Below are positions 1 to 64,000 of a DNA stretch of 64,000 bases, one piece after another. Origin of the DNA: Nemertoderma westbladi (taxonomy: Eukaryota > Animalia > Xenacoelomorpha); the NCBI GenBank assembly GCA_032718475.1, contig JAUCBJ010007706.1, forward strand, positions 1 to 64,000, written 5' to 3'. The notes beneath the pieces were generated by a model that worked only from the letters and a program-made list of their open reading frames with translations, was not told the origin of the DNA and did no database searches. How positions within the stretch are numbered: the first letter of the stretch is position 1; every line of letters begins with the position of its first letter. A program made the position numbers and the translations under genes.

Positions 1-70
1 GAATTAAATTATTCCCGGTAATATTAGGGTGTGCTACTAGGCTACTATCGCTTTTTTATTAAACATTCAG

Positions 71-920
71 GGAATTTAAACATCATCCGAGAACCGAGCG
101 CCGACGGTACAACCTACACCAACGGCCGCCGTGGGAGGACCCAAGGAATAGTCCAGGGGAACCCATATTCCGTAGGAAGGATCCAAAACGGAAGTACACC
201 AGGGAGGAATACAAGAGACTCAAAGAGATGCCGGGAGTTCCTCACCCATTGGAACCGGATCTGCAGACATACCACGAGGAGAGGGTGAGACGGTACTACA
301 CGGAACTGCAGGATCCGGAAGGGGGTAAGAAGTTATGGACCCGGCCTCTCTTCCAAACGCAACACCCCGAGCAGTGCTCCTACTGCCGTCACCGCTACCC
401 AAGGGACACACCCCCGGAGAGCTTGCCGTGGTATTTCCCGAAGGACAGTTTGTCTTCGCATCCCTTCCATCCGCGGTACGGGGATCGGGTTACCGAAGTC
501 GCTAGGGAATTATCCACCACCGATGGCTCTACCCTCCCCCTGGATTCTCCCTCCTCCCGACTATTCTCAGCCGCACGTCGTCTCGCCGCTCGCGTCGACC
601 CCTACCTCCATCCCTACGTACTCAACCCGCTCTGGTGGATCCGGGAGTGGTTTCTCGCGCCCGGGAAGCACGGCGTCTACCGTCTGGACTGGGCCCGTCG
701 CTATGGGGACCCGACGCCGGAGCAGTTACTCATAGAGGGCCGACAACGACGTCGGATGTACCGACACCCCGACATGAGTAAACTCTTGTACTTTTCTTAC
801 TTCTATATGTGGCGTGGGAACCGCGTATTGAACCCGAATCGGAACTTTAAGTTACACATTATCGTCTATTTCTGTTTAATTCCTTTAGTTTATCATATTT
901 TATTTGGAATTCGACTTTAA
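71..920 (+). CDS. Probable terminal coding exon of an unknown Arg/Tyr/Pro-rich protein with a C-terminal hydrophobic segment (possibly a retroelement accessory ORF)
   Basis: The frame of ORF 228..920 stays open upstream to ~63. A 3' splice site (tcgcttttttattaaacattcag|G) ends at 70. The region is GC-rich against AT-rich flanks, contains a CSYC motif and ends in IIVYFCLIPLVYHILFGI. No family recognised. Confidence 0.45.
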
Positions 921-1321
921 CTCTGATTATTATAATATATAATATCCCGTAAGTAAATATTCAGCGCAATAAATCCTTTGTAGTTTTATTTTAATTGATT
1001 TTTGATGCCGATACTCACTACTTTTGGTTGATAGAAATAAAAACGTATTTCCTTTTTTGCTAAATATCTTATCCTCCTAAATAAATACTAAACGTTTTTT
1101 TAAATCTGAAATCTGTTGGATTTATTTCAATATTTAACTAATTTCATTGTCCAGGTAATTTGTAACATCCCCGGGCTTCTTTGGGTCACTTTGACGTGGT
1201 CTCCATTGGGTGCGCCGATGGTGATTCTCCATATGAGTAGCGCATGTTGAATTATCGCGCAATTTTGGCGCAATCGATTATGGATTGGCCCTATTGATAA
1301 AGCCATTAAATCACAGTATAA

Positions 1322-1376
1322 AGCCATGCGTGGACTTCTCATCCCTAGTCCAAAGGTTGTGAGTTCGAGCCCGGAT
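1322..1376 (+). other. Degraded tRNA-like (SINE head?) fragment
   Basis: ccaaaggttgtgagttcgagcccgg resembles a tRNA T-arm/B-box. No complete cloverleaf is visible. Confidence 0.25.
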
Positions 1377-1639
1377 AAGTATTAATTAATTTTTGTGGAT
1401 TGCCTTTATTATTCTAATTAAATAAATATATAATAACCAAACCACATTACTGTATATGAAATTACAATGATTAAAGGCATGGAGTTAATGCCGCAAAATC
1501 ACTACAAAAACCAAATATTTAGTGTTTGGTGAGTTTATAAAATTAATTTAATTTAAAACAATTAGGAAAGAAGCAGGTTAACCAAAACAATAAACTGGGC
1601 TTTATATCATTGGGTATGAGTTTGTGCTGTGGATCACAT

Positions 1640-2319
1640 TTATACTGTATGTACAGTACCTAGCAACGGTAGTGAGGGGTTTCCTAGTAACGGATATGCG
1701 TTGTCTCTAAGTTCTCCTTCATTGTTGGCAATTCTGTAACCGAGTTGGAACAAAGTAGAACTAAAATCACAAGCCGATTGAATGTGATTAACCATCGGCC
1801 ACGACATATTGTTTCTCCAAAGGTCCCCAGCCGTACCTTTAGAGTCACCGCCAGCTCTTTTATCTCCCCACATATTTCTATATTGTTCATATAAATTCTT
1901 CATGCCATTATCGATAAACTCATCGACTTCTTTGCTTCTCTCCACTCCTATTTTCTTATATATTGCTTCGACTATGTGACGCGTATGTCCAACCATATCC
2001 TCATAGCGAAGTATCAGAGCGTTCTTCAACAACCATTGGTCGTTTTGCCATTGTTCTATATTATTGGTTATCCAATCACAATACTTCTGAAACACTAAGG
2101 TAGCGCCGGGAGACCCGTTGTTAAGTACCTCTTGTTTATCGGAGAATTGCTTATAGGATGAGAAGAATAAGGATCGAGGGTCGCGAACCAATAGAATCGG
2201 CGTTACATCGTGGGTTGGTGTAAAAGGTTCAATGTCAACTAGATTGTACAATCGAATGAGTTTAACAGCTACAACCGATTGTCGGTTACATTCCTCCTCC
2301 ACACCAATAGCGTTTATTT
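1640..2319 (-). CDS. Carbohydrate sulfotransferase (CHST1-7/GlcNAc6ST-like), 3' coding exon
   Basis: Acceptor ttttgtttttcttccttag|AA at 2320/2319. Encodes VAVKLIRL, the 3'-PB motif LLVRDPR, LRYEDMV, WRNNMS and LGY. The phase-1 join with the upstream exon gives G|AA (Glu) and a ~375-379 aa protein. Confidence 0.88.
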
Positions 2320-2509
2320 CTAAGGAAGAAAAACAAAATTGATAAGTTTTTAATTTTAGTTCATGATAGACAACTTTTTTAGAGGTTTTGCAATAATGAG
2401 CAAACGATAAATATATTAATTTTACTTGCATTTCAATAGTACATGTCAATTACAATCTGTTGTGGAATACAGTTATGAAGAAAATTTATACAACGATTAT
2501 GTTATACAA

Positions 2510-3240
2510 CAACGGTTGTCACCTTTCCTGTTCAATTTCTATCTGACATACCTATTCAAACAGTTCGAAAAGCCAAACCTTGGTATCCACATTAAAGATG
2601 TTTCTTTCTGCGCCATAAACTACGCTGATGACATTATAATCCTGGCGAACATGAAGTCACACCTCACTAGTTTACTGGAAATTTGTTCACAGTATTTCAG
2701 AGATCACAACCTCAAATTAAATGAGTCAAAGTGTCACTTCCTGTCCATTAACACCAAAGGCACTACGAACACCAATGACATGCTTACCCTCAAGGATAAA
2801 ACACTGCAATAAAAAAAAAGTGGCAAATATATGGGCATTCCCCACCCATCTCATGGCAAAACAATATCAAAGTTTGTAATTGGAAAAATTTGGGGCAATG
2901 TAGGTCTGATCTCGCACCGGGGTCTAACAATCAATCCCACTGGATGTAACTAAACTAGTTTGGAACATAATTTGCCTATCGAGCATTCTATATGGCTCCG
3001 ATTCTAGCTCTAATTTCTAGATAATAGAATAGCTAATAGATTCTGCTCTGATTCTGGCTCTAATTGACAAAATAGCTAAGGAGTTGCGTAAAGCGATGCG
3101 TCATATTATCGGAATGAACAACAGAATTTCAAACAAAGTGATATACAGTATCAGCTATTTGGAATGGACGTGGAATTACAGCTTAGATTGAATCAATTTC
3201 AATTAATATACAGATTATTTAATACAAAGAATCCTAAACT
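2510..3240 (+). mobile_element. Decayed non-LTR retrotransposon RT fragment inside the sulfotransferase intron (antisense to the gene)
   Basis: LSPFLFNFYL...INYADDIIILA...LKLNESKC, then KYMGI after a frameshift. Stops and frameshifts follow downstream. Confidence 0.75.
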
Positions 3241-3539
3241 ATAGCCTTTCTCTTTGGTAGTACATTGTGTTACCCTTGTGTGGGACCCTCAGTAGACATA
3301 TTTGCATCATATAATTTCACAGCGTGGAGATATTATAATAATCCGAATTTGTTATCCATTGCTTGTCCACCCTCCATATTCAACCAAACATTGTAGTCAA
3401 ACCGCAAAAATGGCCCAGACGGCGGATATCAGCCCCAAGGATCAATTCACCACTTGGTACTCGCAATCACTCTTGAACAATACAAACTACGCTATATCCA
3501 CTAGATTAATGATATTAAAGGAATTTCTAAATCCCCACA

Positions 3540-4100
3540 CGTAGCATTTTTCACATCTTTTGTGCCAGTGCTACGTCGCTTGATTAATAACAATTAATTC
3601 ACGAAATTTATTTTAATTTGATTTTAATTTTGAAATGTATATCACATAATAATATCTTAATGCCTAAAGAATAGTGAATGGTTTATTTCGAGTACTAACA
3701 TTGGCTTGAAATGCATACCGGTATGTATAATAATCTTCTAAATTCCTATACGCAGCATTTTTCACATCTATTTACTGGTGTCCGCGTAAAATCGATTTTT
3801 TGTATATCTGCTGTAAATATGTTTTCAGTGCAGTGCCATCGTAGCATATTTCACATCTATATACCGGTATCGTTTTTGGTTTTGTATATCGGCGGCAAAG
3901 AAGTTTTGGTACAGTGCCAGTGCTACGTCGCTTGTCTAATAGCAATTAATTCATGAAATTTATTTTTGATTTGAATTATGATTTATCATATGTATATCAC
4001 ATAATATGTCATATTGAATGGCTTATTTAGTGTACTATCATTGGCTTGAAAAGTATATTCATGTTGGAAAACATTGGCTTGAAATGTATATTAATGTTGG
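3540..4100 (+). repeat. Degenerate direct duplication (~350 bp offset)
   Basis: gtgccagtgctacgtcgcttg...caattaattca.gaaatttatttt occurs at ~3562 and ~3913; cattggcttgaaa is also repeated. Confidence 0.65.
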
Positions 4101-4788
4101 CCCCGTGTCATGGTATATCTTTGAACATACTGCCTACAATACTGCCTAATTTCTAATAATATTCAACATATGTGGCGCAACCGCCACATAATATCTACTT
4201 GTGGCAACCTAATAGAAATAGTATTATTTATTAGGACCAATTTATTCACTTTCTGATGTTATGTGCCCTTACTCTATTATTTTAAGCGTTATGTGCGTCG
4301 ATTTTAATGATTTTATTTGTGGCAATATTATAGCGCCGGGGACATCCCGGATTTTAATATAATATATATATGAACTTCACTCAATGTAGATGCTCCATGG
4401 GTGTGTTCCAGAATATTTTTTTAGTTTAAGGCACAGCGATATTTTTTATGGTAACAATCTTGTGAGGTTTAACGATAACGGCGGTTTTTATGCTTGTTAA
4501 TTTTTCGGGGTGCGGGCGGGTTAGATTTCTCAAAAAATGATACATACTGTATTTTGGAGTTTCGGTAACATAATTGCCTTCTTATTATTGATTTTCGGCA
4601 ATAAATATGTAAAACCAGTAATTAGTATTTTAAAATTTGACACCTTTATTTCGAACACTAAAATTTTCTTAATTGGAGGCACTTCCTGAAGTTGTACAGT
4701 ATGTGATGAAAATTGTCTCATCTGAGTCAAACTACCGGGGGGAATCACATATCGGCAAATTAATATCACTTATCCATGTTAAATCATC

Positions 4789-4945
4789 AATTAAGGGAAA
4801 GGAGCAGGTTAGAGTGAGTAACCAAAATAATAAACTAAAGTGACAGTTTTTTTTGGGAGTAATGTTGTAGTTATTTGCGCCGATTTTCCCCTGAAGTGGG
4901 ACGAATTTGGATTGGGTCGAGATTTCCACCCCCCCCCCCCCCCCC
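4789..4945 (+). repeat. Dispersed repeat, probable non-autonomous DNA-transposon end
   Basis: gggaaaggagcagg...aaccaaaa(c/t)aataaac...ttatttgcg.cga.tttcccctg.ag.ggga.gaattt...poly-C. Related copies at ~1560, 34106-34295, ~36232 and inverted at 62841-62896. Confidence 0.6.
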
Positions 4946-5057
4946 CTAGCCATACTTACCATTAGTTTAATTCTACTGTAGGCGGCCTACACACATGACT
5001 AATGGATAACATAATTTGTTGTATAAATTTTCTTTAACATATTAAATTACACATACC

Positions 5058-8000
5058 TACAGTATCCATACCTATCCTCCGATTACTATAACTTACCAGT
5101 TCATGTACTCGTACAGTATCCATACCTATCCTCCGATTACTATAACTTACCAGTTCATGTACTCGTACAGTATCCATACCTATCCTCCGATTAACTTACC
5201 AGTTCACTGTAACTTACCAGTTCGTGTATTCGTACAGTATCCATACCTATCCTCCGATTATCTTACCAGTTCCTGTATTCGTACAGTATCCATACCTATC
5301 CTCCGATTAACTTACCAGTTCCTGTATTCGTACAGTATCCATACCTATCCTCCGATTACTGTAACTTACCAGTTCGTGTACTCGTACAGTATCCATACCT
5401 ATCCTCCGATTACTGTAACTTACCAGTTCGTGTATTCGTACAGTATCCATACCTATCCTCCGATTATCTTACCAGTTCCTGTATTCGTACAGTATCCATA
5501 CCTATCCTCCGATTACTGTAACTTACCAGTTCGTGTACTCGTACAGTATCCATACCTATCCTCCGATTACTGTAACTTACCAGTTCGTGTATTCGTACAG
5601 TATCCATACCTATCCTCCGATTATCTTACCAGTTCCTGTATTCGTACAGTATCCATACCTATCCTCCGATTACTGTAACTTACCAGTTCGTGTATTCGTA
5701 CAGTATCCATACCTATCCTCCGATTAACTTACCAGTTCATTGTATTCGTACAGTATCCATACCTATCCTCCGATTAACTTACCAGTTCGTGTATTCGTAC
5801 AATATCCATACCTATCCTCCGATTAACTTACCAGTTCATGTATTCGTACAGTATCCATACCTATCCTCCGATTAACTTACCAGTTCATGTATTCGTACAG
5901 TATCCACTATCCATACCTATCCTCCGATTACTGTAACTTACCAGTTCATGTACTCGTACAGTATCCATACCTACCCTCCGATTAACTTACCAGTTCGTGT
6001 ACTCGTACAGTATCCATACCTATTCTCCGATTAACTTACCAGTTCGTGTATTCGTACAGTATCCATACCTATCCTCCGATTAACTTACCAGTTCATGTAT
6101 TCGTACAATATCCATACCTATCCTCCGATTAACTTACCAGTTCATGTATTCGTACAGTATCCATACCTATCCTCCGATTAACTTACCAGTTCATGTATTC
6201 GTACAGTATCCACTATCCATACCTATCCTCCGATTACTGTAACTTACCAGTTCATGTACTCGTACAGTATCCATACCTACCCTCCGATTAACTTACCAGT
6301 TCATGTATTCGTACATTATCCATACCTATTCTCCGATTAACTTACCAGTTCGTGTATTCGTACAGTATCCATACCTATCCTCCGATTAACTTACCAGTTC
6401 ATGTATTCGTACAGTATCAATACCTATCCTCCGATTAACTTACCAGTTCATGTATTCGTACAGTATCCATACCTATCCTCCGATGAACTTACCAGTTCAT
6501 GTATTCGTACAGTATCCATACCTATCCTCCGATTAACTTACCAGTTCATGTATTCGTACAGTATCCATACCTATCCTCCGATTAACTTACCAGTTCATTG
6601 TATTCGTACAGTATCCATACCTATTCTCCGATTAATTTACCAGTTCGTGTATTCGTACAGTATCCATACCTATCCTCCGATTAACTTACCAGTTCATGTA
6701 TTCGTACAGTATCCACTATCCATACCTATCCTCCGATTACTGTAACTTACCAGTTCATGTACTCGTACAGTATCCATACCTACCCTCCGATTAACTTACC
6801 AGTTCATGTATTCGTACAGTATCCATACCTATTCTCCGATTAACTTACCAGTTCGTTTATTCGTACAGTATCCACTATCCATACCTATCCTCCGATTAAC
6901 TTACCAGTTCATGTATTCGTACAGTATCCATACCTATTCTCCGATTAACTTACCAGTTCGTGTATTCGTACAGTATCCATACCTATCCTCCGATTAACTT
7001 ACCAGTTCATGTATTCGTACAGTATCCATACCTATTCTCCGATTAATTTACCAGTTCGTGTATTCGTACAGTATCCATACCTATCCTCCGATTAACTTAC
7101 CAGTTCATGTATTCGTACAGTATCCACTATCAATACCTATCCGCCGATTACTGTAACTTACCAGTTCATGTACTCGTACAGTATCCATACCTACCCTCCG
7201 ATTAACTTACCAGTTCATGTATTCGTACAGTATCCATACCTATTCTCCGATTAACTTACCAGTTCGTGTATTCGTACAGTATCCATACCTATCCTCCGAT
7301 TAACATACCAGTTCATGTACTCGTACAGTATCCATACCTACCCTCCGATTAACTTACCAGTTCATGTATTCGTACAGTATCCATACCTATTCTCCGATTA
7401 ACTTACCAGTTCGTGTATTCGTACAGTATCCATACATATCCTCCGATTACTGTAACTTACCAGTTCATGTACTCGTACAGTATCCATACCTACCCTCCGA
7501 TTAACTTACCAGTTCATGTATTCGTACAGTATCCATACCTATCCTCCGATTAACTTACCAGTTCGTGTATTCGTACAGTATCCATACCTATCCTCCGATT
7601 AACTTACCAGTTCGTGTACTCGTACAGTATCCATACCTATTCTCCGATTAACTTACCAGTTCGTGTATTCGTACAGTATCCATACCTATCCTCCGATTAC
7701 TGTAACTTACCAGTTCGTGTATTCGTACAGTATCCATACCTATCCTCCGATTAACTTACCAGTTCATGTATTCGTACAGTATCCATACCTATCCTCCGAT
7801 TAACTTACCAGTTCATGTATTCGTACAGTATCCATACCTATCCTCCGATTAACTGACCAGTTCATGTATTCGTACAGTATCAATACCTATCCTCCGATTA
7901 ACTTACCAGTTCGTGTATTCGTACAGTATCCATACCTATCCTCCGATTACTGTAACTTACCAGTTCGTGTATTCGTACAGTATCCATACCTATCCTCCGA

Positions 8001-11000
8001 TTAACTTACCAGTTCATGTATTCGTACAGTATCAATACCTATCCTCAGATTAACTTACCAGTTCGTGTATTCGTACAGTATCCATACCTATCCTCCGATT
8101 AACTTACCAGTTCATGTATTCGTACAGTATCAATACCTATCCTCCGATTAACTTACCAGTTCGTGTATTCGTACAGTATCCATACCTATCCTCCGATTAA
8201 CTTACCAGTTCATGTATTCGTACAGTATCCATACCTATCCTCAGATTAACTTACCAGTTCGTGTATTCGTACAGTATCCATACCTATCCTCCGATTAACT
8301 TACTAGTTCATGTATTCGTACAGTATCCATACCTATCCTCCGAATAACATACCAGTTCATGTATTCGTACAGTATCCATACCTATCCTCCGATTAACTTA
8401 CAAGTTCATGTATTCGTACAGTATCAATACCTATCCTCAGATTAACTTACCAGTTCATGTATTCGTACAGTATCCATACCTATCCTCCGATTAACTTACT
8501 AGTTCATGTATTCGTACAGTATCCATACCTATCCTCCGAATAACTTACCAGTTCATGTATTCGTACAGTATCCATACCTATCCTCCGATTAACTTACCAG
8601 TTCATTGTATTCGTACAGTATCCACTATCAATACCTATCCTCCGATTAACTTACCAGTTCATTGTATTCGTACAGTATCCACTATCAATACCTATCCTCC
8701 GATTAACTTACCAGTTCATTGTATTCGTACAGTATCCACTATCAATACCTATCCTCCGATTAACTTACCAGTTCATGTATTCGTACAGTATCCATACCTA
8801 TCCTCCGATTAACTTACCAGTTCATGTATTCGTACAGTATCCATACCTATCCTCCGATTAACTTACCAGTTCATGTATTCGTACAGTATCCATACCTATC
8901 CTCCGATTAACTTACCAGTTCATGTATTCGTACAGTATCCATACCTATCCTCCGATTAACTTACCAGTTCATGTATTCGTACAGTATCCATACCTATCCT
9001 CCGATTAACTTACCAGTTCATGTATTCGTACAGTATCAATACCTATCCTCAGATTAACTTACCAGTTCGTGTATTCGTACAGTATCTATACCTATCCTCC
9101 GATTAACTTTCCAGTTCATGTATTCGTACAGTATCCATACCTATCCTCCGATTAACTTACCAGTTCATGTATTCGTACAGTATCCATACCTATCCTCCGA
9201 TTACTGTAACTTACCAGATCGTGTATTCGTACAGTATCCATACCTATCCTCCGATTAACTTACCAGTTCATGTATTCGTACAGTATCCATACCTATCCTC
9301 CGATTAACTTACCAGTTCATGTATTCGTACAGTATCCATACCTATCCTCCGATTAACTTACCAGTTCATGTATTCGTACAGTATCAATACCTATCCTCCG
9401 ATTAACTTACCAGTTCGTGTATTCGTACAGTATCCATACCTATCCTCCGATTACTGTAACTTACCAGTTCGTGTATTCGTACAGTATCCATACCTATCCT
9501 CCGATTAACTTACCGGTTCATGTATTCGTACAGTATCAATACCTATCCTCAGATTAACTTACCAGTTCGTGTATTCGTACAGTATCCATACCTATCCTCC
9601 GATTAACTTATCAGTTCATGTATTCGTACAGTATCAATACCTATCCTCCGATTAACTTACCAGTTCGTGTATTCGTACAGTATCCATACCTATCCTCCGA
9701 TTAACTTACCAGTTCATGTATTCGTACAGTATCCATACCTATCCTCAGATTAACTTACCAGTTCGTGTATTCGTACAGTATCCATACCTATCCTCCGATT
9801 AACTTACTAGTTCATGTATTCGTACAGTATCCATACCTATCCTCCGAATAACTTACCAGTTCATGTATTCGTACAGTATCCATACCTATCCTCCGATTAA
9901 CTTACAAGTTCATGTATTCGTACAGTATCAATACCTATCCTCCGATTAACTTACAAGTTCATGTATTCGTACAGTATCAATACCTATCCTCCGATTAACT
10001 TACCAGTTCATGTATTCGTACAGTATCCATACCTATCCTCCGATTAACTTACCAGTTCATGTATTCGTACAGTATCCATACCTATCCTCCGATTAACTTA
10101 CCAGTTCATGTATTCGTACAGTATCCATACCTATCCTCCGATTAACTTACCAGTTCATGTATTCGTACAGTATCCATACCTATCCTCCGATTAACTTACC
10201 AGTTCATGTATTCGTACAGAATCAATACCTATCCTCAGATTAACTTACCAGTTCGTGTATTCGTACAGTATCCATACCTATCCTCCGATTAACTTTCCAG
10301 TTCATGTATTCGTACAGTATCCATACCTATCCTCCGATTAACTTACCAGTTCATGTATTCGTACAGTATCCATACCTATCCTCCGATTAACTTACCAGTT
10401 CATGTATTCGTACAGTATCAATACCTATCCTCAGATTAACTTACCAGTTCGTGTATTCGTACAGTATCCATACCTATCCTCCGATTAACTTTCCAGTTCA
10501 TGTATTCGTACAGTATCCATACCTATCCTCCGATTAACTTACCAGTTCATGTATTCGTACAGTATCCATACCTATCCTCCGATTAACTTACCAGTTCATG
10601 TATTCGTACAGTATCCATACCTATCCTCCGATTAACTTACCAGTTCATGTATTCGTACAGTATCAATACCTATCCTCCAATGAACTTACCAGTTCATGTA
10701 TTCGTACAGTATCCATACCTATCCTCCGATTAACTAACCAGTTCATGTATTCGTACAGTATCAATACCTATCCTCCGATTAACTTACCAGTTCATGTATT
10801 CGTACAGTATCCATACCTATCCTCCGATTAACTAACCAGTTCATGTATTCGTACAGTATCAATACCTATCCTCCGATTAACCTACCAGTTCATGTATTCG
10901 TACAGTATCCATACCTATCCTCCGATTAACTTACCAGTTCATGTATTCGTACAGTATCCATACCTATCCTCCGATTAACTTACCAGTTCATGTATTCGTA

Positions 11001-14000
11001 CAGTATCAATACCTATCCTCAGATTAACTTACCAGTTCGTGTATTCGTACAGTATCCATACCTATCCTCCGATTAACTTACCAGTTCATGTATTCGTACA
11101 GTATCCATACCTATCCTCCGATTAACTAACCAGTTCATGTATTCGTACAGTATCAATACCTATCCTCCGATTAACTTACCAGTTCATGTATTCGTACAGT
11201 ATCCATACCTATCCTCCGATTAACTAACCAGTTCATGTATTCGTACAGTATCAATACCTATCCTCCGATTAACCTACCAGTTCATGTATTCGTACAGTAT
11301 CCATACCTATCCTCCGATTAACTTACCAGTTCATGTATTCGTACAGTATCCATACCTATCCTCCGATTAACTTACCAGTTCATGTATTCGTACAGTATCC
11401 ATACCTATCCTCCGATTAACTTACCAGTTCATGTATTCGTACAGTATCAATACCTATCCTCAGATTAACTTACCAGTTCGTGTATTCGTACAGTATCCAT
11501 ACCTATCCTCCGATTAACTTACCAGTTCATGTATTCGTACAGTATCCATACCTATCCTCCGATTAACTTACCAGTTCATGTATTCGTACAGTATCCATAC
11601 CTATCCTCCGATTAACTTACCAGTTCATGTATTCGTACAGTATCAATACCTATCCTCAGATTAACTTACCAGTTCGTGTATTCGTACAGTATCCATACCT
11701 ATCCTCCGATTAACTTACCAGTTCATGTATTCGTACAGTATCAATACCTATCCTCCGATGCACTTACCAGTTCATGTATTCGTACAGTATCCATACCTAT
11801 CCTCCGATTAACTAACCAGTTCATGTATTCGTACAGTTTCCATACCTATCCTCCGATTAACTTACCAGTTCATGTATTCGTACAGTATCCATACCTATCC
11901 TCCGATTAACTTACCAGTTAGTGTATTCGTACAGTATCCATACCTATCCTCCGATTAACTTACCAGTTCATGTATTCGTACAGTATCCATACCTATCCTC
12001 CGATTAACTTACCAGTTCATGTATTCGTACAGTATCCATACCTATCCTCCGATTAACTTACCAGTTCATGTATTCGTACAGTATCCATACCTATCCTCCG
12101 ATTAACTTACCAGTTCATGTATTCGTACAGTATCAATACCTATCCTCAGATTAACTTACCAGTTCGTGTATTCGTACAGTATCCATACCTATCCTCCGAT
12201 TAACTTACCAGTTCATGTATTCGTACAGTATCCATACCTATCCTCCGATTAACTTACCAGTTCATGTATTCGTACAGTATTCATACCTATCCTCCGATTA
12301 ACTTACCAGTTCATGTATTCGTACAGTATCCATTCCTATCCTCCGATTAACTTACCAGTTCATGTATTCGTACAGTATCAATACCTATCCTCAGATTAAC
12401 TTACCAGTTAGTGTATTCGTACAGTATCCATACCTATCCTCCGATTAACTTACCAGTTCATGTATTCGTACAGTATCCATACCTATCCTCCGATTAACTT
12501 ACCAGTTCATGTATTCGTACAGTATCCATACCTATCCTCCGATTAACTTACCAGTTCATGTATTCGTACAGTATCAATACCTATCCTCAGATTAACTTAC
12601 CAGTTCGTGTATTCGTACAGTATCCATACCTATCCTCCGATTAACTTACCAGTTCATGTATTCGTACAGTATCAATACCTATCCTCCGATTAACTTACCA
12701 GTTCATGTATTCGTACAGTATCCATACCTATCCTCCGATTAACTTACCAGTTCATTGTATTCGTACAGTATCCATACCTATCCTCCGATTAACTTACCAG
12801 TTCCTGTATTCGTACAGTATCCATACCTATCCTCCGATTAACTTACCAGTTCATGTATTCGTACAGTATCAATACCTATCCTCAGATTAACTTACCAGTT
12901 CGTGTATTCGTACAGTATCCATACCTATCCTCCGATTAACTTACCAGTTCATGTATTCGTACAGTATCCATACCTATCCTCCGATTAACTTACCAGTTCA
13001 TGTATTCGTACAGTATCAATACCTATCCTCAGATTAACTTACCAGTTCGTGTATTCGTACAGTATCCATACCTATCCTCCGATTAACTTACCAGTTCGTG
13101 TATTCGTACAGTATCCATACCTATCCTCCGATTAACTTACCAGTTCATGTATTCGTACAGTATCCATACCTATCCTCCGATTAACTTACCAGTTCCTGTA
13201 TTCGTACAGTATCCATACCTATCCTCCGATTAACTTACCAGTTCATGTATTCGTACAGTATCAATACCTATCCTCAGATTAACTTACCAGTTCATTGTAT
13301 TCGTACAGTATCCATACCTATCCTCCGATTAACTTACCAGTTCATGTATTCGTACAGTATCAATACCTATCCTCCGATTAACTTACCAGTTCATGTATTC
13401 GTACAGTATCCATACCTATCCTCCGATTAACTTACCAGTTCATTGTATTCGTACAGTATCCATACCTATCCTCCGATTAACTTACCAGTTCCTGTATTCG
13501 TACAGTATCCATACCTATCCTCCGATTAACTTACCAGTTCATGTATTCGTACAGTATCAATACCTATCCTCCGATTAACTTACCAGTTAGTGTATTCGTA
13601 CAGTATCCATACCTATCCTCCGATTAACTTACCAGTTCGTGTATTCGTACAGTATCCATACATATCCTCCGATTACTGTAACTTACCAGTTCATGTACTC
13701 GTACAGTATCCATACCTACCCTCCGATTAAATTACCAGTTCATGTATTCGTACAGTATCCATACCTATCCTCCGATTAACTTACCAGTTCGTGTATTCGT
13801 ACAGTATCCATACCTATTCTCCGATTAACTTACCAGTTCGTGTATTCGTACAGTATCCATACATATCCTCCGATTACTGTAACTTACCAGTTCATGTACT
13901 CGTACAGTATCCATATCCACCCTCCGATTAACTTACCAGTTCATGTATTCGTACAGTATCCATACCTATCCTCCGATTACTGTAACTTACCAGTTCGTGT

Positions 14001-17000
14001 ATTCGTACAGTATCCATACCTATCCTCCGATTAACTTACCAGTTCATGTATTCGTACAGTATCCATACCTATCCTCCGATTAACTTACCAGTTCATGTAT
14101 TCGTACAGTATCCATACCTATCCTCCGATTAACTTACCAGTTCATGTATTCGTACAGTATCAATACCTATCCTCAGATTAACTTACCAGTTCGTGTATTC
14201 GTACAGTATCCATACCTATCCTCCGATTAACTTACCAGTTCATGTATTCGTACAGTATCCATACCTATCCTCCGATTAACTTACCAGTTCATGTATTCGT
14301 ACAGTATCCATACATATCCTCCGATTACTGTAACTTACCAGTTCATGTACTCGTACAGTATCCATATCCACCCTCCGATTAACTTACCAGTTCATGTATT
14401 CGTACAGTATCCATACCTATCCTCCGATTACTGTAACTTACCAGTTCGTGTATTCGTACAGTATCCATACCTATCCTCCGATTAACTTACCAGTTCATGT
14501 ATTCGTACAGTATCCATACCTATCCTCCGATTAACTTACCAGTTCATGTATTCGTACAGTATCCATACCTATCCTCCGATTAACTTACCAGTTCATGTAT
14601 TCGTACAGTATCAATACCTATCCTCAGATTAACTTACCAGTTCGTGTATTCGTACAGTATCCATACCTATCCTCCGATTAACTTACCAGTTCATGTATTC
14701 GTACAGTATCCATACCTATCCTCCGATTAACTTACCAGTTCATGTATTCGTACAGTATCCATACCTATCCTCCGATTAACTTACCAGTTCATGTATTCGT
14801 ACAGTATCCATTCCTATCCTCCGATTAACTTACCAGTTCATGTATTCGTACAGTATCAATACCTATCCTCAGATTAACTTACCAGTTAGTGTATTCGTAC
14901 AGTATCCATACCTATCCTCCGATTAACTTACCAGTTCATGTATTCGTACAGTATCCATACCTATCCTCCGATTAACTTACCAGTTCATGTATTCGTACAG
15001 TATCCATACCTATCCTCCGATTAACTTACCAGTTCATGTATTCGTACAGTATCAATACCTATCCTCAGATTAACTTACCAGTTCGTGTATTCGTACAGTA
15101 TCCATACCTATCCTCCGATTAACTTACCAGTTCATGTATTCGTACAGTATCAATACCTATCCTCCGATTAACTTACCAGTTCATGTATTCGTACAGTATC
15201 CATACCTATCCTCCGATTAACTTACCAGTTCATTGTATTCGTACAGTATCCATACCTATCCTCCGATTAACTTACCAGTTCCTGTATTCGTACAGTATCC
15301 ATACCTATCCTCCGATTAACTTACCAGTTCATGTATTCGTACAGTATCAATACCTATCCTCAGATTAACTTACCAGTTCGTGTATTCGTACAGTATCCAT
15401 ACCTATCCTCCGATTAACTTACCAGTTCATGTATTCGTACAGTATCCATACCTATCCTCCGATTAACTTACCAGTTCATGTATTCGTACAGTATCAATAC
15501 CTATCCTCAGATTAACTTACCAGTTCGTGTATTCGTACAGTATCCATACCTATCCTCCGATTAACTTACCAGTTCGTGTATTCGTACAGTATCCATACCT
15601 ATCCTCCGATTAACTTACCAGTTCATGTATTCGTACAGTATCCATACCTATCCTCCGATTAACTTACCAGTTCCTGTATTCGTACAGTATCCATACCTAT
15701 CCTCCGATTAACTTACCAGTTCATGTATTCGTACAGTATCAATACCTATCCTCAGATTAACTTACCAGTTCATTGTATTCGTACAGTATCCATACCTATC
15801 CTCCGATTAACTTACCAGTTCATGTATTCGTACAGTATCAATACCTATCCTCCGATTAACTTACCAGTTCATGTATTCGTACAGTATCCATACCTATCCT
15901 CCGATTAACTTACCAGTTCATTGTATTCGTACAGTATCCATACCTATCCTCCGATTAACTTACCAGTTCCTGTATTCGTACAGTATCCATACCTATCCTC
16001 CGATTAACTTACCAGTTCATGTATTCGTACAGTATCAATACCTATCCTCCGATTAACTTACCAGTTAGTGTATTCGTACAGTATCCATACCTATCCTCCG
16101 ATTAACTTACCAGTTCGTGTATTCGTACAGTATCCATACATATCCTCCGATTACTGTAACTTACCAGTTCATGTACTCGTACAGTATCCATACCTACCCT
16201 CCGATTAAATTACCAGTTCATGTATTCGTACAGTATCCATACCTATCCTCCGATTAACTTACCAGTTCGTGTATTCGTACAGTATCCATACCTATTCTCC
16301 GATTAACTTACCAGTTCGTGTATTCGTACAGTATCCATACATATCCTCCGATTACTGTAACTTCCAGTTCATGTACTCGTACAGTATCCATATCCACCCT
16401 CCGATTAACTTACCAGTTCATGTATTCGTACAGTATCCATACCTATCCTCCGATTAACTTACCAGTTCGTGTACTCGTACAGTATCCATACCTATTCTCC
16501 GATTAACTTACCAGTTCGTGTATTCGTACAGTATCCATACCTATCCTCCGATTACTGTAACTTACCAGTTCGTGTATTCGTACAGTATCCATACCTATCC
16601 TCCGATTAACTTACCAGTTCATGTATTCGTACAGTATCCATACCTATCCTCCGATTAACTTACCAGTTCATGTATTCGTACAGTATCAATACCTATCCTC
16701 CGATTAACTTACCAGTTCGTGTATTCGTACAGTATCCATACCTATCCTCCGATTAACTTACCAGTTCATGTATTCGTACAGTATCCATACCTATCCTCAG
16801 ATTAACTTACCAGTTCGTGTATTCGTACAGTATCCATACCTATTCTCCGATTAACTTACCAGTTCGTGTATTCGTACAGTATCCATACCTATCCTCCGAT
16901 TACTGTAACTTACCAGTTCGTGTATTCGTACAGTATCCATACCTATCCTCCGATTAACTTACCAGTTCATGTATTCGTACAGTATCCATACCTATCCTCC

Positions 17001-20000
17001 GATTAACTTACCAGTTCATGTATTCGTACAGTATCCATACCTATCCTCCGATTAACTTACCAGTTCATGTATTCGTACAGTATCAATACCTATCCTCCGA
17101 TTAACTTACCAGTTCGTGTATTCGTACAGTATCCATACCTATCCTCCGATTAACTTACCAGTTCATGTATTCGTACAGTATCCATACCTATCCTCAGATT
17201 AACTTACCAGTTCGTGTATTCGTACAGTATCCATACCTATCCTCCGAATAACTTACCAGTTCATGTATTCGTACAGTATCCATACCTATCCTCCGATTAA
17301 CTTACAAGTTCATGTATTCGTACAGTATCAATACCTATCCTCCGATTAACTTACCAGTTCATGTATTCGTACAGTATCCATACCTATCCTCCGATTAACT
17401 TACCAGTTCATGTATTCGTACAGTATCCATACCTATCCTCCGATTAACTTACCAGTTCATGTATTCGTACAGTATCCATACCTATCCTCCGATTAACTTA
17501 CCAGTTCATGTATTCGTACAGTATCCATACCTATCCTCCGATTAACTTACCAGTTCATGTATTCGTACAGTATCCATACCTATCCTCCGATTAACTTACC
17601 AGTTCATGTATTCGTACAGTATCAATACCTATCCTCAGATTAACTTACCAGTTCGTGTATTCGTACAGTATCCATACCTATCCTCCGATTAACTTACCAG
17701 TTCATGTATTCGTACAGTATCCATACCTATCCTCCGATTAACTTACCAGTTCATGTATTCGTACAGTATCCATACCTATCCTCCGATTAACTTACCAGTT
17801 CATGTATTCGTACAGTATCAATACCTATCCTCAGATTAACTTACCAGTTCGTGTATTCGTACAGTATCCATACCTATCCTCCGATTAACTTACCAGTTCA
17901 TGTATTCGTACAGTATCAATACCTATCCTCCGATGAACTTACCAGTTCATGTATTCGTACAGTATCCATACCTATCCTCCGATTAACTAACCAGTTCATG
18001 TATTCGTACAGTATCAATACCTATCCTCCGATTAACTTACCAGTTCATGTATTCGTACAGTATCCATACCTATCCTCCGATTAACTAACCAGTTCATGTA
18101 TTCGTACAGTATCAATACCTATCCTCCGATTAACTTACCAGTTCATGTATTCGTACAGTATCCATACCTATCCTCCGATTAATTTACCAGTTCATGTATT
18201 CGTACAGTATCCATACCTATCCTCCGATTAACTTACCAGTTCATGTATTCGTACAGTATCCATACCTATCCTCCGATTAACTTACCAGTTCATGTATTCG
18301 TACAGTATCAATACCTATCCTCAGATTAACTTACCAGTTCGTGTATTCGTACAGTATCCATACCTATCCTCCGATTAACTTACCAGTTCATGTATTCGTA
18401 CAGTATCCATACCTATCCTCCGATTAACTTACCAGTTCATGTATTCGTACAGTATCCATACCTATCCTCCGATTAACTTACCAGTTCCTGTATTCGTACA
18501 GTATCCATACCTATCCTCCGATTAACTTACCAGTTCATGTATTCGTACAGTATCCATACCTATCCTCCGATTAACTTACCAGTTCATGTATTCGTACAGT
18601 ATCAATACCTATCCTCAGATTAACTTACCAGTTCGTGTATTCGTACAGTATCCATACCTATCCTCCGATTAACTTACCAGTTCATGTATTCGTACAGTAT
18701 CCATACCTATCCTCCGATTAACTTACCAGTTCATGTATTCGTACAGTATCCATACCTATCCTCCGATTAACTTACCAGTTCCTGTATTCGTACAGTATCC
18801 ATACCTATCCTCCGATTAACTTACCAGTTCATGTATTCGTACAGTATCCATACCTATCCTCCGATTAACTTACCAGTTCCTGTATTCGTACAGTATCCAT
18901 ACCTATCCTCCGATTAACTTACCAGTTCATGTATTCGTACAGTATCAATACCTATCCTCAGATTAACTTACCAGTTCATTGTATTCGTACAGTATCCATA
19001 CCTATCCTCCGATTAACTTACCAGTTCATGTATTCGTACAGTATCAATACCTATCCTCCGATTAACTTACCAGTTCATGTATTCGTACAGTATCAATACC
19101 TATCCTCCGATTAACTTACCAGTTCATGTATTCGTACAGTATCCATACCTATCCTCCGATTAACTTACCAGTTCATTGTATTCGTACAGTATCCATACTT
19201 ATCCTCCGATTAACTTACCAGTTAGTGTATTCGTACAGTATCCATACCTATCCTCCGATTAACTTACCAGTTCGTGTATTCGTACAGTATCCATACATAT
19301 CCTCCGATTACTGTAACTTACCAGTTCATGTACTCGTACAGTATCCATACCTACCCTCCGATTAAATTACCAGTTCATGTATTCGTACAGTATCCATACC
19401 TATCCTCCGATTAACTTACCAGTTCGTGTATTCGTACAGTATCCATACCTATTCTCCGATTAACTTACCAGTTCGTGTATTCGTACAGTATCCATACATA
19501 TCCTCCGATTACTGTAACTTCCAGTTCATGTACTCGTACAGTATCCATATCCACCCTCCGATTAACTTACCAGTTCATGTATTCGTACAGTATCCATACC
19601 TATCCTCCGATTAACTTACCAGTTCGTGTACTCGTACAGTATCCATACCTATTCTCCGATTAACTTACCAGTTCGTGTATTCGTACAGTATCCATACCTA
19701 TCCTCCGATTACTGTAACTTACCAGTTCGTGTATTCGTACAGTATCCATACCTATCCTCCGATTAACTTACCAGTTCATGTATTCGTACAGTATCCATAC
19801 CTATCCTCCGATTAACTTACCAGTTCATGTATTCGTACAGTATCAATACCTATCCTCCGATTAACTTACCAGTTCGTGTATTCGTACAGTATCCATACCT
19901 ATCCTCCGATTAACTTACCAGTTCATGTATTCGTACAGTATCCATACCTATCCTCAGATTAACTTACCAGTTCGTGTATTCGTACAGTATCCATACCTAT

Positions 20001-23000
20001 TCTCCGATTAACTTACCAGTTCGTGTATTCGTACAGTATCCATACCTATCCTCCGATTACTGTAACTTACCAGTTCGTGTATTCGTACAGTATCCATACC
20101 TATCCTCCGATTAACTTACCAGTTCATGTATTCGTACAGTATCCATACCTATCCTCCGATTAACTTACCAGTTCATGTATTCGTACAGTATCCATACCTA
20201 TCCTCCGATTAACTTACCAGTTCATGTATTCGTACAGTATCAATACCTATCCTCCGATTAACTTACCAGTTCGTGTATTCGTACAGTATCCATACCTATC
20301 CTCCGATTAACTTACCAGTTCATGTATTCGTACAGTATCCATACCTATCCTCAGATTAACTTACCAGTTCGTGTATTCGTACAGTATCCATACCTATCCT
20401 CCGATTAACTTACCAGTTCATGTATTCGTACAGTATCCATACCTATCCTCCGAATAACTTACCAGTTCATGTATTCGTACAGTATCCATACCTATCCTCC
20501 GATTAACTTACAAGTTCATGTATTCGTACAGTATCAATACCTATCCTCCGATTAACTTACCAGTTCATGTATTCGTACAGTATCCATACCTATCCTCCGA
20601 TTAACTTACCAGTTCATGTATTCGTACAGTATCCATACCTATCCTCCGATTAACTTACCAGTTCATGTATTCGTACAGTATCCATACCTATCCTCCGATT
20701 AACTTACCAGTTCATGTATTCGTACAGTATCCATACCTATCCTCCGATTAACTTACCAGTTCATGTATTCGTACAGTATCCATACCTATCCTCCGATTAA
20801 CTTACCAGTTCATGTATTCGTACAGTATCAATACCTATCCTCAGATTAACTTACCAGTTCGTGTATTCGTACAGTATCCATACCTATCCTCCGATTAACT
20901 TACCAGTTCATGTATTCGTACAGTATCCATACCTATCCTCCGATTAACTTACCAGTTCATGTATTCGTACAGTATCCATACCTATCCTCCGATTAACTTA
21001 CCAGTTCATGTATTCGTACAGTATCAATACCTATCCTCAGATTAACTTACCAGTTCGTGTATTCGTACAGTATCCATACCTATCCTCCGATTAACTTACC
21101 AGTTCATGTATTCGTACAGTATCAATACCTATCCTCCGATGAACTTACCAGTTCATGTATTCGTACAGTATCCATACCTATCCTCCGATTAACTAACCAG
21201 TTCATGTATTCGTACAGTATCAATACCTATCCTCCGATTAACTTACCAGTTCATGTATTCGTACAGTATCCATACCTATCCTCCGATTAACTAACCAGTT
21301 CATGTATTCGTACAGTATCAATACCTATCCTCCGATTAACTTACCAGTTCATGTATTCGTACAGTATCCATACCTATCCTCCGATTAATTTACCAGTTCA
21401 TGTATTCGTACAGTATCCATACCTATCCTCCGATTAACTTACCAGTTCATGTATTCGTACAGTATCCATACCTATCCTCCGATTAACTTACCAGTTCATG
21501 TATTCGTACAGTATCAATACCTATCCTCAGATTAACTTACCAGTTCGTGTATTCGTACAGTATCCATACCTATCCTCCGATTAACTTACCAGTTCATGTA
21601 TTCGTACAGTATCCATACCTATCCTCCGATTAACTTACCAGTTCATGTATTCGTACAGTATCCATATCTATCCTCCGATTAACTTACCAGTTCATGTATT
21701 CGTACAGTATCAATACCTATCCTCAGATTAACTTACCAGTTCGTGTATTCGTACAGTATCCATACCTATCCTCCGATTAACTTACCAGTTCATGTATTCG
21801 TACAGTATCAATGCCTATCCTCCGATGAACTTACCAGTTCATGTATTCGTACAGTATCCATACCTATCCTCCGATTAACTAACCAGTTCATGTATTCGTA
21901 CAGTATCCATACCTATCCTCCGATTAACTTACCTGTTCATGTATTCGTACAGTATCCATACCTATCCTCCGATTAACTTACCAGTTAGTGTATTCGTACA
22001 GTATCCATACCTATCCTCCGATTAACTTACCAGTTCATGTATTCGTACAGTATCCATACCTATCCTCCGATTAACTTACCAGTTCATGTATTCGTACAGT
22101 ATCCATACCTATCCTCCGATTAACTTACCAGTTCATGTATTCGTACAGTATCCATACCTATCCTCCGATTAACTTACCAGTTCATGTATTCGTACAGTAT
22201 CAATACCTATCCTCAGATTAACTTACCAGTTCGTGTATTCGTACAGTATCCATACCTATCCTCCGATTAACTTACCAGTTCATGTATTCGTACAGTATCC
22301 ATACCTATCCTCCGATTAACTTACCATTTCATGTATTCGTACAGTATCCATACCTATCCTCCGATTAACTTACCAGTTCATGTATTCGTACAGTATCCAT
22401 TCCTATCCTCCGATTAACTTACCAGTTCATGTATTCGTACAGTATCAATACCTATCCTCAGATTAACTTACCAGTTCGTGTATTCGTACAGTATCCATAC
22501 CTATCCTCCGATTAACTTACCAGTTCATGTATTCGTACAGTATCCATACCTATCCTCCGATTAACTTACCAGTTCATGTATTCGTACAGTATCCATACCT
22601 ATCCTCCGATTAACTTACCAGTTCATGTATTCGTACAGTATCAATACCTATCCTCAGATTAACTTACCAGTTCGTGTATTCGTACAGTATCCATACCTAT
22701 CCTCCGATTAACTTACCAGTTCATGTATTCGTACAGTATCAATACCTATCCTCCGATTAACTTACCAGTTCATGTATTCGTACAGTATCCATACCTATCC
22801 TCCGATTAACTTACCAGTTCATTGTATTCGTACAGTATCCATACCTATCCTCCGATTAACTTACCAGTTCCTGTATTCGTACAGTATCCATACCTATCCT
22901 CCGATTAACTTACCAGTTCATGTATTCGTACAGTATCAATACCTATCCTCAGATTAACTTACCAGTTCGTGTATTCGTACAGTATCCATACCTATCATCC

Positions 23001-23520
23001 GATTAACTTACCAGTTCATGTATTCGTACAGTATCCATACCTATCCTCCGATTAACTTACCAGTTCATGTATTCGTACAGTATCAATACCTATCCTCAGA
23101 TTAACTTACCAGTTCGTGTATTCGTACAGTATCCATACTTATCCTCCGATTAACTTACCAGTTCGTGTATTCGTACAGTATCCATACCTATCCTCCGATT
23201 AACTTACCAGTTCATGTATTCGTACAGTATCCATACCTATCCTCCGATTAACTTACCAGTTCCTGTATTCGTACAGTATCCATACCTATCCTCCGATTAA
23301 CTTACCAGTTCGTGTATTCGTACAGTATCCATACCTATCCTCCGATTAACTTACCAGTTCATTGTATTCGTACAGTATCCATACCTATCCTCCAATTAAC
23401 TTACCAGTTCGTATACTCGTACAGTATCCATACCTATCCTCCGATTACTGTAACTTACCAGTTCGTGTATTCGTACAGTATCCATACCTATCCTCCGATT
23501 AACTTACCAGTTCGCGTATT
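5058..23520 (-). repeat. 18.5 kb tandem array of a 49-bp unit (~370 copies) derived from the sulfotransferase exon/intron junction
   Basis: Minus-strand unit gtaagttaatcggaggataggtatggatactgtacgaatac(a)(t/c)gaactg. Length variants of 50, 54 and 56 bp occur. The array runs directly into the coding exon at 23508-23520. Confidence 0.97.
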
Positions 23521-23967
23521 TGATTGGTATTTTTGTAGTTTCGAAAATCGTAGATCGAGACGATGTCTATTAAGAAATTCAAACTTCCCAGACGAGGCAA
23601 ATTTACACTGAAATATATCACCAAGCAACGGCAGTAAATGTTGTCTCTCGATGTGGCGGTTATTCGTACAGAAATTGAGGCCTTTCTCGCATTTAATATC
23701 AAAAATTTCCTCATATTTAGACACATTTTTTGCTATTAGTTGAGGTAAAACAGCCAGTGGTTCAAACAAATAGAATATATCTCGATGCGCGTTTAATGTC
23801 TCGCCCAGAAATGTGCTCCCTGATTTGTAGAAGCTACTAATTACAACGACTTTCCGCTTTGTCTTTGCCTCTTGCGTTACGTATTTACAAGCCCAGAATA
23901 AACAACAGATCGTCAGAATAATGTAAACAGATTTTCTTCTTACTTTGGTAATCATTTTTTTCTGCAT
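23508..23967 (-). CDS. Carbohydrate sulfotransferase (CHST1-7/GlcNAc6ST-like), 5' coding exon; type II Golgi membrane protein
   Basis: Basic N-tail, TM segment SVYIILTICCLFWAC, 5'-PSB motif SFYKSGSTFLGE and HRDIFYLFEPL. Donor CTG|GTAAGT at 23508/23507. A pyrimidine tract plus CAG at 23964-23962 suggests the exon starts at 23961 and uses the ATG at 23955. Confidence 0.9.
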
Positions 23968-26611
23968 TTGGAAAAATGAAGACGTGAAATTATACAGAAG
24001 TTGCTATAACAACATTTAGAATCACAAAAAACTTGTAACAAAATCAAGTTTATAATATAGTCACAGATAGTGAGTGCATATATTAGTCCCCCTACATTAT
24101 CATTGTGCAGTGGGAAGGGCATGCATGAATTTGGAATATTATTATAAATATGTAACAGCTTGATTACAAAAATCTATGCTACTTATTTAAATGAGCATGT
24201 GTCACACTACAAACTACATGGACAATTAGCTTCCTGTAGTTCTGGGTATTGCTGCAAACAAATCAATGCATTGTGGTTCCACAACATATTTGTCTCTACA
24301 ACAGATACGATGATATACAGACCTATTTGATGTAAAAATGACTTGTGTGTGTGTCCCTCAAGGTGACACTTTCTTCCTGTGACATTAATTATTGTGGTGG
24401 TCTATGCACTACGAATGTTTATTGGTAAACATTATATTGATGGGTTATGATTGATATTGATGGATTTATGGGAAAGTACAACCTGCGGTGATACTGTCTG
24501 TACTACGGTAGAAGTAGGCCTAGAGCAGAACCACAAAATACACTTGAGACAGACCTAGACTTTTGAGATATTTAATGGTAGGCCAGGGCGTAAGACAAAG
24601 ACAAGTTACGTATTACCAAGTTTGTAATAAATAATAAATATAAGGTGAATTGAGGTGAAAGTGAAAAATCAGTAAAATTTGTACTTCATAATGAAATTTA
24701 GCTGACTTAATTTTTGAAATGCCGCCACTCAAAAGTGATTTTTATGACGTTCGTTTGGAAAAGTTTATTTTGCATTTTATTGTTATTTCTTATATTACTT
24801 AATTTGCCTTTGGCTCTAGAATCCCTGATTGTCTAACTGGTACCGGTACTGGTACCGGTATCAACGGTGTTGTTGATAACAATACCACTTAATTTTAACA
24901 ACAATTAATTACATATTGTACAGTAAATTTATTGTCACGCTTCCAGTAAATTTATTGTCAACGCTTCCTCCGCTGCCGGGGAATTAGTCAATCACGCAAT
25001 GAAACTTAAATAGTTCTTACTGTTCAATAATCGCTTATATATTAATAATTACTTTTAGTTTTAAGCGAGATCGGTTGGTAGTGCTTTTTATCGTAGTTAT
25101 TTATCACAATCAATTCAACCTCTATTTCCATTGGTTGTCCTCCTTGATTTTACGTTTTCATTGGTTGAATATGTTTCTACCAAATACTTTATGTTATGAG
25201 TAGGCTTACGTCTGTTATCAGTAACGGTGGTATTAATTACAATTACGACCACTAGGGGTCGTCCTAATCAAATACTGATGACGCAATACTTAGCTGTTTA
25301 ATCAGCATCACAATTGCCCCCTGTGGGGCGAGTCAAAACTGCGAGCCATCAGCGAACTGTTATAATTATACTATGGCCGTTTTCTAAAAGCCTGCGTCTG
25401 TGACGGAAGCAATAATTGTGGGAAGCCAAGATATAACTAGCCATAGTATAATTATAATTGTTTGCTATTATGGCTTGCGGCTTTTGCTGCACGAAGGCCT
25501 CACTCGCTATGCCCCGGGTTAAATATTTCAATGCCCCATATCTGTACCGCTACTAATTATCTATGTGGGGTAGCTCGTCATTTGTATGACGAAGGCCATA
25601 CGCGAATTCAGCTTGGAAAATTTTTTAAACTTTTGCCATACAACATGTGTACCAAGTTTGATTAGATTTTATCGACGATTGATCGAGTTTTTAACGTTCA
25701 AATATTGGACACGTCAAAGTAACAGATCAACAGAACCACAGACACATTGGTTGTGATAGTGGTATAGGTCCTACCTATAGTTTACTTCCGTGGCTCTCCC
25801 CACAATAATTATAAAAATACTTGTCGCATTTTACTACTGTATTTGTGTAATTTTCCTGCCAGCATTTCTTGTTGCTCGTTGTTGGTCATTGTTGCTCGTT
25901 GTGCATTTTATCACCTACCGCTTAATCTACCATTTTCATTGTAACGAGTGGTAACATTCGGCCAAGTAGGTACTGTAGGGTTGAGCTGAGCACAATAGGT
26001 ATAGTGTTTGAGTACAGTGGCTGAAGATGTTGACAGCCCTTATTCAGGCCTGCGCTGCGGTAACACAGTAGGCCGGTCTACAGTATTTATAAAATTTCGC
26101 TTCAATTATGACATAGTCTCTGTAGGTGGGTTCTTGCCCATGTCACCGGTGGTACATTTGGTCACTTGGACATTAGGTCCAGCCAACAAAACAAACTCTT
26201 AATCTAAATATGACATAGGCCTATAAAAGGGTAGGTGCTAAAATGCACAACGAGAATTACTGAATTAGAATTACTGTACTTGACAATTATAATTACTAAT
26301 AATAGGGTTGTGCCTGACCAACAAACCCCAACAAAAACACAGCTTGTTACTACAGTACTACAGTATGTACAGTAGACCTGCTGTATGGTGGGCGTGCTTC
26401 AACGATGTTATGGCCAATAATAGTTTACTGGTGTATCGTAATGGTATACATTCTGTAGGCCTCCCCTGTCTGACTCTGCGGGCAGGACAGATTCCGCTGT
26501 TCCACCGGTACCATTCCGTTGGTGGGGTTTAAAATCTCATCCTTAATTACCCTAAAATGGTATTTAAAAAAAAAGTTAATGTAAAGCATCATTTTTGTGT
26601 GACGGAGCATA

Positions 26612-27175
26612 GAGCCCCTTAATGTCTATTTAATAATATTGGTAATGTTTGCATGGAGTCCCTTAATGTCTATTTAATAATATTGGTAATGTTTGCATGG
26701 AGTCCCTTAATGTCTATTTAATAATATTGGTAATGTTTGCATGGAGTCCCTTAATGTCTATTTAATAATATTGGTAATGTTTGCATGGAGTCCCTTAATG
26801 TCTATTTAATAATATTGGTAATGTTTGCATGGAGTCCCTTAATGTCTATTTAATAATATTGGTAATGTTTGCATGGAGTCCCTTAATGTCTATTTAATAA
26901 TATTGGTAATGTTTGCATGGAGTCCCTTAATGTCTATTTAATAATATTGGTAATGTTTGCATGGAGTCCCTTAATGTCTATTTAATAATATTGGTAATGT
27001 TTGCATGGAGTCCCTTTATGTCTATTTAATAATATTGGTAATGTTTGCATGGAGTCTCTTAATGTCTATTTAATAATATTGGTAATGTTTGCATGGAGTC
27101 CCTTAATGTCTATTTAATAATATTGGTAATGTTTACATGGAGTCCCTTAATGTCTAATTAATAATATTGGTAATG
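26612..27175. repeat. 44-bp minisatellite, ~13 copies
   Basis: Unit ggagtcccttaatgtctatttaataatattggtaatgtttgcat, near-identical copies. Confidence 0.95.
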
Positions 27176-27789
27176 GTTTGGTTACTAAATTGGTATTGCA
27201 TAGTTATTATAAATGCTGTTGAGTACGTGCACTGACATAGTTTCAGCTAAATGAAGCAACATATAACTTATTGGGTACGATGAGTGAGTATCCATAGTGA
27301 TAATGTATATTTACTGTATTATTTATTTATATTTAACGAATCTCCATCAGATGTATTTTGTTAACAAAAAACTGCTCTGCCCTCTGATCTACAGTATATT
27401 ATTATTAGGTTGGCAGTGATAGGGAGATACATACAACTGTACTGTCATGAATGCACAGTAATGAAGTATCTATATCAATCAAACCTCACTGTAAAATAAT
27501 ATATGGGCGTTTCCAAGAATTTAGGGAATTGCATGGAAGGCAGTCAGCAGTGAGCGGTGTACTAATACGTATGGCTCAAATAAGTTTGCCAAGTATCCTA
27601 TTCAAACTCAACGGCAGTAGGTGGTACTTACATGTGAACAATCGGTGATCCTTAAGGTAGCATGACGATTCATTTATAAGAGATACCGGTAACAAAGCTC
27701 AAGAATGGCAATCACAAACCTTTTTGGCACTTCATATATAATTCATCATCTATCATTATGCTATTTTGTGTAGTTGTTTATCCGTTGTT

Positions 27790-27826
27790 ATTGGTGATTT
27801 GGCACATTCGTAACGTCCTTTATAAA
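27790..27826 (+). promoter_or_regulatory. Candidate core promoter of the secreted-protein gene
   Basis: TATAAA at 27821-27826, ~130 bp upstream of the ATG, with a reverse CCAAT (ATTGG) at 27790-27794. Confidence 0.35.
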
Positions 27827-27951
27827 CCCACTCACATAGTCATACCCTATATTGACATAATCTCTCGCTTTCGGTAAATTACTAATTTATTTATTGATCA
27901 ATTTCACCAAGATATTTTTCGAAAAAGACCAAAAATAAACATCATAGGACG

Positions 27952-29793
27952 ATGAGGATGTCACCACTATTTGTATTAGTGGGGTTACTCGCCTGCTCCT
28001 CCGTGCATGTTCAGGCTAGTGATCTCTCAGCTACGCAGGAGTTGGAAAATCTTATTGAGAGATTTCTCCATGAACGTGAGTTGGATCTAGCAAGAGGGGA
28101 ATCTAGTGGTGAATCAAATGGTGAATCCAGTGCAGAATCCACTGGTGAATCTTCAGAAGAAGCCGGAGAAGAAGAAAGACGAGGAGAATCTAGTGCTGAA
28201 TCTAATGGTGAATCCAGTGCAGAATCCACTGGTGAATCTTCAGAAGAAGCCGGAGAAGAAGAAAGACGAGGAGAATCTAGTGCTGAATCTAATGGTGAAT
28301 CCAGTGCAGAATCCACTGGTGAATTTTCAGAAGAAGCCGGAGAAGAAGAAAGACGAGGAGAATCTAGTGCTGAATCTAATGGTGAATCCAGTGCAGAATC
28401 CAATGGCGAATCTTCAGAAGAAGCTGGAGAAGAAGAAAGACGAGGAGAATCTAGTGGTGAATCTAATGGTGAATCCAGTGCAGAATCCAATGGCGAATCT
28501 TCAGAAGAAGCCGGAGAAGAAGAAAGACGAGGAGAATCTAGTGCTGAATCTAATGGTGAATCCAGTGCAGAATCCACTGGTGAATCTTCAGAAGAAGCCG
28601 GAGAAGAAGAAAGACGAGGAGAATCTAGTGCTGAATCTAATGGTGAATCCAGTGCAGAATCCACTGGTGAATCTTCAGAAGAAGCTGGTGAAGAAGAAAG
28701 ACGAGGAGAATCTAGTGCTGAATCTAATGGTAAATCCAGTGCAGAATCCACTGGTGAATCTTCAGAAGAAGCCGGAGAAGAAGAAAGACGAGGAGAATCT
28801 AGTGCTGAATCTAATGGTGAATCCAGTGCGGAATCCACTGGTGAATCTTCAGAAGAAGCTGGAGAAGAAGAAGTTAGAAACTTGCAAACATTGAGAGGAG
28901 AGTACATCCGAGGAGTTTCTGAATTACTTGCACATCGTATTTTATCTGATAACAAAGAACGATTATTCTCTAGCAAACCTAAAGATAACACTGGTCTTGT
29001 AGCCAAACTGACTGCGATGGGGAAAGGAGCGATGCTAAAGATCGAACTTGCCAGTTCCAAGGCAGCTATCTTCATCGACTACATGACTCAGGTAAAGGTT
29101 GAGAAATCGGTTAGGGAATTAAATGAAGAAGGTGCTCGTCTTTTCTCCAGCAAAAAATCAACGAAAAAAACCTCAACAAAAGCAAGTTTCTTAAAAGGAG
29201 TGCAGCAGACGCTATCTGCTAACTATAAATCAACCACTGATGCAAACGCCCCTCATCCAGAAGCGATAATCCGTAAATCTGGGTCGAAGCTAACCATTGA
29301 GTATTACAAACCACTACCTGGAAAGAATGGTTACGCCACAGTCAATCTGAGAAGAGGATACAGAAATGCGATCGAAGGTGATATTGGAGCCCCTGAGGAG
29401 ATTTTTGAGAGTCGTCTTTTTGGTTCTAAGTTCTCAAAAGATCCTGGATATCAAGATGTTGTGAAACATTTACAGGCCAAGACGGATATTGGTGTTGTCC
29501 AACTACAACGAACCCGTACCGGATCCCTGACTGGTAAACTTGTCATCACCTACTATTCAGTGAACAAGGAAATCGCTAACCGAGAATATGAGTCTCGATT
29601 ATTCGGCTCCAAGAAGAAACCAGCTGCAACTGCCACCACATCCTCGGCCGATGCTTTGGCTGAGTTTTACAATAAAGTCGGCAACGAATTGAAGAAGGTA
29701 ACCCATGGCATGGCTCTGGTTACTCTCAAGAGCAAGAAGCTGAATTCTGTGGTTTACCGCCCCAAAGGAAGGGCCGGTACGATCACTCCGTAG
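27952..29793 (+). CDS. Secreted 613-aa repetitive protein, probable multi-peptide precursor (acidic Ser/Glu repeats plus four basic modules)
   Basis: Signal peptide MRMSPLFVLVGLLACSSVHVQA; uninterrupted ORF; nine GESSAESNGESSAESTGESSEEAGEEERR-type units; four R-LF(S/G)SK-initiated Lys-rich modules. Confidence 0.88.
   Translation: MRMSPLFVLVGLLACSSVHVQASDLSATQELENLIERFLHERELDLARGESSGESNGESSAESTGESSEEAGEEERRGESSAESNGESSAESTGESSEEAGEEERRGESSAESNGESSAESTGEFSEEAGEEERRGESSAESNGESSAESNGESSEEAGEEERRGESSGESNGESSAESNGESSEEAGEEERRGESSAESNGESSAESTGESSEEAGEEERRGESSAESNGESSAESTGESSEEAGEEERRGESSAESNGKSSAESTGESSEEAGEEERRGESSAESNGESSAESTGESSEEAGEEEVRNLQTLRGEYIRGVSELLAHRILSDNKERLFSSKPKDNTGLVAKLTAMGKGAMLKIELASSKAAIFIDYMTQVKVEKSVRELNEEGARLFSSKKSTKKTSTKASFLKGVQQTLSANYKSTTDANAPHPEAIIRKSGSKLTIEYYKPLPGKNGYATVNLRRGYRNAIEGDIGAPEEIFESRLFGSKFSKDPGYQDVVKHLQAKTDIGVVQLQRTRTGSLTGKLVITYYSVNKEIANREYESRLFGSKKKPAATATTSSADALAEFYNKVGNELKKVTHGMALVTLKSKKLNSVVYRPKGRAGTITP
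28096..28878 (+). repeat. Coding tandem repeat, 9 x 87 bp (29 aa)
   Basis: Frame-preserving 87-bp units with internal 12-bp (xESx) periodicity. Confidence 0.95.
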
Positions 29794-30939
29794 GGACATT
29801 CTGAGAGAAACTATTTATTGGAGAAACTACAAACTGTAATTAGTTACCATAGACAGCCATCGGTTAGATTTTTTGAGTAAAATTATAAAGGTGTTTACAG
29901 TATTGTGTTACATAGTTTGATATAGGCGAGTCGAGTATTCAATTTGTATTCTGTTAGGAATATACAGTACTGTAGGCCTAGTATCTATTCATGCACATGC
30001 AAATTTATCACAAAAGTAGGTCTTATCTTTGCTTGGTATTCCTTAATGTTTGGTTTTCCGAGGACAACTAAACAATTTTGAAAAACAGTTTAACTAATTT
30101 CAATTCAAAGTGTATTCTGCTAATATTAATATATTGCTCCGTTCTTATGGATGTGGCATTAGGCCTATATAAATTTAATTTAAAAATAGAATGTTCCATG
30201 AGGTTCAATTAAAGTTCTAATGTCGGTACAGTAGTACTACATTTGAACTAATATTCAGGTTGGGTCTGTTGATGGATTTACTGTTGAGCGGGGTGGGTCT
30301 AATTGTGGGGTGACGGATTAACCACCCTGGAAGCCACTACTGTACTTACTGTATTACTAAATATAAATTAGTTTTCCTAGGTAGGCCTACTCCTTCCAGC
30401 CTTATTGGCATGCAAAGTACTGTAGTTGCATGTAATTACTTTACAGTACATGCATCTAAATATATGTAAATATCAATGTATTATAATCAAAATATATATC
30501 TCCCCTGGGTAATTCGACCTGAATGAATAGCTCGAGTAAGCCTATGCCGTTCCATATCAATAACTTAAATAGGTAATTAATATAATGTTTTCACACTTGT
30601 GGTGAGATAAACCCCGAACCCCGACACAGTGATGAATCCCAAGTCCGGGATGATAGATGATCTACATAGCGAAAAATATCAATCACCAAACACTACGGTA
30701 TGCACCAAACAAACCCCATTCCACTCGCTTACAGTACATTTTCAGAATGTCTTTGTAGGTAGGCTACTGTGGCGAGTGCTGTGCCGCTCGCCTACACATA
30801 TTCAATTGCGCATCTGCCCCCCCCCCCTCCCTCCTCAGTATCACAACCTGCCTTGGATTTATAACTAAACAACGAAATAATTTCCATTAATGAAACCCTT
30901 TTGAAAGAAGATTCTAAAAAACAACTGTTAAATTTTTAT

Positions 30940-31180
30940 ACATACATTCATACCTTTCTATTTAACAAAGACAATAGATTGGACCTCACATGGTGGGTGG
31001 TTATGTATACCAGTGATGGAATATCTACCACACTACCTCGACAATTTACATAAATTTACAGACAGTTCTTACCCAATTGAAAATTGTTACATTAATATTG
31101 AGCCAAAACTTGAGTGACTTGCAACTGGAAAATCTCAAGTTATTTATTCTTCTTTGGTGGTTTTAATGTAGATACTTTAA
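30940..31180 (+). mobile_element. Highly decayed LINE AP-endonuclease remnant
   Basis: Fragments resembling the GGGVxxY motif (ggtgggtggttatgtat) and the GDFNVD motif (ggtggttttaatgtagat), not in a continuous frame. Confidence 0.3.
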
Positions 31181-32249
31181 AAAGTAACAAAAATTTCTAC
31201 TTGAGTAAAGTTCACAAGTTCTGTATGCTTTACAGTATTGACTGAACTCGAAGCCGCAATGTCTGTATTTTGTCAGCTGTATCTAAAGCTAGTAGGCCTA
31301 CAGTAGGAATATTCTTTAAGTTGAGATACAGTATTTCATACCGTTGCCCTTCTGCAGTCTTTGTAAACAGTTTAGTTTACTCTAAAATAAGCTAAGGGAT
31401 ATTACTGTGGGCTGTGGGGTACTTCTATTGATATGTATATAACAAAAATGAGAATTATAGTGAACTATGTAGCTGGCAATACCCGAGGCGGTTACCCGGT
31501 ATTTCCCGATAATTGAAAAGCCGTTCCGTACAGGTATATTGATCGATAAATAACCAATAAGCTCACGGATCAATATTCCTGTTGTCATACAGGAATTGTT
31601 GATCCATTCAGAAGGAGTTGTCCCCCACTTAATATTACTACTGTCCCGCTCCCAAAAAGCATTCCTTTGATCAAAATGTGTCCATAGAGTAGCAGTGGAA
31701 GTAGCATTGACATTGAAATGACTTTGATGGCAAATTGAAACGACCTTGAAATCGACGGACCGAAATTCCAGACTTTCTGTCTCATATTGAAATGACATTG
31801 AAATGATTTCAAGGTAACAGTTTGCATCTCTTCTGCGGCATGCCTTTGTACTTAGATTCCCGCCAAGAACTGGCTTTTGTTAATGGCCAAGCCGCGATGT
31901 GATTGACAGGGTGGCGGATGGAGCTTGCTTGACTTTGCGTTGATGCTGGACAGCGATTGGATTTACAAAGCAGTATTGTGGAAGTGTCAGACTCAGACTG
32001 AGTCTTGCAGGGCCTATTATTACACTAACAATAGTTAAGAAAACAGCCCTTGGAATATTTTGAAATTATTATTTATTATAAATTAATTTTAATGTTCCTT
32101 AAATCAGAATCAAGGCCAAAGACCTCCATTGGCGTAGCAGCGTGATAAATTCATAAAATATATTTTTAATTATAATTTAATTATACATAACTGTGTGATC
32201 ATAATAAATTCACGTAATTTAGAAATAGTAAGCTAGAAATGTAGGCCTA

Positions 32250-35200
32250 TAGTCGAGTCAATCTAGCAAAAAACCCATAAGAAATTCGCAATCAACCAAA
32301 ACCAAATTTTTTAGGTCCTATATTATTTTGTTATTGCCCAAAAAAAAGTCTATAAAAATATATGGTGCGGAACACATTAAATTCCATGCAAACATATGAC
32401 CTATTTTTGCAATACCAAAAATTGGCTCTTTTTTGATAATTGAGCTAGTTTGCTTTATATTATAACAAGTTACTTGGTAACTGCTCAATAGAACAATTTC
32501 CTATTGTTAGTGATGTAGCTAGCTACTTTTTAGACTAACTTACTACAACCATTTTAATATTATGTAGCATTACAATATGGGTAGTTGGTTTGTTAAGATT
32601 TACTACTATGAAGATTATAGCAATGACACGGCGATTCTACACAAAGAAACCCCATTTGCCAATGTTCTTGACTAGCTTAGACGTTATTATCCTGTAATGT
32701 TTAAACTTAGTTTGCTATATAGAAAATATACAATAGAAAAATTTTGTTTTTAGAAAATTATTATACTTTCTAGAGTCTTTCCAAGTATAAATAACATTAG
32801 ATCAATAGAAAGGAAATACACCAAAAAATTTATTTTATCTTATTGTCAGATAAAATTGTCTTAGATTTTATTACATGTGTTGGAAGAGCATCGAAGTAGA
32901 ACAGGTTTGCATTATTTTGCAAGTAATTTGAGCAAAATCCATGCACAGTGTGCATAGATTTTGCACACACTCAAAAAGTTATTGCAACTTTATTGTCTGC
33001 AAGCCTTCCCTGGTTACTCTAAAACGGAACTCAATATCCAATATTAGTTTATGTAGTGAAGCGGCTCTCTTGTTACGTAGTAAATATTATATAACACTAT
33101 TATTTAACATTGAGTAAGTTTATATAACATGAATTCGTGTTTTATATCAATATTTCCGGTATTACGGGTGCAGGTTGAGGCTTCCTAGCTTGGATCTTTG
33201 AGGGAAAATATCTGTAGTCGTCTTTCATATATACAGTATATTACGACATCGTAACAACTATAGGCTCATCATCCGGGAAAGGATATAAGCAACACTGAGG
33301 AAAACACTAAAACATAGGGTCACCCTATAGGTTGTATGGACACTAATATATACACGCGATGACATAGGGCCTCCCGATCTTACGTACACTGGTCAAGCAA
33401 TAGGCAAAATACATTTACTGTATAGTATGGTACTGTAGATTGCGCAACCACGTGAATTCATTTGATGGTTTGGCCGCTGGTCCTTAATGTTTGTTAACCT
33501 GAACTTTGTAAGTGACAAACATGGGGTGATAATTAATGTCGTTATACGACTATTGACGCGATATACTCGTGCCAACGACTTACTAAGTCGTGCAAACGAC
33601 ATACTAAGTCGTGCGAACGACTTACTAACTCGTGCGAACGACATACTAACTCGTGCGAACGACTTACTAAGTCGTGCGAACGGCATACTAAGTCGTGCGA
33701 ACGACTTAACTAGCTCGTGCGAACGACTTACTAACTTTACTTTGATTGGCTAAATAATACTGGTAATAAAAGTACAACCTTTTTAGCGGGATTTTCAATT
33801 CAATCTGCAGCATTGTTTTTGATGGCATTATTGGTTGAAAATATTATTATCAATGGCTGAACACACTCTGTTAATATCTTAATATATATTCAACCACTTC
33901 ATCATCAATATCACCATCAATAAACCTTAAGTGCAAGTAACGGATCTTGATTGTGTTTTGCAGTTCTCCCCCTTTCATATTCCGCGAGACAGGGGGGGGG
34001 GGTGGGGGGGGGGGGGGGGGGGGGGGGGGGACTGGACGCAAATCCCGCCTTGGCGAATTAATGTCCTGCCGCAATGTTAAATTCTCAATTTAAATGTTAA
34101 ATTCTCAATTTAGGGAAAGGAGCAGCTTACAGTGGCACGTTATTTTAACCAAAACAATAAACACGTTAATGTTACAGTTTTATCAGTTACAGAACAGGTT
34201 ACAGTTTTATTTTTTAGAGTAATCAGTTGTTATTTGCGTCGAATTTCCCCTGGAGAGGGATGAATTTTTATTGCGTCGAGTTTCCCCCCCCCCCTAATCT
34301 GTATTCCGCATCATTTTCATCATTCCGCAATCGTTTTCTCATCTTACGAAAAGTGACATCACATTCCGTATGGTAAACAGTTCCAACCTACTTACTAGCA
34401 AACATCAACACAATGATAATCTTGATAGAACTTATATGCTCCATGTATATCATCTTTCGTGACATACCTAAATGGTGTCGTGTAAAAACAACTTGTTAAA
34501 AAGTTATGAAAATAATTGGAATTATTTGTATATTTATTGAAAAATTATTTGAAACATTGTTTCGAATATTTTTGAATCATGTACACTGTAGGCCTAGGAT
34601 GTATATTGCTCAATGTTCATATTTCGTACTAATAAATTATAATAGTCAATAACTAGATATAATTTGTTAATAATTACAATAATATTTATTTATAATAAAT
34701 TATAATTAATTAATAAATATATTATAATTATTATAATTATTGTTGATTGAATGTATGGTATGTATAATAAAATAAAAAAAAATGTTAATATTTAATAAAT
34801 CATCTTTTAAAAAATTACTAGCTATTGTCGATTAGCTATTGTTCTAGAACACAATATTTTTTTTTATGTTGCAATGAAGTCAGTGGTGATATTACTATGC
34901 AAAAAGTACATCATTTCATTAATTAATATCAAAATACTAAATGCGGAACTCTTTCTAGCCTTCAAAAAATTGAAAAGCCATCACAAAAGATTAGGATATC
35001 TTTTAAAGTACTTTCAAATTATTTTATAAACAGCACTTAATGTTCAAAAAAGTCACCTTGCTAATACAAACCAATAAAGTGTGTTTAAAGAAACATACTA
35101 CATAATAATAAAGTGGTTGTAGTGATTTGTCTAAAAAGTAGCTAGCTACTGTACATCACTAACAATAGGAAATTGTTCTATTGAGCAGTTACCAAGCAAC

Positions 35201-35432
35201 TTGTGTTATAATTAAGCAAACAAATAGCTCCATTACAGAAAGAGCAATTATTGGGTATTGCAAAAATAGGTCATATGTTTGCATGAAATTTAATGTGTTC
35301 CGCAACATATATTTTTATAGACTTTTTTTGGGCAATAACAAGATAATATAGACCCTAAAAAATCTGGTTTTGGTTGATTGCGAATTTCTTATGGGTTGAC
35401 CCCCTTTTTTGGCTAGATTGACTGGACTACTA
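32250..35432. mobile_element. Non-autonomous DNA transposon-like element with ~290-bp imperfect terminal inverted repeats
   Basis: 32250-32545 (tagtcgagtcaatctagc...acccataagaaattcgcaatcaaccaaaacca...) is the reverse complement of ~35125-35432. No transposase ORF is visible inside. Confidence 0.8.
33567..33735. repeat. 21-bp minisatellite, ~8 copies
   Basis: Unit tcgtgcgaacgac(t/a)tactaa(g/c). Confidence 0.9.
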
Positions 35433-36416
35433 GTTAATGAGTGGACACCCTTAAATACCTTCTAAAAAATGTACGTAATTTAATTTTATAATACTCTGAT
35501 AAGGTATTTTTATTGAAACTTAATCTCTTTTAAAGTAAACTATGTACATCATTAGTTACCAACACATCATTAGATTTTAAATCTGTTTATTAACATTATT
35601 GCAATCATATTTTTTTAAATATTAAAAATCAGATTGGGTTATTAATACTTATTAAATTCTGCTCATTCATTTTTAATTAATGGTGGCCAACAAACCACAC
35701 TTGCCCACAGGTCGTTGTAAAGACAAGACTTTCAATATTACCACAGTTATCCCATCCCCTCTCTTGTTGTGGACTATTACTATAGCATTGTACAAGCTGC
35801 GGACCTGCACACCCACACACCCCCCCCCCCCCACACCACCCCATTATAATGTGCAATATAATATAACAATAATAATATAATGTTCAATAAATGTGGCTGT
35901 TTATTTTCTGATAATCGCGGTGAATTATTATAACCTAGGCGGTCAGGTATAAATAATGGTTACAGCTTACAAACCTATGGTATGATATGGACGTGGTGTC
36001 CTGTGTGCTCTGCAGACATCCTACAGTGCACATGGAGCATTTACACACACAGGGAGAGCGAGAGAGAGAGAGAGGGCTGCTTGATTGACACACGGCTCAG
36101 TGGGGATCTAGACTTTGAGGTGCAGCGCCTTTGGTAGAACTCAATGGCAGGATTTATAAGCCTGGTACATTTCAATATTTGATATATCAATGTTTGATGA
36201 AAGGATTGCTTTTTGAGAGCGGGACTGTATCAAAGGAGCAGGTGACAGAGGCATGTTGAGGGAACTAAAACAATAAACGAAAGTTAACACATTTTACAAT
36301 ATTATGCAGGTATTTATAATTGGGGTCTTGAGTCTTTGGAAATATCAAAAATTCATGTATGAAAACAGGAAATTTGATCCGTGAGCTGATTGGTTAATTC
36401 ACGGATCAATATTCCT

Positions 36417-36663
36417 GAATTTGAATTTATTTATTTCCTCAAAATTTATATAAAAAACAACAAACTAAACAATACCACAGAATCTGCTGGGTACTTTGGG
36501 TGGGCCGCCGCTATAGCAGAGCTAGTGTTGCCTTGGCCCACTCACATATAAGGAGGAAAATTTGGCAGGGCAAAAGTGATAAGTGCGGGAATATCATAAA
36601 AACTTAAATCGGTTGGGTGAACTGTGGCAACACTGGAGTGGCATCAGAGTGGTGTTGAGGCAA
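36417..36663 (-). mobile_element. 3' end of another LINE (L2/CR1-like), antisense, abutting RTE copy 1
   Basis: The minus strand reads LPQH..DAT-like terminal residues and a 3'UTR ending in aaataaataaattcaaattca. Confidence 0.35.
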
Positions 36664-37880
36664 TTAGAAGGATAATTGAAGAGTTATCAAAAAAGAAAGA
36701 CAGGCATCTGGCTGTTATCTTTGTTGACTTCTTCAAGGCCTTTGATTCAGTCTCTCGCTCACGTATGTTCAGCATACTTTCATTATATGGGATTCCTGAT
36801 GAAATTATTGCAGCAATCAGATCAGTATACGATGGTTCGACAACATTTGTGTCTACTGTTGATGGTGACACAGAACCATTTGAAGTGTTATGGGGCGTCC
36901 TCCAAGGAGACACACTTGCACCATTCTTGTTCATTATTGTGGTTGACTATGTTCTACGCATGTCCTTAGATCATTATAATGATGATGGGATGGGGTGATG
37001 ATAACTCCACCTACTGGCTCCAGAAGTCGAGGAAATCCTGCCAAGTACCTAACTGATCTAGACTTTGCTGATGACTTAGGAGTCATTAGAATCATTAGAG
37101 GGAGCCCAACGGCTCCTCAGCACATTAGTACATGCTGCTTCTAGTGTTGGTCTTTTTATTAACTCCAGAAAGACCAAAATTCTGACAGTTAACTTTGAAA
37201 GTCCTCAGCAAGTCTCTGATCGGATGAGCATAAGCTCAAAGGATGGTATGCTTGAGCATGTGGACGACTTCTGTTACCTGGGATCATGGATCCGGACGTC
37301 AGGTGAGGACCTTCGAATACGTAAGGGAAAGGCATGGGCAGCCTTGAATAGGCTTTCCAGGATTTGGAAGTCACCGAGAATTAATCGGAAACTTAAGGTC
37401 CGATTATTTGGAGCAGCAGTAGTTCCAGTACTCCTCTACGGGAGTCCATGCTGGGCTCTAACTGCTGAGGACACCAAATCTCTGGATGGCACATTCACAA
37501 GAATGCTACGCCGGGTTCATTGTGTCAAGTACAATGCAGACATCTGCAACCAGACACTATATAACATTGGAGGTGTCTCATTGGTTCCCCCAAGCTTGAC
37601 ACTAGAACAAAATCGCCTCCGCTTTGCAGGACATTGCTTTCGCCGTGAGGACCAGCCAGTGCATAATCTTGTACTTTGGCAGCCTCATGGAGTGAATAAG
37701 CATGGTGGACAGCCCATGACTTTCTTGAGACGCATCTTAAAGGACACTCGCCTTAAAGAAGCGGATGATCTAGCAAATGTCATGGGTGATAGGGAGTTGT
37801 GGCGGTGCAATTTTGTTGACAAGCCGGCACAGCATTCTTAAAAATGCAGCTGCAATGCAGAATACCGATCCTAGTAGTAT
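36664..37880 (+). mobile_element. RTE-clade LINE, 5'-truncated copy 1 (frameshifted)
   Basis: FVDFFKAFDSV, GVLQGDTLAPFLF, LDFADDL, FCYLGSWI, PVLLYGS, RLRFAGHC. Short 3'UTR with a (TAG)n tail. A 5-nt duplication at ~36990 breaks the frame. Confidence 0.93.
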
Positions 37881-38140
37881 TATGTTGCTGTAATTCAATC
37901 TATATATAAGTTGTATGGGGCCAAACTACAGTGATGCATGCTGCATATCACAAGTGTTTATGTTTAACTAACATTCGTAATATTTTTCGACAATCTAACA
38001 CGCTACAGTCATCACAGCTGCATATCATCACAAGTGTTTAACACAGTTTTAACACTCCTACGCAACAAAAATTGTATCAAACCTTAATTGCTTTATCCCT
38101 TGATTTCGTACCTTAAGAGCTAAAATGTTTACAGAGTCAG

Positions 38141-38993
38141 ACACGTAGAAGTCTGGAATGACATCAGTTCGGATACAGAGTACACGTAGAAGTCTGGAAT
38201 GACATCAGTTCGGATACAGAGTACACGTAGAAGTCTGGAATGACATCAGTTCGGATACAGAGTACACGTAGAAGTCTGGAATGACATCAGTTCGGATACA
38301 GAGTACACGTAGAAGTCTGGAATGACATCAGTTCGGATACAGAGTACACGTAGAAGTCTGGAATGACATCAGTTCGGATACAGAGTACACGTAGAAGTCT
38401 GGAATGACATCAGTTCGGATACAGAGTACACGTAGAAGTCTGGAATGACATCAGTTCGGATACAGAGTACACGTAGAAGTCTGGAATGACATCAGTTCGG
38501 ATACAGAGTACACGTAGAAGTCTGGAATGACATCAGTTCGGATACAGAGTACACGTAGAAGTCTGGAATGACATCAGTTCGGATACAGAGTACACGTAGA
38601 AGTCTGGAATGACATCAGTTCGGATACAGAGTACACGTAGAAGTCTGGAATGACATCAGTTCGGATACAGAGTACACGTAGAAGTCTGGAATGACATCAG
38701 TTCGGATACAGAGTACACGTAGAAGTCTGGAATGACATCAGTTCGGATACAGAGTACACGTAGAAGTCTGGAATGACATCAGTTCGGATACAGAGTACAC
38801 GTAGAAGTATGGAATGACATCAGTTCGGATACAGAGTACACGTAGAAGTATGGAATGACATCAGTTCGGATACAGAGTACACGTAGAAGTCTGGAATGAC
38901 ATCAGTTCGGATACAGAGTACACGTAGAAGTCTGGAATGACATCAGTTCGGATACAGAGTACACGTAGAAGTCTGGAATGACATCAGTTCGGA
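38141..38993. repeat. 41-bp minisatellite, ~21 nearly identical copies
   Basis: Unit acacgtagaagtctggaatgacatcagttcggatacagagt, no spacers. Confidence 0.96.
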
Positions 38994-39294
38994 TTAAAAA
39001 AAACGCCCTCAATTGAGCAATTTGATAAAATTGACTTGAATAAAATTCTCTTATTAGTAAAAGCTTTTGCTGCTACCAATTATTTAAAACCTAGGCAATT
39101 GCTGATGCCTATTTACTAAACTAATCAGCATTTGAGAAAACAGAAAGTTGTACATGCGTGATTACAGTAGTATGCAATAGAACAATGCACGAGTCAGCGA
39201 ACTGCTATTAATTCAGTAATTCAGTAATTATCAGTTTACTGGGACTGGCTGCAGACGCGGTGGCGTCGGAAGACTACCTGCAGTATTACCGTAG

Positions 39295-39620
39295 CATGAG
39301 GACATGCACTGGCTCGTCCTCACTGAAAGGATATAATGTCCTGCAAAGCGGTGGAGGCTGCCCTGATCCAGTGTCAAGCTTGGTCGCACTAAAGAGACAG
39401 CTCCAGTGCTGTGTACGTACAGGTCACACTAATGAGACACCTCCAGTGCTGTGTACGTACAGGTCGCACTAATGAGAGACCTCCAGTGCTGTTTACGTAC
39501 AGGTCGCACTACTGAGACACCTCCAGTGCGTGTGCGTACAGGTCGCACTAATGAGACACCTCCAGTGCTGTGTACGTACAGGTCGCACTAATGAGACACT
39601 TCCAGTGCTGTGTACGTGTG
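39295..39620 (-). repeat. Diverged antisense RTE fragment grading into a 40-bp minisatellite (array resumes at 41439-41513)
   Basis: atgcactggctcgtcctcac...aatgtcctgcaaagcgg...agtgtcaagcttgg...aatgagacacctcca matches the reverse complement of the RTE 3' region (e.g. 37560-37670). Unit caggtcgcactaatgagacacctccagtgctgtgtacgta. Confidence 0.8.
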
Positions 39621-39625
39621 TACGT

Positions 39626-41437
39626 GACGACAGTAGGCAATCATCCCAGGCATGGAAATCGATTAATCTGCTTACTGGGCGGAAAAGCCAACCAACCACC
39701 AAGGTTAAGGCTGAATCACCAGCCGATCGCCTCAATGGTTGGAAAGCCCACTTTGAAAAGCTCCTCAATAATGACAGGGTATTGCCTGATAACTTTATAG
39801 AAGTAAAAGTGTCTGAGTCTGTACTCCCAGATATTCCCATTGGCGATATCTCCTTTGCAGAAGTGAAGGCTGCTGCAAAGAGCATTAAGACCAATCGTGC
39901 CAGTGGAGTAGATGGTGTTCCCCCTGAGGTCTTTAAAATACCTGAGTGTTTAAAGCTCATCTATCCCATCATAGTAGACATGTACCGAACAACAAGAGTC
40001 CCACAAGAAATGAAAACAAATAAGTTGGTGCCAGTTCCCAAGAAGGGCAACCTAACACTCTATGGTTCTTTTCGGGGAATCTCATTGATCTCGATTGCTG
40101 CAAAGCTATACAATAGGATTCTATTAAATCGTATCAGGGATCCCATTGAGAGACTGCTCCGTGGAAATCAGAATGGGTTCCGTAAAGGTCGTGGGACCAT
40201 GGAGCCCATTTTGGCACTTAGAAGGATAATTGAAGAGTTATCAAAAAAGAAAGACAGGCATCTGGCTGTTATCTTTGTTGACTTCTTCAAGGCCTTTGAT
40301 TCAGTCTCTCGCTCACGTACTGTATGTTCAGCATACTTTCATTATATGGGATTCCTGATGAAATTATTGCAGCAATCAGATCAGTATACGATGGTTCGAC
40401 AACATTTGTGTCTACTGTTGACGGTGACACAGAACCATTTTAAGTGTTATGGGGCGTCCTCCAAGGAGACACACTTGCACCATTCTTGTTCATTATTGTG
40501 GTTGACTATGTTCTACGCATGTCCTTAGATCATTATAATGATGATGGGGTGATGATAACTCTACCTACTGGCTCCAGAAGTCGAGGAAATCCTGCCAAGT
40601 ACCTAACTGATCTAGACTTTGCTGATGACTTAGGAGTACTCTCAGAATCATTAGAGGGAACTCAACGGCTCCTCAGCTCATTAGAACATGCTGCTTCTAG
40701 TGTTGGTCTTTTTATTAACTCCAGAAAGACCAAAATTCTGACAGTTAACTTTGAAAGTCCTCAGCAAGTCTCTGATCGGATGAGCATAAGCTCAAAGGAT
40801 GGTATGCTTGAGCATGTGGACGACTTCTGTTACCTGGGATCATGGATCCGGAAGTCAGGTGAGGACCTTCGAATACGTAAGGGAAAGGCATGGGCAGCCT
40901 TGAATAGGCTTTCCAGGATTTGGAAGTCACCGAGAATTAATCGGAAACTTAAGGTCCGATTATTTAGAGCAGCAGTAGTTCCAGTACTCCTCTACGGGAG
41001 TCCATGCTGGGCTCTAACTGCTGAGGACACCAAATCTCTGGATGGCACATTCACAAGAATGCTACGCCGGGTTCATTGTGTCAAGTACAATGCATACATC
41101 TCCAACCAGACACTATATAACATTGGAGGTGTCTCATTGGTTCCCCCAAGCTTGACACTAGAACAAAATTGCCTCCGCTTTGCAGGACATTGCTTTTGCC
41201 GTGAGGACCAGCCAGTGCATAATCTTGTACTTTGGCAGCCTCATGGCGTGAATAAGCATGGTGGACAGCCCATGACTTTCTTGAGACGCATCTTAAAGGA
41301 CACTGGCCTTGAAGATGCGGATGATCTAGCAAATGTCATGGGTGATAGGGAGTTGTTGCGGTGCAATTTTGTTGACAAGCCGGCACAGCATTCTTAAAAA
41401 TGCAGCTGCAATGCAGCATGCCGATCCTAGTAGTAGT
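39626..41437 (+). mobile_element. RTE-clade LINE, 5'-truncated copy 2 (full RT domain, disrupted)
   Basis: ASGVDGVPPE, PVPKKG, FRGISL, QNGFRKGR, DFFKAFD, FADD. A 5-nt insertion at ~40320 and TAA at 40441 disrupt it. Ends in cctagtagtagta. Confidence 0.95.
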
Positions 41438-41656
41438 AACGTACAGGTCGCACTAATGAAACACCTCCAGTGCTGTGTACGTACAGGTCACACTAATGAG
41501 ATACTTCCAGTACTGAAGCTACATAGTACCCTCTTGTTGTTTATATTATCAAATGAGCAAAAGGCGGGAAATTTAAACCATACAAGGGAATTAAATAATA
41601 TAAAATAACCAAACTGATTTTGAAATTGTTTATGATACCGGTATGAGTTCCTGACT

Positions 41657-42677
41657 CTACTGTCCCACCCTTGTGTCGGCGTTGGCCAGCAAGATGGACG
41701 GCGATGCTTCTGCCCCAACAAATACTGGGCGTTTCCATGCCGATCTCGACCCTCTTATGCACATCAGGGAGGCCCGCAGCAGCGCGAAGCTGAACTGCCT
41801 CCGCACCCAGCTATCGCACTCCGAGTAGCGCAGCTCGCGCCGGTCCGCCAGCTTTGAAGCGAGGTGCTTCACGAACAGCGTCGTGGAGGGAGATATTCCC
41901 CCCAACGCTGAGAATATCAGCGGGGTGAACGTGGCGTGCTCGACTTCCCGGATCCGTTCCAGATATTTGTTGCGTTTCCGGGTTTCGTGGAATAGGTGGG
42001 CTGCGTCGACGTCCATTGCGGCATTGGTCGGGGCGAGGGGGTTGAAGACGGATACATCTATGTACGTCTTTTGATATCGATTCCCCCAGAACCCGGAGAC
42101 CGACACGTCCAACCGAGCTTGTTGGTCCACGGAAGTGGACGTGCGGGAGAACTGCTCGCCGGTGATTGGCTGCAGGTGCGGCTCGATGGCAACGTTATGA
42201 GCGACCTCGGTTAACGTTGTGGCGACGAAATCCCGGAGCTCGTTGTGCCTAATTGACGGGTAACCGCCGGTGGGACAAGACAAGATGTGGTTTGTTGAAA
42301 ATCTTGTCCCACAGGCACAACGGGCTGGGAGCGACTCGGGCTGCCACCCATAACGCAGACACAATGCGTCGCGGAACTCCTCTTTAGTTAGGTGGGTATC
42401 GTGGAGGGTTATGGGGCGCGCGTTGAGCCAGGCCGAGGCGCCAGGTTCCGCCACGAGCTCCGTCAACCTCCGTTGATTCTCGGGTAGGTCCGAACTAACC
42501 GACTCCACCTTCTCCTTCAGTGCCGGCACGGCCCTCGCCTTGATCCGGGTGGCGATGAACTTTTGCGCCTCCCTTATAGCGACCGGTTCCACGGCCTCCG
42601 TAAACGGTTCGCAGATCCACCTGGAGTTGCCGTTTTCGATTCGTAAGTCCTCGGGAGTCGGGATCGCTAGCCCGCTG
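41657..42677 (-). mobile_element. CRE-like non-LTR retrotransposon 3' fragment (CCHC knuckle plus restriction-like endonuclease)
   Basis: GLAIP, GASAWL, FRDALCLRYG, CACG...HILSC, IRHNELRD, ARLDV...YIDV, KRNKY, FTPLIFSALGG. The frame is open and the GC content is much higher than in the flanks. RT is absent (5'-truncated). Confidence 0.85.
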
Positions 42678-43924
42678 TAAAAGCTTTTGTGGGATAACTG
42701 ATACGTTTGCCTATGCTGGCCAGTTCCCCCCAGGCGCTGGAATACTCTAAAAAAGGTTTTCTAACTGTATATATATTCCCCTCGCCCTCAAGGTACCTTT
42801 ACAGGTGTTTTAACGGACATAAAAATCATTCTGCTATATACGTGTTTTAGCGGACATGGTAAGACAAAAAACTTGTAATGCATCAACCACCTTTCACAGT
42901 TTAGCTGTGATGATTCATATTACGACATCTAGCAGCTGGTTGCTGACATGGAAACAGCCATTGGCCGCGTGGTTCTTTGTTTGGCTTGGGCCAATCAGGG
43001 CGGTTTTTCCTGTCGACGTGTAGCTTTTTAGTCGATCATAAGGAGAGTGTTCAGTCTTACTGTTTTTTCTTGATACTTTGTTGTTATTGCTGTCTAAGCC
43101 AGAAACACCGGCATTTTTGGATAGATACTGCTGTACCGTAAACTGCTTGAATTATCGAAAGTATAAACTGTTACCTAACTAAACTCACTGACTTAAATCA
43201 CTCATCTCACCTTGATACTTTTAATTGCATTGATCATATTGTTTGTACTGTTATTTTACCGTCAGTTATTAAATTGTAAATATTTGTTGATGGAAATATT
43301 GCTATTTGGATAATACGGATAAATCACCCAATTCCCAATTTTCTTGATAACACTACAGGTTAGAGAGACCGGCTATATATAACAATTGCGATTTATATTA
43401 ATGTGGTGTGTATTGAATCCAATGTTATTTAGCAGACCCTACGTGAGTCAATTACTGCTCTCTTTATGTGTGATCAAATGTACTGACTGTCGGCAGAATA
43501 GTGTGTATGATTGTGATTGGTAACAAAGTATTTCCTAAAGAATACGCTTTATACTTCAATCCCAAGCAGTATCGTTGCGTTTAGTATAAGTCTTAGTTCT
43601 GTTTAAATAGATAAAGCGCCACGTCCTAAAGGAACTGTTAATATTTCCCGAAAGCCAATAATATCTGTCAGAGATTAATTATTAACTATCTATCGAATAA
43701 TACATTAGGTATACACTGCAACCTTACACTGTAATAATACAATTCAAGCATCCGAATTCAGTCTCCCGGGTGTAGATCCATCGGGTGAATGATCGCGCAT
43801 GGGCTGACTTCGGCTAATGTTTTGCGTATTAGCATAAATTATTGTCGTATGCTAAAGTGGTTTTAATTAACTAAAAGACATATAAATTTTGGCAGGTTAA
43901 ACTGCTAAAGGTCTTCGAAAGCGC

Positions 43925-44120
43925 GAACAGTAACAGTTTATATTGTATTGCAGTGTAAGCATTAAATACAGTTTAATACTGTTCTGTCGAACAGTAACAG
44001 TTTATAATCTTATTGCAGTAAGCAATAAGGTTGCAAGTGTAGGCATTAAATACAGTAAAATACTGTTCTGTCGAACAGTAACAGTTTACAATCTTATTGC
44101 AGTAGGCAATAAGGTTGCAA
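43925..44120. repeat. ~70-bp tandem repeat, ~2.7 copies
   Basis: cgaacagtaacagttta.a.tcttattgcagta.gca recurs three times. Confidence 0.8.
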
Positions 44121-44428
44121 AATACCGTAGTGACCGGTAAAACTGAACCGGTACTTTGTAGGTCAGTAGGCCTAACTGTCATCACCGGTACCGGTACTGC
44201 TGTACAAGTACATTTAGTATTATTCGATTTGATTATTGTATACTGGTGGGTCTTAGTAATTAATCAGGGACTGCAGCCCTGAATTTTTATTGAGATTTTA
44301 CCTATTTCTGTCGGTTTTATTTCCTAGTAGGCTAATATTGAGCAGAAGGCGTGTGACCCTGCTCAGATTGTTCAGATAATTGTAGGCTGAGCTGCTGTCT
44401 GACTGTTGTTGAGTTTGGAGAGATTACG

Positions 44429-44945
44429 GCGTGTGTAGAGTTTGTCTGATAAAGTGCCGTTAGTAAGTTGGGGCAGTCATAACTGTAAGGTCAATCCCCT
44501 CTTAAAGAGTAAGTCGTACTACCGTGTTAGCACGCATACTAACTAACAGTTTCAGAGTCTGCATATACTGTAGTTTATCTAGGCTTGATCGTAGTCTGCC
44601 AGTGTTTTAGCCTGTGCTTGTTTGTGTGGTCTGTTCAGGTACCGTAATAGTTATTACTCAAATATTTGTAGGCTGGATTGTTGTCTAGCTATTTTTGGGT
44701 CTGAAGGGATTGCTGCGTGTGTAGAGTTGGTCTGATCAAGTGCCGTTAGTAAGTTGGGGCAGTCAACACTGTAAGGTCAATCCCCTCTTAAAGAGTAAGT
44801 CGTACTACCGTGTTAGCACGCATACTAACTAACAGTTTCAGAATCTGCACATACAGTAGTTTGTTTAGGCTTGATAGTAGTCTGCCAGCGTTTGGTTTGT
44901 ATTTGTTTGAGTATTCTGTACGGGTAGCGTAATATTTATTATTCA
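44429..44945. repeat. Direct tandem duplication, 286-bp period
   Basis: gcgtgtgtagagtt.gtctgat.aagtgccgttagtaagttggggcagtca at 44429 and 44715. Confidence 0.9.
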
Positions 44946-46255
44946 GAGTTTATGCGATTATTCGCAACATTCATGTCCCCAAGTTTATTCCTACAGTAAT
45001 TGTGCTTGTTATACATACCGTTATAGTTAAACTAACCCCGGTACTACATCAGGGCTGCTTGGCGTAGGTAAAGACTGACGACTTTGTGCTTCGGTCACTC
45101 CAGCAGATGCCGTGGTTCTTTTAACTGTTCAAGTATATTTAACTACTGATTATTTGTTATACCGGTACTTGTACCTAATTTAGGGTTTAGAGTACAGTGC
45201 CTTCCGAAGTAATTAGTGTAGGCAGTATATTTGTGTTGTAAAGTGGTTGATAGGCACATTCGTTAGCTCTATTAACTTCTGGATAGGAACAATCCGTGAT
45301 ACATAACGTTGTACCTATAGCGATACGGTTATAGGTCGTCAGGCGGTGGTATTTTCCTATCTGGACAGTACAATATATTTACTACTACTTATTATTTTAA
45401 ATACCGTAGTACCCTGTCCTTTGTAATAGCCAGAAATCTAACCCTTTGTTGGACTGGTTTGTAGACTTCCTGTAAAATTACCCTAAAAATTTCGTACGTA
45501 ATATTTTGTTGTGTTTAATTAGAGAATTAATCTCACCCGTATCGTAAGTAATTCGTAGTATTAAGTAACTTAGGTAAATTAGAATTATCAGTTTTAGTGT
45601 CAAATAAATAGCACTTCACTGAGAAGCGTTCAGCTTCTGTGTAGTGACTTCCCCAGAAATAATAACATTTATTTCAAACATTGTCAAAAACCCTTTTAAA
45701 CGGGTATATATCTATTATAAATCAACTCAAACGATTTATAAATAGTAGGCCTGCCATACAACGACTAGGTCTCACTGTCAGTTGGACTACTGCTTAAATA
45801 ACGGTAATAAAGTAAGTTAAAGTAACGAAGTAACCCCAAAATATTCAGAAATTCAATTATTCTAAAAATAATTGACATACCGGTACTTACCATAGGCTTA
45901 TTATATTTATTTCTATAAATTTGAGCTGAAATCATACCGGTACTCTGTAATTAATTCTAGTCCAGAATTATACTTATATACTATAAGTGTAAGCTGTATA
46001 CCGGTATTCATTATAGGCCTACTATATATATATATATATTTGTGCTAAAATTATATACCGGTACTCTGTGACAAATCTAGTCTGTAATAATACTTATATA
46101 TTATAAGCATACCGGTATTCTAATATATTGTATATATATCACGTTCCACTGAGTAACGGTACCGGTAATAAATCGCTAGGCTTGCGGTCATACTGAATTA
46201 CTAGACTTGCTTTAACTGAAACTATAGTAGTAGACATTCAACTGTATAACTAAAC

Positions 46256-49200
46256 ATGTCTGACACTCAGCAAAACCTGTCGGACAGTCTGATCGAGACC
46301 ACTATCTGTGATTCAGATAGGAGAGTGGAGCGAATAATAGAGAAGCTCGGCTCACCTCCTACTGTAAAAAAGGTCATCCCTCCAGTAGTATCAGACCCTA
46401 GGCTAGTCCACCATAGGTCCATCATAGGCACTCGGGCACAGGTAAAACGGGACCAAGAGGCAGCTGTCCTATCGCAGCAACATCTTGGTCAAGAACCTAC
46501 TTCCCAGAGACCGGATAGCTCCAGCAGTTCGGATACTGTAGAGTTGACTCCCGAACATGGAGTACAGATGGCTGATACAGTCTACTCGGACCCCCTTCTT
46601 ACTCTTCCTGCTGCAGTACTAACTACTATACTCATTGCGGTGGAGGAACATCAAGCCGACTGGGCGAAGAATAAGCAAGCGACCCAAGATGATTACGCGG
46701 GATACGCCAGGGAAGAATTGATATCTGTTGTTGAATCACAATGGAACTTTCCCGGACTCGGACTCCCGTTGGACCTGTCTGAGGCTACTTGGGAAGATAT
46801 ACACAGGATGGGAGTGGCAAAAGATACAATGGATCCAGCTGTTTGGAAGAGGTCGGCAGCAGGATATGTGCAGGGATTCTTCGGATCCTTGGAGCGATTG
46901 GAAGGGCAGCTGTTTCGACAACCTCACGGACCTCAAGAGCAGGAAGAACTGCTATATCAAATACGCGAAAGAACCCTACGCATTCGACTAATCCTCTCAG
47001 CCTTTGAGGAAACTTCCAAAAGAAGACAGGACACGTCGCTGCAGGTTGCTGTCAAAACTTGGCTACATCGGGTAGATCTCAAAATACAGGAAACAGCCCA
47101 TTGGAAATCCCAACTGGCTGAGAGATCAACCTATGAGGAACCAACTGATGTCACCGAACCAACTGATGTCACCCTTGCTCAAGCGGAAAGCGAAGAGGCC
47201 GCCGAGAAACCGCAAACTAGAGACGCTATCGACATTTATTTGTCCGACTATCAGCGATTTCTAGGAGACGAAGAGTTGAGGAGACGGCTACATGGACTTT
47301 CCCCTAGTAGTGAAGGAACCAAGCTTATACTGGACGCGATCGATACTGAAATGATAGCTGCAAACCAAGCTGAATGTGATGAAAAACTCCGTCTCACTAG
47401 AGTCCGAGAAGAACAAATAAAGAAAAGAAGGATAGAGGAACAAAAAACGGCGGCTATGGCGGCGGCTATAGCAGAGGCAGAAGCAGAAAGTAAAGCAGCA
47501 AAGACGGTGGCAAAGGCAAATGCAGAAGCAGAAAGAAAGGCAGCGGCTGCAGAGGCAGAGGCAGAAGTAGAAGCAAAAAGAAAAGTGGCAAAGGCAGTGG
47601 CAGAAGCAGAAAGGAGAGCATCTGAGCAGACTACCCAACTGGAGTTAGAAAATCTGCAAGAGACACAAGACAGTATAAATAAACAGTATACTGCTAATCA
47701 GATGCAGATGATGAGAAAATCTACTCCCAAGCGCCAAGGGTACACATCATCGGAGGAAGGCGATACTACAGACCCTGAAGGCGGAGGAGATAGATCTCAT
47801 CTAAGTAGGCGTAGAAAAACATATTACCGTCGTAAATTGCCTGATTTGCCCCCAGCTGTTAAAAGACAGCTAACTAGCACAGATTTAGGTAGGGCAGAAC
47901 CTATAGAACAATTTATCCAGGTCAAAAGACTCCCTACTATAGTCGATGAACCTGAAATAATTAGGCCTGTAATTCCCAAAGTCACTTCTGTGCTAGAGAC
48001 CCCTACACTTCCAGAGCTTAACTCTAAATTCCCTTTACATAGCACTACACTGCCTGTACCCGGTGGAACAGCCCATGCAAACACCCCTGTCCAGATAGCA
48101 GAGAGAGAAATCAATAATTTGTCTCCCGTCGTCCCGCGTCAGCCCGCTACTATGTTGGCGACTCCCGCTTCGGCGGTTGAGTGGGTGGAAGAGGGACGGC
48201 GGGGGATGAATCTTCTGCTAGGACAGATGCAGGAGACTGTCCACCAACTTAAGGGAACAGTGAGGGAAAGTAGAGCAGAGTTGCAAGAAGTGCAGCAAAG
48301 TATCGCGCTAGAACGCGACAAATTAGTCAATATACAAAAGGGCATACCAATACCCCCTGTAACATTGTGCCAACCTGTTAGGTCTGAAGTATTACATGCG
48401 CAAGGTGTGGAGCCTACACGCATCTATACTGCTAGTGAAGTTGAAACTCCTATAGCAAACCCTATTAAGGGTGATGATAGACCTGTTATTAATGATATTC
48501 CCTATAGACCTGATAATGATCCGAGAAATTTGTATACCGATAATTCGATATTAAATAACACGATGGCCCAAGAAAGCTTTACGCGTCAGATGGCTAGAAC
48601 AGAAGCCCGCCAAGCGGTCAAAGTGGGAGAGATCGTCAAATTCAATGGAGATGAGATGAAATGGTTACCTTTCAACGAATATTACAAAGATAGCATACAG
48701 AACTCTGTACTATCTAACGGAGAGAAACTTAGATTTCTCATCAAGTGTTTGGAAGGACCTCCCAAGTTAATGGCGTTAAAGTTTATTGGACATCCAGATG
48801 GATTAAGACAAGTTTGGGATACATTAAACATCAGGTATGGTAACAAAGATAACATAGCTAAGTATTTGTATACAAAATTGGTAGCCCCCCGACACTTCCT
48901 TAGTAGTGGGATTATAGAGTTTTCCGATGAAATACAAGAGATCTGTAGACAACTGGACTGGTTAGGTAAGTCGCACGAATACCAGAGTTCCATGGTTATT
49001 GGAGCCGTAGTCTCTACTTTACCAAAGGGTGGAGTATGCACACGCTGGGACAAGAAAGTGTTGTACATGAATGACCAACAACGACGAAGCCCTACCATGG
49101 CTGATCTCATGTCTTTCTTAGATAGTGAAGTAAAATTACAACTCATAAGGCAGGCCAGAGAGAAAACATCGGAAAATAAGGTAAGTGAGAAACCCGATTC

Positions 49201-50899
49201 TAGGAGAAGGATAATACCAGTGTGTTATACTGACGACGGCGAAAGCCAAGCTTCTCAAGAAGAAGACAGCGGGAAAGACACAGCAAAATCTTACTATGAC
49301 AACAAGACCTATAAAGACGTAAGTAAATACAAGTCTCGAACCAGTGACAAGAGAGAACAGGTAACAACAACTCCTCCTACGTCTCCTAAGAGAATTCACG
49401 GAAGAAAGCCCGAAGAAAGAACGAGAGTGCATAACGTTAACCAAGTTAAGGTGAGTAACATCAAACCAAAATGTGCGCTGTGCGACGGGCCTCACCGTTT
49501 GAGTGCGTGTGCTGAATTTCTAAAGAAATCCCCTGTAGACAGACGTACAGTCCTGTGGAATAAGCGGTTATGCTATAATTGCCTCAGATCAGGACACCAA
49601 CGGCGAACCTGTTACTCCGACGTAAAGTGTGCAAAGTGTGGCGCGAAACATCACATCTTGTTACACAGTGAGTTCGAACGAGACAACCCGAGTCAGGTAA
49701 GTGAGCCCGAACTACATGTCCAATTCAGTGATGTGAACGACACTGACCAAGGTTCTGAGTGGGAAGGATTCTATACAGACGAATTCTCCGATGCCAACGA
49801 ATCCTGTTATCTAATAAATACCACAGTGTATCGAGCACTTACGGATGAAAAGGACACTGACGAGTTTACTCCAACTCCTTTTGACAAACAACCATCTTGG
49901 AAAGTTCCAACTTCCAACATAGGAATAAGAGAATTTCCTGTAGTGCAAGTTCGAGTTCATGGTCCCAACAAGAGTTACATAGTGAACGCCCTACTTGACT
50001 CCGGCAGCACAGGAACATTCATCGATCAAGAACTAGCCGAAGATATCTTTGCTGGACAACCCAAGTTCCGGACTAAATTGAATATGTCAGGAATTATGCA
50101 GGTTTGGAAATCTACCCTAACGGCAGATTACTATGTAGGTGCGTTGTCCACCCCCCAGGATAAGTTAGGAACACAAGGTGTAAGGTCAGTAAAAATGGTG
50201 GCTATAAAGAACTTTGCTACTACTCAAGCAGACCTTTATAATTGGGACGAAGATGAGAGCGTCCAACATCTTAAGATACCTCGATTCCAGACAGATTATC
50301 CTGGAGTGCAAATACTTATCGGCCAAAACGCGCATGAGGCGCTCGAGCCATTAGAGAAACGGCCTGCTCAACCACAGCCACTACAAACCTATGCGGTAAG
50401 AACTAGAGTAGGTTGGTACTTCACTGGCCCTTCCCGTAGAACTCTCAAAGAGAGATTACCTCAACAACAGGTATACCAAGTAAAGGGGGAAGTGGAGAGC
50501 AGTGATGTGGACGACCCAACTGAGGGAACACCATACTCCTCAGATAATGACGATATTAACTCCAATGTAGATCAATGGAGACATTGCCTTGGGACGATTA
50601 ATCCAGCCGACATCGCTTCCAGAGGAGCAACTCCTCAAGAACTGATAGATACTCCAGGCTGGTTAGGTGGATCCGACTTCTTAAGTAAAGAAGAAGAAGA
50701 ATGGCCTCCTCATCTTACCACGGCGGAGAGTAGACAGGCCAAGGGAGCGGAGAAACTAACACAACCACTCAATCGCCCAGCTAGTCGTTTATGTTTACTG
50801 GAAAGAGACCGAAAACTGTCCGGAAACTATGGAAGGCAAGATACTCTTCCTACGACCACTTCCCTAATCCGACAAATATCTAGGGACTCCATAACGTAA
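46256..50899 (+). CDS. BEL/Pao LTR-retrotransposon Gag-protease polyprotein, 1547 aa, with RT/RNase H/integrase deleted in frame
   Basis: DUF1759-like KFNGDEMKWLPF...LSNGEKLRFLIKCLEG; three BEL-type knuckles CALCDGPHRLSAC, CYNCLRSGHQRRTC, CAKCGAKHHILLH; protease ALLDSGS...ILIGQN...TRVGW; RNase H tail QWRHCLGTINPADIASRG...WLGGSDFL...WP; integrase-end-like RPASRLCLLE. Confidence 0.9.
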   Translation: MSDTQQNLSDSLIETTICDSDRRVERIIEKLGSPPTVKKVIPPVVSDPRLVHHRSIIGTRAQVKRDQEAAVLSQQHLGQEPTSQRPDSSSSSDTVELTPEHGVQMADTVYSDPLLTLPAAVLTTILIAVEEHQADWAKNKQATQDDYAGYAREELISVVESQWNFPGLGLPLDLSEATWEDIHRMGVAKDTMDPAVWKRSAAGYVQGFFGSLERLEGQLFRQPHGPQEQEELLYQIRERTLRIRLILSAFEETSKRRQDTSLQVAVKTWLHRVDLKIQETAHWKSQLAERSTYEEPTDVTEPTDVTLAQAESEEAAEKPQTRDAIDIYLSDYQRFLGDEELRRRLHGLSPSSEGTKLILDAIDTEMIAANQAECDEKLRLTRVREEQIKKRRIEEQKTAAMAAAIAEAEAESKAAKTVAKANAEAERKAAAAEAEAEVEAKRKVAKAVAEAERRASEQTTQLELENLQETQDSINKQYTANQMQMMRKSTPKRQGYTSSEEGDTTDPEGGGDRSHLSRRRKTYYRRKLPDLPPAVKRQLTSTDLGRAEPIEQFIQVKRLPTIVDEPEIIRPVIPKVTSVLETPTLPELNSKFPLHSTTLPVPGGTAHANTPVQIAEREINNLSPVVPRQPATMLATPASAVEWVEEGRRGMNLLLGQMQETVHQLKGTVRESRAELQEVQQSIALERDKLVNIQKGIPIPPVTLCQPVRSEVLHAQGVEPTRIYTASEVETPIANPIKGDDRPVINDIPYRPDNDPRNLYTDNSILNNTMAQESFTRQMARTEARQAVKVGEIVKFNGDEMKWLPFNEYYKDSIQNSVLSNGEKLRFLIKCLEGPPKLMALKFIGHPDGLRQVWDTLNIRYGNKDNIAKYLYTKLVAPRHFLSSGIIEFSDEIQEICRQLDWLGKSHEYQSSMVIGAVVSTLPKGGVCTRWDKKVLYMNDQQRRSPTMADLMSFLDSEVKLQLIRQAREKTSENKVSEKPDSRRRIIPVCYTDDGESQASQEEDSGKDTAKSYYDNKTYKDVSKYKSRTSDKREQVTTTPPTSPKRIHGRKPEERTRVHNVNQVKVSNIKPKCALCDGPHRLSACAEFLKKSPVDRRTVLWNKRLCYNCLRSGHQRRTCYSDVKCAKCGAKHHILLHSEFERDNPSQVSEPELHVQFSDVNDTDQGSEWEGFYTDEFSDANESCYLINTTVYRALTDEKDTDEFTPTPFDKQPSWKVPTSNIGIREFPVVQVRVHGPNKSYIVNALLDSGSTGTFIDQELAEDIFAGQPKFRTKLNMSGIMQVWKSTLTADYYVGALSTPQDKLGTQGVRSVKMVAIKNFATTQADLYNWDEDESVQHLKIPRFQTDYPGVQILIGQNAHEALEPLEKRPAQPQPLQTYAVRTRVGWYFTGPSRRTLKERLPQQQVYQVKGEVESSDVDDPTEGTPYSSDNDDINSNVDQWRHCLGTINPADIASRGATPQELIDTPGWLGGSDFLSKEEEEWPPHLTTAESRQAKGAEKLTQPLNRPASRLCLLERDRKLSGNYGRQDTLPTTTSLIRQISRDSIT

Positions 50900-51444
50900 T
50901 AACATATGGAGTGGGCGTGTGACTATATCATTTTATATTTGTTTTTATTTTATATTTATGTATGTATTATTATGTAATTTTATTATAATCGTTTTCTTTA
51001 ATTTTATTTAGTAGAATGTTATTTTAGAATATTTAGTAAATTAGTGCAATATATTAGTGTTTATTACGTACATAATTACTTATAATATATATTTAGTGCG
51101 ACGGCAAGAAGTAATTATTTTCTCTTTCCTTACTGTCCGTATTATATTATAAATGCGAGACTATAGTAAGATGACATGTCAGTACTTCTTAAAGTACAGT
51201 AAAGCCACTATTATATTTAAGTATTATTGGTAGGCAGAGTATTAGGAATGCAAAGTTCAGATCCTCGTGTCTCGGCTAAACCAAGCTCTGGGTAGACCTT
51301 GGAAACGACTTGCCTCTTCACACTGACATTGCTTCGTGCGATATTGCTCTTCTACCTTATAACAAATAATACATATAGTAGCGTGATGTCCCTCTAACAG
51401 TAGCGTCAATCGCAAATAAATCTGTTAAACTTTTGACCATCTGT

Positions 51445-51705
51445 AATTCTAGTCGATTAAGATATCGTGGCACCCACCGATATACTTGAAAGACAAATTC
51501 TAGAATCAGTGGTTAACGTCCCCAGACAAGTTCTGGAATAAATTGGTGCCCATCCTAGATATTAATTTAATATTTATTAAAATCTTTAAAATTCAGATCC
51601 GTTAACAATTCTAGTCGATTAAGATATCGTAGCACTTACCGATACTCTTAAAAGACAAATTTCATAGAATTGAGGATCTTATGTCCCCAGACTTGCTCTG
51701 GAATA
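51445..51705. repeat. Direct duplication, ~162-bp period
   Basis: aattctagtcgattaagatatcgt.gcac..accgata at 51445 and 51607. Confidence 0.8.
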
Positions 51706-52520
51706 AAATTTATGTCAATTTAACATCAAATAATAAAATTCACGGGAATAAATTAAATTCATATTTAAATGAATTTCATAAATTGTCATTTTGTGCAATT
51801 TATAACATTCCCAAAATTCCAGTAATTAATAGATCATGGGAGCGGAGATTCATATTGAGTGTATTAGAGTGTGAGAATCTCCAGCATATAGTCAATAGCC
51901 GATAAAATTTATAAAATCATGCATAAAGAGGATATTGACAATTAAAGAATTACTATTAAATAACATCCCAGATCTGTATGCATGAGGATTGCCCTAATTC
52001 TACCGCTAGTTTTCCATAATGTCACCATGGCAACACCCACGCTAGAACTAGAAGCAAGTTAAAAGAACAATAAAGGGCTTGCCCCATTGCGTAGCATAAG
52101 AGTATACATAGCGCACTATTAGTATCCAAGGATACATAGTAAATACGTGACATTCTGGAAGACACTGACTAACGGACAAATGGTATGCATGTGTGCAGTA
52201 AGTAATGATTGTATGGAATTTGTGCGTTTATAGGTGAATGTTACTACTAAAGTGTGTTTACAGTAGCTAATCGCAATTGTAAAATAGCCCTAACTCTACC
52301 GAGATAACCTCAAGTGGATTCAAGCCTTTGGGACGGACAGTGGTGGGACTTGTGCCGGTTATCGTTGTCGTGCTGTGCTACATGTTGGCGTAAACACTGC
52401 GACAGCGGTACATCGGCGCTGAGAAACCCACTGTCCGGGGGCAAAAGGCCTAGTAGGAAGCGACGCCCGCTTACCTAAAATATTAACGTATATTGATATT
52501 AACAAACTCAGATAGCAAAT

Positions 52521-53624
52521 ATGACGGAATTAATAGAAGATGACCTTGGTATTAGAGAGCGATATACTCTACCTTTACAAGCGTTTGTGGATAGCTTGAT
52601 ACGCGGTGAAGCTGATCCGACTATTACGGAGGACGATGGGCGCTATATCGAACCGCCGATGTCCCAGGAACAACTTACGCGCGAAGCGGACTATAGAAAA
52701 TTCACCGCTCGCTATACGAATCGTAATGGTACGTATATGGACTTCTTAACTAACGGCCATACCTACCTCAACTATACAAGGGGAAGTTGAACCCATATGT
52801 TTAGAATCGGAAGAGATTCAGCCCCCCACGGCTCGGAGTAGCGATAGCGACTATATATTGGAATGGTATCAAGGTCCACAGTGTCTTACTGCGTATGATT
52901 ATCGCCATGCCAATTATGTTTCTCGACAACGTTGTCGGCTGTGCGCATCGAGAGACCATATTACGTCTATGGACACCAACGATCTTTGTTCCTATTTCCA
53001 CGAGCAACCGTCGATGGAAATCTATTGTGCATATTGTCGGCTTAATAATTTGCACATTTTTGCCGTCTGCCCCCAATTTATGACTCAATGCCATCATTGT
53101 CAATTAAAAGGACACGCCAGCTTTGATTGTCCCTTTAACCATGATTTAGAGAGCGTAGATGAAATGATTGTACTACGTTATATAAGAGCTTGGGAAGCGA
53201 ACGCTGATTTACATTGTGACTCACGCCATCGCTATTATCCCGGACGCGCCTATGAAGGAGTTTATGCGTTCCATCCATATTTGTTTGCCTCCGTCGAGCA
53301 GAAATCGCGCCTATCAAGTTATGAACTATTGAAGCGCGTTGGAGAATGTATTTCAACCAAATATGTACGCAAATTCCTCAGGAGCATTAATCCGAGTGAC
53401 ATCCAGTCTTACAACTTAATAAACTTTATCCGTCAAGACCCTGCCTATGGAGACTTATTTGTCAACTCACACCCTGAGTTACAAGAAGTATATCGACGGC
53501 CTTACGAGTATCGAGCCCGCGAACGCGAGTTAGAAAGAACCATTAAACCAAGGAAGTTTCTAACGGCCTATGGTCCACCCACGGCCCTCGTTCAGACCAC
53601 TCGTAAAGGACCCGTAAGAGCGGC
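52521..53624 (+). CDS. Zinc-knuckle (CCHC x3) ORF downstream of Gag-Pro; two overlapping frames (52521-52790 and 52750-53624)
   Basis: CRLCASRDH..C, CAYCRLNNLHIFAVC, CHHCQLKGHASFDC. The second frame is open from 52750. An acceptor-like ttaacaaactcag lies just before the ATG at 52521. Confidence 0.6.
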
Positions 53625-54000
53625 GCTACGCCGGGTACATTGTGTCAAGTACAATGCACACATCTCCAACCAGACACTATATAACATTGGAGGTGTCTCA
53701 TTGGTTCCCCCAAGCTTGACACTAGAACAAAATCGCCTCCGCTTTGCAGGACATTGCTTTCGCCGTGAGGACCAGCCAGTGCATAATCTTGTACTTTGGC
53801 AGCCTCATGGAGTGAATAAGCATGGTGGACAGCCCATGACTTTCTTGAGACGCATCTTAAAGGACACTGGCCTTAAAGATGCGGATGATCTAGCAAATGT
53901 CATGGGTGATAGGGAGTTGTGGCGGCGCAATTTTGTTGACAAGCCGGCACAGCATTCTTAAAAATGCAGCTGCAATGCAGCATGCCGATCCTAGTAGTAG
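53625..54000 (+). mobile_element. RTE-clade LINE, 5'-truncated copy 3 (~375 bp), fused in frame to the zinc-knuckle ORF
   Basis: Near-identical to the 3' ends of copies 1 and 2 from gctacgccggg to cctagtagtag. Confidence 0.95.
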
Positions 54001-54794
54001 GCGTAAAGCAAATAAGTCTAACAGGTGAATGAAACTGAATAGTGAACCTATTCTTCAAAATGAATTCCTTTCTCTTGCAAGTCACTTAGGTCCTGGGGAG
54101 ACAGCATGGTTCTAGCCGGTTCTGATATTTTCACCGATTTAGTATTTTCTAAGTATCGACGACAACAAAGCTCATTGAAATGAGCGTATAGATACCCAGG
54201 TTTGGCTGTTTGGAGTTCTGACAAACCATTTAATTGAAACGTAATTGTTCCCCAATATTTAACTATAACTTTCTCCTCCTTGAAAATATACTGACAAGAG
54301 CTACACTTCTTCGCGTTGCAAGACGAACTGTCTGACGAACCTGACGTGAACCTACGGTCTGACGGTACCTGTCTACTGCTGTGACTGGTGTCAGGCAGTA
54401 GCGTATCGCGTATCCATCCATACTACCGCTACCGGTCCGGCAGACAGCCATTGTTGTCGTGCCCGGGCTGCCGGGCTATACCCCTGCAAAGGCTATGTCA
54501 TGATAATAAATCTAAATTTAAATTTCCCACTACCGGTACAATATACCAGTATACACAACAAACGTCCTTGTGATTGGTTCATAGGCAAGCACCTACGCAA
54601 GAAATTCCAACGCCAAAAGACAATTATCGCCTACGCGTAAACCTACGCGTAGCTACGCGTAGGCCTACGTATACGCAGTAAACCCAGCAAAGTCATAGCA
54701 TGATAAGTCGCTGATAAATTGCTACTAATTTCGCCGGCTAATACCCTGCTAATTTCGCCGGATAAAAGCCGGCTTTTTGGTTCCAATGTTCTTA

Positions 54795-55100
54795 AAGGTT
54801 TCGAAGGGTGGATTTCGAAGAGAAATATCCATCGTTTAGTAGACTATTAGCCTTCGATTAGTAGTTTACGAAGCATTTTCGAAGGATAATTCGAAGACAA
54901 AAATGCTTCGTTTAGTAGACTATTCGCCTGCGATTAGAAGTTTATTTAGCATTTTTCGAAGGATGATTTCGAAGATAAAAATGCTTCGTTTAGTAGACTA
55001 TTAGCCTTCAATTAGAAGTTTACGAAGCATTTTCGAAGGATAATTTCATACATTATTAGAAGCATTTTCGAAGAATAAAAAATACTATTTTTCGAAGAAA
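54795..55100. repeat. ~77-bp degenerate tandem repeat rich in TTCGAA
   Basis: cgtttagtagactatt recurs at ~54833, ~54909 and ~54987. Confidence 0.85.
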
Positions 55101-56169
55101 AAAAATGTAACTGAAACAATCACTGGACCTGCCTGTGGATGCTTTGGTGAAGAGGGAGGGGGTATTAGCCTATACCTACTGTAGTAGCCTACCGTACTGC
55201 CGTATCCTACCCTACACCCTACTTCCCTATCCTACAATACGTTATACACTTATTAATGGAAGCGGCTGAGTATATAGAGAAATATATAATCAATATATAT
55301 TTGAGGGTATCTATGGAAACTTTAGGTGATAATCGAAAAATTTGAATTTGTTAGTTTAAATTTTAATAATTTCCCATATTGTCAGCCATATTAGATTATT
55401 CGTGTTGATGGATCTATGAAAATTAATTAAATTTAGATGCATTTAATTAATAATTATGCTTCTCTGATGACGAAAATATGCATTATTTGCCTGATAATTT
55501 ATCTTCGTTTTCGAAGACAATTATCAGCCATATATAAAGAATTGATAATATTTTACATAGTAATGGACCAAGCGGCTCGGCTGGTAAGGAAATGACCATA
55601 TGCTGCGAATGCTCATCAGATTTACAAATCTGAAATTCCGGTTTCAAATTTCAGTTCCCAGTTACAGTACGAATTTAAATTCCCAGATACGAATTGTTCA
55701 CAGTAGTAATAAGTAAGTAGTAGGCCTTCAGCTTACAGGCTTAAGCATCAAACATACTGCAGTATTCACTTACAGTCACTGACTGACTGACTGACTTTAC
55801 TTTACATCATTTAGGTAAATACCAATTAGGCCTACTGCACACAATGTCAGAATGTGCAGAGTGCAGGTGTATGTAAATTGTAAAGTAGCCTAATACATTT
55901 CGGAATTGTATTGCACTGTACTGCTGTACTGTATGTCAGAGTATAGGAACTGACTAATACCGCAGAAAAATACCACCGACAATAGTCTGACTACCACCGA
56001 CAAAAACTAATAATAAAAGAAACACACCGACATATGAAAAACAATAACGATTTTTACCATGCAATAGGGCCTATAATTTATATTTAATTTATTTAATTTT
56101 ACCATGCATCACTCACTATGCAATATAATAATTTAAAACAGATAATTTACAGATTTATGAAGGCCAGAG

Positions 56170-57622
56170 CTGCAGAGGGCCTGTATGGAATCCATCCAAA
56201 AAGTGCGCCGGACAGCCGGATAGCGCGCCGACCAAATTTTATGCGCGCCACGCGCCGATGCCATTCAGCCATTTCGAAGAAAAACCCCGCGCCAACTAAA
56301 TTTTTAAGCGCGCCGATGCAATTTCGAAGAAACCCCGCGCCAACTAAATTTTTAAGCGCGCCACACAGCCACACATTGAAACAATTTTGAAGAGCGCCAC
56401 ACCAATGCAGCAATGCAAATTCAATTTGAGGGAGTGTAACCAATCTGTCAATGTCAGTCAGTAGGGCTCGATCGGAGTTGGGATTTGGCCGGAGCCGGAG
56501 CAGGAGCCGGAGTAGGACAATTTGGCCGGAGCCGGAGCAGGAGCCGGAGTTTTTCAAAAATTTTAAAAAATTAATTATTTATAAAAAAAAAATAAAGTAC
56601 CGGTATGTTATCGTTCGCCAATCGCTCATAATCAATCATACTGCCAACTGCTGTACTGTCAGACTGTAGGTCTAATTAATTTCATAATTTATAGATTTAC
56701 GAATTTTCAATTTAAAATTTAAGTAATTAATTTATCACGGACAGACGGCCTGAAAATTACCTACAGTACCTAACTCACAGACTCACTAACTGTGGTAGAG
56801 GTGTGTACTGTAGGTAGCCTACCGCAGTACCGTACGTGTACCAGTACTGCAGTACAGTATGCCTGGTATGCTGGCATGGCATGACAGCAGTAAATGGCTG
56901 CAGTGGTACAGCTACAGCTGTACAGTGTACATTCATAGCATTTACAATTTTTACAGTAGGGCTGTAGGGCCTATCTGTAATAGTCTGCTAGTCAGCCAGC
57001 TGGCCAGTACCAGTACTGCAGTACAGTCAGTCAGTCATTGACTTTAAGTAAATACTGCAGTACCGGTATTATTCTTGATATTGAAGCTGTACTACAGTAC
57101 TTACTTCAGTACTTATAGTGTAAATAATTGTTCAGATTAGAATATGCACGAAATATAATACTTTATTAAAAAATTAACTCCGGCAATATTTTTACCGGAG
57201 CCGGAGCAGGAGCCGGAGGTGCCAAAATGGCCGGAGCCGGAGCCGGAGGGCGGAGCTCCGATCGAGCCCTATCAGTCAGTACTGCTGTACCCCTGTACCA
57301 GTCCCTGCTGCCCTATATCTGTATACAACAGTAGCCTAACCATGAACCATACAACAGAAAAAGAAAGGCGAGCGAAGCGAGCCGAAATTTTTAAACAGCT
57401 AATGCTATTTTTAAGGCACTTCCATAATTGTTAAACCTGTAAACTAACAAATCGGCGCCGGTTTTTATTTTTGGGAGCGCCAAAGCTGAAAGCCGGCACG
57501 CTTTACGATTTTCGAGCGCGCCACGCGCCAAAGTCGGCGTGCTTTACATTTTTCGAGCGCGCCACACGCCACATTGGCGCGCTTTTATTGCAAAGTTGCA
57601 AAGTGTGTATGGATTCCAGTCT
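56170..57622. mobile_element. Probable outer MITE with GCGCC-rich subterminal repeats, hosting a nested hAT MITE
   Basis: tggaatccat (~56186) and atggattcca (~57609) are inverted, and gcgcc(a/g) arrays lie at both ends. Confidence 0.55.
56462..57271. mobile_element. Non-autonomous hAT-type MITE, 810 bp
   Basis: Perfect 16-bp TIR TAGGGCTCGATCGGAG, 8-bp TSD TCAGTCAG (56454-56461 and 57272-57279), and subterminal GCCGGA repeats. Confidence 0.92.
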
Positions 57623-57719
57623 GGCCAGAGGGCGGGATTATCAGATTAGGCCTATATTTTAAATAAATTATCATGGAAAGAAAAATTGTATAACCAACCA
57701 TGCTGACTGTACTATTACA

Positions 57720-57774
57720 GTATTACTACAGTACTATGCCCTGATAGTATCAGGGCATAGTACTGTAGTAATAC
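57720..57774. repeat. Perfect palindrome, 27-bp arms with a 1-nt centre
   Basis: gtattactacagtactatgccctgata-g-tatcagggcatagtactgtagtaatac. Confidence 0.95.
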
Positions 57775-59299
57775 CTGATACCTGCTATAGGCGTAGGCCC
57801 TATACTGTAAGACAGTAAGAATACGAACTGCGGTCTGACGGTTTTTGTGGGTCCATCTACCTGTCTTGTCTACCAGTCAGCCAGTCTACAGTCAGACAGT
57901 CGGGGAGAAGTTCTATTTTCAACTGAGTTGAAATTTCAACTTTATTTTTTAAAATTCAACTTTTTATTAAAATTCAACTTTAGGAGTAGAGTTTAAAATT
58001 CAACTTTTTTTTAAAATTCAACTTTTGGAGTAGCTTTGGAAATATGGAATTGGAATCCATTACTGGTAGGGCCTATTCCATTGTATAATAGGCCTAATTA
58101 TGACATTCAGCGGTAATTTAATAGGCCTACATCTAATAAATTCCCGTGTAGTATTTCAGCTAATTTGCAAATGTAGGCCTAATCACTTAAAATGTTTTTA
58201 AAAAAAGTATTCCCGACAGTGAAAGTTTTTATTCCATCGGTCAGTCGGTAATGACTGAATGACTAATGAGGGTTAATTTTTCGAGTTACATCCATAAAAA
58301 CAATCAGAACACCCCTTCTGTCTGTCTGTGACGTCTTGGGGGCCTCCTGCCATTTTAGACAGCCTGTAGGGTAGGGCTGTCTGGCTGTAGGGTGGTCCAA
58401 AAAACTTTTTTTTTAATTTTGATATTCTGACAGTGTTTAATATGTAAAAACCTGAAAAAAAGTTGATAGGACAAAAAAAAATCAAGTCAAAGTTATGAGA
58501 ACTAGTCCCAGCATGCACCCCACATTGCCCGCTTGGCCCGCATTGTGTCACGTCAACAGTCAATGTCAAAGCAGTGAGGTTTGATATGTCAGTCAGGGAG
58601 ATCATCAATTTTGGGGTTACCCCAAATTTCGAATTCTGGTAATAGACTGTCGAAAATTGGGGTTTTGGGTTCAAATTTGAGGTATTTTTAGGCTCATAAT
58701 ATCGAGTGTTGCTGCGACTTAGGGAAACTGTTGGAGCAACTTCTACTTTTAATATGTTAAAATATAATGTAAAATAAGAACTTTTATCGATGCAATAAAA
58801 TATTTCACCGATGCAAACATGCTTTTATTGGGGGCGAAAATTGAAATTTGAGGTTAAACCTCAAATTTGAGACAAAACCTCAAATTTCGCCAGTCTTTAC
58901 AACATCACCAGCCTGCCAGCAGTAAGGTGTAGCAGTAGGCTTTGCCGCTTATTGCTTATAGAGCTTGGTGAGAATGGGTGACCAGTGTAACCTGTGACAT
59001 GACATGCTGACATGTATGCAGGGTAGGCTTCCTTACAGCACAGCAACTTACAGTCAATAACTTTAATTATTGTTAACTCCGTTAGTGATGGGTGAGAAAA
59101 ATGCAGAAGACTAGAGAAATTCGCTATCCTTACAGCCTTACTGTTGGTAAGAAGAACAGTAGACTAAATCATCACTGTTGCGAGATTCAAGCTCACACAG
59201 CTGCACAGTCACAGACTCAGGAAGGCCTACTATATCTTGTAGATGTTAAATCAATTCCAGAATTTGGAAGTTTACATAGTCCAGTATTCTGGCATTTAT

Positions 59300-59980
59300 C
59301 TGTTCTGTTCATCGTTCATATATTACACATCTTCGGAAAAAAATATGTTTTCTGGTTGTTGTTATCCTCTTTAAAACTTTGTATATCAAATGAAGCCATT
59401 CCTCTCCTGACAGCCTGAAGATGGAAGACTTATGTAATATTCGCCTGCCCTAGCAATGTCAATTGGAATACTGTACCATCATTCTTCCACAGTTTGGAGC
59501 CCATTTCTAGACAAATGTTGCCGCAAATGTTGATGTGGTCAGGTGGTTTATACAATATATGTGGACTTGATTCTTTTGTTAGTTATTCTATGCTACTGGA
59601 GCAGTGGAGACTCTAAAGTTGGAACCACTACCTACTGCAGTATACATCAATTAAAGTTCAATTTTATAATGTGCTTTAAACTTATATGTAAAGATCTAAA
59701 CCTGATCCTCCATTACAACAATGTGCAACATCCTCGTAGACTATTTTAATATCCCAGCCAGACATCCAATGCAATCATGACCTGGCCTGCTGGCCATATA
59801 TATAAAATTATGAAGCAAAGGCCATGCCCCGCCCATCTGCGCATGCTGCCATGTTTGCATGTTCCATACATCACCTCTTCTTTATCAGGGTCATTAACAT
59901 ATGGAACATGCTGGACCTGGAACGCAGTAGAAACATCATCATCACTAATCGCTATTCTTTTAAACAGTCTTTAGACTGTT
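59300..59980 (+). mobile_element. Decayed CR1-like LINE 3' fragment
   Basis: Scattered LEYC..VWSP and FFIRVINIWNML...SFKQSLD-like motifs across frames. Confidence 0.5.
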
Positions 59981-60535
59981 AGACTCTGCTTTCTTATCAA
60001 GACATCTGAAATGTTTTAGAAATCTAAGTGACTGTTTGTTTATACTATACATACATACATATCCTTTTAAATTGACCTTATGAGGAACCAGAATCATTTA
60101 TAACTTGGGCAAAAAGTATAACCTTTTTCACTAACCTATTCTCGAGGCTTTATCTCATCTCTGGAGTACACCTTGCAGGATGCACTAAAGTTGCATTGCA
60201 ATAGTGTATTAGTGTGTAGGGGTGGATTCTGTTCAAATTTCGATCAAAAATTTTGATCAACACATTCAATGAAATTTTAGAAATTCCACCAAAAATATTT
60301 TGGCACTTGTGTCAAATCAAATAGGTGACCCTCCTAATCTTCTAATCCTGAAATCACCAGCTAATCCTGAAATTTAGTGCAGGTGATATCAATATTCCTA
60401 ACTCTTGTTTATTGTTTTTTGGTTACTTTCAACTCACCTCTATAACCTGCTCCTTTGCTAACCCTGTAACCGGGCACTAGTGAAAGTGACTTTAGTTTAG
60501 GTGATTTCAGGATTAGCAGATTAGGAGCTAGGAGG

Positions 60536-62006
60536 CCCTATTGAAAAGTTTTACATGTACGCCGAGCATGTTCGGCGCAGCACTAGAACTTGCGCCGGGA
60601 GCTGGCGCAGAAATGTGCTACGCCGGGCAATGAGCCGGACTGGCCGGCGCAGAGATGTGCTACGCCGGCGTAGCCGGCGGAGAACTGGCAATGGTAGAGA
60701 TGCTCCGCTCGGCGCAGCAGGCGTCGAAATATTCCCGGCTTCGACGCTGCAGATATTGACCCGGCGCCGGAGCAGGAATCAGCCCAGCACACCCGGCATG
60801 CCCGGCGTACATATTTGCCTGGCTGCCTGGCGCAGAAATCAGCCGAACCTAGCACCAGGCAGACAGTGAGACTGAGACAGCAGACATGCGTTCATCAGAC
60901 CAACAGCACAGCAACACATAACAACTGGCCATGCAGGAGGCAGAAAAGAAACTCAGCTATCAGCTGATCAGTCATTATTGCTATTGGTCATAGTCAGTTT
61001 ATTTATTTACATAATATTGCTGTATTGTATAAGCTATATTTATATTATATTATATTATTTGGATGGAGACACCGCTGTCATAGACGCGTATAAATAAAAC
61101 TGCACATATAATAAAACAGGCAGACAGAATGAAGTTGAACAGTGAATAAAACAAAACGACTTATACTATGGCACTATTGATAATGAAACAATTTATTACC
61201 GACACACATGTGTAACCATTGGAAATTGCAGTTCAATGACTCCAAGTGCAAGGTCATGCATGCATCTAGGTTCTAGAAATCCCCAGGCAACCTTTTACAC
61301 AATGAATGGATGGACATTTGTATCGGCAACCGACTGACCGAGGAACGTGATTTTGGAATTACATTTACACCAGACTTGTCCTTCACAGCATCACAGCTCA
61401 CTGCACAAAGACTCCAGCCCGCGCCATGCGAGTCGTACATTTAATACGAAGAACTTTTACATATTTGGAAGCTCGTGGTCGGCCTCTCCTTGAATACGAC
61501 ACAGTTGTTTGTTTGCCTGTTTGCCATTCCTCCGACATGATAAATATTGAACGTCTTGAACAAGTACAACACCGTGTGGTCACTCGCCTTGTACAGTTGT
61601 ACTATCGCTGGATGAGTTGTCATATGAAAACCGACTACTTGCACTCAAACTACCGACATTAATATATCGCCGTGTACTAGCCGACCTTATAACAACATAC
61701 AAGAGTTTATCAACGGGATTGACAAAATTGAGCGAAGTAATTTCTTCCAGTTTCGTTCCTAACTCCACCAATGTTAACACGCAACAACTTTGCAGACAGC
61801 GTTGTAAACATTTAGCGCAGGATTTTTGCACCTGGCATGGGCGTGGGTTTGCACAGAGCCGGCGCAGGATTTTTTGCACCCGGCGTGGTTTTGCACAGAG
61901 CCGGCGCAGGATTTTTTGCACCTGGCGTGGTTTTGCTCGGAGCCGGCGCAGGATTTTAGGCACCCGGCGCTGCGTTCGGCGCAGAAAATAAAACTTTTCA
62001 ATAGGG
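60536..62006. mobile_element. Non-autonomous DNA transposon, 1471 bp
   Basis: TIR CCCTATTGAAAAGTTTTA at both ends, flanking direct repeat CTAGGAGG (60528-60535 and 62007-62014), and subterminal gccggcgcag repeats. Confidence 0.88.
61228..61720 (+). mobile_element. Decayed CR1-clade LINE fragment inside the DNA transposon
   Basis: FNDSKCKVMH, ERDFGI, IRRTF, RPLLEY, LEQVQHR, SYENRLLALKLPTLIYRRVLADLITTYK across frames. Confidence 0.8.
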
Positions 62007-63544
62007 CTAGGAGGGTCCCCTCCCTATTTGACACAAGTGCCAATGTTTTATTTTACTTTTTTTTACCGGGAGAAAAAGTAAAATCAATGCAAAATTATGG
62101 CTCTATGGTACATTATTATGTGGCAATATTATTCAATATTATTGCAGGTTGCTGTGTTGCCGACTTTGCAAAAGCTGTGCCTAACAAAAAGTTACAATAT
62201 TATGGGGACAACTTTCTCCATACCAGGAGGGAAAAAAGAAGGCCTACTAGGTCTACTTTTTCTCCCGATTTTAGGGCATATTCAAGCAAAAAAGTAACAA
62301 TCTAAAAATATAAGTTCTTTAAGCTCTGTACTTCGTTTTATAGGCCTACCATCTGATCATACCACCCCACTGCACCCCTACCAGTAGCCTTTTTAAGTAT
62401 GTTTTAAATATTATATTTCACAACACTCAGACACTAGGCCTACATCAGTTTATTTGTTTACCTTTGCAATACAGTCTGACAGTAACAAGCTATAGGTAAC
62501 AACTACTGAACTAGGCCAACTAAGACTTCTGTCTGTATCTGACGATGCTGCTATGAAATTCAAATTTGGGGTAAAACTCAAATTTAGAGAATTAACCTAA
62601 CCTTGTATTAAATTTGAGGTAATTCCAAAATTGGGTCTATAATTTGAAATTTGAGGTATTCTCAAATTTGATGATCTCCCTGACTGTATGTTATGGGACT
62701 AGTTCTGGTCAGAATTACATGAATTTTACTGCATACCACAACTACAGTTACTGAGTTATAGTTCATATCCGTACCGATGGTATTTTCGTATGGCAAAAAT
62801 AAGACTATAAGTATGAAATACCCTATGTTATTGAGATAATGTTTATTGTTTTGGTTAGAAAAGCCCACCACTGTAACCTGCTCCTTTCCGTTAATTAAGT
62901 AATGGAGATTAGTTTATTGTTTTGGTTAGAAAACACCACCACTGTAACACCATCGGTACGCATATGAACGATAACCATGTGCAACTACTGAACTATATAA
63001 CATATTTACAATAACTTAGAAGTTGTCACTCTTGTCAGACGTAAAAAAAATGTAACTAATAAAAATTCATATTTTTGTTCATGTCAGCATGTGCTCGCTG
63101 TTGCTTGCTTGCTTAGGCCTACTGGTCGCTTTCTGGAATGCCTTCAGCCTATCCTATTGTTTGTTATTTATTAGGCATATTTGTAATACCGTATATCAGT
63201 ATATTGTTTGGCAGTTTGGTATATATTAATAATTTGGGAGGCCATTCTATATATATAATATAATATATTCTAAGAAGGCAAAAGAAATGGATGGTCAATC
63301 TTCCTCATCAGAAAGACCAAGACCCCATAGGCCTATTCGAACAAGGAGTTCAGATAAAGAACCTCCCTTTCTTAGGGCCTATACAGTTATAGGAAACACA
63401 ACCAAATTCTTGTCACAATCCCAACTACCTACGAATGGCGATATCCTCAGGTGCTTAATATGTTCCATATTAACAACCGGGAGCACAATGAACGTCTTTA
63501 TAATGTCAATGTTGTTAAGTGTGGTAAATTAATGATAAATTATA

Positions 63545-63745
63545 AATTAATTTCTGGAAGTTTGAATTTCCCGGTACCTTGTACGGCGAGATTTGGACAG
63601 GCCATTCATTGGTTACTTTAAGTAATTACATTCAAAAAAACGTGCAATTGGATAGTTTCCCACTACCCTACCAATGAATGGCCAGTGAAAATCTCCACCT
63701 ACACCTACACGTTACTGGGAAATTCAAACTACCAGGAATTAATTT
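63545..63745. mobile_element. Small imperfect hairpin MITE-like element
   Basis: aattaatttctggaagtttgaatttccc pairs with gggaaattcaaactaccaggaattaattt; inner ggccattcattggt pairs with accaatgaatggcc. Confidence 0.7.
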
Positions 63746-63873
63746 TTGGTCGACCATAAATTAATTTTTCGTCAATCATAAATTATTTTTTGGTCGACCA
63801 TAAATTAATTTTTGGTCGACCATAAATTATTTTTTGGTCGACCATAAATTATTTTTTGGTCGACCTTAAATTA
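63745..63873. repeat. 21-23-bp minisatellite, ~6 copies
   Basis: Unit ttttggtcgaccataaatta(a/t)tt. Confidence 0.85.
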
Positions 63874-64000
63874 TGACGTCATGGAGAACTTCGGAAAAAA
63901 AAATTAATTGGCAAAGATCAGCAACCGTCAGACAGTCAGGCTGTACGTTGTAAACCCGATATTGCGAGCATATGTGCTACAGCTAACCACATCGTTACCA

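Follow-up and report, generated by a model that had tools for sequence, protein, structure and literature searches.

A 373-unit minisatellite that reiterates a sulfotransferase gene's 5' splice site in Nemertoderma westbladi

Results

A large intron of a sulfotransferase gene in Nemertoderma westbladi is occupied for most of its length by a 373-unit minisatellite that reiterates the gene's own 5' splice site. Our preferred reading, which we hold at a probability of roughly two in three, is that this array was born locally at the donor, that the transcript is spliced at the first donor, and that the array is tolerated and largely neutral. The window referred to below is the whole stretch of DNA that we analyzed (64,000 nucleotides of contig JAUCBJ010007706.1), and features lie on its minus strand unless stated otherwise.

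Host gene and intron

The upstream coding exon (23508..24100) starts translation at an ATG at 23967, supplies 153 codons, and encodes a putative membrane anchor together with the enzyme's first half. Contig records from run X2 cover 23508-24100, where 24100 is the end of the X2 contig only and not an established gene 5' end. The last exon (1300..2319, also in X2 records) contributes 225 further codons, a stop at 1642-1640 and a 3' UTR extending to at least 1300, and it matches Sulfotransfer_1 (PF00685, E=3.7e-10). Exon 1 alone gave no Pfam hit; its portion of the protein is matched by 118 of 163 homologues, 117 of them colinear with exon 2. CHST1- or CHST3-like names are attached to seven of the eight top homologues that we looked up (sea cucumbers and hemichordates). 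Judged by sequence, the host gene is a CHST1/3-like sulfotransferase, having PF00685 in common with the carbohydrate sulfotransferases of that type but being only about 30% identical to them, which is too distant to fix substrate or orthology. A word-indexed homologue search with exon 2 returned 125 candidates, none of them significant, and searching PDB sequences yielded nothing beyond weak matches to collagen IV, which we judged to be chance.

The intron measures 21,188 nt, 87% of which is array. The authentic 5' splice site, CTG/GTAAGT (23502..23510), doubles as the donor of array unit 1. The 3' splice site (2318..2345) has a pyrimidine tract (15/17 pyrimidines, the richest at any AG of the non-array intron) and is bridged by an X4 DNA contig (2252-2545). 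A prior interpretation made from the letters of the window (the sequence-only reading) had proposed that the first donor is phase-compatible with this acceptor, and this holds: donor 23508/23507 and acceptor 2320/2319 are both phase 1, and together give one open frame of 382 codons. The non-array part of the intron (2320..5057; 2,738 nt) contains seven AATAAA and seven ATTAAA hexamers, dispersed repeats, a LINE reverse-transcriptase fragment (2420-2812, plus strand), and further donor-like sites at 5057 and 4959.

Array structure

TRF reported a period of 49 with 369.4 copies at 5210-23520, and splitting the sequence on a unit anchor resolved 373 units running head to tail from 23520 to 5058 (minisatellite, 5058..23522), or about 18.5 kb. 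The 49-bp consensus unit is made of 15 exon-derived nucleotides (the last of the exon) and 34 intron nucleotides (the first of the intron); the 5' end of the array straddles the donor at 23508/23507, and its first unit spans the exon/intron border. These observations support the proposal of a satellite built from the gene's own 5' splice site. The last 15 nt of the exon agree with those of the unit at 13/15 positions for the C variant and at 12/15 for the T consensus. Most units were expected to retain the junction, and they do: GT is kept in 367/373, GTAAGT in 342/373, and the full 9-mer CTG/GTAAGT in 331/373. Outside the array, GTAAGT occurs on the array strand only 16 times in 45.5 kb of the window, which excludes chance as the source of the copies within it. 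A second donor-like motif, AG/GTATGG, had been ascribed to each unit; this was overstated, as it occurs 277 times across the 373 units (AGGTAT, 354 times).

The units fall into 71 types arranged in ordered blocks, and blocks of 23-37 units are duplicated inside the array (block repeats score 33, 24 and 23, versus a shuffled maximum of 6). The 3' end is the most diverged part. On average a unit carries 1.14 differences, which suggests that the array is young. We rejected a pure assembly artefact, given the ordered unit types and the high depth of the repeat in DNA runs X1, X3 and X4 (two samples, X3 and X4 being the same one); the length given is that of the assembly, and no DNA contig among those listed joins the array to unique flank. 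An exact search of metagenome contigs with a 27-nt unit pattern gave 0 matches.

Origin of the array

We consider it likely that the array was born at this locus, through duplication of the host gene's exon/intron junction. Conceivably, a repeat from elsewhere in the genome instead landed at the junction or close to it, and today's exon end and donor derive from that repeat. The window gene and a paralogue (a paralogue-like contig is present in X2) are about 90% alike upstream, and their alignment ends 25 nt before the donor; the exon differs from every unit at two positions; and, of the paralogue, 30 bases are visible that would fit the end of the exon or, alternatively, the beginning of exon 2. 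All three points would suit an outside origin. However, no unit match longer than 11 nt exists elsewhere in the window, and the rough X1 depth ratios are of the same order as the array, so that other large arrays are hardly to be expected. The paralogue exon contig continues for 208-226 nt that do not fall on the array end or, as far as can be seen, on exon 2; as judged from bin depths, this genomic contig appears not to enter exon 2, which suggests an older intron near here. We regard an outside origin as very improbable. In DNA runs X1, X3 and X4 the gene's own exon sequence at 23533-23834 is missing, with just the paralogue-like contig or no contig in its place; such a gap is no proof of anything, and we draw no conclusion from it.

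Under local duplication, a 49-bp segment (15 exon and 34 intron nucleotides) would have been copied head to tail, and the array would then have grown by slippage and by copying of the 23-37-unit blocks.

Likely splicing at the first donor

A single 485-nt contig from X2 joins 23508 to 2319 (letters 1-202 match 23709-23508 and letters 202-485 match 2320-2037), the loose end at 23508 being the exon 2 start. Run X2 is labelled 'DNA?', and we infer that it derives from RNA; its depth is absent on the array ends, at 2332-2460, and upstream of 24147. Regular splicing at the authentic first donor thus likely persists, as seen in one contig of one run of inferred RNA origin, in agreement with the proposal that the first copy is the real donor. 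No internal-donor junction was found among the assembled contigs listed. Two considerations weigh against reading this as tolerance of the array: the individual behind that one 'DNA?' contig may not carry a long array, and contigs lose rare variants while decay would mask decoy use, so that some use of internal donors could pass unseen.

The first donor would win by being transcribed first and by lying nearest the upstream exon-defining elements, as was shown experimentally for human F7, and the array would be tolerated because the most upstream donor wins. Splicing from any downstream donor would introduce a stop at intron nt 18-20, and the predicted product of 159 residues would be without the exon-2 half; its mRNA is probably unstable. 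Since such use would yield a dead product, selection would act on first-donor fidelity and not on the copies. RNA structure was rejected as the reason for donor choice, as the authentic donor is predicted to be less unpaired (probability 0.35) than the next 12 intact donors (0.44-0.65). A two-tier G-quadruplex-like motif is present in 245/373 units, and predicted RNA folds were unchanged when quadruplexes were allowed.

The sequence-only reading had also raised stepwise removal of the intron via internal donors. A recursive (ratchet-point) site consists of an acceptor with a pyrimidine tract followed directly by a donor. Most units contain AG/GT (AGGTAT, 354 occurrences), formally the core of such a site, and 31 units carry an inserted TA(C/T)AG. 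We found no acceptor-like site in the array, where the longest pyrimidine run is 4 and the 1,174 AGs have at most 9/17 upstream pyrimidines versus 15/17 at the real acceptor. Moreover, splicing from an internal donor to 2319 would use up the sole strong acceptor and leave no AG for re-splicing. Stepwise removal is thus not supported and is, in our view, extremely unlikely. With no acceptor among them, the 372 downstream units would be able to define neither exons nor recursive sites.

Variation at donor positions

GTAAGT positions, which were to be checked for reduced variation, showed none. With 372/373 units aligned, the nine donor positions carried 14 distinct substitution alleles and the remaining 40 positions 31 (P(<=obs)=0.998, or P=0.44 when units are counted). 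If anything, the donor varies more than expected (base-matched P=0.014 with all alleles counted and 0.057 with those seen twice). Together with use of the first donor, this supports what had been offered as a fallback, a neutral expansion tolerated by splicing. Plain neutrality does not predict excess variability at the donor, however, and the absence of per-unit conservation has low power against a function of the whole array.

One such function would be a U1-loading platform under selection, in which hundreds of near-consensus sites shield the transcript from premature polyadenylation, aid elongation or sequester U1. The donor matches the U1-complementary consensus at 8/9 positions and is intact in the 331 units noted above, and 14 AATAAA/ATTAAA hexamers lie in the last 2.7 kb of the intron, where the final units could protect them. 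Protection of introns by U1 is established in human, mouse and fly (PMC5499120). Against this, conservation is no greater at donor positions than elsewhere in the unit, and high donor intactness is accounted for by the youth of the array. The array itself causes the intron's length, and the paralogue junction appears to be without an array. The idea that U1 guards this transcript against premature polyadenylation also finds little to protect, as the 18.5-kb array contains one AATAAA and no ATTAAA. We consider selection for U1 loading highly unlikely.

Array length and enzyme dose

A further reading is that the array is neutral in origin but that longer alleles cut full-length mRNA, as a side effect like that in human ABCA7, with copy number tuning enzyme dose because decoy donors capture some of the splicing, the intron is removed more slowly, or it is retained. 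Each decoy use would run into the stop at intron nt 18-20 and give a null product, and donor-changing alleles are slightly over-represented. Rough depth ratios (about 270-460 units in X1 and 50-120 in X3) differ and are a weak hint of length variation, but those of X3 and X4, one sample, are about ten-fold apart, so depth is no measure of copy number. No internal-donor junction appears among the rows listed, and skipping of the kind seen for ABCA7 exon 19 has no equivalent here, the downstream exon being the last one. We also looked for a protective change in unit 2, as in CBS, and found none; units 2-24 all keep an intact donor, the first donor change being in unit 25, so no protective decay is seen beside the real site. 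We think such a length-dependent effect unlikely. A related reading makes the array a natural dial: each unit would add a near-consensus U1 site leading to a dead transcript, the amount of a Golgi sulfotransferase would depend on allele length (tens of units, perhaps, up to about 370), and the donor-weakening changes, slightly in excess, would reflect selection against load; this we find doubtful and rather improbable.

Discussion

We favor tolerance of a locally born, largely neutral array, and its architecture is already described in print, in human F7, CBS, 6-16, LMNB2, PDGF and ABCA7 and in the 'mirages' of lancelets. The novelty implied by the sequence-only reading therefore does not stand, since three papers describe arrays of this kind (PMC1557585, PMC3087553, PMC5954066). 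The present array falls into the class of exon/intron-spanning minisatellites (F7/CBS type, or 'mirage'), being a head-to-tail array of units longer than about 10 bp with a border-spanning first unit, a reiterated splice site and probable splicing at the authentic site. What stands out is its length (18.5 kb versus 10.7 kb in ABCA7) together with its near-consensus donors. Literature searches on satellites holding donors by the hundred, and on a preference for the cap-proximal donor, returned no further precedent.

The closest human case in size is the intron-18 VNTR of ABCA7, which starts at the exon donor and reaches about 427 units and 10,678 bp (PMC5954066; PMC13747324). As here, hundreds of tandem units extend from an exon donor and a premature stop follows downstream-donor use; in ABCA7, splicing at the second donor keeps one unit in the transcript and leads to that stop (PMC5954066). 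Units in ABCA7 are 25 bp long, rich in C and start with the GT, whereas ours is 49 bp, includes 15 exon bases and has a near-consensus donor. According to the same source, one-unit retention is unaffected by VNTR size, and exon 19 skipping changes with array length, increasing with VNTR size (PMC5954066). The latter lends support to a length-dependent effect and counts against simple tolerance. The length effect was measured in ABCA7, whereas the 18.5-kb array described here is known from sequence.

In the 37-bp VNTR of human F7 intron 7, there are 5-9 identical donors of which only the most upstream is used, although the pseudo-sites are functional and those perfectly matching consensus can draw splicing (PMC1557585). 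The two arrays share a first unit spanning the exon/intron border, identical downstream pseudo-donors and use of the most upstream donor. They differ in unit number (5-9 in F7 versus 373) and in that the donors here are one base off consensus. The same source lists reiterated exon/intron junctions in CBS intron 13 (15-20 units), 6-16 intron 2 (25 pseudo-sites), LMNB2 (10-15) and PDGF (16-18), which resemble our array with 14- to 37-fold fewer units (PMC1557585). In CBS and 6-16, two downstream sites are used as well (PMC1557585), whereas none is seen in use here at contig resolution. Among invertebrates, amphioxus 'mirage' minisatellites in Adh3 and the globins BflGb6 and BflGb9 leave regular splicing unaffected and show concerted evolution, divergent cluster ends and length instability (PMC3087553). 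Tandem duplication of an exon/intron border, intact regular splicing and a divergent array end are common to both; BflGb6 has 3-6 units, however, and the length instability shown there is only hinted at here.

As the kind is already known, the array changes no concept, and it is of value as a natural experiment at the extreme: one authentic donor faces 330 intact downstream donors of the same sequence, which are one base off consensus and recur every 49 nt over 18.5 kb. Should copy number act as a dial on enzyme dose, this would be the longest donor-reiterating array found in the literature searched and a test of the most-upstream-donor rule. If first-donor fidelity is near complete, position-based splice-site choice would be robust about 40-fold beyond the F7 scale; if leak grows with length, the array would be an invertebrate counterpart of the ABCA7 VNTR.

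Anatomy of the array

The array lies on the minus strand, from 23520 down to 5058, inside an intron of a CHST1/3-like sulfotransferase gene. Tandem Repeats Finder reported a 49-bp period with 369.4 copies at 5210-23520. When the minus strand was cut at every occurrence of a 13-nt anchor, 371 pieces resulted, which fall into 71 types; resolving two double-length pieces among these yielded 373 units, with the array ending at 5058. Compared with the final 15 bases of the upstream exon, the final 15 of the unit agree at 13 positions (C variant) or 12 (the commoner T variant); the unit's other 34 correspond to the beginning of the intron. Of the 373 units, 367 retain GT and 342 retain GTAAGT, versus 16 occurrences of GTAAGT on the same strand in the other 45.5 kb; donors are intact throughout units 2-24. 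With CTG|GTAAGT in 331 of the 373 units, the tandem donor satellite described in the sequence-only reading is borne out. The same reading placed a second motif, AG|GTATGG, in each unit; we counted it 277 times, so some units lack it.

The commonest variant is at unit position 49 (T in 240 and C in 100 of 372 units). It is a CpG transition, and copying it back into the exon would introduce a stop codon; the exon itself retains C there, and a synonymous site separates the exon from every unit. A 5-nt insertion follows the donor in 31 units of the array (5058-23520), unit 2 included. Because it makes the reverse complement of a 7-nt stretch further on in that unit, it suggests a template-switch (quasi-palindrome) origin. 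Two further donor-like sites lie directly beyond the array, at 5057 and 4959 on the minus strand, the latter being GTAAGTAT.

Splicing of the host gene

Four sequencing runs (X1 to X4, seen as assembled contigs) include part of exon 2, and none is recorded as RNA. X2, labelled 'DNA?', covers 23508-24100 and exon 2, with no cover on the array ends, at 2332-2460 or above 24147; from this behaviour we infer that X2 is RNA. A 485-nt X2 contig aligns by letters 1-202 to 23709-23508 and by letters 202-485 to 2320-2037, and its loose end at 23508 is identical to the opening 30 bases of exon 2. The first donor is therefore spliced to the acceptor at 2319 across a GT-AG intron of 21,188 nt, as seen in a single contig of a single run, where contigs lose rare forms and the array of that individual may or may not be long. 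The same contig would be expected from an intronless DNA copy; the missing flanking cover in X2 speaks against that source, and among the alignments listed the loose end appears for X2 only.

Joining 23508 to 2319 opens a 382-codon frame with its ATG at 23967. This frame and the X2 contig agree with the earlier proposal that the first copy is the real donor, phase-compatible with 2320/2319. Exon 2 matches Sulfotransfer_1 in Pfam (E=3.7e-10), and exon 1 alone has no Pfam match. A search of protein representatives returned 249 relatives at ~30% identity; of the eight best matches, whose names we checked, seven are CHST1- or CHST3-like, from sea cucumbers and hemichordates, and one is nameless. 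Both exons were matched in 118 of 163 homologues, 117 of them colinear. A strong acceptor-like site lies at 23963-23961 (minus strand), directly 3' of the first ATG, with a second in-frame ATG at 23955. A non-coding exon upstream of this site is possible, and the X2 contig continues unspliced through it.

Tests of donor function

We compared variability across 372 of the 373 units, leaving out the last, which runs into flank. The nine positions of the donor 9-mer hold 14 distinct substitution alleles and the other 40 positions hold 31, so donor positions are not less variable than the rest of the unit, a check raised by the sequence-only reading (P(<=observed)=0.998 by alleles; 0.44 counted by units). 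After matching for base, the donor is slightly richer in alleles than expected (P=0.014 with all alleles counted, 0.057 with those seen twice), a value attained by 3 of 49 contiguous windows. Because donor alleles are not fewer than expected, and slightly in excess if base-matched, we see no sign of selection to keep donors, in a test that is weak against whole-array function. The excess may be mutational, or may reflect weak selection against decoys. A U1 platform under selection would fit the many intact donors; with no such sign at the donor positions, we give it little credence.

The array contains no acceptor-like site, and its longest pyrimidine run is 4. Ahead of its 1,174 AGs, pyrimidines never exceed 9 of 17 bases, whereas the real acceptor has 15. 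Stepwise removal of the intron, which the reiterated donors had suggested, is thus very improbable. Polyadenylation-type hexamers number one AATAAA and no ATTAAA in the array, and 14 of the two together in the 2.7 kb of non-array intron. Reading on past the first donor leads to a stop codon at intron nt 18-20. Any later donor would therefore give a truncated product; such transcripts would presumably decay and so be hidden from view. Predicted RNA structure did not favour the first donor.

Growth and origin of the array

The DNA runs X1, X3 and X4, from two samples, cover the repeat at high depth. Rough depth ratios to single-haplotype contigs (~270-460 units in X1, 50-120 in X3, ~10 in X4) are not copy numbers, because X3 and X4 are one sample; X1 may be the run from which the window derives. 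Among the DNA contigs listed, none connects the array with unique flanking sequence. The succession of unit types repeats itself in blocks of 37, 24 and 23 units, shifted by 50, 65 and 64 units (scores 33, 24 and 23; 50 shuffles reached at most 6). The mean difference from the consensus is 1.14 bases per unit, and divergence is highest in the last 31 units. These three features fit a young array that grew partly via block duplication, although assembly error could account for some of the block copies.

No unit match longer than 11 nt occurs elsewhere within the window. The DNA runs contain one or more paralogues, 85-90% alike, alongside the window-like copy (compared over 1756-2305 and 23533-23864 in X1, X3 and X4), and X2 has a paralogue-like contig; we read this as a small, recently expanded sulfotransferase family. 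A paralogue exon contig runs on for 208-226 nt, matching neither the array end nor, by bin depths, exon 2. This suggests that the paralogue has an intron at about the corresponding place, without the array. Only 30 bases of this extension are visible, with ambiguous alignment, so a local origin is likely rather than proven. We consider arrival of the array from elsewhere improbable.

Other features of the window

A single open frame of 613 codons at 27952-29793 (plus strand) begins with a signal-peptide-like segment and carries nine acidic Gly/Glu/Ser repeats of 29 residues, mostly Arg-Arg-ended. It has no Pfam match and no usable Atlas match; its sequence resembles that of a secreted precursor processed by proteolysis. 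A short element at 4776-4816 (intron) and 1553-1596 (3' UTR) is covered very deeply in each of the four runs, with depth reaching tens of thousands near 4783-4911; it probably marks where an abundant mobile element ends. Five minisatellites of 6-21 copies lie at 26607-27180 (44-bp unit), 33567-33734 (21-bp), 38141-38994 (41-bp), 39382-39617 (40-bp, overlapping the start of a LINE frame) and 63737-63874 (22-bp). Mobile-element frames at 2420-2812, 36621-37841, 39476-41397, 41657-42760, 46250-50899 and 52750-53961 comprise pieces of LINE reverse transcriptase, one gag-like frame carrying DUF1759 and two frames that lack a Pfam match. The LINE and BEL-type elements present here, together with the GT-AG intron and the sulfotransferase relatives, point to an animal source.

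Discussion

We put at about two in three the probability of the following account as a whole. A junction segment would have been duplicated locally and the array would have grown by slippage and block copying; the first donor would be chosen through its position, mis-spliced products would be lost, and the array itself would be neutral.

In the human F7 gene, the first unit of a 37-bp VNTR spans the exon border and, of 5-9 identical donors, the most upstream alone is used (Borensztajn et al. 2006, PMC1557585); that paper lists 6-16, CBS, LMNB2 and PDGF as further cases. An amphioxus globin paper calls such repeats 'mirages' and describes regular splicing (PMC3087553). The ABCA7 VNTR unit begins at the exon 18 donor GT and reaches ~427 units, 10,678 bp (De Roeck et al. 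2018, PMC5954066; account given again in PMC13747324). There, exon 19 skipping increases with VNTR size and one-unit retention is unrelated to it (PMC5954066). A side effect dependent on array length is accordingly conceivable here, though we think it unlikely. We found no longer donor-reiterating array in the literature searched, which was main texts drawn largely from open-access journals, and PMC10078293 contributed no specific parallel. Given the F7-type, 'mirage' and ABCA7 repeats, neither the architecture nor the order of copy number is without precedent. The Nemertoderma westbladi array is real, large and tidy, and it belongs to an already known kind of repeat.

What the first reader, a model, noticed from the sequence alone, without database searches (positions are those of the whole stretch)
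46256..50899. BEL/Pao element streamlined to Gag-protease by two in-frame deletions, ORF fully open
Seen: 1547 codons without a stop. Capsid-like region (~48638), three knuckles (~49472-49665) and the DSG protease (49997) are intact. Then ~45 residues after the protease end, the ORF jumps to the RNase H tail (QWRH..NPADIASRG, 50573-50708) and on to an integrase-terminus-like RPASRLCLLE (50774-50803). Known: the BEL/Pao order is Gag-PR-RT-RH-IN in one ORF. Inference: losing all replication enzymes while keeping the frame suggests either a non-autonomous family supplying its own capsid and protease, or a domesticated capsid gene analogous to Arc/PEG10 but from BEL/Pao.
Basis: partly seen in the sequence, partly recalled or inferred. 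Interest (0 to 1): 0.7.

Follow-up and report, generated by a model that had tools for sequence, protein, structure and literature searches.

The report
High-copy Gag-protease-only BEL/Pao retrotransposon family
This is one copy of a heavily repeated jumping gene that has kept its particle-shell and protease genes but lost its copying enzymes, and it likely spreads by borrowing those enzymes from rarer relatives rather than being a gene tamed by the host.

Summary
The 1547-codon frame is open; capsid, triple zinc knuckle and DSG protease are intact; about 520 residues (RT, RNase H core) and about 490 residues (integrase) are missing in frame. The sequence is neither a lone gene nor a one-off wreck. 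92,611 and 22,535 assembly contigs from two DNA runs lie on the 10.8 kb around it. Contigs only 87-91% identical to the window cross each deletion point, so both deletions predate the family's diversification. Sites that vary within the family are mostly synonymous (19 of 29; 29% expected), while changes private to this copy are not (2 of 10): selection acts on the spreading lineages, not on this locus. Best reading (0.78): a high-copy non-autonomous BEL/Pao family that makes its own capsid and protease and is likely mobilised in trans, like mouse IAP 1Δ1 and plant TR-GAG elements. Domestication is not supported. Open points: no LTR pair or target-site duplication was found, no genome was available, expression is untested, and an orphan zinc-knuckle ORF downstream is amplified with it. 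New variant of a known kind; interest 0.36.

The parts
46256..50899 (+). ORF1, Gag-protease polyprotein with two pol remnants, 1547 aa
46256..48493 (+). Long N-terminal Gag extension (about 750 aa) with an Ala/Glu/Lys-rich 45-bp repeat at 47477-47617; most variable part of ORF1 among copies
   Evidence: repeat; lower depth, in-frame joints; only a weak profile match at 47408-47734
48623..49186 (+). Capsid domain, predicted two-lobed helical retroelement CA fold
   Evidence: DUF1759; pLDDT mostly above 90; PNMA2 capsid 8rb3 Z 9.2, rmsd 4.1, 162 aligned; Ty1 CA-CTD Z 8.6, rmsd 3.4, 90 aligned
49472..49666 (+). Triple Cys-His box (nucleocapsid), BEL/Pao pattern
   Evidence: pattern as defined in PMC554778
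49925..50431 (+). Retropepsin-type aspartic protease, LLDSG at 49991-50005 and LIG near 50315
   Evidence: Ddi1 RVP 4rgh Z 9.1, rmsd 3.3, 115 aligned; HTLV-1 protease Z 9.0, rmsd 3.3, 107 aligned
50432..50557 (+). Post-protease linker ending at deletion junction 1 (about 50556; RT and RNase H core missing, about 520 aa)
   Evidence: profile resumes at 50558; contigs bridge or leave the window here
50558..50755 (+). Retained RNase H tail stub (QWRH...NPAD..SRG...W), about 66 aa
   Evidence: predicted small helical unit, pLDDT 75-87
50756..50806 (+). Deletion junction 2 (about 50756; integrase missing, about 490 aa) and integrase C-terminal RP motif
42800..46255 (.). 5' non-coding region amplified with ORF1 (84-bp and 286-bp duplications inside); left limit not determined
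   Evidence: depth as high as in ORF1 in all bins; repeats
50900..52520 (.). Non-coding spacer amplified with ORF1
52521..53624 (+). ORF2, orphan protein with three Cys/His knuckle-like motifs, split over two frames near 52750-52790 in this copy; amplified with ORF1
   Evidence: weak zf-CCHC E 0.04; no homologue among 166 candidates
53625..54000 (+). 3' fragment of a LINE inserted at the end of ORF2 (98% identical to copies at 37505 and 41061); not part of the element

Best explanation
The ORF is one recent copy of a highly repeated BEL/Pao-derived element that encodes capsid, nucleocapsid and protease but no RT, RNase H core or integrase, and that is likely copied as a non-autonomous LTR retrotransposon with enzymes borrowed from rarer, less-deleted relatives. 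Shown: domain content, the two in-frame gaps, great multiplicity, both junctions in divergent copies, synonymous excess among family variants. Inferred: the Gag-protease protein is made, binds its own RNA in cis and co-assembles with a partner's full polyprotein, so lineages that keep the frame open and the domains intact are the ones that spread; the RNase H and integrase stubs are mostly leftovers of the deletions. Because BEL/Pao elements encode Gag and Pol in one frame, such copies would also supply surplus capsid (inference). The window copy itself has likely drifted neutrally since insertion.
For: Multiplicity: 92,611 (X1) and 22,535 (X3) contigs on 42800-53600, all 30 bins covered, identity classes from 99+% to under 90%; 7,748 and 1,845 contigs on 701 bp; single X3 contigs at depth 9,251, 4,629 and 4,671 beside listed contigs at 10-50. 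Junction 1: 3 of 32 listed pieces bridge it with 31+ letters each side at 89-90% identity (X4 records 17 and 19, X5 record 26), one more with a short side (X3, depth 4,629); 1 piece leaves the window there at depth 30, against 1,085 for a bridging piece in the same run. Junction 2: bridged by X4 record 22 (89%, depth 960) and, with a 30-letter side, X3 record 14 (87%, depth 4,671). Selection: 19 of 29 family-polymorphic ORF sites synonymous against 28.7% expected (p 4e-5); 2 of 10 copy-private-like sites (Fisher p 0.025). The 7 indel rows inside ORF1 pair up into 4 events, all net in frame; the 12 best-supported indels (of 136) all lie outside ORF1. Low-depth contigs match only the RNase H stub at about 82% and differ on both sides (X1 record 4, X3 record 12), as a diverged partner would. 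Folds intact. Precedent for a cis-acting deleted product: IAP 1Δ1 (PMC6466679).
Against: No LTR pair, primer-binding site or target-site duplication found in the window, so retrotransposition is inferred. No full-length partner was seen whole. Depth is no copy number and no single-copy control was laid. The substitution test uses only the 52 ORF rows shown (one search shows 40 of 1,444 rows, 40 of 158), each change scored alone, and part of the synonymous excess could be inherited from autonomous ancestors. Junction 2 is not universal: an abundant variant (X4 record 21, depth 839; X3 record 13; X5 record 27) runs on 192-253 unlike letters at 50751-50755. The co-amplified unit (10.8 kb or more) is longer than the 4.2-10 kb usual for complete BEL/Pao elements (PMC3118150).
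Confidence: 0.78

Rival explanations
1. The Gag-protease unit was amplified by something other than its own retrotransposition, as cargo of a large DNA transposon or in tandem or segmental arrays.
For: No LTR pair or LTR-edge signal found; the whole 10.8 kb, including ORF2, is amplified together and under 0.5% of laid X3 contigs run on into unlike sequence.
Against: No terminal inverted repeat spans the unit; both ends of this copy meet LINE fragments (41657-42760 and 53625-54000), which can explain lost termini; passive cargo does not predict synonymous excess and in-frame indels.
Confidence: 0.09
2. The element is a retro-copied spliced subgenomic Gag-protease RNA of a full-length element: the 'deletions' are removed introns (as for spliced gag RNAs of copia-type elements; recalled, and PMC8892269 seen as a search listing only).
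For: Two clean in-frame gaps that spare Gag and protease; 3 other database proteins (P0060, P0128, P0134) join the post-protease linker to the RNase H tail at about the same place.
Against: Junction 2 differs among abundant variants; those 3 proteins are single-member clusters and at least P0060 is an automated gene model. Splice signals cannot be tested because the removed sequence is not in the window. This changes the origin, not the present non-autonomous state.
Confidence: 0.06
3. A domesticated host capsid-protease gene, analogous to Arc, PEG10 or PNMA but from BEL/Pao.
For: Open frame, intact folds, and near-identical pieces in runs labelled with two other organisms (X5, X7).
Against: Tens of thousands of variant contigs and amplified non-coding flanks; copy-private changes 8 of 10 non-synonymous; no orthologue above about 30% identity over the Gag-protease region in 5.8 billion or 1.8 billion proteins; X5 and X7 pieces are shallow and up to 100% identical, which fits carry-over as well as sharing.
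Confidence: 0.04
4. A recent dead-on-arrival deletion derivative of an active full-length element.
For: An open frame is expected by chance in a young copy; many contigs are 99+% identical to the window.
Against: Both junctions are crossed by contigs 9-13% diverged from the window, some at depths of 1,000-4,700; the form leaving at junction 1 is the shallow one.
Confidence: 0.03

Closest known systems
BEL/Pao LTR retrotransposons (Belpaoviridae), e.g. Sinbad (PMC554778) and the survey in PMC3118150
   Same: DUF1759 capsid, triple Cys-His box, LLDSG + LIG protease, remnants of RNase H tail and integrase tail in the family's order, one frame; best relatives 21-28% identical over the Gag-protease region.
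   Different: RT, RNase H core and integrase absent; much longer Gag N-terminus; orphan 3' ORF; LTRs not found in this copy. The largest family in the 62-genome survey had 397 copies; the contig counts here suggest a family at least in that range.
Mouse IAP 1Δ1 (PMC6466679, passages)
   Same: Internal deletion that keeps an open fusion frame; non-autonomous; more successful than full-length relatives; product reported to help retrotransposition in cis. Closest functional model.
   Different: IAP is a betaretrovirus-like ERV and its 1.9-kb deletion removes part of gag and pol; here Gag and protease are whole and two deletions remove nearly all of pol.
TR-GAG elements of plants (PMC4350172, PMC8704663)
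   Same: Non-autonomous, Gag-only coding, tens to about 1,200 copies, shown to transpose in Arabidopsis ddm1.
   Different: Plant, Copia/Gypsy-related, under 4 kb, defined by lacking protease similarity; here animal, BEL/Pao, over 10 kb, intact DSG protease.
Defective BEL-Pao/Anakin copies in mosquitoes (PMC7642597, passages)
   Same: BEL-Pao copies lacking domains, with an extra 3' ORF.
   Different: Described as assorted defective copies with a chuvirus glycoprotein, not as a family with shared junctions under selection; ORF2 here has no homologue.
Domesticated capsid genes Arc, PEG10, PNMA2
   Same: Capsid fold (PNMA2 and dArc1 are among the top structural matches).
   Different: Those are fixed host genes of Ty3/Gypsy origin (recalled; PMC10516033 seen as listing only); this is multicopy with neutral-looking private changes.

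Membership tests
BEL/Pao lineage (origin of the ORF) | Triple Cys-His box CX2CX3-4HX4C, CX2CX2-4HX4-5C, CX2-4CX3HX4H | tested here: met
   definition from PMC554778
BEL/Pao lineage (origin of the ORF) | LLDXG + LIG protease motifs and retropepsin fold | tested here: met
BEL/Pao lineage (origin of the ORF) | DUF1759 capsid region and homology to BEL/Pao polyproteins | tested here: met
BEL/Pao lineage (origin of the ORF) | Placement by RT phylogeny in one of the seven superfamilies | not testable with these tools
   No RT in the element
Autonomous BEL/Pao element | RT (YVDD), RNase H (DAS) and integrase (DDE) present | tested here: not met
   No match in six frames of the window
Non-autonomous LTR retrotransposon | Multiple copies sharing the deleted structure | tested here: met
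   junction 1 shared widely, junction 2 by part of the family
Non-autonomous LTR retrotransposon | Paired LTRs, PBS/PPT and target-site duplication | tested here: inconclusive
   None found in the window, but both ends of this copy abut LINE insertions and no other copy could be read
Non-autonomous LTR retrotransposon | Autonomous partner in the same genome | tested here: inconclusive
   Shallow contigs match only conserved pieces at 81-84% and continue in unlike sequence; what they continue into was not determined
TR-GAG | Under 4 kb | tested here: not met
   ORF1 alone is 4.6 kb; co-amplified unit 10.8 kb or more; criterion from PMC4350172
TR-GAG | Gag similarity only, no aspartic protease | tested here: not met
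   Intact protease
Domesticated capsid gene (Arc/PEG10/PNMA type) | Single or low copy | tested here: not met
Domesticated capsid gene (Arc/PEG10/PNMA type) | Purifying selection on the locus itself | tested here: inconclusive
   2 of 10 copy-private-like sites synonymous, as neutral drift predicts, but the count is small
Domesticated capsid gene (Arc/PEG10/PNMA type) | Syntenic orthologues in related species | not testable with these tools
   No genome held

The most novel reading that the evidence does not exclude
A split-genome BEL/Pao system: abundant Gag-protease elements build the particles and rare partners supply only Pol, with the retained 66-residue RNase H tail serving as a functional adaptor (for protease release or Pol recruitment) and the orphan zinc-knuckle ORF2 as an accessory RNA-binding factor; the same protease-to-RNase-H-tail join would recur in unrelated animals (P0060, P0128, P0134). 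Against it: those three are single records picked out by a query that has the join, and one abundant X4 contig carries a change at 50587 that would end the frame inside the stub if it stands alone.
Probability: 0.13. Interest if true: 0.7.

Novelty: new variant of a known kind. Interest (0 to 1): 0.36.

Why it matters
Non-autonomous LTR elements that keep a working Gag are documented in plants (TR-GAG) and mice (IAP 1Δ1). Ten literature searches returned no description of a BEL/Pao family reduced to Gag plus protease with shared junctions and selection on the frame; Repbase and Dfam could not be searched and may hold such entries. The family gives a natural, many-copy test of why parasites of retrotransposons keep capsid genes (cis preference versus helper Gag), and of how single-frame BEL/Pao elements obtain surplus Gag. 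It is also a caution for scans: an intact Gag-protease frame is not evidence of domestication.

Tried and rejected
No genome held, so no direct copy count, LTR or TSD survey. Self-comparisons of the window found no LTR pair; a purine-rich run followed by TG at about 50908-50918 looked like a PPT/LTR start, but depth runs on past it and X1/X3 show no excess of contigs with unlike flanks, so I rejected it. No related loci in metagenome or viral contigs by protein or by a 22-base pattern. No RNA holder listed; X5 is only guessed to be RNA, so expression is untested. The ORF1 protein is not in the protein collection, and the 'shorter' search gave 2 distant hits. ORF2: no homologue, no similarity to the ORF at 63-920, single-sequence model unusable (pLDDT 37). 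The Atlas tool gave no answer. Rfam: one sub-threshold hairpin outside the element. The junction-2 spans from alignment A1 (second list) were dropped because the aligner misplaced the short tail; motif distances were used instead. Thirteen listed ORF variants under 5% share in X1 were left out of the selection test (4 synonymous, 8 not, 1 stop). Earlier-findings look-ups were empty. Supplementary files of the papers were not read; those of PMC3118150 (family tables) could bear on the novelty claim.
Full report
Observation. The frame 46256-50899 is open for 1547 codons. Pfam finds DUF1759 at residues 796-924 (E 3.4e-12) and a weak aspartyl protease. All 46 hits of the first protein search carry Pfam PF05380, PF03564 or PF18701, the BEL/Pao-type domains. 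In pairwise alignments, query 1228-1392 matches the protease region (P0002 488-645) and query 1436-1484 matches a region some 560 residues later (P0002 1204-1252). A profile of 18 full-length relatives covers positions 163-703 at 48494-50461 and resumes at position 1255 at 50558; RT, RNase H core and integrase have no match in any frame of the window. Motif distances give about 520 and 490 residues missing (64 against a median 581 in 123 proteins; 58 against 545 in 76). The integrase-tail motif is the weakest link (E 0.0013) but is the best match in the window.

Structure. A model of residues 769-1547 from a 43-sequence alignment has confident capsid, knuckle and protease domains joined by disordered linkers, and a small helical RNase H stub. 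The capsid aligns with PNMA2 (Z 9.2, rmsd 4.1, 162 residues), the Ty1 C-terminal domain and dArc1; the protease with Ddi1 and retroviral proteases (Z about 9, rmsd 3.3). A shared fold shows no function, but belpaovirus CA domains do self-assemble (bioRxiv 10.64898/2026.03.22.711591, passages).

One copy or many? No genome is held, so I used public runs. Four DNA runs of one organism in three studies hold 64-85% of the sampled words; one of these may be the window's source. On 42800-53600, 92,611 contigs of X1 and 22,535 of X3 were laid, spread over all identity classes (X1: 22,118 at 99+%, 32,781 at 95-99, 28,911 at 90-95, 8,801 under 90), and all 30 bins, coding or not, are deeply covered. 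Single X3 contigs reach depth 9,251 while other listed contigs sit at 10-50. The tool warns that depth is no copy number and I laid no single-copy control, so I claim only a large family, likely hundreds of copies or more.

Are the junctions shared? On 50300-51000 (tally), of 32 listed pieces three bridge junction 1 (about 50556) with 31 or more letters on each side, at 89-90% identity, and a fourth does so with a short side at depth 4,629. One piece stops there and goes on for 231 unlike letters at depth 30, against 1,085 for a bridging piece of the same run. Junction 2 (about 50756) is bridged by one piece at 89% (depth 960) and one with a 30-letter side at 87% (depth 4,671); three pieces stop there and go on for 192-253 unlike letters, one at depth 839. 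So junction 1 is old and dominant; junction 2 is old but belongs to part of the family. Shallow contigs that match only the RNase H stub or a capsid piece at 81-83% are candidates for a diverged partner; I did not determine what they continue into.

Selection. Of 52 listed variants inside ORF1, 29 are polymorphic in the family (5-80% of X1 depth): 19 synonymous, against 28.7% expected from the observed mutation spectrum (p 4e-5); all 5 in the capsid-to-protease span are synonymous. Ten are near-fixed against the window (80% or more), i.e. likely private to this copy: 2 synonymous, 8 not (Fisher p 0.025). Thirteen rare rows were set aside. The seven indel rows inside ORF1 make four net in-frame events; the 12 best-supported indels lie outside ORF1; of 7 listed forward joints inside ORF1, 5 are multiples of three and 2 are undetermined. 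This is the pattern of a mobile family: constraint on branches that went on to spread, drift on the terminal copy. With 0.5-0.7% private change an open frame has probability 0.22-0.34, so it needs no host function. Limits: the rows are the tool's best-supported subset, each scored alone.

Surroundings. The amplified unit includes 3.4 kb upstream, a 1.6-kb spacer and ORF2 (52521-53624), an orphan with knuckle-like motifs. It meets a probable non-LTR fragment on the left (41657-42760) and a LINE 3' fragment on the right (53625-54000). No LTR pair was found. This is the main gap in the case.

Mechanism. Most likely (0.78) the element is transcribed, its Gag-protease product packages its own RNA preferentially and co-assembles with a partner's polyprotein that brings RT and integrase. 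These steps are inferred. The model is IAP 1Δ1, whose deleted gag-pol fusion is reported to act in cis and which causes most new IAP insertions (PMC6466679, passages). Rivals: amplification as cargo or arrays (0.09), a retro-copied spliced RNA (0.06), domestication (0.04), dead on arrival (0.03).

Comparison. It derives from BEL/Pao (triple Cys-His box, LLDSG + LIG; PMC554778, passages) but fails the test for an autonomous element. It works like TR-GAG (PMC4350172, abstract and passages; PMC8704663, passages) but is not one: too long and with a protease. The BEL/Pao survey (PMC3118150, abstract, Background and passages) has no occurrence of 'autonomous' or 'deletion' in its main text; mosquito papers mention defective or non-coding elements (PMC7642597, PMC3286476, passages). 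Ten searches found no account of this architecture; transposon databases were not searchable. Three database proteins show a similar protease-to-RNase-H-tail join, an unverified lead.

Verdict. Real feature; a high-copy, likely non-autonomous Gag-protease BEL/Pao family under purifying selection; not a domesticated gene on present evidence. New variant of a known kind; interest 0.36.

Noticed in passing
window 52521-53624 (+): Orphan ORF with three Cys/His knuckle-like motifs, amplified with the BEL/Pao unit; no homologue found; split over two frames in this copy and ended by a LINE insertion.
   Followed up: partly
window 50751-50815, runs X3, X4, X5: A second abundant variant leaves the window at about 50755 and rejoins at about 50815 with at least 192-386 unlike letters in between: a subfamily with a different or smaller second deletion.
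   Followed up: partly
window 50587, run X4: One variant makes up 54% of depth in X4 but 0.04% in X1 and none in X3; X4 may be a different population or an RNA run dominated by few loci (it is listed as DNA by guess).
   Followed up: no
window 36621-41438 and 53625-54000 (+): Three copies, 97-98% identical, of a LINE with an RT domain (Pfam RVT_1; RTE-like by recall), with 40-41 bp tandem arrays at 38018-39657 and 41439-41515.
   Followed up: partly
window 41657-42760 (-): 366-codon open frame without Pfam match whose motifs recall the C-terminal zinc-knuckle/restriction-like endonuclease region of a non-LTR element (recalled, untested); it abuts the left end of the BEL/Pao unit.
   Followed up: no
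window 27898-29793 (+): 631-codon single frame with a signal-peptide-like start, a long Ser/Glu-rich tandem repeat and a C-terminal part with repeated RLF motifs; no Pfam match above cut-off. It may be a secreted or precursor protein.
   Followed up: no
window 1640-2449 (-) and 23488-24003 (-): Sulfotransferase-like frames (PF00685 E 3e-10 for the first; weak for the second), likely host gene exons.
   Followed up: partly
window 63-920 (+): 285-codon Arg/Pro/Tyr-rich frame with no Pfam match and no similarity to ORF2.
   Followed up: partly
proteins P0060, P0128, P0134: Unrelated database proteins that also join the post-protease linker to the RNase H tail; single-member clusters, possibly gene-model artefacts or a recurrent deletion hotspot.
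   Followed up: partly
window 57719-57773: Perfect 27-bp inverted repeat (hairpin); sub-threshold Rfam miRNA match, likely a small transposon remnant.
   Followed up: no
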